Origin: an uncultured Anaerolineales bacterium
GTDB taxonomy: Bacteria; Chloroflexota; Anaerolineae; UBA4142
Direction: 5' to 3'
DNA length: 15,968 nucleotides
Assembly (NCBI GenBank): GCA_903825565.1
Contig: CAIKBD010000346.1
Location: 1-15,968, forward strand
Shown: positions 1 through 15,968 of the stretch, piece by piece
How the letters are laid out: the number at the start of each line of letters is the position of its first letter
Position numbering within the stretch: position 1 is the stretch's first letter
Made by a program: the position numbers and the translations under genes
The notes under the pieces: generated by a model
What the model was told of the DNA's origin: nothing
Databases searched by the model: none
Seen by the model: the letters and a program-made list of their open reading frames with translations, nothing else

Positions 1-49
1 CTTGGACTCGAACAGTATAACGACGCATTCCAAACCTCGTGAGAAAAAA

Positions 50-397
50 TTAGCCACGCCGATGCGTGCGCCAACTGGTTGTTTGGCGCGTGCGCCCAAC
101 GGCAACCCAGCGACTGGGCAGCGTGCCGGGTTGGTGGCGACGCATGGTCGGTGCGGCTTGTTTGCGGAGCACGCTACGATGTGCGCGCACGGCAATCGTG
201 ATCGCGGCGATGGCGTCCGCGTCAAGACCGGCGGGGAATGTCGGCGCGGGCGCGCTTGCCGGTTCGGGTTCGCCGGCGGCGGGCGCGTGATCGAATTTTA
301 CCAACAAGGTGATCAGCCCTGCCATCACGGCGAGCAGAAGAAAAACAATCCCCATTCCATACACGGTCAATTGCAAACCGGTGTCAAGCAAGTTCAT
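50..397 (-). CDS. OadG-like small membrane subunit (oxaloacetate / methylmalonyl-CoA decarboxylase gamma/delta family)
   Basis: The N-terminus MNLLDTGLQLTVYGMGIVFLLLAVMAGLITLLVKF is the typical OadG single-TM signature, followed by an Ala/Pro-rich linker and an AIAAITIAVRAHR-type C-terminal region. A GAGAGGA Shine-Dalgarno sits 4 nt upstream of the ATG at 397. The gene lies directly downstream of the carboxyltransferase gene, which is the usual operon context. The true stop may be earlier than 50. Confidence 0.55.
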   Translation of the reverse strand: MNLLDTGLQLTVYGMGIVFLLLAVMAGLITLLVKFDHAPAAGEPEPASAPAPTFPAGLDADAIAAITIAVRAHRSVLRKQAAPTMRRHQPGTLPSRWVAVGRTRQTTSWRTHRRG

Positions 398-453
398 ATC
401 ATCCTCTCGGCAGGTCGGCGCGGCGGCAACCGGTTGCCCGGCTGTCGGTTCGC

Positions 454-1998
454 CTAGACCGGCATCAAGCCATGCTTTTTCGGCGGATTCTGTTTGACTT
501 TGGTGCGAAGCACTTCGAGCGCGCGGATGAGGCGCGGGCGCGTTTCCTTCGGCTCGATGATCTCGTCAATCTGTCCCAGGTCTGCCGCCATGTACGGGTT
601 GAAGAATTTTTCGCGGTACTCGTGTTCAAATTCCCGAATCGTTTTGGTTGGCTCGGCGGACGCGGCGAGTTGCTTGCGGTACAACACGCGCACGGCGCCG
701 TCCGCGCCCATCACCGCGATCTGCGCGGTGGGCCAGGCGAGCATGAGGTCGCAGCGCATCTGTTTGGAACTCATGGCGAGGTACGCGCCGCCAATCGCCT
801 TGCGCGTGACGATGGAAATTTTCGGCACCGTCGCTTCGCAGTACGCGTAAATCACTTTCGCGCCGTGCCGAATGATCCCGTAATGTTCCTGGTCTATGCC
901 GGGCAAATAGCCGGGCGTGTCCACGAACGTGACGATGGGAATGTTGAACGCGTCGCAGATGCGGACGAACCGCGCGATCTTGTCGCTCGAATCAATGTCG
1001 AGCACGCCGGCGAGGAACGACGGTTGGTTGGCGACGATGCCGACCGAGTAGCCGTCGAGCCGCGCGAAACCGACGAGCGCGTTGCGCGCATAGTACGGGT
1101 GCACTTCGGTAAAACTATTGTGATCCACAACGGCTTGGATGATTTCGCGCACGTCGTAGGGTTCGTTCTCGTCCGCCGGGATAATTGCGTTAAGCCGCTC
1201 TTCCATCCGCTCCGCCGGATCATACGGTTCGATCTGGGGCGGGTCTTCGGTGTTGTTTTGCGGCAAGTAACTGAGCAGTAACTTGGTGAGTTGAATTGCC
1301 TCGTTCTCGTTTTCGGCGACGAGTTGCGCGACGCCGCTTTTGGCATTGTGCACCATCGTGCCGCCCAAGTCTTGCATCGAAACTTGTTCGCCGGTGACGG
1401 ACTGGATCACTTCGGGCCCCGTGATGAACATGTAACTACCGCGTCGGGTCATGATCACGAAATCCATCAACGCCGGCGAATAGACCGAGCCGCCCGCGCA
1501 CGGTCCCAAAATCACCGAAATTTGCGGGATCACGCCGGACGCGAGCACGTTGCGCGTAAACACTTCGCCATACGCCGCGAGCGAGCGCACGCCCTCTTGG
1601 ATGCGCGCGCCGCCCGAATCGTTCAGCCCGATCAGCGGAATGCCCGATTCCAGCGCGAGGTCTTGGATGTGGCAAATCTTGGTGGACTGGACTTCGGAGA
1701 ATGAGCCGCCCAGCACGGTGAAATCTTGCGCGTAGACGGCGACGCGCCGCCCGTTGATCTTGCCAAAGCCGGTGACGATGCCATCGCCGGGAAAGCGCTG
1801 CTCGCTCATTCCAAAGTCGGTGAGGTTGTGCGTGGCGAGCGCGCCCAATTCCTGAAACGATCCCTCATCGAGCAAAAGCGCGAGCCGTTCGCGCGCGGTC
1901 AATTTGCCGCGGTCATGTTGTTGCTTGATGCGTTCCGCGCCGCCGCCTTGCATCGCTTTTTCGCGCAGTTCGCGTAAACGCGTCAAAGAATCATTCAT
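454..1998 (-). CDS. Acyl-CoA carboxylase carboxyltransferase subunit (propionyl-CoA carboxylase beta / methylmalonyl-CoA decarboxylase alpha family)
   Basis: 515 aa if started at MNDSLTRLRELREKA, the ATG at 1996-1998, which is preceded by GGGGGAGATGG (SD). The full-length match to the carboxyltransferase family includes GGGAERIKQQHDRGKLTARERL, the biotin-substrate site GGSFSEVQSTKICHIQDLA, and the C-terminal CoA-binding half with GGAYLAM. The longer 534-aa ORF in the track begins at an upstream in-frame ATG that has no RBS. Confidence 0.9.
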   Translation of the reverse strand: MNDSLTRLRELREKAMQGGGAERIKQQHDRGKLTARERLALLLDEGSFQELGALATHNLTDFGMSEQRFPGDGIVTGFGKINGRRVAVYAQDFTVLGGSFSEVQSTKICHIQDLALESGIPLIGLNDSGGARIQEGVRSLAAYGEVFTRNVLASGVIPQISVILGPCAGGSVYSPALMDFVIMTRRGSYMFITGPEVIQSVTGEQVSMQDLGGTMVHNAKSGVAQLVAENENEAIQLTKLLLSYLPQNNTEDPPQIEPYDPAERMEERLNAIIPADENEPYDVREIIQAVVDHNSFTEVHPYYARNALVGFARLDGYSVGIVANQPSFLAGVLDIDSSDKIARFVRICDAFNIPIVTFVDTPGYLPGIDQEHYGIIRHGAKVIYAYCEATVPKISIVTRKAIGGAYLAMSSKQMRCDLMLAWPTAQIAVMGADGAVRVLYRKQLAASAEPTKTIREFEHEYREKFFNPYMAADLGQIDEIIEPKETRPRLIRALEVLRTKVKQNPPKKHGLMPV

Positions 1999-2077
1999 TC
2001 CATCTCCCCCAAAAATAAAATTGCTCTGTTTTTCACAGTCACGTTCCATTATATCCAAACCACGTGCGAGGGCAAGA

Positions 2078-2115
2078 AAAGGCGCAACCCGTTTTCACGC
2101 GGGAAGCGGAAAACG
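2078..2115 (-). terminator. Putative intrinsic terminator / stem-loop downstream of the 2143..2805 gene
   Basis: A perfect 13-bp inverted repeat GCAACCCGTTTTC / GAAAACGGGTTGC with a 12-nt loop. On the minus strand it is followed by GCCTTTTCTTGCC, which is only moderately U-rich. Confidence 0.45.
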
Positions 2116-2142
2116 GGTTGCGGATTCGGTGGGGGACACCGC

Positions 2143-2805
2143 TTATTTTTTTTGCAATTCCTCGACGACTTTTTGCACGTCGGTCACCTCGGTGATTTTG
2201 CCTTGCGTGACCAAATCTTTGAGCAGGGTGGTCGTGTCGGTGTTCGCCGGCAATTTCAAGCCGGTCAGAATTTTATCGAGCGGGACCGCGCATTGTTCGC
2301 TGACGTTTTTGAGCGACATGCCGCCTTTGATTTGACTCGCCGGCAAAACCTGGCCGGCGGGCAGTGGCGTGGGTCCCGTGCCGGTGCCGGTAACGTGCGT
2401 CGCGGTAGCGGCGGGTGTCGCGGCGGGCGTCGCGGCGGCGGCGGGTGCCGGCGTCGTGTTCGCGCTGGGCGCAACCGGCGCGCCGCTCAGTTTGGCGGTG
2501 ATGGCGTCGCGGAAGCCGGTGGTCGAGAAACCGGGGACGAGCGCTTCCAGGTCTTTCAACGCTTTTTCGGTGGGCACATCGGCGGGAATTTTGCCGGCGG
2601 CGTAGACATCTTCCTTCGACATTTTCAAACCGTCCATGACTTGTTGCAACGTCATCCAACCCTTGAGGTCAGCGGCAGTCATTTTGGTCACATCAATTGC
2701 GGCTTTGCCGCTGACGCTCCATTTACCGGTGGCTTGCGCGCCGAGCGCGGTGCCGACGAGCGCGACGATCAAGATGATGGGCATTACGAATGGATTGACA
2801 CGCAT
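2143..2805 (-). CDS. Secreted hypothetical protein with Ala/Pro/Thr-rich linker
   Basis: ATG at 2803-2805 with GGAGGA SD 6 nt upstream. The N-terminal signal peptide is MRVNPFVMPIILIVALVGTALGAQA|TGK. A ~100-aa N-terminal domain and a ~70-aa C-terminal domain are separated by the low-complexity (TPA)n stretch APVAPSANTTPAPAAAATPAATPAATATHVTGTGTGPTPLP. I could not recognise either domain. Confidence 0.6.
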   Translation of the reverse strand: MRVNPFVMPIILIVALVGTALGAQATGKWSVSGKAAIDVTKMTAADLKGWMTLQQVMDGLKMSKEDVYAAGKIPADVPTEKALKDLEALVPGFSTTGFRDAITAKLSGAPVAPSANTTPAPAAAATPAATPAATATHVTGTGTGPTPLPAGQVLPASQIKGGMSLKNVSEQCAVPLDKILTGLKLPANTDTTTLLKDLVTQGKITEVTDVQKVVEELQKK

Positions 2806-2835
2806 TTTGAATCCTCCAAGAAAACGAATGGTGAG

Positions 2836-3750
2836 TTACGCTTTGGGCGCGGTGGGTTTGCGGAAGGGCGCGAGCCAAATCGGCGCGGCTTGCACTTCCA
2901 AGACGCCGTGACGCGGGCACGCTTCGACGCACGCGAGACAACCGATGCAATCACTGCTGATGGTGTCGGCGGTGGCGACCGGCAATTTCACCGGGCACGG
3001 TTTTTCGCAGACGTTGCACCCTTTACAACCTTCGCCTTGCCGGCGAATCCGCAAGAAACTCAAGTTGCCGAGCAGACTGATCGCGCCGCCGAGCGGGCAC
3101 AGGTAGCGGCACCACGCGCGTTCGACAAAGAGCGAGGCGACGAGGATGACGATCACGACGAGGTACGCGCCCCACGCTTCCGCCGGGTTAAACTCAAAGA
3201 TCCAACCGAGACCGAACAAGGTGCGATAGGGATCCCAATCGCCGAACCATAGTTTCACCGTAGCAATCGTTTGATACATGATGAACGCGAGCGTGACAAA
3301 CCGGCCCCAGCGCAAAACGCGATCCACATTCGCCGGCAGTTTGATTTCCTTGATGCGAAGTTTCGTGCGAATCCAGTTCATCAAATCCTGCACGGCGCCG
3401 AACGGGCAGACCCAGCCGCAGAACGCGCCGCCGGCGATCAGCACGCCGATCAACAAGCCGATGCCCAGGACGATGTTCGAGAGATGCGTTTTGGAAATGA
3501 ACTGCGCGCCGCCCGTGGTGATGAACCGCCACAAGGTTTCCAAGCCGCCCATCGGACAGAGCGCGTCAATCGAAGCGGTGGTGCCATCCTCGCCCGCGGT
3601 GTTGTGCACGACTGCGGCGTAGAGAATGAACGCGGTGAACGCGAGTTGCGAGATGCGGCGGATGCGATCCGTCCAAGTCATTCGCCAGCGGCGTTCCGCC
3701 GCCGGCGCCGTTGGTCGTTTAATGTCGAGAAAAAGATTTGGTGTTGACAT
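2836..3750 (-). CDS. NapH/MauN-like membrane-bound polyferredoxin (4Fe-4S binding protein)
   Basis: 305 aa from MSTPNLFLDIK, the ATG at 3748-3750 with GGGGGA SD. There are four TM segments and two CX3CP motifs, CGWVCPFG and CRYLCPLG. Two C-terminal ferredoxin motifs are CKGCNVCEKPCP and CIGCLACVEACP. This is the NapH/MauN/CcoG architecture. The 384-aa ORF in the track has an implausible Arg-rich N-terminal extension. Confidence 0.8.
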   Translation of the reverse strand: MSTPNLFLDIKRPTAPAAERRWRMTWTDRIRRISQLAFTAFILYAAVVHNTAGEDGTTASIDALCPMGGLETLWRFITTGGAQFISKTHLSNIVLGIGLLIGVLIAGGAFCGWVCPFGAVQDLMNWIRTKLRIKEIKLPANVDRVLRWGRFVTLAFIMYQTIATVKLWFGDWDPYRTLFGLGWIFEFNPAEAWGAYLVVIVILVASLFVERAWCRYLCPLGGAISLLGNLSFLRIRRQGEGCKGCNVCEKPCPVKLPVATADTISSDCIGCLACVEACPRHGVLEVQAAPIWLAPFRKPTAPKA

Positions 3751-3810
3751 GGTGTCCCCCTTGAATTTGTTTCGCTTGCTTGTCTTCACTATACTCAAGC
3801 GGTGTGGAGA

Positions 3811-3830
3811 TGTTGTGGAGATCGGATAGA
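3811..3830 (-). promoter_or_regulatory. Direct repeat TGTGGAGAT x2, a possible operator in the promoter region of the NapH-like operon
   Basis: TGTGGAGATGTTGTGGAGATC is two 9-mer copies with a 12-bp period. They lie 60-80 bp upstream of the NapH-like start codon, between the upstream terminator and the gene. Confidence 0.3.
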
Positions 3831-3896
3831 CGAGTGATGGAGTTCCGGGCGGCGCGCCGGACAAATTTGTAAATTGGCGCGACCTTTTCAAGGAGC

Positions 3897-3934
3897 AAAA
3901 AAACGGCGGGCAGAGTTGTACACTCTGCCCGCCG
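3897..3934 (-). terminator. Rho-independent terminator of the 3957..4484 gene
   Basis: A perfect 12-bp stem CGGCGGGCAGAG / CTCTGCCCGCCG with a 7-nt loop. On the minus strand it is followed by a run of seven U, the plus-strand A7 at 3897-3903. It lies 23 nt downstream of the stop codon. Confidence 0.85.
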
Positions 3935-3956
3935 CGAGAGGAGAAATCGTGGGCGT

Positions 3957-4484
3957 CTAGCCGCCGTTGCCGCGTCCTTTGCCCGACCAACCCGGGCGTC
4001 CGTACTGATCGCGCAGTTGCACGTTCGTGCCGGTCGTCAGGTTTTCGATCTTGGTGGTTTCAAAGATGCCGGCTTGATCAAACCCGGTCAGACGAATCTG
4101 ATCGCCGATTTTTGCCGTGAATTTGTTTTCGAGCGCAAAAGACCAGGGCCGATTTTCGACGATCAATTCCTTGCCGTCTGCGGTTTTAATCGCCAGGGTG
4201 ATCGCGTCCACGCTGGCGACGGTGCCGGTCGCGGTCGTGGTTTGCAGTGGTTGCGCCGTGTTCGTGTCGAGTTGCCCCCAGCGTGGACCTTGCCCGCCGT
4301 TGTAGGTTGTGCCGTCGCTCGGCGCGGTCGTGTTCATATTGCCGCGCCCTTGCCCGTAGCCGCCGCCGGTGACTTGCGTGGCGGTCGTCGCGCCGGTTTT
4401 ATCGAGCGTGCGAATGACTGCGCCCACGGCGACGATGCCCAGCGCCAGTGCGATTAGTGAAACGATCAAAATCTTTTTGAACAT
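3957..4484 (-). CDS. Secreted / membrane-anchored hypothetical protein
   Basis: ATG at 4484 with GGAGG SD (TTCACGGAGGTTAAAATG). The N-terminal signal or anchor is MFKKILIVSLIALALGIVAVGAV. A Gly/Thr/Asn-rich low-complexity region follows, then a ~90-aa beta-rich domain (VASVDAITLAIKTADGKELIVENRPWSF...IRLTGF) and a Gly-rich tail. A strong terminator follows the gene. Confidence 0.6.
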   Translation of the reverse strand: MFKKILIVSLIALALGIVAVGAVIRTLDKTGATTATQVTGGGYGQGRGNMNTTAPSDGTTYNGGQGPRWGQLDTNTAQPLQTTTATGTVASVDAITLAIKTADGKELIVENRPWSFALENKFTAKIGDQIRLTGFDQAGIFETTKIENLTTGTNVQLRDQYGRPGWSGKGRGNGG

Positions 4485-4537
4485 TTTAACCTCCGTGAAT
4501 TTGCGAGTTGTTGGTTGGTTTCAATTTGTGGAAAAAA

Positions 4538-5146
4538 CTACGCTTGCGTTTCGGCGTTCACGAGTTTAACCCGCGTGGGTTGCCAGCCACCACCGAACAA
4601 ACGCCCGGTGACGTTGGTGATCCAGCGCCAGTGAATCGCCAGGTGCACGGCGACTGCGCCGACGAGCGCAACGAACGCCCACGTGTGGATCAAATCCCAG
4701 GTCGTGCTATCGAACAGGAACGGCGCGCCGGTTTTGCCGGTGAAGAAAAAATACAGTCCCGATGCGGCGGTGAGCGTGAAAGAGATTGCGACGAGGGTGT
4801 TGATCGCGATGTTAAATTTCGCGCCTGCCGACAACGCGCCCGCGCCGCGCAGAACGCTGAGCGTCTTTTTAGTCATCGCCACGACCCAGCGCCAATGGAT
4901 GAGCACGTGCAGTGCGGCGACGACGATCATCGCCACGCCCGTCCACGTGTGCCAATCTTCCCAGGTGTGGCGGTCGAACAAGATCGTGATGCCATAGTAG
5001 GGGTTGCGGCCGCCGCGGTACCCGCCGGTGGGCAGAAACAAAAAGTAGATGCCGGACACCGCCGCGATCAACCCGCTGAGAAAAAGCGTTATATCGGTCA
5101 ACCAGTTTGCGCGCGTTTGTAGAGCCAGTCCTCGGTTTGCCATCAT
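4538..5146 (-). CDS. DUF4405-like membrane protein (putative heme-binding, cytochrome b-type), internally duplicated
   Basis: Start MMANRGLALQ at the tandem ATGs 5141-5146, with AGGAGG immediately upstream, so the SD spacing is short. There are four TM helices arranged as two repeated 2-TM modules. Each module ends in H(V/L)(L/A)IHWRW, giving LHVLIHWRWV and VHLAIHWRWI, and both carry conserved His. The upstream 70 aa of the track ORF are Ala/Ser-rich and unlikely to be coding. Confidence 0.55.
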   Translation of the reverse strand: MMANRGLALQTRANWLTDITLFLSGLIAAVSGIYFLFLPTGGYRGGRNPYYGITILFDRHTWEDWHTWTGVAMIVVAALHVLIHWRWVVAMTKKTLSVLRGAGALSAGAKFNIAINTLVAISFTLTAASGLYFFFTGKTGAPFLFDSTTWDLIHTWAFVALVGAVAVHLAIHWRWITNVTGRLFGGGWQPTRVKLVNAETQA

Positions 5147-5221
5147 GCCTCCTTGATCGTTGATTCTGGCATTATCATAGCAAAAGGTTATGGAGAAAAG
5201 ATGGAGGCGGTTTGGAGAAAG

Positions 5222-5263
5222 CAAGGATAAAAACAAAAGGATGAAGGCGAAACCTTCATCCTT
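5222..5263 (-). terminator. Rho-independent terminator of the 5310..5756 gene
   Basis: A perfect 11-bp stem AAGGATGAAGG / CCTTCATCCTT with loop CGAAA. On the minus strand it is followed by UUUGUUUUUAUCC. Confidence 0.8.
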
Positions 5264-5309
5264 TATCCGGGCAAAAATTTTCCAAGCGGTTTGTGCAACC
5301 GATGCGGCT

Positions 5310-5756
5310 CTAGTCGTGGCGTCCCCGCGCAAACCACTTGCCGCCGAGCCAGCCGCCGAATCCGCCAATCACGCTGTTGACGATTGCCAAGCCGAGCATC
5401 GGCGACCAAATGAAAAATCCGAGGAGGGAAACGCCGAGCATCGTTCCAACGCCGACCCAAATTCCCCAGCGCGCCGGATGGAGCGAGCGCGCCGGGATGA
5501 ACATGCCCGCCAGCGCGCCCGCCAATCCGCCGATGAGAATACCGCCGATGGGTCCGAAACACATCGCGTTGAAAATCGCGTTGGCGAATGCTTGCTCGGG
5601 CGTGACCTGCTCCGAGATGCCGAGCCGTTCGCCCATTTGTAATTTGCGCGCGACCTCTGCTGGAAACCACACGAGCGCGGCGAGCCAGCCGCTGATCGCG
5701 CCGGCGATGATTCCGCTGGCGGTGCCGCGAATGAGCAATGCAAATCTGGCGCGCAT
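5310..5756 (-). CDS. Small integral membrane protein with glycine-zipper TM helices (possibly GlsB/YeaQ/YmgE-like)
   Basis: ATG at 5754-5756 with AGGAGA SD 9 nt upstream. It has four predicted TM helices rich in GxxxG motifs (IGGILIGGLAGALAGMF, IGGFGGWLGGKWF). It is coupled to the upstream LivK-like gene by only 13 nt. Confidence 0.5.
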   Translation of the reverse strand: MRARFALLIRGTASGIIAGAISGWLAALVWFPAEVARKLQMGERLGISEQVTPEQAFANAIFNAMCFGPIGGILIGGLAGALAGMFIPARSLHPARWGIWVGVGTMLGVSLLGFFIWSPMLGLAIVNSVIGGFGGWLGGKWFARGRHD

Positions 5757-5769
5757 CGTCAAGGGTCTC

Positions 5770-6897
5770 CTATGGTTTCGGAAAGACTTGGACGAACGCG
5801 CCGTCCTTCACCTGAAAAATGTACACGCGTTGCTCTTTGAGATCGCCGCTCGCGTCGTACGTCACCTTGCCGATGAGCGTCGTCGCGTCGAGCGCGCGGA
5901 TCGCATCGGCAACGCGCGGCGCATCGAGCGTGTTCGCTTTCTTGACGCCTTCCGCCAGCACCAGCATCGCCGCGTAGCCCGGCACGCTATACGTTTCGGG
6001 GTTGCGCGATTCCACTTTTTGATAATCGTTCCACCATTGCTTGTCGCCGACAATTTTCGGATCGGGCGAGATCGCGCCGACGTAGGTGCCTTCGCTCGCG
6101 GGCGCGGCTTCGTCCACGTACGTCGAGTTGAAGCAACCGTCGGAGCAAATGAATTTCGCGGTGATGCCCGCATCGCGTAATTCCGGCAACAGTACCATCC
6201 CTTCGGTTTCATAGCCCGCAAGGAAAACGACATCGGGATTCGCGGTTTTGATCGGCGCGATAAATTTCGCGTACGTCGTTTGCGCTTCCGGGATTTTCAC
6301 GATGGCGGCGGGCGTGATGTTCAATGCTTTGAACGCGTTCGCCATTTGATCGCGCAAGCCGTTGCCGTACTCATTGTCCGCGTGCACGACGACGACGCGC
6401 TTGCCGCCGAGTTGCTCGACGATGAATTTCGCGAGCGCGGGCGCTTGCGCGGCATCGGTCGCGTTGACGCGGAAAAAGTTGCGATAGCCCTGTTTCGTCA
6501 GCGACACTTCGGATGCGGTGGGTGTGATGACGATAAGCGGCAAATCTTTATAGACCTGCATCGCCGCGAGTGTTTGCCCGCTGTTCAAATGTCCGATGAC
6601 GCCGATTACTTTTTTGCCCTGCTTGATCGCGTCCGCGATTTCTTTCGCTTTTTCCGCGGCGACATCCGAATCGGCTTGATCGTCAATCGCGATGACCTTG
6701 ACGGTGTAGCCGAGCAAACCGCCCTGGCGATTGAGTTGATCCGCCATTGTGCGCGCGCCGCCGACGACGGTTTGTCCGCCGTTCGCTTGCCAGCCGGACA
6801 GCGGCGCGACCGCGTAGACGATGACTTCGCCGCGCGGGGCGGTGGCGCAGGCGGTGGCGATGAGCGCGAGCGTGAGCAGTAGGATTATTTTTTTCAT
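5770..6897 (-). CDS. Branched-chain amino acid ABC transporter substrate-binding protein (LivJ/LivK, type I periplasmic binding fold), likely lipoprotein
   Basis: Start MKKIILLLTLALIATACA at the ATG 6895-6897, with GGAG SD 7 nt upstream and a lipobox-like LIATAC. The full-length match to the Leu/Ile/Val-binding family includes VIGHLNSGQTLAA, VVFLAGYETEG and a C-terminal lobe. The 14-aa MSPCHLVLSIRSGS extension in the track is a read-through into the GACAAGG repeat. Confidence 0.85.
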   Translation of the reverse strand: MKKIILLLTLALIATACATAPRGEVIVYAVAPLSGWQANGGQTVVGGARTMADQLNRQGGLLGYTVKVIAIDDQADSDVAAEKAKEIADAIKQGKKVIGVIGHLNSGQTLAAMQVYKDLPLIVITPTASEVSLTKQGYRNFFRVNATDAAQAPALAKFIVEQLGGKRVVVVHADNEYGNGLRDQMANAFKALNITPAAIVKIPEAQTTYAKFIAPIKTANPDVVFLAGYETEGMVLLPELRDAGITAKFICSDGCFNSTYVDEAAPASEGTYVGAISPDPKIVGDKQWWNDYQKVESRNPETYSVPGYAAMLVLAEGVKKANTLDAPRVADAIRALDATTLIGKVTYDASGDLKEQRVYIFQVKDGAFVQVFPKP

Positions 6898-6918
6898 TGA
6901 TCCACTCCGTATGGATAA

Positions 6919-6952
6919 GACAAGGTGACAAGGCGACAAGGCGACAAGGCGA
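6919..6952. repeat. GACAAGG-heptad repeat arm R1, the left terminal inverted repeat of the four-helix-bundle cassette
   Basis: GACAAGGTGACAAGGCGACAAGGCGACAAGGCGA is four tandem (N)GACAAGG units. It is 30/34 identical to the reverse complement of 7338-7376. Confidence 0.8.
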
Positions 6953-6958
6953 AGAATT

Positions 6959-7339
6959 CTAACCGATGATCCACTTGTCTGAATGACGAATCATCAAAAC
7001 CAATTTACCGATGATGTTGTCGTAGGTTGTATACAATTCACGTGCCGCTGTGGGTTCAAGATAATTGCATTTAACTGCAAACTCGATCCAAACCTGGGTT
7101 TCATTTGCTTCAGCTTCTGCAATGTTTAGGCAATTCTCAAAAGCACCCTCATATCGTCGTCGGCGCCATGCCTCCGCGATATTCGAGCACACGGCACGTG
7201 ACGAGCGACGAATCTGATCCGTGAGCGAATAGGTTTCCTCTTTTGGAAATTGCTTGGTCAGGGCAAAGATTTCCATCGCGGCATCAAAACCCATCGTGTA
7301 CACTTCTAGGTCACGATGCGTTTTTATTTTATTTGCCAC
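6959..7339 (-). CDS. Four-helix-bundle protein (TIGR02436; 23S rRNA intervening-sequence protein / DGR Avd-like family)
   Basis: The sequence RDLEVYTMGFDAAMEIFALTKQFPKEETYSLTDQIRRSSRAVCSNIAEAWRRRRYEGAFENCLNIAEAEANETQVWIEFAVKCNYL is the canonical signature of this family. The start is uncertain: GTG at 7337-7339 follows AAGGAGA, GTG at 7358-7360 lies inside repeat R2, and ATG (M of MGFD) lies further in. Confidence 0.75.
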   Translation of the reverse strand: MANKIKTHRDLEVYTMGFDAAMEIFALTKQFPKEETYSLTDQIRRSSRAVCSNIAEAWRRRRYEGAFENCLNIAEAEANETQVWIEFAVKCNYLEPTAARELYTTYDNIIGKLVLMIRHSDKWIIG

Positions 7340-7376
7340 GTCTCCTTGTCGCCCTGTCACCGTGTCACCTTGTCCC
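7338..7376. repeat. GACAAGG-heptad repeat arm R2 (reverse orientation), the right terminal inverted repeat of the four-helix-bundle cassette
   Basis: CGTCTCCTTGTCGCCCTGTCACCGTGTCACCTTGTCCCC. Its reverse complement GGGGACAAGGTGACACGGTGACAGGGCGACAAGGAGACG aligns to R1 with 4 mismatches over 34 bp. It overlaps the last 7 codons (RGDKVTR*) of the upstream gene and the 5' end of the four-helix-bundle ORF. Confidence 0.8.
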
Positions 7377-8190
7377 CGCGGTACACCTCATCCATCGCCC
7401 CCTGCAATTCATTCAATTTGGTCACTTGCTCCGCGATGTCATCGCGCAACCTCTGCGACCGGCTGTCCTGGATGTCGTCTTTCGAACGAATCAACATCAA
7501 TTGCGAATACACCGTGCCAAGCGCGGTCAGCGTCGCATCGAGTTGCAGTTCGGCTTGCTCCATCGTGTTCGTGAGTTGCGCCAGGTTTTGCGCTTGCGCC
7601 CGTTTCGAGGCGAGCGTTTGCTTGGCTTGCTCGCGCACCGCGTCATCATCCTCGCGCGCCACCCGTTTTTCGAGTTCGCGCAATGCGCTAGGCGCGGACG
7701 CCGCATCCTGCTTGATAATCTCATCGCGTTCGTACGCATCGAGCCGTTGCGCGAGCCGGAAAATTTGCGCGATCCAATCGGCAATGCCGGCAGTGGACGA
7801 TTGCAAGTGATCGCGCAAAATCCCGGCTTCGCTTGTACGAATCGTCGCTTCGATACGGTTGCGATAATCGAGCGCGCGTTGCACCGCGGCGCGCAGGGAT
7901 GGCGTGTGGATCGTCGCGGGGTTGAACTCTTCGCGCAACATTTCGGAGACAACCTGCGCGCCGGTGTCAATGTCCTGGATGCTCGTGACGATGATCGCGA
8001 TTTCCGCGACCGCGCCAATCACGAGCCAGTACCACCACTGCCACCAATCGAATGGATGTTGCACAAAGTACGCGAGCAAAATCGTGATCGCAATCGTCGC
8101 CGCGCTTTCAAAGCGAAAAAACGCGTGCGTAAGGATCGCGGAGGTTGCGCGGGTGCGAATCGGTGTTTGGTTCGACATAGATAATTGCAT
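7357..8190 (-). CDS. Membrane-anchored coiled-coil protein (2 N-terminal TM helices plus a cytoplasmic helical domain; XpaC/TelA-like by architecture only)
   Basis: Start MQLSMSNQTP at the ATG 8188-8190; MSNQ at 8178 is also possible. There are two TM segments, AITILLAYFVQHPFDWW and WYWLVIGAVAEIAIIVTSI. A ~200-aa Ala/Gln/Arg/Glu-rich predicted coiled-coil domain follows. The gene lies immediately upstream of the flotillin gene in the same orientation. Confidence 0.55.
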   Translation of the reverse strand: MQLSMSNQTPIRTRATSAILTHAFFRFESAATIAITILLAYFVQHPFDWWQWWYWLVIGAVAEIAIIVTSIQDIDTGAQVVSEMLREEFNPATIHTPSLRAAVQRALDYRNRIEATIRTSEAGILRDHLQSSTAGIADWIAQIFRLAQRLDAYERDEIIKQDAASAPSALRELEKRVAREDDDAVREQAKQTLASKRAQAQNLAQLTNTMEQAELQLDATLTALGTVYSQLMLIRSKDDIQDSRSQRLRDDIAEQVTKLNELQGAMDEVYRGDKVTR

Positions 8191-8196
8191 CTCGTT

Positions 8197-8263
8197 GACA
8201 AGGAGACCGGGCGACAAGGGGACAAGGAGAAAAATCTCCTTGTCGCCCTGTCTCCTTGTCTAC
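8197..8263. repeat. Solo palindromic GACAAGG-heptad element R3 (both arms adjacent, no cargo)
   Basis: Left arm GACAAGGAGACCGGGCGACAAGGGGACAAGGAGA, loop AAAAT, right arm TCTCCTTGTCGCCCTGTCTCCTTGTC. The left arm is about 30/34 identical to R1. The arms pair over roughly 23 bp with one extra bulged heptad. It sits in the intergenic region between the flotillin stop and the start of the coiled-coil gene. Confidence 0.8.
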
Positions 8264-8270
8264 TTTATTT

Positions 8271-10238
8271 CTACTTGTCTTGCTTCAAACTCTGCTTGAT
8301 CTGTTCGCGCAATGCTTCCGCTTCGGCGGAACGTTGCGCGCCGGGATTGACTTGCACGCCGAGGCGCTCTGAGAGCAACATCGCGAGCAAACCTTCCATC
8401 ACATTGCCCGTGCTACCTTGCTGACCATCGCCGCTGTTGATCATCACACGCGGCACGACATCAATGCCGGATTGTTGCACGGCTTCGGCGAAACGATTAA
8501 GCACCGTTTGCGTGACCTGGAATTGCGGTCCGCCGTACGCGCGCACTTGCTCTTCGGTCGCCAACGCTTGCGCGATCCCGATACGCGCCACTTTTTCCGA
8601 TTCCGCTTCGGCGAGCGTGCGAATCTGCGACGCCTGTTGCACCGCGCGTTGATACTCGGCTTTACCCTGGTTCGATTGCACCGTGATGCTCAACTCGGAC
8701 TCGGTGATGTGCTTTTGCATTTCCGCGCGCGCCTGCGCCTCGCGCAGTTCGCGTTCCTTGACCGCCGCCGTTTCCTGACGCCCGTACGTTTCGACTTGCT
8801 CGGTGGCGATTTGGCGCGAACGCAACTGCATCAAAATCGTTTCGATTTGTTGATCGTTCGCGGGCGAGGTCGGCGTGCCGATCAACACTTCTTCGAGTTG
8901 CAGATTATAGTGCTGGAATTTTTCCTGCATCTCCTGGCTCGCGATTTGCTGAATCATACTGCGTTCCTGGATCAGTTGAATCAGCGTGCGCGTCTGCGCG
9001 ATGTTCTTGAAATACGCCGACACCATCGGGTCGAGGGTTTGCTCGACGAGGCGTTTAATGTCGCCGAACCGTTGAATGACGAGCGGCGCTTTTTGGTAAT
9101 CAATGTGAATCACGACCGAGAGCGGGAGCGATGGCTCGAACGCATCTTTGGTGATGAGCGACACTTCGGCGAGATTTTCGTCGAGCCGATGCGAGCCGAC
9201 CTCACTGCGAATCCATTTCAAAATAATGTTCGTCGTCGGCACCATAATCACTTTGCCGGCGTAGGTGTTGAACGCATACTTGCCGGGCAGTAACGCTTCG
9301 CTCCACACGCCGCGCTTGCCGCGCTCGACCATCTCACCGTGCCGATACTCTTTGCCGGACAAGTCTGCGCCGAGTTCGCCGGTGTACGACACGACCACGC
9401 CAACATTGCCGACTTCGACAATCGTCTTTTTGATCATTTCGACAGTAGCGAAAAAGCGATTGATATAGTACGTGCCTTCGACCAGCACTTGGAGTTGCCG
9501 CCCGCGCAAACCGTTTGCCGCCAAGAATTTATCGGCGTCTTGGAAATTGTTGTGATACGTCTCCGCGTCCGCCGGCTTGTCGCCGACGATGGGCGCGATG
9601 ATTTCGCCTTGCGGCAAACTGGGCCCATCGTGCACCGTGACGATGCCGACGAGATCATCCGTGTCCTTGATCACGACCGGGCGAAAGCCGTTGCGCTCGG
9701 CGATCACTTCCGCCATCTTGCGAATGACGTCGGCTTCGTCGCGGTTGAGCGGCAGAGAAAACACGCGCTCTTCGGTGATGACGACGAACTGCATCAGGTT
9801 GATCGCGTATGTGCCTTCGCGCAAAATCCGGCGTTGTGGACCGCGTTGCCCGTCGTTGGCAAGAAATGTTTCGACATCCTGGAAATCGCTCACCGTCGCG
9901 TTCGACGCGAGAACCTGGGTCGGATCGAGTTGCTTGCCGTCGCGCGCAAACACATAGCCGATTTTCCCTTGCGTGATCGTGACGAGCGGCGCGATGTGGA
10001 CGTGGTACTGAATCGGCATGAGGTAATGCAAACCGCCGCGCAAAACGTGCGCCTGGTAGCCGGCTTCGCCCGCGAGTGCGATAAATCCGGACTTGAGCGA
10101 ACCCTTGCCGCTGATGCGCTTTTCGACAATGCCGATGCGGCTGTTCGGGATGAAACGAAAACCGGACAGCGCGATCAGCACGACGCAGATGAGCAAGATG
10201 GCGAATGTAAAACCGAGCAGTGGCAGAATGACGTTCAT
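8271..10238 (-). CDS. Flotillin-family SPFH/band-7 protein (YqiK / FloT-like)
   Basis: 655 aa from MNVILPLLGF, the ATG at 10236-10238, with AAGGAGA SD 5 nt upstream. It has an N-terminal TM anchor and an SPFH domain. The long C-terminal flotillin-type coiled coil shows EA-repeat character (AVKERELREAQARAEMQK...AEAESEKVARIGIAQALATEEQVRAYGG). Confidence 0.9.
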   Translation of the reverse strand: MNVILPLLGFTFAILLICVVLIALSGFRFIPNSRIGIVEKRISGKGSLKSGFIALAGEAGYQAHVLRGGLHYLMPIQYHVHIAPLVTITQGKIGYVFARDGKQLDPTQVLASNATVSDFQDVETFLANDGQRGPQRRILREGTYAINLMQFVVITEERVFSLPLNRDEADVIRKMAEVIAERNGFRPVVIKDTDDLVGIVTVHDGPSLPQGEIIAPIVGDKPADAETYHNNFQDADKFLAANGLRGRQLQVLVEGTYYINRFFATVEMIKKTIVEVGNVGVVVSYTGELGADLSGKEYRHGEMVERGKRGVWSEALLPGKYAFNTYAGKVIMVPTTNIILKWIRSEVGSHRLDENLAEVSLITKDAFEPSLPLSVVIHIDYQKAPLVIQRFGDIKRLVEQTLDPMVSAYFKNIAQTRTLIQLIQERSMIQQIASQEMQEKFQHYNLQLEEVLIGTPTSPANDQQIETILMQLRSRQIATEQVETYGRQETAAVKERELREAQARAEMQKHITESELSITVQSNQGKAEYQRAVQQASQIRTLAEAESEKVARIGIAQALATEEQVRAYGGPQFQVTQTVLNRFAEAVQQSGIDVVPRVMINSGDGQQGSTGNVMEGLLAMLLSERLGVQVNPGAQRSAEAEALREQIKQSLKQDK

Positions 10239-10261
10239 CGTGATCTCCTTCTTCAATGAGC

Positions 10262-10328
10262 GGGAAAGGGGGTGAGAGGGAGGGTGGGGGATTTTCTCCC
10301 CCTCACCTTGTCTCCCACCTTCCCCCTC
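10262..10328. repeat. G-rich / C-rich imperfect inverted repeat R4 containing a CCTTGTC unit
   Basis: GGGAAAGGGGGTGAGAGGGAGGGTGGGGGA tttt CTCCCCCTCACCTTGTCTCCCACCTTCCCCCTC. It lies in the intergenic region between the VWA gene stop and the flotillin start, so it may be a terminator or structured RNA. Confidence 0.5.
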
Positions 10329-10332
10329 GCTA

Positions 10333-12018
10333 TCAAAAGTACGTTGACAGTATTTTATACAACTTGCGAATTGTCTCCGGGTCGGCGCGGCGGGCGAATC
10401 CGCCGGTCGTTTCCGCCAGCGTGTTGAGCACGTTCCAATCGGCGTCGTTGCCGTAGCCGATGCAAAAGATCACCACCGGCACGCCGGTCTGGTTGGTGCG
10501 CTTGATCTTTTGCGCGAGCGCGTTCAAATTCGTTTGCGACGAATTTTCGATCCCGTCGGTCATCACCAGAATTGCGTTGATGCGGTCGCGTTCGTTGCGC
10601 TTTTGCAGATCGTCGTACGCGTACTGCACGGCATCGAGCAAAGCGGTTTGCCCGCTTGCGCGCAATCCGCTCACTTGCGTTTTGAGCGCGGCGCGTTGCT
10701 TGCTCACATCTTGCGGCGCGACGGCGTTATACACCCGGTTCGAGAATGGCACCAAGCCCACGCGATCCCGGTCGCCCTGCACTTGATCGAGAAAGGTGTT
10801 GAGCGCGTCTACGGCTTGCGTCAACTTGTTTTGCTCGCCCATACTGCCGGACGTATCCGCGATGAGATAAATATTCGCGGGGCGTTTTGCCAAGTACCAC
10901 ACCGCTTGCACTTGTTCGATGATCGCCGGGTTTGGCATTTGTAGCGTCGTCTGCGGTTGCGCCGGGTCAACGCCGTTCGCCGTTTTGATCGGCGACGCCG
11001 GATCGTCAAGCCGCAAGTTCAAATCCACCGGGCGATAGCCGGCTTGCAAAATCAATTTTTGCGTTTCGGACGCCAAGAGAAAATCGCGCAAGCGGCGATA
11101 CGTGAGCCGCTGATCGTTTGTGAGCGTCGGCTGTTCGAGCAGGGCAAGGGGATGATCCTGCCACAAAGTTCCTTCGACGGGATAGATCGCAACGAGTTTT
11201 TGCGCCGACTTGGTGTTGAAATAAATGACCATCTGCTCGGAAACGATGAATGCGTCGAGGTAACTGCGACCGCTTTTGAGAACCTGGTCAATCGTTGCGG
11301 CTTCGCCTTCGCCGTAATAGCGCACCGTTTTTTCGAGCGCGGCGACGTAATCGAGCGTCGCGCGATTTTGCAGATCGTCTTCGGTGAGGTTGCGCGTTTT
11401 GTTCGCGCCGGCGTAAAATTCAGCGAGCGTCGCGAGTAAGCCGCTGGCGGAACTGGTGGACGGGTGGCTCCATTTGAAATTCGGATCGCTCCGCGCTTTG
11501 GTCAACAAATCTTTCCAGCCGATTTGTTTTTGTGGATGTCCGAGTACTTGCGCGACCTCGTTCCACATTGCGATCACGACCGGCGTCACGGCGAAGCGTG
11601 TTGCTTCGCCGACAAGTGGGCGATCCAACCCGGCGTCAATTTGCGCGAGCCACAGCGACGAGTCGGGGTTGATCGCCGTGAATTTGCCGGCGCGCGCTTG
11701 CTCGACAATGTCTGCGGCGTCCAGCTTGGTCGCGTTGATTTTCATCGGCAAGCCGGACGGGGTTTTGTAATTCGCCTTGTTGAAACGCGCGACCAGGTCT
11801 TGCATCAGCGCGTCCTTTTCCGGCGAGTAGGCGAGATCGAGCGTGGCGGTTTGCGGCGCAGGTGTGGCGGAAGCGTCGTTGTTCAACAGCATGAACACGC
11901 CGGCGATGCCGCACATTGCCGCGCCGATGCCGATTACGACGACGACGACGGCAAGCAAAGCGCAACCGTTCGCTTTATTCAGGGCAGGATTTTTTGGCGC
12001 ACGTTTATTTTTTGGCAT
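10333..12018 (-). CDS. Membrane-anchored VWA (von Willebrand factor type A) domain protein with an N-terminal periplasmic-binding-like domain
   Basis: Start MPKNKRAPKNP at the ATG 12016-12018. It has one TM helix, ALLAVVVVVIGIGAAMCGIAGVFMLL. A ~330-aa extracytoplasmic domain follows. The C-terminal VWA domain has the MIDAS motif IYLIADTSGSMGEQNKL...TALLDAV...LVMTDGIENS. The track ORF starts at a GTG 4 codons upstream. Confidence 0.8.
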   Translation of the reverse strand: MPKNKRAPKNPALNKANGCALLAVVVVVIGIGAAMCGIAGVFMLLNNDASATPAPQTATLDLAYSPEKDALMQDLVARFNKANYKTPSGLPMKINATKLDAADIVEQARAGKFTAINPDSSLWLAQIDAGLDRPLVGEATRFAVTPVVIAMWNEVAQVLGHPQKQIGWKDLLTKARSDPNFKWSHPSTSSASGLLATLAEFYAGANKTRNLTEDDLQNRATLDYVAALEKTVRYYGEGEAATIDQVLKSGRSYLDAFIVSEQMVIYFNTKSAQKLVAIYPVEGTLWQDHPLALLEQPTLTNDQRLTYRRLRDFLLASETQKLILQAGYRPVDLNLRLDDPASPIKTANGVDPAQPQTTLQMPNPAIIEQVQAVWYLAKRPANIYLIADTSGSMGEQNKLTQAVDALNTFLDQVQGDRDRVGLVPFSNRVYNAVAPQDVSKQRAALKTQVSGLRASGQTALLDAVQYAYDDLQKRNERDRINAILVMTDGIENSSQTNLNALAQKIKRTNQTGVPVVIFCIGYGNDADWNVLNTLAETTGGFARRADPETIRKLYKILSTYF

Positions 12019-12054
12019 TCCGTTTTTCACTCGTTCCGCTTTACGTTTTACGCT

Positions 12055-13242
12055 CTATCGCCCTTTGATATTCAGATCAAACCAGCGCCGCAGGGCTTGC
12101 AACGTATCCCGATCCGGCGAGCGCATCCGCGCCGGACTTTCCACTTTGGGTTTGGCGCCTTGCCCTTGCCATTTCACGAACAAGCTGTCGGCGGTGGCGA
12201 TGGAGACTTCGGCGTTTGCCGGGCGAAAGCCGCGTTGCGCCGCCAGGGTTTGAAGCGGCGCGGAAAGCAAAAATTTTTCAAACTGGATCGCCGCGTTCTT
12301 TTCCGCCGCGCTGGTTTCGGGTCCCATCCAAATCGTGAACGGAAAATCGAACCAGGTCAAATATTTCGGATACACGATCACGAGCGGGTCCGCCCAGCGC
12401 GTTTGGATGCCGCTCATGTTCACGAGCAGATCGCTTTCGAGCAACTGCCCGCCGTCGCCGACCGAGGAGCCGAACAGCGCCAGGTCTTCGACCGTGTACG
12501 AACTGAGCGAAGAGAAATCGGTGACGGCGCCCATCAACTCTTTGAGCCACGCTTGGAATTTGGGGTTGGTTACATCTTCGGTGGCGATGCTTGCTTTGTC
12601 ATAGTACTCCCCTGCCGCCGACACCATCGCCAGCAAACCCGCCGCGTTCTTGTTCGGGTTCGGTACGATCAATTTGAAATAGCCCCATTTCGGATCGCCG
12701 CCTAGTTCGGGCCATCCCCCTTTGGCGATTGCCGCGTCGTGTACGGTTTTCCAATTGACGTTGCCCTGCCCAAACTTTTTTTCGAGCGTGTCAAAGCGCG
12801 ATTTGTAAATGCCCCACGCGAACAGCGAGGTGACGAGCGGGCGCGCGCGATATTCGCCATCGGTCAAGAAAATGTCGCGCCCCAGTTTCTCGCTTTGCGT
12901 CGCATTGACCAGTTCGACGAGATAGCGGCTGTCAGGAATCCATGCGGTTGGCACCGGGTTGAATTCGCCGCGATCCCATTTGCCGAGCGCGGTTACACTG
13001 TCCATCGGCGTCACGCTCACTACGATTGTCCGTCCGTCGAGCGTACGTTTCTCGGCGTTGAATTTTTGCGCCGCGTCTTGCACCCAGGGTTCGATGGGCA
13101 ACGCCGAAACCACGCGCACCGAAATTGGTTGCGCGGTGGGATTCGGCACACTCCCGCTAATTTGCGAAAGCAAAAACGAAACGCCGACGATGAGGAGCGC
13201 GAGCAGAACGACGGCGAAGAAAATGAGTCTTGTGCGATTCAT
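12055..13242 (-). CDS. Membrane-anchored extracytoplasmic solute-binding-like protein (PBP-fold), paralogous in architecture to the N-terminal half of the VWA protein
   Basis: ATG at 13240-13242. It has an N-terminal TM anchor, LIFFAVVLLALLIVGVSFLL, and a ~370-aa secreted domain with alternating beta-alpha character (VVSVTPMDS..., LIVPNPNKNAAGLLAMVSAAGEYY...). There is a 36-nt gap to the VWA gene, so they are probably co-transcribed. Confidence 0.6.
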   Translation of the reverse strand: MNRTRLIFFAVVLLALLIVGVSFLLSQISGSVPNPTAQPISVRVVSALPIEPWVQDAAQKFNAEKRTLDGRTIVVSVTPMDSVTALGKWDRGEFNPVPTAWIPDSRYLVELVNATQSEKLGRDIFLTDGEYRARPLVTSLFAWGIYKSRFDTLEKKFGQGNVNWKTVHDAAIAKGGWPELGGDPKWGYFKLIVPNPNKNAAGLLAMVSAAGEYYDKASIATEDVTNPKFQAWLKELMGAVTDFSSLSSYTVEDLALFGSSVGDGGQLLESDLLVNMSGIQTRWADPLVIVYPKYLTWFDFPFTIWMGPETSAAEKNAAIQFEKFLLSAPLQTLAAQRGFRPANAEVSIATADSLFVKWQGQGAKPKVESPARMRSPDRDTLQALRRWFDLNIKGR

Positions 13243-13256
13243 AAGGTTGTCTCTGT

Positions 13257-13329
13257 TGACAAGGTGACAAGGAGACAGGGAGACACGGAGCGATCACCTT
13301 GTCACCTTGTCTCCGTGTCTCCTTGCCTT
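13257..13329. repeat. Solo palindromic GACAAGG-heptad element R5
   Basis: Left arm GACAAGGTGACAAGGAGACAGGGAGACACGGAG, spacer CGATCA, right arm CCTTGTCACCTTGTCTCCGTGTCTCCTTGCCTTG. The left arm is about 28/33 identical to R1. The order of the complementary segments is A-B-A'-B', so the pairing is imperfect or pseudoknot-capable. It sits between the PspA stop and the start of the PBP-like gene. Confidence 0.8.
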
Positions 13330-13339
13330 GTGTTGCGGA

Positions 13340-14017
13340 TTACGCTAATCCCAATTTTTTCTTCCGTTCCGCCAACTGCGTGTCGAGCGTGTGGCGTTCG
13401 AGCAGTTCGTCCATTTGCGTGTCGAGCCGCGATGCTTGCATTTCGGCGCGCGCGCTGGCTTTGTCGAGGCGTCCGCGAATGCTTTCCGCCATGCGCGCCA
13501 CGTCTTGATCGCCCGAACCCATCAGATTATCGAGCGATTGCATCGTCTTCGCCGTCAACTCTTTCGACTTGGCGAGATCAAGCAGGGCTTGCATTTCCTC
13601 GCGTTCTTGCTTGACGGTGGTCAGTTTCGCTTCGAGTTTCAGTTTGGCATCGAGCAATTTTTGGTACTCGGACTGTTGGCGCTCGTACTGCGACTTGTAT
13701 GTTTCGGCGAGCCGCGCGGTCGAATTCAATTTGCTCTGCGCGGCGACGGCGAGTTCTTCTCTGCCTTCCTTCAACATCAAGTCAATGTTGCGATCCAACT
13801 CGGCGGCTTTGTCAGCGAAATCGTCCCATTTGCGTTTGAGCGTTTTCACTTCGCCGCCGATGGTTGCCGCGGCGTCTTCCAGGTCTTCGAGATTGTTTTC
13901 AACCTGGCGGATGTACTGATCGATCACCGCAAGCGAATTTTTCTTGAGCGCCTCATCCACGAGCGCGTGCAAATTTGCCGCGATGAGCGTTTGCACTTTT
14001 TCGATTAAACTAGCCAT
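13340..14017 (-). CDS. pspA: PspA/IM30 family protein (phage shock protein A / Vipp1 / LiaH-like)
   Basis: 225 aa from MASLIEKVQTLIAANLHALVDEALKK, the ATG at 14015-14017, with AAGGAGGAA SD 4 nt upstream. The all-helical coiled coil carries the family N-terminal amphipathic helix and the conserved ...KRKWDDFADKA...LAKSKELTAKT... layout. Confidence 0.9.
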   Translation of the reverse strand: MASLIEKVQTLIAANLHALVDEALKKNSLAVIDQYIRQVENNLEDLEDAAATIGGEVKTLKRKWDDFADKAAELDRNIDLMLKEGREELAVAAQSKLNSTARLAETYKSQYERQQSEYQKLLDAKLKLEAKLTTVKQEREEMQALLDLAKSKELTAKTMQSLDNLMGSGDQDVARMAESIRGRLDKASARAEMQASRLDTQMDELLERHTLDTQLAERKKKLGLA

Positions 14018-14057
14018 TGGGTTCCTCCTTGTTTTGAATCTGGCGCAATTATAACAT

Positions 14058-14066
14058 CGCGCGGCG
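14058..14066 (-). promoter_or_regulatory. Extended -10 element TGTTATAAT upstream of pspA
   Basis: The minus strand reads GATGTTATAATTGCG, about 40 nt upstream of the pspA ATG. It matches the TGnTATAAT consensus and has no good -35. Confidence 0.4.
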
Positions 14067-14099
14067 CGCCAATCCTGACGTGCGGCTGACGGATTGCGG

Positions 14100-14206
14100 T
14101 TACTCGTCCTGATATTCGTTGGGCGCGACGAACAAGCGTCGAATGGCACCGCCCAGACGCACGCCATTCTTCTCGTGCGTCATTCCGATTTTTTCCGCGA
14201 CGCGCT
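14100..14206 (-). pseudogene. Relic 3' end of a GNAT acetyltransferase gene (last ~36 codons, diverged paralogue of the 14631..15146 C-terminus)
   Basis: It translates to QRVAEKIGMTHEKNGVRLGGAIRRLFVAPNEYQDE*. The intact GNAT ends QRVAEKIGMTHEQDVVRPNGAVRRLYVLHADKQDE*. The 33 bp at 14172-14204 (TCGTGCGTCATTCCGATTTTTTCCGCGACGCG) are identical to 14701-14733, and the rest is about 60-65% identical. There is no upstream coding continuation, because an in-frame stop lies at 14258. Confidence 0.65.
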
Positions 14207-14265
14207 GTAAAAAAACAGTCGCCCGTTTCGAATGGTGAAAGCAACACCAAGTGCGATCTCACATC

Positions 14266-14295
14266 GAATCTATGCGACTGTTTTGTCTGCGTCAA
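14266..14295 (-). promoter_or_regulatory. Sigma70-like promoter candidate TTGACG-N18-TAGATT, a duplicate of the promoter at 14573..14601
   Basis: The minus strand reads ATTTGTAAATTGACGCAGACAAAACAGTCGCATAGATTCG. The surrounding ~60 bp are about 75% identical to 14594-14655, sharing TGCGTCAA, TTACAAAT and CGTCTTGCTT. Confidence 0.35.
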
Positions 14296-14316
14296 TTTAC
14301 AAATGAATTGGCAATT

Positions 14317-14532
14317 TTATCGGGCGTCTTGCTTGGTTTTTCTGGCGCGGCGCATCATCTGGGCGAGTGTTGCGACATCCGTATCGGGCAACCAGTTGAA
14401 ACGATCACGCGTGTAATCGCCGTGTCCGGTTTCAAATTGCTGGAGAAACCGAATCATTCCAACGACGCCCAACTCGCGCGTCAGGGCGGCAAGTCCACTC
14501 ACGCGAATCTGTTCCCAAGTCATTGTTGGCAC
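14317..14532 (-). CDS. Small hypothetical protein (71 aa) with its own promoter, sitting between the GNAT gene and the GNAT 3' relic
   Basis: GTG at 14530-14532 is preceded by GGAG at 9-nt spacing; the alternative ATG at 14521-14523 has no SD within range. The protein is MPTMTWEQIRVSGLAALTRELGVVGMIRFLQQFETGHGDYTRDRFNWLPDTDVATLAQMMRRARKTKQDAR. It is not Arg-rich shadow-like and I could not recognise a family. Its 3' end and downstream region are homologous to the GNAT 3' end and downstream region. Confidence 0.45.
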   Translation of the reverse strand: MPTMTWEQIRVSGLAALTRELGVVGMIRFLQQFETGHGDYTRDRFNWLPDTDVATLAQMMRRARKTKQDAR

Positions 14533-14572
14533 GTTTTACCACTCCAAGTTTGGCGAACCTTCGCACACCAGC

Positions 14573-14601
14573 ATCATACCATTGTGTTAATTGTGCGTCA
14601 A
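14573..14601 (-). promoter_or_regulatory. Strong sigma70-like promoter TTGACG-N17-TATGAT driving the 71-aa ORF
   Basis: The minus strand reads AAGTTGACGCACAATTAACACAATGGTATGATGCTGG, and the spacing is exactly 17 bp. It sits about 35 nt upstream of the small-ORF start and immediately downstream of the GNAT stop. Confidence 0.55.
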
Positions 14602-14630
14602 CTTGATTTTACAAATCACGAGCCAGACAA

Positions 14631-15146
14631 TCATTCGTCTTGCTTATCCGCGTGCAGCACATACAACCTTCGCACTGCGCCGTTCGGACGCACCACGTCC
14701 TGCTCGTGCGTCATTCCGATTTTTTCCGCGACGCGTTGCGACGCGCGATTGTCCGGCTCGATCAACGCGACAATGCGCTCCAACTCCAAAACGGTGAACG
14801 CATAGTCGCGAATTGCGCGTGCGATTTCAGTTGCGTACCCGTTGCCCCACACGGGCTTGGCAAAAACATACACCAACTCAATCTCAAGCGCGCCGGCGAT
14901 CTCTTTATCGAGCAAGCCGCAGTGCCCGATGAGCGCGCCGCTCGCCTTTTCGATCACCGGGCACAAATCGAAACGCGGCGGCGGAGCAACTTGCGCGTCT
15001 TGATCAAAAATCGCGATCAACTTTTGATACTCGCGCGGACCGCCCATAAAACGCGTCACGTCGGGATCCGTCCAGAGTGCCGCGAGTGCGGGCGCGTCGT
15101 CAGTGCGGAGTGAGCGCAAAAGCAAGCGAGAGGTTTCGAGGTTCAT
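14631..15146 (-). CDS. GNAT family N-acetyltransferase (RimJ/RimL-like)
   Basis: 171 aa from MNLETSRLLLRSLRTDDAPALAALWTDPDV, the typical RimJ/RimL N-terminus. The acetyl-CoA binding core is present: GHCGLLDKEIAGALEIELVYVFAKPVWGNGYATEIARAIRDYAF. The C-terminal motif is ALIEPDNRASQRVAEKIGM. The track ORF's 21-aa N-terminal extension is not supported. Confidence 0.85.
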   Translation of the reverse strand: MNLETSRLLLRSLRTDDAPALAALWTDPDVTRFMGGPREYQKLIAIFDQDAQVAPPPRFDLCPVIEKASGALIGHCGLLDKEIAGALEIELVYVFAKPVWGNGYATEIARAIRDYAFTVLELERIVALIEPDNRASQRVAEKIGMTHEQDVVRPNGAVRRLYVLHADKQDE

Positions 15147-15218
15147 AATGGATTGGACGCTGACCAACGCGGATTTCTTTTTCAAAGATCGCGGCAGAAC
15201 AACTATCAAACGATTGAA

Positions 15219-15968
15219 CTATCGAACTAGTTTATACCCCCGCCCCCGCACGCTGACCAAATATTTGGGCTTGGCAGGGTCTGGTTCGATTTTGGCGCGT
15301 GCCCGGCTGATCAATTTTTCGATGCGCGCATCGTCCACTTCATCAATGTAATCCTCGCCCCACACGCCTTGCACGATGGCGTACTTGTCGCAGACGTGAT
15401 CTAGGCGACCGTACAAAAACAACAGTAGACGAAACTCGAGATCAGTCAACGCTTCGACTGGTTTGCCCTCGACATACACGTTGCCTGTATTCACGTCAAT
15501 GTCCACGCCGCGCGCGGACGGTTGTTGCACTAAACGCCGCCGCCGTACGAAATCGGCAAACAGTCGCGAGAAAATTTCGCTATCGTCGCCGTCACGCAGG
15601 ATGGATTTGGCGCGCAAACTGCGTCGCGCCGCATTGTGTGTCTCTTCGCCCGGTGTGGCTTGACGAGCGAAACTGGCGTCGAGCAACACCGCTTGTTCCG
15701 CCGGTTTGAGGTCGCGCCAAATTTTTTCGAGTTCGCTTTGCACGTTCGGCTCGTTCACTAAACTTTGTTGGACGAGTTGATGAATGACGCGGTCGCCATG
15801 CGCACCCCGCACCGGTGCGCCGGTTACGCCACCGAGCGCGCCACACACGGCTTGCGCGATCCCAGGATGTCCGTCCGCATTCTCGCGGATAAAAGCGAGA
15901 TCGGCGGCGCTGAACGTGACGCCCTCGCGCGCGGCGAACTGCTCACACAACGTGCGGGTGTCGGCGGC
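15219..15968 (-). CDS. Transcriptional regulator with C-terminal OmpR/PhoB-type winged-helix DNA-binding domain (5'-truncated by the window edge)
   Basis: The C-terminus LTDLEFRLLLFLYGRLDHVCDKYAIVQGVWGEDYIDEVDDARIEKLISRARAKIEPDPAKPKYLVSVRGRGYKLVR is a textbook trans_reg_C domain. The upstream ~150 aa are helical and not a receiver domain. The ORF is open to the window end. Confidence 0.7.
   Translation of the reverse strand, partial: AADTRTLCEQFAAREGVTFSAADLAFIRENADGHPGIAQAVCGALGGVTGAPVRGAHGDRVIHQLVQQSLVNEPNVQSELEKIWRDLKPAEQAVLLDASFARQATPGEETHNAARRSLRAKSILRDGDDSEIFSRLFADFVRRRRLVQQPSARGVDIDVNTGNVYVEGKPVEALTDLEFRLLLFLYGRLDHVCDKYAIVQGVWGEDYIDEVDDARIEKLISRARAKIEPDPAKPKYLVSVRGRGYKLVR

What the first reader, a model, noticed from the sequence alone, without database searches (positions are those of the whole stretch)
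6919..7376. Four-helix-bundle (Avd / 23S-rRNA-IVS family) gene carried in a ~460-bp cassette bounded by 34-bp inverted repeats of a GACAAGG-heptad element, with solo copies of the same palindrome elsewhere
R1 (6919-6952) and the reverse complement of R2 (7338-7376) are 30/34 identical and inverted. They bracket exactly one gene, the TIGR02436 four-helix-bundle protein. The same 34-mer family occurs at 8197-8263 and 13257-13329 with the two arms directly adjacent, a hairpin with no cargo. So the element exists as empty palindromes and as a split palindrome with the gene between its arms. Two gene ends are affected. The upstream coiled-coil gene ends inside R2 with the repeat-encoded RGDKVTR*. 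The LivK-like ORF reads through R1 as MSPCHLV.... Both facts argue that the cassette was inserted into a pre-existing operon. This family is classically encoded inside rRNA intervening sequences flanked by inverted repeats that RNase III cleaves, and it includes the Avd accessory protein of diversity-generating retroelements. Here the same logic appears inside a polycistronic mRNA. If the whole minus-strand array is co-transcribed, R1/R2 would form a 34-bp RNA stem able to excise or process the four-helix-bundle message. I see no reverse transcriptase and no template or variable repeats here, so this does not look like a DGR.
Basis: partly seen in the sequence, partly recalled or inferred. Interest (0 to 1): 0.75.

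Follow-up and report, generated by a model that had tools for sequence, protein, structure and literature searches.

The report
Hairpin-nested four-helix-bundle gene cassette

Summary
A (GACAAGGN)x4 array (6919-6952) and its inverted copy (7336-7376) pair 30/34. They bracket one gene that hits PF05635 (1.4e-30) and TIGR02436 (98 bits). Two cargo-less hairpins of the same repeat lie at 8194-8265 and 13257-13329.

Three corrections:
- The repeat unit is 8 nt, not 7.
- The LivK-like gene starts at ATG 6897, outside R1, so "MSPCHLV" is an ORF-extension artefact.
- The cassette is old. Relatives carry the orthologous 4HB gene upstream of LivK, with an extra HNH gene between the arms.

The arrangement is family-wide. 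Of 76 metagenomic relatives (58-75% identity), 66 have a purine-rich tandem-repeat arm upstream and its complement downstream. The repeat sequence differs between loci, but the two arms of one locus match. Distant paralogues use 7-8-nt units. The Coxiella 23S IVS has the same plan. None of the cassettes lies in rRNA.

Best reading: an IVS-type, promoter-less cassette transcribed with its host operon. Its arms form a ~34-bp RNA stem that hides its ribosome-binding site and is a likely RNase III substrate. Processing is inferred, not shown. This is a new variant of a known kind, and I found no description of it in the searched literature.

The parts
7336..7376 (-). 5' arm (R2): five GACANGGN octamers on the transcribed (minus) strand, purine-rich. 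It holds the last 6 codons and the TGA stop (7359-7357) of the coiled-coil gene. It also holds both candidate start codons of the 4HB gene (GTG 7360, GTG 7339) and the Shine-Dalgarno-like GGTGA and AAGGAG motifs.
6959..7339 (-). Four-helix-bundle gene, 126 aa from GTG 7339 (133 aa if GTG 7360 is used). It belongs to PF05635 / TIGR02436. Its GC3 is 0.47, against 0.71-0.75 in the neighbouring genes.
6919..6952 (-). 3' arm (R1): four octamers, read as (NCCTTGTC)n on the transcribed strand, pyrimidine-rich. It starts 6 nt after the 4HB stop codon and ends 21 nt before the LivK-like ATG.
8194..8265 (.). Solo hairpin of the same octamer family (arms 29 nt, 90% complementary, short loop), in the gap between the Band_7 gene stop and the coiled-coil gene ATG (8190). 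A hairpin occupies this position in three relatives, in two of them with a different repeat unit.
13257..13329 (.). Solo hairpin of the same octamer family, in the gap between the PspA-family gene stop (13340) and the ATG (13242) of the solute-binding-protein-like gene.
7357..8190 (-). Coiled-coil gene (277 aa from ATG 8190; public aa). Its C-terminal tail RGDKVTR* is encoded by arm R2.
5770..6897 (-). LivK-like periplasmic binding lipoprotein (375 aa). Its true start is ATG 6897, outside R1.

Best explanation
This is an intervening-sequence-type (IVS-type) gene cassette that sits in an mRNA operon instead of an rRNA gene. A promoter-less but functional PF05635 four-helix-bundle gene fills the loop of a long hairpin. 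The 5' arm of the hairpin is a purine-rich array of 8-nt tandem repeats, and the 3' arm is the complementary pyrimidine-rich array.

**Proposed mechanism**
- The cassette lies in an intercistronic gap of a co-oriented gene array and is transcribed by read-through.
- In the transcript the arms pair into a ~34-bp stem. The stem holds the flanking cistrons together and buries the cassette's start codon and Shine-Dalgarno-like motifs.
- Ribosomes finishing the upstream coiled-coil gene must melt the 5' arm, because that gene's stop codon lies inside it and overlaps GTG 7360 as GTGA. This could couple 4HB translation to the upstream gene.
- A ~34-bp duplex is the kind of substrate RNase III cuts. 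Cleavage would release the 4HB message and separate the upstream and downstream cistrons, as happens for the homologous cassettes in 23S rRNA.
- The two solo hairpins are cargo-less members of the same repeat family and would act as intercistronic processing or stability elements.

**History**
The element is a long-term resident at this site. It was inherited vertically, is lost or absent in some close relatives, and lost an HNH gene in this lineage.

**Shown versus inferred**
- Shown: the anatomy, the family-wide architecture, arm-to-arm covariation, purifying selection, and presence/absence among relatives.
- Inferred: co-transcription, RNA pairing in vivo, RNase III cleavage, and translational coupling.
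For: **Anatomy and significance.**

**Family.** PF05635 at 1.4e-30, TIGR02436 at 98 bits, PDB 2GSC at 1.8e-9.

**Architecture across the family.**
- In 76 evaluable metagenomic loci (58-75% identity), the 130-nt upstream flank and the 190-nt downstream flank are complementary at >=16/20 in 66 and >=18/20 in 40.
- Ungapped stems have a median length of 35.5 bp.
- Loops have a median length of 436 nt. The 3' arm starts a median of 11 nt after the stop codon.

**Covariation.** The unit sequence differs between loci (GGAGACAA, GGGGAGAG, GGTGACGG, GGAGCGGA, GGGGATGA and others). The arms of one locus match each other far better than they match the arms of other loci: >=18/20 in 53% against 9%, p=4e-23.

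**Polarity.** The purine arm is always 5'. In a partner search, 66 arrays had a downstream inverted partner and 3 had an upstream one.

**Distant paralogues.** They carry 7-8-nt units of other composition, for example AGGAGTC/GACTCCT at 20/20.

**Different operons.** Close homologues sit between PFOR beta and gamma, between UbiX and a methyltransferase, and upstream of LivK, always with arms.

**Functional protein.** dN/dS is 0.054 between L124 and L213.

**Sense-strand bias.** The sense-RNA duplex is more stable than the antisense one in 50 loci against 24, p=0.009.

**Conserved hairpin position.** The Band_7 | coiled-coil gap holds a stable hairpin in the window, L124, L214 and L212, although the repeat unit is replaced.

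**Precedent.** The Coxiella 23S IVS has a 28-bp terminal stem, RNase III excision shown in vitro, an S23p ORF, and a variable number of GACAGAT tandem repeats in the 5' arm (PMC4990558).

**No own signals.** No convincing promoter or terminator lies next to the cassette.
Against: - There are no RNA data. Co-transcription and cleavage are inferred.
- G:U against A:C mismatch counts in the stems (168 against 150) do not differ significantly. The window's own stem and its solo hairpins fold equally well or better on the antisense strand. Pairing could therefore matter at the DNA level.
- Co-orientation with neighbours (upstream 30/37, downstream 27/37) is, from general knowledge, probably not far above the usual same-strand rate for adjacent bacterial genes. 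It also rests on a crude gene caller.
- In Coxiella, RNase III removes the Shine-Dalgarno region and the protein appears not to be made. Here the protein is under strong purifying selection, so the analogy cannot be complete.
- RNase III cleavage inside an operon would usually cost the host something. That is hard to square with retention at the same site across species.
Confidence: 0.5

Rival explanations
1. DNA-level mobile element. The arms would be terminal inverted repeats of a small transposon-like element. The 4HB gene (plus HNH in some copies) would be its cargo or mobility factor, and the solo hairpins would be MITE-like internal-deletion derivatives that spread in the genome. This does not exclude RNA-level processing.
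For: - Presence is patchy among close relatives. It is present in the window, L213 and L124, and absent in L212 (93% LivK identity), L214 and L215.
- Homologues of 73-78% identity sit in unrelated operons.
- Repeat arrays of the same type occur elsewhere in the same locus in 10/65 loci, against 9/325 for arrays of another locus's type.
- Contigs break at the arrays, and many homologues sit on contigs of 1-2 kb.
- The gene has lower GC than its flanks in 61/61 loci.
- An HNH nuclease lies within the arms in L124 and L213.
- Ralph and McClelland proposed that IVSs are mobile (cited in PMC4990558).
Against: - No transposase, integrase or reverse transcriptase is present.
- No target-site duplication could be recognised.
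- HNH is confined to the LivK-site lineage.
- Each site is stably inherited across species (LivK, PFOR and UbiX sites).
- No look-up showed an identical protein in two different contexts.
- Arm sequence changes much faster than the protein. Only 12% of pairs share an arm type at 65-75% protein identity. That is unlike a transposase-TIR pair.
- The subfamily is essentially absent from viral contigs.
Confidence: 0.2
2. Passive lodger. Tandem-repeat hairpins would be host intercistronic elements of the STRR type, with their own function or none. A hairpin loop would simply be a tolerated place for a small promoter-less gene, as helix tips are in rRNA. The arms would then say nothing about how the 4HB gene works.
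For: - Only 3 of 120 GACANGG-array loci in reference genomes hold a 4HB gene within 8 kb. Solo hairpins and arrays are therefore far more common than cassettes.
- The hairpin at the Band_7 | coiled-coil gap is conserved in position without any cargo.
- Arm type follows the local genome rather than the protein.
- Arms can bracket other cargo: HNH plus 4HB, a non-coding 383-nt insert in L038, and a ferredoxin-motif segment inside a gene in L126.
- STRR hairpins between hupS and hupL are known in cyanobacteria (PMC2670836).
Against: - The association is too regular: 66/76 relatives plus distant paralogues have arms.
- The arms abut the ORF, starting a median of 11 nt after the stop codon.
- The start codon and Shine-Dalgarno-like motifs lie in the last repeat units.
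- The Coxiella IVS carries its own repeat arms into rRNA, where no host STRR hairpin exists.
Confidence: 0.2
3. Invertible switch or DGR remnant. Either the inverted repeats would mediate DNA inversion of the gene, or the gene would be an orphan Avd from a decayed diversity-generating retroelement.
For: Inverted repeats flank the gene. There are weak hits to bAvd (PF22296, E=0.0012) and to the Avd equivalog.
Against: - All orthologous copies at the LivK, PFOR and UbiX sites have the same orientation relative to their flanks.
- No recombinase is present.
- No reverse transcriptase is present.
- The only long repeat in the window is a duplicated GNAT gene end, and its mismatches are not adenine-specific.
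- Avd scores 22.9 bits against a cut-off of 80.
Confidence: 0.02

Closest known systems
23S rRNA intervening sequences (IVS) that carry an S23p / PF05635 ORF (Coxiella burnetii, Leptospira and others)
   Same: - The gene family is the same.
- The ORF fills the loop between terminal inverted repeats that form a stem of roughly 28-35 bp.
- The 5' arm contains short tandem repeats with a GACA core and a variable copy number (GACAGAT in Coxiella; PMC4990558).
- The element has no promoter and is transcribed from the host unit.
   Different: - It lies between protein-coding cistrons, not in an rRNA helix. Rfam finds nothing in the window, and no rRNA motifs lie near any of the roughly 90 cassettes examined.
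- The unit is 8 nt.
- The protein is under strong purifying selection (dN/dS 0.054). The Coxiella ORF is decaying and apparently not translated.
- RNase III excision has not been shown here.
STRR (short tandemly repeated repetitive) hairpins of filamentous cyanobacteria, for example between hupS and hupL
   Same: Both are intercistronic hairpins built from short tandem repeats, present in many copies per genome, with unknown function (PMC2670836). The two solo hairpins in the window fit this description. Octamer arrays of the window's type were also found in many cyanobacterial genomes.
   Different: - STRRs are described as 7-bp units in cyanobacteria. Here the units are 8 nt (9 nt in L212) in an uncultured bacterium whose closest annotated relatives are Chloroflexi / Anaerolineae MAGs.
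- As far as I could find, no gene cargo has been described for STRRs.
RNase III processing hairpins between cistrons (phage T7 early mRNA sites; the rnc and rpsO-pnp leaders)
   Same: Both are long intercistronic stems in polycistronic RNA that could separate cistrons and leave protective ends. This comparison rests on established knowledge, not on a test made here.
   Different: Those sites are single conserved hairpins, not tandem-repeat palindromes, and they do not enclose a gene.
MITEs and REP/BIME elements
   Same: Both are short multi-copy palindromic elements in intergenic regions, and some are related to a longer gene-carrying element.
   Different: - No transposase or RAYT was seen.
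- The arms are variable-length tandem arrays whose sequence turns over quickly.
- No target-site duplication was recognised.
Integron gene cassettes
   Same: Both are promoter-less single-ORF cassettes associated with an imperfect palindrome.
   Different: - An attC site lies only 3' of the ORF and is recombined by IntI at an attI site.
- Here the ORF lies between the two halves of the palindrome, no integrase is present, and the cassettes are scattered singly in housekeeping operons.
bAvd, the accessory protein of diversity-generating retroelements
   Same: The four-helix-bundle fold superfamily is shared, with weak HMM hits.
   Different: The score is below the family cut-off, and no reverse transcriptase, template repeat or variable repeat is present.

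Membership tests
PF05635 / TIGR02436 four-helix-bundle (23S rRNA IVS protein) family | Profile HMM score above the curated cut-off | tested here: met
   PF05635 scores 106.1 bits against a cut-off of 33.8. TIGR02436 scores 98.2 bits against 24. PDB 2GSC and 2RLD match at 1.8e-9 and 2.4e-8.
rRNA intervening sequence (IVS) element | Located inside a 23S (or 16S) rRNA gene, at a helix tip | tested here: not met
   Rfam finds no match in the window. The flanks are protein-coding genes. No rRNA signature lies near any related cassette.
rRNA intervening sequence (IVS) element | Terminal inverted repeats that form a long stem enclosing the element | tested here: met
   The arms are 34 nt and 30/34 complementary. 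The minimum-free-energy fold pairs R2 with R1, z -6.4.
rRNA intervening sequence (IVS) element | Excision from the precursor RNA by RNase III | not testable with these tools
   This needs end-mapping or an in-vitro cleavage assay. Only the Coxiella precedent is available.
Diversity-generating retroelement | Reverse transcriptase gene together with a template/variable repeat pair that differs at adenines | tested here: not met
   No reverse-transcriptase domain occurs in any window ORF. The only long repeat (14104-14207 / 14635-14738) is a duplicated GNAT gene end with mismatches that are not adenine-specific.
Diversity-generating retroelement | Avd equivalog (NF033474) above its cut-off | tested here: not met
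   It scores 22.9 bits against a cut-off of 80.
Transposon / MITE | A transposase (in cis or elsewhere) and target-site duplications | tested here: inconclusive
   No transposase is present in the window or the related loci. The empty-site relative L215 is too diverged (about 71% DNA identity) to read a duplication.
Transposon / MITE | Near-identical copies at different genomic sites | tested here: inconclusive
   Exact-protein look-ups returned only the same context each time. No complete genome was available.
Integron cassette | An attC site 3' of the ORF plus an IntI integrase and attI platform | tested here: not met
   The palindrome halves lie on both sides of the ORF, and no integrase domain is present.
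Intrinsic terminator | A GC-rich hairpin followed by a U-tract | tested here: not met
   The terminator scan reports no site at the arms or at the solo hairpins. The sequences that follow them lack T runs.
STRR-type tandem-repeat hairpin (applies to the solo hairpins) | An intergenic hairpin made of short tandem repeats, present in many copies | tested here: met
   All arrays have period 8. The folds are stable. More than 120 loci in reference genomes carry the same unit. The unit is 8 nt rather than the classic 7.

The most novel reading that the evidence does not exclude
PF05635 genes and short-tandem-repeat hairpins would together form one self-maintaining genetic system found across bacterial phyla. 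The four-helix-bundle protein, a ring-forming oligomer in solved relatives, would recognise the repeated arms or the hairpin structure itself. It would then either regulate every such hairpin in the cell or direct insertion into, and rewriting of, hairpin loops. On this reading the 23S rRNA intervening sequences are only the best-known landing site, STRR-like hairpins are the system's footprints, and it is a mobile or regulatory element class with no recognisable transposase.

Observations the evidence does not explain otherwise:
- Each locus has its own repeat unit, yet its two arms match.
- An orthologous hairpin keeps its position while its unit is replaced, even changing from 8 to 9 nt.
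- About a quarter of cassettes (18 of 76 loci with a direct upstream/downstream match) have an extra purine array after the gene, which permits alternative pairings.
Probability: 0.15. Interest if true: 0.85.

Novelty: new variant of a known kind. Interest (0 to 1): 0.68.

Why it matters
- **An uncharacterised family gets a testable rule.** The PF05635 / TIGR02436 family is large: 8,320 clusters at 50% identity reach E<=1e-3 from this one sequence. It has had no known function since the rRNA intervening sequences were found. Members have been noticed inside cas operons (PMC3936711). In an annotated Flavobacterium genome table one lies between the guanylate kinase and NaMN adenylyltransferase genes. 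Neither placement was explained. The rule suggested here is that the gene lives in the loop of a tandem-repeat hairpin, whatever the host transcript is.
- **Three puzzles are linked.** These are the origin of rRNA intervening sequences, the STRR-like repeat hairpins, and the scattered 'four helix bundle protein' genes.
- **It points to simple experiments.** Examples are RNase III mapping and protein-repeat binding assays.
- **It matters for annotation.**
  - Arm-encoded extensions corrupt neighbouring gene models, as with the coiled-coil tail here, the false LivK start, and the 133-aa 4HB call.
  - The repeats break metagenome assemblies.

Tried and rejected
- **4HB genes next to octamer arrays in reference genomes.** I built a profile from close homologues to look for 4HB genes beside the 120 octamer-array loci. 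Only L019, L021 and L067 had one. The arrays are therefore mostly cargo-less, and the idea that every array marks a cassette was dropped.
- **G:U against A:C mismatch test for sense-strand RNA selection.** It was not significant, 168 against 150. Only the duplex-energy comparison leaned toward the sense strand.
- **HNH as a general cassette component.** It occurs only in L124, L125 and L213.
- **4HB remnants in solo or large-loop hairpins.** None were found.
- **Phage carriage.** A scan of viral contigs gave one weak hit without arms.
- **Rfam on the window.** Nothing was found.
- **PADLOC defence models for the 4HB protein.** No hit.
- **DGR reading.** Rejected.
- **Invertible-segment reading.** Rejected, because orientation is constant at three orthologous sites.
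- **Literature.** Searches for PF05635, TIGR02436, 23S_rRNA_IVP and the repeat sequence itself found no description of the arms outside rRNA.
- **Organism name.** Cluster look-up returned none. The closest named relatives are Chloroflexi / Anaerolineae MAGs.
- **Strict GACANGG scan on L212 and L214.** It wrongly suggested there were no hairpins. By eye and by folding, hairpins with other units are present.
Full report
**1. What is in the window**

All sizeable genes around the finding lie on the minus strand. In transcription order they are:
- a PspA-family gene
- solo hairpin 13257-13329
- a solute-binding-like gene
- a VWA gene
- a Band_7 gene
- solo hairpin 8194-8265
- a coiled-coil gene
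- arm R2, the four-helix-bundle (4HB) gene, arm R1
- a LivK-like lipoprotein gene, followed by further genes

R1 (6919-6952) is (GACAAGGN)x4. R2 (7336-7376) is its inverted copy. The arms are 34 nt and 30/34 complementary. A three-unit pattern with up to 3 mismatches hits 13 times, all in the three elements, and never in 200 shuffles. Tandem Repeats Finder reports period 8 for all six arrays, so the unit is an octamer with one free position.

The enclosed ORF hits PF05635 (1.4e-30) and TIGR02436 (98 bits against a cut-off of 24). Its nearest solved structures are 2GSC and 2RLD. The DGR Avd equivalog scores far below its cut-off (22.9 against 80).

The minus-strand RNA 7400-6900 folds with R2 paired to R1 (z -6.4). 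Both solo hairpins are very stable (z -8.2 and -5.3). The same locus, cassette included, is present on 8 contigs from independent assemblies, so it is not an assembly artefact.

**2.

- The LivK-like gene starts at ATG 6897 (MKKIILLLTLALIATACA, a lipoprotein signal, preceded by GGAGTGG). That is 21 nt downstream of R1. The exact 375-aa product is what public gene calls contain. 'MSPCHLV' is the TTG-extended mechanical ORF.
- The coiled-coil ORF does end in R2 (RGDKVTR*). Orthologues have different tails, so the arm has replaced the native C-terminus.
- The coiled-coil stop TGA (7359-7357) overlaps GTG 7360, the public 133-aa start of the 4HB gene. GTG 7339 gives a 126-aa protein that matches the N-termini of homologues. 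Either way the start codon and the Shine-Dalgarno-like GGTGA and AAGGAG motifs are inside the arm.
- The 4HB gene has GC3 of 0.47, against 0.71-0.75 for its neighbours.

**3. The arrangement is a property of the gene family**

The protein has thousands of relatives. From this one sequence, 8,320 clusters at 50% identity reach E<=1e-3.

Look-ups of four close homologues (73-83% identity) found them in unrelated places:
- upstream of the LivK orthologue
- between the beta and gamma subunits of a 2-oxoacid:ferredoxin oxidoreductase (PFOR)
- between a UbiX-type flavoprotein and a methyltransferase
- among small toxin-antitoxin-like genes

Three of these four loci have octamer arrays upstream and the inverted arrays downstream, directly abutting the gene. 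In the fourth (L124, the LivK site) the upstream arm lies beyond an extra HNH gene.

A metagenome scan returned 80 further loci at 58-75% identity. Results for the 76 with enough flank:
- 66 show >=16/20 inverted complementarity between the upstream and downstream flanks, and 40 show >=18/20.
- Ungapped stems have a median length of 35.5 bp.
- Loops have a median length of 436 nt. The 3' arm begins a median of 11 nt after the stop codon.
- The upstream arm is purine-rich, with a median purine fraction of 0.85.

The repeat unit differs from locus to locus (GGAGACAA, GGTGACAA, GGGGAGAG, GGTGACGG, GGAGCGGA, GGGGATGA, GGTGATGG, GGAGATAG and others). Yet the arms of one locus match each other far better than they match the arms of other loci: >=18/20 in 53% of self comparisons against 9% of cross comparisons, p=4e-23. 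That is covariation between the two arms.

More distant PF05635 paralogues in the same loci have arms of 7- or 8-nt units with quite different composition, for example AGGAGTC/GACTCCT at 20/20 and TCGTAAT/ATTACGA at 19/20.

None of the cassettes lies in rRNA. The subfamily is essentially absent from viral contigs.

**4. The solo hairpins**

The hosts include Chloroflexota, Cyanobacteria, Planctomycetota, Acidobacteriota and Bacteroidales.

Many of these loci are hairpins with the purine arm first. In a partner search that also included the window and the first homologue loci, 66 arrays had a downstream inverted partner and 3 had an upstream one. Only three loci carry a 4HB gene (L019, L021, L067), so cargo-less elements dominate.

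In the window's relatives, the gap upstream of the coiled-coil gene holds a stable hairpin in every case. This gap follows Band_7 in the window, L212 and L214, and follows the VWA gene in L124. The unit is GACAAGG-type in the window and L124, GAGTATGG/GGGTGAGG in L214, and a 9-nt CACGAAGGN unit in L212. The position is conserved while the sequence is replaced.

Arrays of a locus's own type recur nearby in 10/65 loci, against 9/325 for foreign types. Arm type is shared only between proteins of >=75% identity. Contigs L002 and L003 begin at the window's two hairpins, as expected for multi-copy repeats.

**5. History of this copy**

| Locus | LivK identity to window | Cassette upstream of LivK |
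|---|---|---|
| L212 | 93% | none |
| L213 | 85% | arm - HNH - 4HB - arm |
| L124 | 81% (4HB 83%) | arm - HNH - 4HB - arm; DNA colinear at 79% through 4HB, 3' arm and LivK |
| L214 | 80% | none |
| L215 | 74% | none; coiled-coil gene followed directly by LivK across a plain spacer of roughly 90 nt (the empty site) |

The cassette is therefore an insertion into this gene array, but an old one. It has been inherited vertically and lost or replaced in some lineages. In the window's lineage it lost HNH and abuts the coiled-coil gene.

The same holds for the PFOR and UbiX sites. Orthologous cassettes persist there across species, with varying repeat copy number, which even differs between samples L128 and L129.

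The protein is under strong purifying selection: dN/dS is 0.054 between L124 and L213, and 35 columns are invariant among 31 sequences. The gene has lower GC than its flanks in 61/61 loci while still tracking host GC.

**6. Mechanism**

The closest characterised system is the Coxiella 23S IVS. It has a 28-bp stem from terminal inverted repeats, excision by RNase III shown in vitro, an S23p ORF in the loop, and a variable number of tandem GACAGAT repeats upstream of the ORF (PMC4990558).

The window's element has the same plan in an mRNA. I therefore favour this reading:
- transcription by read-through from the operon
- pairing of the arms in the RNA
- masking of the ribosome-binding site
- RNase III cleavage

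The GTGA overlap offers a route to translation when ribosomes open the 5' arm.

Support from sequence alone is limited. Sense-strand duplexes are more stable than antisense ones in 50 loci against 24 (p=0.009), but G:U against A:C counts are not significantly different. DNA-level roles are not excluded. These include terminal repeats of a mobile element and cruciform targets. They may also coexist with RNA processing.

A further possibility is that the 4HB oligomer binds the repeats. About a quarter of cassettes carry a second purine array after the gene, which allows alternative pairings.

**7. Novelty**

Papers in the searchable library mention PF05635 genes in rRNA insertions and inside cas operons. 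They also describe STRR hairpins between cyanobacterial genes. I found none that describes tandem-repeat arms around non-rRNA PF05635 genes or that links them to STRR-like hairpins.

I rate this a new variant of a known kind: the IVS element outside rRNA. It has good generality and clear experiments to follow.

Noticed in passing
window 14104-14207 and 14635-14738: A 104-nt direct repeat (73% identical) is a second, fragmentary copy of the 3' end of the GNAT acetyltransferase gene, lying just upstream of the PspA-family gene. The mismatches are not adenine-specific, so it is not a DGR template/variable repeat pair.
   Followed up: yes
L124 2598-3421 and L213 3169-3984: In two syntenic relatives the octamer arms enclose two genes: a small HNH endonuclease (about 90-114 aa, weakly similar to the IscB/Cas9 HNH domain) followed by the 4HB gene. 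The window's copy lacks the HNH gene.
   Followed up: partly
L126 6106-6144 and 6281-6319: A pair of inverted octamer arrays lies inside a coding sequence (a Pyr_redox/Fer4 protein). It brackets a CxxCxxCxxxCP ferredoxin-motif segment, and the arrays are read in their only open frame (QGDKVTGRQGD).
   Followed up: no
L038 1039-1475: ACACGGAG-type inverted arms enclose a 383-nt AT-rich insert. It has no ORF but contains internal inverted repeats, so it may be a non-coding cargo.
   Followed up: no
L212 1085-1230, L214 150-232, L124 312-400, window 8185-8275: The orthologous gap before the coiled-coil gene holds a stable hairpin in all four relatives, but the repeat unit differs: an 8-nt GACAAGG type, an 8-nt GAGTATGG/GGGTGAGG type, and a 9-nt CACGAAGGN type. 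Both arms have changed together.
   Followed up: partly
L145, L198, L204: Two or three PF05635 genes occur within 3-6 kb, each with its own arm type. L198 contains the cyanobacterial HIP1 motif GCGATCGC and uses heptamer arms.
   Followed up: partly
L002 1-45 and L003 1-116 (window 13258-13327 and 8197-8260): Independent metagenome contigs of this locus start at or inside the solo hairpins. This suggests the repeats break assemblies. Many 4HB homologues also sit on contigs of only 1-2 kb.
   Followed up: partly
window 8190 and 13242: The genes that follow the two solo hairpins start 4-15 nt after the 3' arm and have no clear Shine-Dalgarno sequence of their own.
   Followed up: no
window 6983-6956 (minus strand): A weak promoter-like match (TTCAGA, 16 nt spacer, TAGAAT) lies in the last codons of the 4HB gene, upstream of the LivK-like gene. 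The number of such matches in the region is not above chance.
   Followed up: no
L002 9303-9404 against window about 4000-4054: One sample's contig differs from the window by an indel or rearrangement near the 175-aa ORF, and that gene is not called there.
   Followed up: no

Follow-up and report, generated by a model that had tools for sequence, protein, structure and literature searches.

A 15,968-nucleotide stretch of DNA from an uncultured Anaerolineales bacterium (the window) carries a real, regulated PspA membrane-stress gene block that is common to many uncultured Chloroflexota. The block consists, in order, of an operator/promoter, pspA, a stem-loop, two genes for binding-protein-fold proteins (PBP1 and PBP-VWA), a second stem-loop, a gene for a two-transmembrane (2TM) helical protein and a gene for a LivJ-type lipoprotein, and this order is kept across 80 species genomes. 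It reads as a phage-shock-protein (PSP)-type envelope-stress system with new partners, the mechanism of which we infer. We give an even chance to the full reading, namely a conserved, transcriptionally regulated PspA (phage-shock/IM30) envelope-stress block of Anaerolineae-type Chloroflexota whose products would act through a coupled mechanism. The cell-surface binding-protein/VWA proteins are previously undescribed partners of a PspA block, and GTCAG-N6-GTCAG upstream of pspA is a new putative regulatory site.

Gene content and conservation of the block

An earlier, sequence-only reading described a cluster of five co-oriented genes. All five lie on the minus strand of the window in the same orientation, and their domain assignments hold (Pfam). 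The gene identities and order given by that reading stand, but the functional block is larger, extending from the operator/promoter (14048-14090) to the LivJ-type lipoprotein gene (5770-6897). Both of these had been missed, as had the likely regulator gene (15219-15950), which is truncated by the window end.

Conservation was assessed in 80 species-level Chloroflexota genomes chosen for a PBP-VWA orthologue at ≥48% identity, and the following counts are therefore conditional on the presence of PBP-VWA and apply to one phylum. Among informative loci, pspA lies upstream of PBP1 in 48 of 49, PBP1 upstream of PBP-VWA in 74 of 75, the 2TM gene downstream of PBP-VWA in 60 of 60 and the LivJ-type gene downstream of the 2TM gene in 46 of 49, and a regulator orthologue is found directly upstream of pspA in 31 of 51. 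Protein identities within the conserved block drop to about 38-60% across the 80 loci and the intergenic gaps are small. Both outer flanks are replaced between genomes, and the genes past the LivJ-type gene show no conservation. The proposed synteny is thus not confined to this genome, with pspA, PBP1, PBP-VWA and the 2TM gene together in nearly all 80 loci. Between pspA and PBP1, as much as 5 kb of inserted DNA is tolerated. Accessory genes inserted in the block are membrane-related (NfeD-stomatin, flotillin, PLDc_N, YbjQ), and some gaps hold toxin-antitoxin-like genes.

Three genes of the window are additions to this arrangement. The YqiK/flotillin-type SPFH protein (655 aa; 8271-10238, minus strand; Band_7 64 bits), whose homologues carry the names flotillin family or YqiK, had been counted as part of the module. 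However, just 2 of the 60 informative loci have the gene in the block, L012 and L089 being further cases (all loci concerned being L001-3, L007, L012, L017 and L089), and its orthologues (75-81% identical) are solitary genes in unrelated contexts; it is a late, subclade-specific insertion between PBP-VWA and the 2TM gene and not core. For its start codon, ATG at 10238 suits the called 655-aa product better than TTG at 10256. In six other loci an NfeD-stomatin pair lies next to the 2TM gene, representing a second SPFH recruitment. The four-helix-bundle gene of the 23S_rRNA_IVP family (6959-7360, minus strand; PF05635 106 bits) is a recent insertion outside the module. It is present only in the window organism's own contigs and sits between the arms of a split octamer hairpin (6919-6957 and 7329-7374; inverted repeats I3 and I4), which are 88% complementary. 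Finally, a GNAT acetyltransferase gene (14631-15146, minus strand; Acetyltransf_3 112 bits) is an accessory insertion between the regulator and pspA in the window's subclade and also in L089; most loci lack it there and have about 120-300 nt between the regulator gene and pspA.

Putative operator, regulator and stem-loops

The pspA gene (13340-14017, minus strand) encodes a 225-aa PspA/IM30 protein of the ESCRT-III superfamily, which matches PF04012 at full length (61 bits, cut-off 33.9; profile positions 3-216 of 220). The protein has no transmembrane (TM) segment and is 58-93% identical across loci, and its gene is preceded by a strong Shine-Dalgarno sequence (AAGGAGG). The putative operator/promoter of pspA (14048-14090, minus strand) was recognised by GTCAG direct repeats at 14090-14086 and 14079-14075, with a period of 11 bp, and by an extended -10 box to their 3' side (TG at 14056-14055 and TATAAT at 14053-14048). 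On both strands of 2.52 Mb of loci, the strict motif GTCAG-N6-GTCAG has 37 matches, 32 of them ≤200 nt upstream of pspA; the single match in the window is the putative operator of pspA. Upstream of pspA, the strict motif occurs in 31 of 62 loci and a relaxed form in 42 of 62, leaving about one third of loci in which it is absent or unrecognisable. In L037, the only split locus with a recognisable motif among those examined, a 5-kb insertion parts pspA from PBP1 and the three-repeat operator recurs as a second copy ~300 nt upstream of PBP1. That PBP1 has its own copy of the pspA operator here points to co-regulation.

The regulator gene in the window (15219-15950, minus strand) encodes the C-terminal 243 aa of a STAND NTPase with an OmpR/PhoB-type winged helix (Trans_reg_C 58.7 bits). 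The full-length protein has 449 aa (L001:6675-8024) and comprises AAA_16, nSTAND1 and Trans_reg_C domains. We infer that this winged-helix protein binds the GTCAG repeats of the putative operator.

Strong stem-loops interrupt the block at defined junctions (all minus strand). The one after pspA (13250-13332; -41.6 kcal/mol, z -5.0) contains mirrored GACAAGGN octamers, lacks a U-tract and was not scored as an intrinsic terminator. Another follows PBP-VWA (10262-10328; -41.5 kcal/mol, z -3.4), and a third, again with mirrored octamers, follows the flotillin gene (8194-8263; -48.4 kcal/mol, z -9.3; inverted repeats I7 and I9); none lies between PBP1 and PBP-VWA in the window. The octamer arrays amount to 18 matches against 0.06 expected by chance. 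In other genomes, strong stem-loops of unrelated sequence are found at the pspA|PBP1 junction (39 loci, median z -3.7, 77% with z < -2), and strong stem-loops also at the PBP-VWA|2TM junction (32 loci, median z -3.67), and the two remaining junctions show no enrichment (median z -0.1 and -0.5). The stem-loops after pspA and PBP-VWA are therefore conserved in position and not in sequence, which supports the earlier suggestion that the hairpins reflect segmented expression. They could equally mark three separately expressed units.

Predicted surface proteins and the 2TM protein

PBP1 (395 aa; 12055-13242, minus strand) is a single-pass anchored PBP-fold protein, predicted to be extracytoplasmic, with one N-terminal TM segment (residues 6-24) after MNRTR. 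Its own SBP_bac_11 score is slightly below the cut-off (23.4 against 25 bits), and its orthologues match SBP_bac_11 in 15 of 15 cases and SBP_bac_8 in 13 of 15. PBP-VWA (561 aa; 10333-12018, minus strand) combines a membrane anchor, a PBP fold (SBP_bac_11 50 bits) and a C-terminal MIDAS-type VWA domain (74 bits); its N-terminal tail has 5 K/R and is followed by a TM segment at residues 20-38. The MIDAS residues D388, S390, S392, T458 and D488 are invariant in 80 of 80 orthologues; conservation also extends to the PBP loops SPEK, PDSS and WSHPSTSSASG. The VWA domain resembles extracellular VWAs (ITIH, TRAP, CLCA, alpha2-delta, BatB), and its closest structures include surface adhesins and pilus tip proteins. 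As the sequence-only reading had it, the N-terminal half of PBP-VWA shares the architecture of PBP1: hhalign shows the PBP domains of the two proteins to be homologous over 290 columns (probability 97%, E 3.5e-11). The second PBP lobe is poorly modelled by AF2 (pLDDT <50), and no solved structures matching the PBP proteins by sequence were found.

Because both PBP proteins have a K/R-rich N-terminus and a single TM segment, the prediction is that their PBP and VWA domains are on the outer side of the membrane, with almost no residues left in the cytoplasm. A VWA domain outside the cell cannot act as a cytoplasmic adaptor for PspA. The role of adaptor in a PspA/flotillin assembly that had been assigned to it is thus unlikely, given that the cytoplasmic side holds PspA, the SPFH domain and the 2TM protein's helical domain.

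The 2TM protein (273 aa; 7357-8178, minus strand) is proposed to be the membrane partner of PspA. It belongs to no Pfam family, and its AF2 model consists of helices throughout (pLDDT 77). The protein has an outer loop of only ~8 residues and a ~190-aa all-helical domain. This C-terminal domain is placed in the cytoplasm because a relative has a BTAD transcription-factor domain, which is necessarily cytoplasmic, before the 2TM region. The family comprises 837 clusters at the 50%-identity level. The C-terminal domain is also met in fusions to Ser/Thr kinases with multi-TM regions, to BTAD with 2TM and to pentapeptide repeats with 2TM; in one relative of this domain, the fusion partners are a kinase and a TCAD9 'ternary complex associated' domain. 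The orphan LivJ-type (type I PBP) lipoprotein gene (5770-6897, minus strand; Peripla_BP_6 188 bits) forms the conserved 3' end of the block, and its product has a lipobox-like LIATAC sequence.

Known systems, proposed mechanism and alternatives

In Bacillus subtilis, membrane localisation of PspA requires YdjI, an SPFH protein, together with the membrane proteins YdjG/H (PMC8581546). In pspA-ydjGHI (pspA-samGHI), pspA likewise comes first and is followed by genes for membrane proteins and an SPFH protein, and the window matches this with pspA, a gene for a small membrane protein whose helical domain is cytoplasmic, and an SPFH gene. However, the block contains no YdjG-like (zinc-ribbon) or YdjH-like (TPM) protein, its SPFH protein is of the large YqiK/flotillin type and lies in the block in one subclade only, and what is conserved alongside PspA is a pair of PBP-fold proteins predicted to be extracytoplasmic, one of them bearing the VWA, plus a novel 2TM helical protein and the LivJ-type lipoprotein. 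Several PspA-Band-7 operon types are known from the PSP survey, whose authors propose that the PspA-Band-7/flotillin and CesT/Tir operon classes connect sensing outside the cell with sub-membrane dynamics (Ravi et al., 2024; PMC11237479). The survey classes carry CesT/Tir chaperones, AAA+ ATPases, YqiJ/YuaF (NfeD) or polyamine genes, whereas none of these is in the core described here. A vWA partner is not mentioned in the main text or supplement of the survey, and its sole PBP-type partner is a PBPB-OmpA protein accompanied by an ABC transporter (PMC11237479). The combination of pspA with PBP/VWA genes was found neither there nor by literature searches, in agreement with the earlier view that it is undescribed.

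The classical Psp (PspF-PspABC) and Lia (LiaIH-LiaFSR) systems offer a parallel. In both, a promoter under its own regulator drives an inducible pspA/liaH, small membrane proteins detect stress and hold PspA/LiaH in place, and the PspA gene is expressed more strongly than the genes that follow it; the block would probably share this pattern. In contrast, no PspB, PspC, PspF, LiaI, LiaF or Toastrack domain was detected in any block gene (Pfam, NCBIfam). In place of a sigma-54 enhancer-binding protein or a two-component response regulator, the block has as its regulator a STAND NTPase that ends in an OmpR-type winged helix. A further likeness is to the TelA-XpaC pair of Firmicutes, in which XpaC has two TM segments and a helical portion in the cytoplasm and is encoded beside a helical stress protein; xpaC-telA is reported to be upregulated in daptomycin-resistant E. 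faecium (PMC6811118). The 2TM orthologue from L083, 1 of 15 members, matches PF10112 over the 2TM region and first helix (E 2.5e-5; 24.8 bits against a cut-off of 29.8), and TelA is absent from the block. A kinship with XpaC is possible and unproven.

In the proposed mechanism, the winged-helix regulator would activate the pspA promoter via the 11-bp-spaced GTCAG repeats, which would overlap the -35 position, a layout seen in PhoB/OmpR-type promoters. The first stem-loop, just behind pspA, would make PspA the most abundant product, by partial termination or 3'-end stabilisation, comparable to the liaIH-type arrangement. PBP1 and PBP-VWA would form a membrane-anchored extracytoplasmic unit, in which the PBP clefts may bind a small, probably anionic, ligand or an envelope polymer and the VWA metal-ion site a protein or acidic ligand. 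Given the few cytoplasmic residues of the PBP proteins and the short outer loop of the 2TM protein, any coupling must go through TM helices. By this route the 2TM protein could connect the outer PBP unit to its own cytoplasmic helical domain, which may recruit or release PspA at the membrane, analogous to PspB/C, LiaI and mycobacterial PspM. SPFH proteins would be optional scaffolds at the same membrane sites, flotillin here and the NfeD-stomatin pair in other lineages. The PspA/SPFH precedents (B. subtilis YdjI/YdjG/H and the PspA-Band-7 operons) count in favour of this mechanism. Weighing against it are the small cytoplasmic part of the PBP proteins and the short outer loop of the 2TM protein, the third of loci that show no recognisable operator, the adjacency of the regulator gene in 31 of 51 loci only, and stem-loops that would equally fit separate expression units.

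Synteny without shared function is a rather unlikely account, although one that several observations would suit. Here pspA would be a stand-alone stress gene, PBP1/PBP-VWA a separate surface module that may adhere to or anchor an envelope or sheath component via its MIDAS site, and the LivJ-type lipoprotein an ordinary nutrient-binding protein, all neighbours by inheritance. Strong stem-loops divide the block into three units (pspA, the two PBP genes, and the 2TM and LivJ-type genes), the gene products sit on different sides of the membrane, insertions reaching 5 kb between pspA and PBP1 are tolerated, and adhesins and pilus tip proteins are among the nearest VWA structures. Against this, the gene order persists in 46-74 of 49-75 informative loci, with proteins 40-60% identical and both flanks replaced, the downstream part of the split locus L037 has its own pspA operator copy, and the inserted accessory genes are themselves membrane-related.

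It is improbable that the three PBP-fold proteins bind substrates for an uptake system, with PspA co-expressed only to guard the membrane under transport or export load. SBP_bac_11 and Peripla_BP_6 are ABC-transporter binding-protein families, and the PSP survey reports PspA/Snf7 operons with an ABC transporter and a PBPB-OmpA protein; yet no permease or ATPase gene was found in or beside the block in the window and longer contigs, the neighbours past the LivJ-type gene vary, and PBP1 and PBP-VWA are TM-anchored, one of them VWA-fused, which is atypical of transport binding proteins. It seems very improbable that the block serves in conflict or anti-phage defence, built around a STAND NTPase and a vWA protein and using PspA as an effector that protects or acts on the membrane. 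Both of these components are there (the STAND NTPase as regulator), the 2TM domain has its kinase-TCAD9 relative, and toxin-antitoxin-like genes occur in some gaps, but PADLOC models match none of the eight proteins except as coiled-coil noise, the vWA domain is predicted to be extracytoplasmic, and the block shows vertical conservation and a stable gene content, not a patchy and variable one.

Gene content and conservation of the pspA block

The co-oriented cluster of five genes described by the sequence-only reading was confirmed on the minus strand, and the coordinates and domain calls of that reading were correct; only the starts of the flotillin gene (now 10238) and the 2TM gene (now 8178) were revised, to match the products called on public contigs. 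In order of transcription, pspA (13340-14017) is followed by PBP1 (12055-13242) and PBP-VWA (10333-12018), a YqiK/flotillin-type SPFH protein (8271-10238), a helical protein with two transmembrane segments (2TM protein; 7357-8178), a four-helix-bundle gene of the 23S_rRNA_IVP family (6959-7360) and a LivJ-type lipoprotein (5770-6897). Upstream, on the same strand, are a 68-codon ORF without a Pfam family match (14317-14523), a GNAT acetyltransferase (14631-15146) and the Trans_reg_C-containing C-terminal part of a regulator truncated by the window end (15219-15950). The full-length regulator, taken from a longer contig of this organism, has 449 aa and combines an AAA_16/nSTAND1 region with a C-terminal Trans_reg_C winged helix.

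Membrane repair and remodelling by PspA/IM30/ESCRT-III proteins take place in all domains of life; to our knowledge, the cues that set where and when these proteins act have been worked out in only a few model bacteria. The window PspA is a member of PF04012 (ESCRT-III superfamily) above the curated cut-off, with residues 5-220 aligned to profile positions 3-216 of 220 (61 bits, cut-off 33.9), in effect its full length. It is not an equivalog of Escherichia coli PspA (TIGR02977, 36.7 bits, cut-off 243) or of Bacillus subtilis LiaH (NF045984, 31 bits, cut-off 380). In one related locus (L083:2195-3746), a tandem pair of pspA genes, with 70% and 40% identity to the window PspA, lies 5' of PBP1.

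To assess conservation, an alignment of PBP-VWA orthologues was run against a collection with a single genome for each GTDB species, and 341 relatives were found. The best 80 of these (PBP-VWA identity at least 48%), taken with their flanks, come from Chloroflexota-type MAGs labelled Anaerolineae, Anaerolineales, Ardenticatenales, Caldilineales, Ca. Amarolinea and Ca. Aquidulcis, with one labelled Acidobacteriota. The lineage that carries the block is large, mostly uncultured and abundant in wastewater sludge, sediments and groundwater. Gene order was then scored by tblastn with the window proteins, and a locus entered a count only if its contig reached far enough on the side in question; the figures apply to loci that have a PBP-VWA orthologue, within a single phylum. 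PBP1 lies immediately 5' of PBP-VWA in 74 of 75 loci, pspA 5' of PBP1 in 48 of 49, the 2TM gene 3' of PBP-VWA in all 60, the LivJ-type gene 3' of the 2TM gene in 46 of 49, and the STAND/winged-helix regulator 5' of pspA in 31 of 51. Synteny across genomes, the check proposed from sequence alone, thus holds for the core, with order kept in 46-74 of 49-75 informative loci in Chloroflexota-type MAGs. The lowest identities across loci are 57-60% for PspA, 55-60% for PBP1, 48-52% for PBP-VWA and 38-45% for the 2TM protein. Gaps between the genes are mostly short, and PBP1 and PBP-VWA often abut or overlap.

The window genes past the LivJ-type gene are without counterpart in other loci, and the 5' neighbours vary at loci without the regulator. 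This variation on both sides indicates that the block has real boundaries and is not a piece of a long collinear region. The minus-strand genes at 2143-5756 encode a glycine-rich 148-aa membrane protein, a DUF4405 protein, a 175-aa protein, a Fer4_5 polyferredoxin-like membrane protein and a 220-aa protein, and are common only to L002 (a contig of the same organism) and L004 (a related locus).

Insertions are found within the block. A 72-aa PLDc_N-type protein with two transmembrane segments occupies the pspA-PBP1 gap in seven loci (L018, L021, L022, L025, L026, L027 and L030), and a YbjQ-family protein is inserted in the same gap in four (L026, L027, L041 and L044); both families are little understood and membrane- or stress-associated. 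Other inserts include DUF4230 and toxin-antitoxin-like genes. Between regulator and pspA, the window carries a 35-codon 3' piece of a second GNAT gene (about 14101-14207, minus strand; QRVAEKIGMTHEKNG...YQDE*) just 5' of the pspA operator, its DNA 73% identical to the 3' end of the intact GNAT gene (14635-14738). GNAT and DUF218 genes occupy the corresponding place in the related contig L089, and with the remnant they suggest that the region between regulator and pspA turns over. The 68-codon ORF (MTWEQIRVSGLAALTRELGVVGMIRFLQQFETGHGDY...) is preceded by a good sigma-70-like match, TTGACG-17-TATGAT with TG, at 14601-14573.

Putative operator and intergenic stem-loops

The region 5' of pspA contains direct repeats, GTCAG-N6-GTCAG, often with a third GTCAT or GTCAG, which have an 11-bp period; a TAnAAT -10 box follows directly. 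The window copies occupy 14090-14086 and 14079-14075, with TATAAT at 14053-14048 and TG at 14056-14055. The strict motif has 37 matches on both strands of 2.52 Mb of locus sequence, of which 32, from 31 of 62 loci, fall on the coding strand within 200 nt 5' of pspA, and one more falls at 209 nt; the enrichment 5' of pspA is about 170-fold, and a relaxed form is found in 42 of the 62 loci. General promoter-like matches in the region were not above chance (five in a consensus scan, 3.9 expected).

OmpR/PhoB-type winged-helix activators typically use direct repeats that lie one helical turn apart and overlap the -35 position. The regulator matches Trans_reg_C with 58.7 bits, and together with the 11-bp repeats beside the promoter this corresponds to the OmpR/PhoB type. 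The adjacent STAND/winged-helix protein is the obvious candidate to bind the GTCAG repeats; 10 loci have the motif although their regulator gene is not a neighbour. In L037, the one locus in which a 5-kb insertion parts pspA from PBP1, the three-repeat operator occurs again about 300 nt 5' of PBP1, which argues that the downstream genes share a regulon with pspA. The two operator copies of this locus (8485-8515, and 5' of pspA at 3091) read GTCAGCGTGCTGTCAGGCGAATGTCATGCA and GTCAGCCTGCTGTCAGGCTCCCGTCATGCA.

In the window, pspA, PBP-VWA and the flotillin gene are each followed by a stem-loop that lacks a U-tract. Measured across genomes against mononucleotide shuffles, folding is strong at the pspA/PBP1 junction (39 loci, median z -3.7, 77% with z < -2) and the PBP-VWA/2TM junction (32 loci, median z -3.67, 69%), and weak at the PBP1/PBP-VWA junction (20 loci, median z -0.14, 20%) and the 2TM/LivJ-type junction (34 loci, median z -0.49, 26%). 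The stem-loop sequences differ among genomes, while position and architecture are kept; many are made up of mirrored tandem units of 7-8 nt. Units of the GACAAGGN type form the window sites at 6911-6965, 7333-7379, 8189-8265 and 13250-13332; CAGUGAA/CAGUAUU, GGUGGUUN or GACGAGUG types are seen at the pspA/PBP1 junctions of related genomes (L004-L017). The window stem-loops have no Rfam match, and a consensus scan for intrinsic terminators found none at the three window hairpins. The position-conserved stem-loops at two junctions lend support to the earlier suggestion of segmented expression; they likely give more PspA than downstream products, through partial termination or 3'-end protection.

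The 23S_rRNA_IVP gene (6959-7360) sits between the arms of a split GACAAGGN-octamer hairpin (6919-6957 and 7329-7374, 88% complementary), and its GTG start overlaps the stop codon of the 2TM gene. Its restriction to contigs of the window organism suggests that it entered the loop of an intergenic hairpin recently, an arrangement reminiscent of the rRNA intervening-sequence stem-loops that house members of this family.

Predicted topology of the partner proteins

PBP1 is homologous to the N-terminal half of PBP-VWA (hhalign probability 97%, E 3.5e-11, 290 columns), and both have a type II periplasmic-binding-protein fold (SBP_bac_11/SBP_bac_8). PBP-VWA matches both lobes of SBP_bac_11 (50.1 bits, cut-off 25; positions 2-227 of 227); PBP1 itself is slightly under the cut-off (23.4 bits), and 15 of 15 orthologues match the family. 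PBP-VWA carries a MIDAS (the DxSxS...T...D metal-ion-dependent adhesion site). In each protein a short K/R-rich N-terminus precedes a single hydrophobic segment, so the positive-inside rule predicts that the PBP domains and the VWA domain are extracytoplasmic. The loops SPEK, PDSS and WSHPSTSSASG are strongly conserved in the PBP half of PBP-VWA and are candidate pocket loops, the third with different residues in PBP1. A search of solved structures for the ligand class gave no sequence match, and the second PBP lobe of the AlphaFold2 (AF2) model is unreliable.

The 2TM protein has no Pfam, NCBIfam or PDB sequence match. Its model, a transmembrane hairpin followed by a helical bundle (AF2 pLDDT 77), matches generic helical proteins only, and its family comprises 837 clusters at 50% identity (E <= 1e-3). 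The C-terminal residues, about 175 in number, recur behind other membrane anchors and beside signalling domains, including Ser/Thr kinases with multi-TM regions (one also with TCAD9), pentapeptide repeats with PF13239 2TM modules, and a SARP-type BTAD transcriptional-activator domain with a 2TM region as in the block protein. This part of the protein looks like an undescribed sub-membrane signalling domain. The BTAD fusion places the N-terminus of the 2TM protein in the cytoplasm, and with two transmembrane helices the helical domain would be cytoplasmic as well, on the side of PspA. The motifs LGTVYSQ and MDEVY are conserved in this helical domain. The possibility that the 2TM protein is a membrane-anchored PspA paralogue was ruled out by hhalign against the PspA alignment (probability 0.4%). 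One of 15 orthologues reaches 24.8 bits (cut-off 29.8, E 2.5e-5) for XpaC/Halogen_Hydrol (PF10112) over the 2TM region and first helix, and the window protein has no match to this family; the resemblance to XpaC is sub-threshold and serves as a lead only.

Relation to known PSP systems and proposed mechanism

Conservation is shown for the gene unit, its operator and the positions of its stem-loops, and the topologies of its products split clearly. Classical Psp and Lia systems differ from it in components that the block lacks: domains of PspB, PspC and the sigma-54 activator PspF were not found in the block genes or their neighbours, LiaI-LiaF-TM and Toastrack had no Pfam or NCBIfam matches in the block, and no two-component system adjoins the pspA homologue, the block regulator having a STAND NTPase in place of a receiver domain. 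In B. subtilis, YdjI with YdjG/H localises PspA, and coupling of PspA to SPFH proteins is known (PMC8581546). The present block shares an SPFH gene with PspA-YdjGHI in the window, but in only two of 60 orthologous loci, and neither YdjG (zinc ribbon/NTF2-like) nor YdjH (TPM) was found in the window or the longer contig annotation. Several classes of PspA-Band-7/flotillin operon exist, and the text of the PSP survey and the supplement examined do not mention vWA; the sole PBP-type partner there is a PBPB-OmpA protein accompanied by an ABC transporter (PMC11237479). Literature searches found no paper combining PspA with a VWA partner in bacteria. The remark made from sequence alone, of not being aware of a described system with this combination, agrees with the searches and with the survey. 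Since the partners are unmentioned there and PspA-SPFH coupling is already known, the block is best classed among PSP systems, as one whose conserved partners are new, and does not count as a system of a new kind. The association of these genes is solidly conserved, apparently undescribed and, as far as shown, confined to one phylum, and its regulatory elements lend themselves to testing.

That this is a conserved, co-regulated PspA block with these partners is highly probable. As a mechanism, the winged-helix regulator would turn on the block under envelope stress; PspA would work at the inner membrane face, with the 2TM protein as its membrane partner; the PBP1/PBP-VWA pair, perhaps with the LivJ-type lipoprotein, would sense or hold an extracytoplasmic ligand or envelope component and be coupled within the membrane to the 2TM protein; and SPFH proteins, where present, would scaffold the same sites. 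We regard this envelope-stress explanation overall as having an even chance of being right, and the specific trans-membrane coupling of the block proteins as tentative. Rather doubtful is the broader proposal of an undescribed trans-envelope PSP system typical of an entire class within the Chloroflexota, in which the two paralogous PBP-fold proteins, the MIDAS VWA and the LivJ-type lipoprotein would form an extracytoplasmic receptor and report envelope state to PspA and the STAND/winged-helix regulator via the new cytoplasmic helical domain, which would then be a new generic PspA-partner or sub-membrane signalling module.

The block genes might instead be conserved neighbours without shared function, which we consider unlikely; the duplicated operator before PBP1 in L037 points to a common regulon. 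A transport role for the PBPs would suit their solute-binding fold, but no cognate ABC permease or ATPase is present in the window or the 60-kb contig annotation, and we judge this role improbable. A conflict or defence system is a very remote prospect: against PADLOC-DB, PspA gave only weak coiled-coil matches, to JetC (E ~5e-4), and the other seven proteins matched no model. Under the envelope-stress explanation, the partners of PspA are surface-exposed ligand-binding and VWA domains, not PspBC or LiaF-type sensors, and the block brings a new 2TM helical family and a STAND/winged-helix regulator with a recognisable operator. If the coupling is real, the block offers a testable model of an extracytoplasmic signal reaching a cytoplasmic membrane-repair machine.

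The interpretation first drawn from the sequence thus stands in its conserved association and segmented expression and falls on the flotillin as a constant member: the pairing of PspA with flotillin, on which it laid most stress, is the least conserved part, and its coupling was already known in principle. The window SPFH protein is of the YqiK type (Band_7, 64 bits, cut-off 23.6), with a TM-like segment at residues 4-22 and a long C-terminal coiled-coil region, and its homologues are named flotillin family or YqiK in the sources. It occurs inside the block only in the contigs of the window organism and in L007, L012 and L017; among informative loci the count is two of 60. The contig L089, found via the flotillin, has a matching gene order, GNAT gene included. 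The protein is highly conserved and common in these bacteria, with the best 120 matches 75-93% identical, and orthologues of 75-81% identity are solitary genes in three unrelated contexts. The simplest reading is that a housekeeping flotillin gene moved into the block once, in the ancestor of the window's subclade, and stayed there while PBP-VWA diverged to about 69%. An NfeD and stomatin-type Band_7 pair lies between the 2TM gene and the LivJ-type gene in six other loci. SPFH proteins are thus recurrent but optional companions of the block, having joined the PspA locus in at least two separate ways, by flotillin relocation in one subclade and by NfeD-stomatin insertion in other lineages, in keeping with the link between PspA and SPFH proteins that experiments in B. 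subtilis have shown.

What the first reader, a model, noticed from the sequence alone, without database searches (positions are those of the whole stretch)
14100..14735. att-like signature at the GNAT 3' end: 33-bp identical core, diverged homologous flanks, duplicated promoter, and an orphan 71-aa ORF in between
The last ~36 codons of the intact GNAT (14631-14735) are repeated at 14100-14206. The two copies are diverged at about 60-65% at nucleotide and amino-acid level, except for a perfectly identical 33-bp segment: 14172-14204 equals 14701-14733. An identical core with diverged homologous arms is the pattern left by site-specific integration into the 3' end of a protein-coding gene. The incoming element supplies a replacement 3' end and the displaced original end remains as a relic. 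Gene conversion is the alternative. A second block is also duplicated: 14287-14345 versus 14594-14655 are about 75% identical and carry a TTGACG -35 with TTACAAAT and CGTCTTGCTT. One copy forms a strong TTGACG-N17-TATGAT promoter for the 71-aa ORF. The other forms a weaker TTGACG-N18-TAGATT promoter reading toward pspA. The ~500-bp segment between the cores holds only the orphan small ORF. So this is either a degenerate or miniature integrated element, or a duplication scar that rewired pspA transcription. A GNAT with a tightly linked small ORF also invites a toxin-antitoxin reading, although the small protein lies downstream and I could not assign it to RHH/DUF1778.
Basis: partly seen in the sequence, partly recalled or inferred. 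Interest (0 to 1): 0.65.

Follow-up and report, generated by a model that had tools for sequence, protein, structure and literature searches.

The report
Recombination scar with orphaned PIN-partner gene
Between an acetyltransferase gene and pspA lie the stump of a second acetyltransferase allele and a toxin-antitoxin-like module that has lost its PIN toxin gene; these are ordinary leftovers of gene shuffling in a very variable spot of the genome, not the footprint of a site-specific mobile element.

Summary
The repeat is real. 104 nt of the GNAT 3' end (14635-14738) recur at 14104-14207, with an identical 33-mer at 14172-14204 and 14703-14735.

The att-site reading is not supported.
- The 33-mer encodes the family motif RVAEKIGMTHE. 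It is 31-33/33 identical among all close GNAT orthologs, so identity between two alleles is expected.
- The window holds no recombinase or tRNA. The core was found only inside GNAT genes.
- Allele breakpoints in relatives are spread over about 80 nt.

The "orphan" 71-aa ORF belongs to a family of at least 190 proteins. In all other loci examined (10 distinct arrangements) its homolog sits directly after a PIN-domain gene. In the window the PIN gene has been removed in frame. The PIN promoter, ribosome-binding site and first three codons are fused to the small gene.

The interval between the regulator gene and pspA is hypervariable in related Anaerolineae-like metagenome contigs: empty, PIN pair, Phd/ParE-like pair, GNAT plus various cargo. 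A sister locus shows a GNAT stump made by a simple microhomology deletion.

pspA has its own promoter region, conserved in all 16 loci. The second "promoter" is not conserved and is followed by a terminator-like hairpin.

Best reading: a deletion or displacement scar, similar to rhs C-terminal displacement. Interest is low to moderate.

The parts
14631..15146 (-). Intact GNAT gene (allele A). 171 aa, RimJ/RimL-type Acetyltransf_3.
   Evidence: Pfam PF13302 E=2.7e-32. Identical protein P0121 on 9 contigs. Orthologs of 171 aa.
14703..14735 (-). Core copy 1. Codons 138-148 of the GNAT, encoding RVAEKIGMTHE.
   Evidence: Exact 33-mer. Gene positions 412-444. At most 1 mismatch to the window core in each of L010, L011, L012, L023, L045 and L046.
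14573..14601 (-). Promoter of the former PIN/small-protein operon (TTGACG-17-TATGAT, with TG before the -10 hexamer). It now drives the small ORF.
   Evidence: Consensus scan. The same hexamers and spacing lie upstream of the PIN gene in L007, L068, L069 and L001.
14208..14620 (-). Segment derived from a PIN/small-protein module: promoter, ribosome-binding site, first 3 PIN codons, small gene and 3' tail. The left edge is approximate.
   Evidence: Window 14525-14209 aligns to L007 1055-1373 at 73.5% and stops at the T-run. Promoter homology begins about 11 nt after the GNAT stop.
14317..14532 (-). 71-aa gene. PIN start codon plus 2 codons (GTG CCA ACA) are fused in frame at 14524/14523 to the internal Met of the PIN-partner protein. 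All invariant family residues are kept.
   Evidence: Junction comparison with L007, L068, L069, L070 and L001. Family alignment with 17 invariant columns. 190 homologs. No PIN fragment anywhere in the window.
14267..14295 (-). Second promoter-like site (TTGACG-17-TAGATT). Probably not functional for pspA.
   Evidence: Scan, 9 of 12 matches. Hexamers not conserved in L007, L068 or L069. Lies upstream of the hairpin and T-run.
14209..14284 (-). Conserved long hairpin (14212-14284) followed by a run of 7 T (14209-14215). Terminator-like 3' end of the module.
   Evidence: MFE -33.3 kcal/mol, z = -2.3. Consensus fold of window, L007 and L069 gives 25 pairs, 4 with compensatory changes. Also partly present in L068.
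14100..14207 (-). Relic of a second GNAT allele (allele B): the last 35 codons plus stop. There is no start codon and no upstream GNAT sequence.
   Evidence: tblastn to GNAT residues 138-172, 66%. Differences from orthologs are largely synonymous or conservative (IRRLFV vs VRRLYV).
14172..14204 (-). Core copy 2, at the 5' edge of the relic.
   Evidence: Exact 33-mer. 32/33 to every other ortholog.
14035..14095 (-). pspA's own promoter region: direct repeat GTCAGCC (14084-14090) and GTCAGGA (14073-14079), TATAAT (14048-14053), and CCAGATT. It marks the right border of the variable interval.
   Evidence: Conserved in all 16 aligned loci, whatever lies upstream. The relic's stop codon ends about 6 nt before it.
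13340..14017 (-). pspA (PspA/IM30 family).
   Evidence: Pfam PF04012 E=1.6e-16. 35 related loci found.
15219..15950 (-). C-terminal part of an AAA_16 / Trans_reg_C regulator gene, cut by the window end. It marks the left border of the variable interval.
   Evidence: Pfam PF00486 E=6.2e-16. Full 449-aa gene in L008. Syntenic in L001, L007, L010, L014, L018, L020, L021, L068-L071.

Best explanation
The region is a recombination and deletion scar inside a hypervariable interval. The interval is bounded by a regulator gene (AAA_16/Trans_reg_C) and the conserved pspA promoter.

Three things are superimposed.
1. 14100-14207 is the 3' stump of a second, diverged GNAT allele (B). That allele once lay directly against the pspA promoter. 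It lost its body by a microhomology deletion, or by displacement when DNA carrying GNAT allele A and its downstream cargo recombined in. The displacement route would use homology on the regulator/GNAT side and an illegitimate joint on the other, as proposed for rhs C-terminal displacement and for Vibrio T6SS orphan immunity arrays.
2. The DNA between the two GNAT ends is a two-gene PIN/small-protein (toxin-antitoxin-like) module, normally found right after the regulator gene in relatives. Its PIN gene was deleted in frame. The promoter, ribosome-binding site and start codon now express only the small partner protein. That protein is intact and probably still made (inferred).
3. The 33 identical bases are the most conserved stretch of this GNAT family, so two alleles share them without any att function. 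At most they served as a stretch of identity for ordinary homologous recombination.

Shown: the repeat, the family-wide conservation of the core, the PIN deletion junction, the variability of the interval, the separate pspA promoter, and a deletion-made relic in a sister locus.
Inferred: the order and exact mechanism of the events, expression of the small protein, and its role as a PIN antagonist.
For: REPEAT AND CORE
- The repeat and the 33-mer are verified.
- Each close ortholog differs from the window's core at no more than 1 of 33 positions. Ortholog pairs share 31-33/33, although the gene bodies are only 80-84% identical between lineages.
- GNATs of other phyla keep 26-28/33.
- L071, at 76% aa identity, keeps 27/33, so the core decays normally with distance.

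THE RELIC BEHAVES LIKE AN ORDINARY DIVERGED ALLELE
- The 26 nt after the core match orthologs at 17-20/26, the same range as ortholog pairs (17-23/26).
- Its changes are conservative.
- It is no closer to the window's own GNAT than to L023 or L010.

NO RECOMBINATION MACHINERY
- No recombinase, transposase or tRNA in 16 kb.
- The conserved 25-mer of the core is absent from viral contigs.
- There is a single core in all other cargo-bearing loci.
- Allele breakpoints lie at about 395, about 412 and about 475 of the gene, so there is no single crossover site.

SMALL PROTEIN AND PIN
- The small-protein gene directly follows a PIN gene, overlapping it by 1-4 nt, in L001-L006, L007, L062, L064, L066, L069 and L070. 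In L068 the PIN gene is disrupted and a 25-nt gap separates the two.
- PIN scores are above the Pfam cut-off.
- The window's GTGCCAACA|ATGACT junction equals the PIN start fused to the partner's internal Met.

VARIABLE INTERVAL
- States seen: empty, PIN pair, Phd/ParE-like pair, and GNAT plus a 163-aa, 410-aa, DUF218 or HD cargo gene.
- Three variants come from one metagenome.

PRECEDENT AND PROMOTER
- The GNAT relic in L007 arose by a clean deletion in an L071-like DUF218-GNAT arrangement.
- The pspA promoter region is conserved in 16 loci.
- Literature patterns: PMC2935791 and PMC5361080.
Against: - No contig with an intact allele B next to pspA was found. None of 120 GNAT homologs has a tail close to the relic's: the best is 54% over 24 aa. 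The resident allele is therefore inferred, not observed.
- The distal 49 nt of the relic are more diverged (16-27/49) than any ortholog pair (30-44/49), while its core is perfect. A recent crossover or gene conversion limited to the core would explain this contrast better than conservation alone.
- Third-codon positions are invariant over 13 consecutive codons spanning the core in five orthologs (shuffle P=0.004). This hints at some nucleotide-level constraint or homogenisation. Only about three independent lineages contribute.
- The relic starts exactly at a conserved block.
- The three collinear words shared by the two intergenic blocks remain unexplained.
Confidence: 0.6

Rival explanations
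1. Homologous (RecA-type) insertion of a circular DNA fragment at the conserved block. This is the mechanism proposed for rhs C-terminal displacement. A circle carrying core + tail A + the PIN-module remnant crossed over with the resident GNAT inside the 33-bp identity. That would place the new tail and cargo after the gene body and push the old tail (B), still headed by a core copy, downstream.
For: - The layout is exactly what a Campbell-type insertion predicts: body, core, tail A, cargo, core, tail B.
- The core is the longest invariant run in the gene, 26 nt across five orthologs. It is therefore the most likely place for a crossover between alleles about 80% identical.
- In L023 an allele switch occurs within about 15 nt of the core.
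- The rhs precedent has identical cores and dissimilar tips.
- A perfect relic core next to a strongly diverged distal tail fits a crossover at the core.
Against: - 33 bp is near the lower limit for efficient homologous recombination (own knowledge).
- No circular form and no second example of a core-bounded unit was seen. Other cargo loci have one core only.
- The cargo's native position in relatives is after the regulator gene, not after a GNAT tail.
- Other breakpoints lie outside the core.
Confidence: 0.15
2. Site-specific integration. The 33-mer would be an att core recognised by a tyrosine or serine recombinase encoded elsewhere. The roughly 530-bp unit between the cores would be a degenerate, non-autonomous integrated element carrying a replacement 3' end for its target gene.
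For: - An identical core flanks the unit, and the unit supplies a complete replacement 3' end.
- Toxin-antitoxin modules are typical cargo of mobile elements (own knowledge).
- There is unusual synonymous-site conservation over the core (P=0.004).
Against: - No recombinase in the 16-kb window, and none called in the genes flanking the locus in L008.
- No tRNA.
- The core is never found outside GNAT genes.
- The other cargo variants lack a second core.
- Breakpoints are not at one site.
- The core sequence is explained by a protein motif conserved across phyla.
- The module's ends match its usual chromosomal setting after the regulator gene.
Confidence: 0.05
3. Old tandem duplication of the GNAT 3' end within this lineage, followed by divergence of the non-functional copy. 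The core would be kept identical by recent gene conversion between the two copies 531 bp apart.
For: - The copies are direct repeats at short distance.
- Perfect identity is confined to one block, with sharp divergence beside it.
- A second set of short shared words lies nearby.
Against: - The relic is not closer to the window's own GNAT than to orthologs of other lineages: 17/26 vs 19-20/26 in the proximal part, and 59% vs 63.5% over the whole tail.
- Its substitutions look like those of a gene under selection, being synonymous or conservative.
- The DNA between the copies is an unrelated module with its own history.
- Conversion between copies 60% identical outside a 33-bp block is unlikely (own knowledge).
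Confidence: 0.08
4. The GNAT and the 71-aa protein form a GNAT-type toxin-antitoxin pair.
For: The two genes are adjacent on the same strand, 98 nt apart.
Against: - The GNAT is a RimJ/RimL-type Acetyltransf_3 protein.
- Its orthologs lack the small gene in L010, L011, L012, L023, L045, L046 and L071.
- The small protein lies downstream with its own promoter.
- It matches no RHH/DUF1778 or any other Pfam, NCBIfam or PADLOC family.
- In every other locus examined it is paired with a PIN gene.
Confidence: 0.02

Closest known systems
rhs C-terminal displacement: dissociated tips downstream of rhs genes (Jackson et al. 2009, PMC2935791)
   Same: A complete gene is followed by a truncated copy. The truncated copy begins with the conserved end of the core and carries a different C-terminal tail. 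The conserved part is identical within the locus and the tails are dissimilar. Unrelated small genes lie in between. No dedicated recombinase is involved (searches compared).
   Different: The gene here is a small housekeeping-type acetyltransferase, not a polymorphic toxin. The tails are 24-residue ends of the same fold, not toxin domains. There is one displaced end, not an array. The retained conserved part is only 33 bp.
Orphan immunity genes left by sequential displacement in Vibrio cholerae T6SS clusters, attributed to homology-facilitated illegitimate recombination (Kirchberger et al. 2017, PMC5361080)
   Same: A strain-variable interval lies behind a conserved anchor. The toxic partner is lost while the protective partner is kept. 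Alleles are mosaic, with breakpoints wherever homology allows (one search compared).
   Different: The orphan here lost its toxin by an internal in-frame deletion, not by displacement. The pair is a cytoplasmic PIN-type module, not a secreted effector with its immunity protein.
Type II toxin-antitoxin modules with a PIN (VapC-like) toxin, and orphan antitoxins
   Same: PIN-domain gene with translationally overlapping small partner, spread over unrelated genomic contexts; toxin gene decays or is deleted first (L068, window).
   Different: The gene order is reversed: PIN first, partner second. The partner matches no known antitoxin family or solved fold. Neither toxicity nor neutralisation has been tested.
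Integrative elements that insert into the 3' end of a gene and supply a replacement end (attL/attR with an identical core)
   Same: A duplicated 3' end with an identical block lies at the boundary of inserted DNA.
   Different: No integrase. No second occurrence of the unit or of the core outside GNAT genes. The core is a family-wide coding motif. Breakpoints in relatives are not fixed.

Membership tests
Integrase-mediated integrated element (att sites) | Identical core sequence at both ends of the inserted DNA | tested here: met
   33-mer at 14172-14204 and 14703-14735. The same 33-mer is 31-33/33 identical among all close GNAT orthologs, so this feature does not discriminate.
Integrase-mediated integrated element (att sites) | Tyrosine or serine recombinase in or next to the element | tested here: not met
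   Pfam scans of the 14 main ORFs of the 16-kb window show no recombinase or transposase. None is called in L008 either.
Integrase-mediated integrated element (att sites) | Same crossover point in independent events; filled and empty sites differ exactly at the core | tested here: not met
   Allele breakpoints lie at gene positions 393-400 (L023), 411/412 (window relic) and about 475 (L012 vs L046). Cargo-bearing relatives have a single core. No precise empty site was found.
Integrase-mediated integrated element (att sites) | Core (attP) present in a free or otherwise located copy of the element | tested here: not met
   0 matches of the conserved 25-mer in viral contigs. In 71 loci the core occurs only inside GNAT genes. 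Whole-metagenome and raw-read searches for the core were not possible.
GNAT-toxin / RHH (DUF1778) antitoxin pair | Small RHH/DUF1778 antitoxin gene adjacent to, usually upstream of and overlapping, the GNAT gene | tested here: not met
   The small gene is 98 nt downstream with its own promoter. No Pfam hit for it or for 43 relatives.
GNAT-toxin / RHH (DUF1778) antitoxin pair | Conserved co-occurrence of the two genes | tested here: not met
   GNAT orthologs lack the small gene in L010, L011, L012, L023, L045, L046 and L071. The small gene is paired with PIN elsewhere.
PIN-type (VapC-like) toxin-antitoxin module | PIN-domain toxin gene | tested here: not met
   The window holds no PIN gene or fragment. 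Relatives have one: PF01850, 32.2 and 30.2 bits against a cut-off of 23.6. The window holds only the remnant of such a module.
PIN-type (VapC-like) toxin-antitoxin module | Small partner gene in one operon with the toxin, conserved as a pair across contexts | tested here: met
   1-4 nt overlap with the PIN gene in syntenic and unrelated loci. Shared promoter and ribosome-binding site.
PIN-type (VapC-like) toxin-antitoxin module | Toxicity of the PIN protein and neutralisation by the partner | not testable with these tools
   Needs expression experiments.
C-terminal displacement / homology-facilitated illegitimate recombination scar | Complete gene followed by a truncated copy that keeps a piece of the conserved region and a different tail | tested here: met
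C-terminal displacement / homology-facilitated illegitimate recombination scar | Strain-to-strain variation of tails and downstream cargo, with mosaic alleles | tested here: met
   Five kinds of cargo after the GNAT. Tails are 64-93% identical while bodies are 80-98% identical. L023 is a mosaic.
C-terminal displacement / homology-facilitated illegitimate recombination scar | Demonstrated donor and recipient states (intact resident allele before the event) | tested here: inconclusive
   No intact allele B was found among 120 homologs or 35 pspA-anchored loci. A simple deletion origin, as in L007 compared with L071, is equally possible.

The most novel reading that the evidence does not exclude
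The conserved block at the GNAT 3' end could be a genuine, recurrently used recombination site. Cargo genes carrying their own GNAT tail would be inserted there, through circular intermediates or a recombinase encoded elsewhere. That would make the GNAT-pspA interval a cassette-acquisition site in these uncultured Anaerolineae-like bacteria. The points in favour are the excess synonymous conservation over the core, the allele switch next to the core in L023, and the several different cargo genes behind near-identical GNAT bodies within one metagenome.
Probability: 0.08. Interest if true: 0.6.

Novelty: new member of a known kind. Interest (0 to 1): 0.27.

Why it matters
An "identical core with diverged flanks" at the 3' end of a gene can mimic an att site. 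Here the core is simply the most conserved coding motif of the family. This is a useful caution for sequence-only screens for integrated elements.

The locus is also a compact, well-resolved example of microevolution in an uncultured lineage:
- a hot spot between a regulator gene and pspA that collects toxin-antitoxin modules and small cargo genes;
- a PIN toxin gene removed cleanly while its partner stays expressed;
- gene stumps left by microhomology deletions.

The PIN-partner protein family (motif FLQQFETGxGDY, about 73 aa, at least 190 members) matched no entry in the family or structure libraries searched. It could be worth describing as a reverse-order PIN module.

None of this changes current understanding of recombination or of PspA biology.

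Tried and rejected
SEARCHES THAT GAVE LITTLE
- A GNAT-based scan of species-representative genomes returned only distant GNATs, at most 43% identical. It gave no orthologous loci.
- A search for an intact gene with the relic's tail failed. The 35-aa query was too short. A padded 47-aa query found no candidates. A local comparison with 120 homologs gave at best 54% over the tail.
- Rfam found nothing in 13900-15300.
- The small protein matched nothing in Pfam, NCBIfam, PADLOC, PDB sequences or Foldseek against PDB. The AlphaFold model is three helices at pLDDT 77.

IDEAS TESTED AND DROPPED OR LEFT OPEN
- A standard local alignment of the second block was not significant (P about 0.04). Only a chained-word test was. 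I could not explain the block. The 10-mer AAGCAAGACG in the small gene appears to derive from the family's own C-terminal codons, so part of the match may be coincidence.
- A possible relic of the regulator gene's last codons (CTCGTGA, 14616-14622) is too short to claim.
- I first counted the L007 relic as an independent breakpoint at the core. L071 showed it is a plain deletion from the GNAT start codon to just after the core.
- I considered neutral decay of a copy of allele A as the origin of the relic. It is rejected because the core has no change while the tail has about 40% changes, and because the relic shows no special affinity to allele A.
Full report
LAYOUT

All genes in 13300-15968 lie on the minus strand. 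In gene order they are:
- the 3' part of an AAA_16/Trans_reg_C regulator gene (15219-15950, cut by the window end);
- a 171-aa RimJ/RimL-type GNAT (14631-15146, PF13302, E=2.7e-32);
- a 71-aa ORF (14317-14532);
- a GNAT 3' fragment (14100-14207);
- pspA (13340-14017, PF04012).

CHECK OF THE OBSERVATION

The repeat of the GNAT 3' end is real.
- 14104-14207 and 14635-14738 are 73% identical over 104 nt.
- A 33-mer is identical at 14172-14204 and 14703-14735. No shuffle gave two copies.
- The downstream copy is in frame to a stop codon.
- Behind the core the copies share 44/75 nt and 12/24 residues.
- The core is not flanked by diverged homology on both sides. Upstream of it the downstream copy joins unrelated sequence. 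The identity run therefore begins where the fragment begins.

The two promoter-like sites exist, both with 17-nt spacers. Two sites against 1.2 expected is not significant in itself.

The second "duplicated block" is 57% identical, not 75%. It still holds three collinear exact words of 8, 9 and 10 nt. No chain that long appeared in 3000 shuffles or 819 genomic controls.

THE SMALL ORF IS AN ORPHANED PARTNER OF A PIN GENE

The ORF has 190 homologs of about 73 aa, mostly from Anaerolineales-like metagenome contigs.

In every other locus I could read, it directly follows a PIN-domain gene.
- This holds for the syntenic loci L001-L006, L007, L069 and L070, with a 1-4 nt overlap. In L068 the PIN gene looks disrupted and a 25-nt gap separates the two.
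- It also holds in unrelated settings: L062 (beside a HicAB pair), L064, and L066 (inside a transketolase cluster).
- The PIN assignment passes the Pfam cut-off: 32.2 and 30.2 bits against 23.6.

The deletion junction is clear.
- In L007, L068 and L069 the operon reads TTGACG-N17-TATGAT, a ribosome-binding site, then GTG/ATG CCA/CCG ACA (C/T)T(C/G) TAT CTT GAT... for PIN. The partner gene starts ATG AT. AC. CAA CCA ATG AC.
- The window reads the same promoter and ribosome-binding site, then GTG CCA ACA | ATG ACT TGG GAA CAG.
- So PIN codons 4 to the end, and the first five codons of the partner, were removed in frame.
- No PIN fragment remains anywhere in the window.
- All 17 invariant residues of the family are kept.

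The protein matches no family or solved structure. It is modelled as three helices.

Homology with L007 runs from the small gene through its 3' tail and stops at 14209, the end of a T-run. The tail forms a long hairpin, conserved in L007 and L069 and partly in L068. It has 25 pairs, 4 of them with compensatory changes. The segment from about 14620 to 14208 is therefore one module, from promoter to terminator, minus its toxin gene.

THE INTERVAL IS A HOT SPOT

I anchored on PspA and retrieved 35 related metagenome loci. I mapped them with tblastn. The states found between the regulator gene and pspA are:

| State | Loci |
|---|---|
| Empty | L014, L018, L020, L021 |
| PIN pair | L001-L006, L015, L069 (L068 too; its contig ends before pspA) |
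| PIN pair + other genes | L070 |
| PIN pair + DUF218 + GNAT stump + HD | L007 |
| Phd/ParE-like pair | L016, L044 |
| Phd/ParE-like pair + GNAT + 410-aa gene | L010 (L045 has GNAT + 410-aa gene + pspA) |
| GNAT + 163-aa membrane ORF | L012 |
| GNAT + HD | L023 |
| GNAT + DUF218 | L046 |
| DUF218 + GNAT | L071 |

- L012, L045 and L046 come from one metagenome.
- The window's own arrangement recurs identically in L008 and L009 and on three further ENA contigs.
- The right border of all variants is a conserved pspA promoter region: aatcTGTCAGCC-N4-GTCAGGATT ... TAYAAT ... CCAGATT.
- In the window the relic's stop codon ends about 6 nt before that region. Allele B therefore once abutted it.
- This also shows that pspA does not depend on the TTGACG-17-TAGATT site at 14295->14267. 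That site is not conserved in relatives and lies upstream of the hairpin and T-run.

IS THE CORE AN ATT SITE?

The core is a conserved coding motif.
- Each close ortholog (L010, L011, L012, L023, L045, L046) differs from the window's 33-mer at no more than 1 position. Ortholog pairs share 31-33/33. The gene bodies are about 80-84% identical between lineages.
- It encodes RVAEKIGMTHE. GNATs of other phyla at 30-43% protein identity still keep 26-28/33.
- An ortholog at 76% protein identity (L071) keeps 27/33.
- Identity between two alleles of this clade is therefore expected.

The relic behaves like an ordinary allele.
- In the 26 nt after the core it matches orthologs at 17-20/26, the same range as ortholog pairs.
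- Its distal part differs more (16-27/49), but by synonymous or conservative changes: IRRLFV against VRRLYV.
- It is no closer to the window's own GNAT than to L023 or L010. This argues against an in-situ duplication.

Nothing else points to site-specific recombination.
- No recombinase, transposase or tRNA in the window.
- No copy of the core outside GNAT genes.
- No second core in other cargo-bearing loci.
- Allele breakpoints are scattered. L023 switches parent between gene positions 393 and 400. L012 and L046 diverge from about 475. The core spans 412-444.

A sister locus shows how a stump can arise. L071 carries DUF218-GNAT. L007 carries the same DUF218 followed by the L071-type GNAT tail (...SRDD*). 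The DNA from the GNAT start codon to just past the core has been cleanly removed, with ATG on both sides of the deletion.

WHAT REMAINS OPEN
- No intact allele B was found. Whether the stump arose by deletion of a second GNAT copy or by displacement during import of allele A with its cargo cannot be decided.
- Third-codon positions are invariant over 13 consecutive codons across the core (P=0.004 by shuffling; five sequences, about three lineages).
- The relic combines a perfect core with a strongly diverged distal tail.
- Both of the last two points would fit a crossover or conversion at the core. That is the mechanism proposed for rhs C-terminal displacement via circular intermediates. I keep it as the main rival.
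- Integrase-mediated integration, an old tandem duplication with conversion, and a GNAT/small-protein toxin-antitoxin pair are each poorly supported.

COMPARISON WITH KNOWN SYSTEMS

The pattern matches two described cases:
- dissociated C-terminal tips of rhs genes (PMC2935791);
- orphan immunity genes left by displacement in Vibrio T6SS clusters, attributed to homology-facilitated illegitimate recombination (PMC5361080).

Here the pattern involves a housekeeping-type acetyltransferase and a PIN-type module. It is a new example of a known kind of scar.

VERDICT

The att/integration, promoter-rewiring and GNAT-toxin readings are not supported.
- Confidence in the scar-plus-orphaned-partner explanation: about 0.6.
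- Confidence that PIN was deleted in frame: about 0.9.
- Confidence that the relic comes from a second allele: about 0.85.
- Interest: 0.27.

Noticed in passing
window 14035-14095 (minus strand); L001, L007, L012-L014, L016-L021, L023, L044-L046: A direct repeat GTCAGCC-N4-GTCAGGA, followed by TAYAAT and CCAGATT, lies upstream of pspA. It is conserved in all 16 related loci, whatever lies upstream. It is plausibly the operator of the neighbouring AAA_16/Trans_reg_C regulator, since winged-helix regulators bind direct repeats.
   Followed up: partly
window 14209-14284 (minus strand); L007 1299-1375; L069 1119-1195: A roughly 75-nt hairpin (25 pairs, 4 with compensatory changes among 3 sequences) followed by a U-run lies at the 3' end of the PIN/small-protein operon. 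It has no Rfam match. It could be an elaborate terminator or a small structured RNA.
   Followed up: partly
L001 803-1470; L007 599-1263; L062 1908-2572; L064 2615-3222; L066 2555-3216: A reverse-order two-gene module: a PIN gene followed by an overlapping gene for a helical protein of about 73 aa with the motif FLQQFETGxGDY. The small protein matched no entry in Pfam, NCBIfam, PADLOC, PDB sequences or Foldseek against PDB. The family has at least 190 members.
   Followed up: partly
L068 1305-1747: The PIN gene next to an intact partner gene looks disrupted. The called product is 138 aa with no Pfam hit on record, its C-terminal part matches in another frame, and a 25-nt gap replaces the usual overlap. 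This would be a second, independent case of toxin decay with the partner retained.
   Followed up: no
window 14325-14334 and 14638-14647; 14297-14305 and 14608-14616; 14289-14296 and 14594-14601: Three collinear exact words are shared by the region after the small gene and the region after the GNAT gene: AAGCAAGACG, ATTTGTAAA and TTGACGCA in gene sense. They are statistically unexpected and not conserved in relatives. ATTTGTAAAT is nearly palindromic, so an operator or a short conversion patch is possible.
   Followed up: partly
window 14616-14622: CTCGTGA, just upstream of the module's promoter, resembles the last codons and stop of the regulator gene that precedes this promoter in L068 and L069 (CTCGTTCGTTGA). 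It may be a few-base relic of a second junction. It is too short to be sure.
   Followed up: partly
window 6959-7360 (minus strand): A 133-aa protein of the 23S rRNA-intervening-sequence family (PF05635, E=1.4e-30) sits between a periplasmic binding-protein gene and an unannotated 286-aa ORF.
   Followed up: no
window 8271-13242 (minus strand): pspA is followed by two paralogous SBP_bac_11-like genes, the second fused to a VWA domain, and then by a 661-aa SPFH/Band 7 protein gene. pspA and the first SBP_bac_11-like gene are syntenic in most related loci. In L001 and L008 the VWA-fused gene follows as well. This looks like a membrane-stress gene cluster.
   Followed up: no
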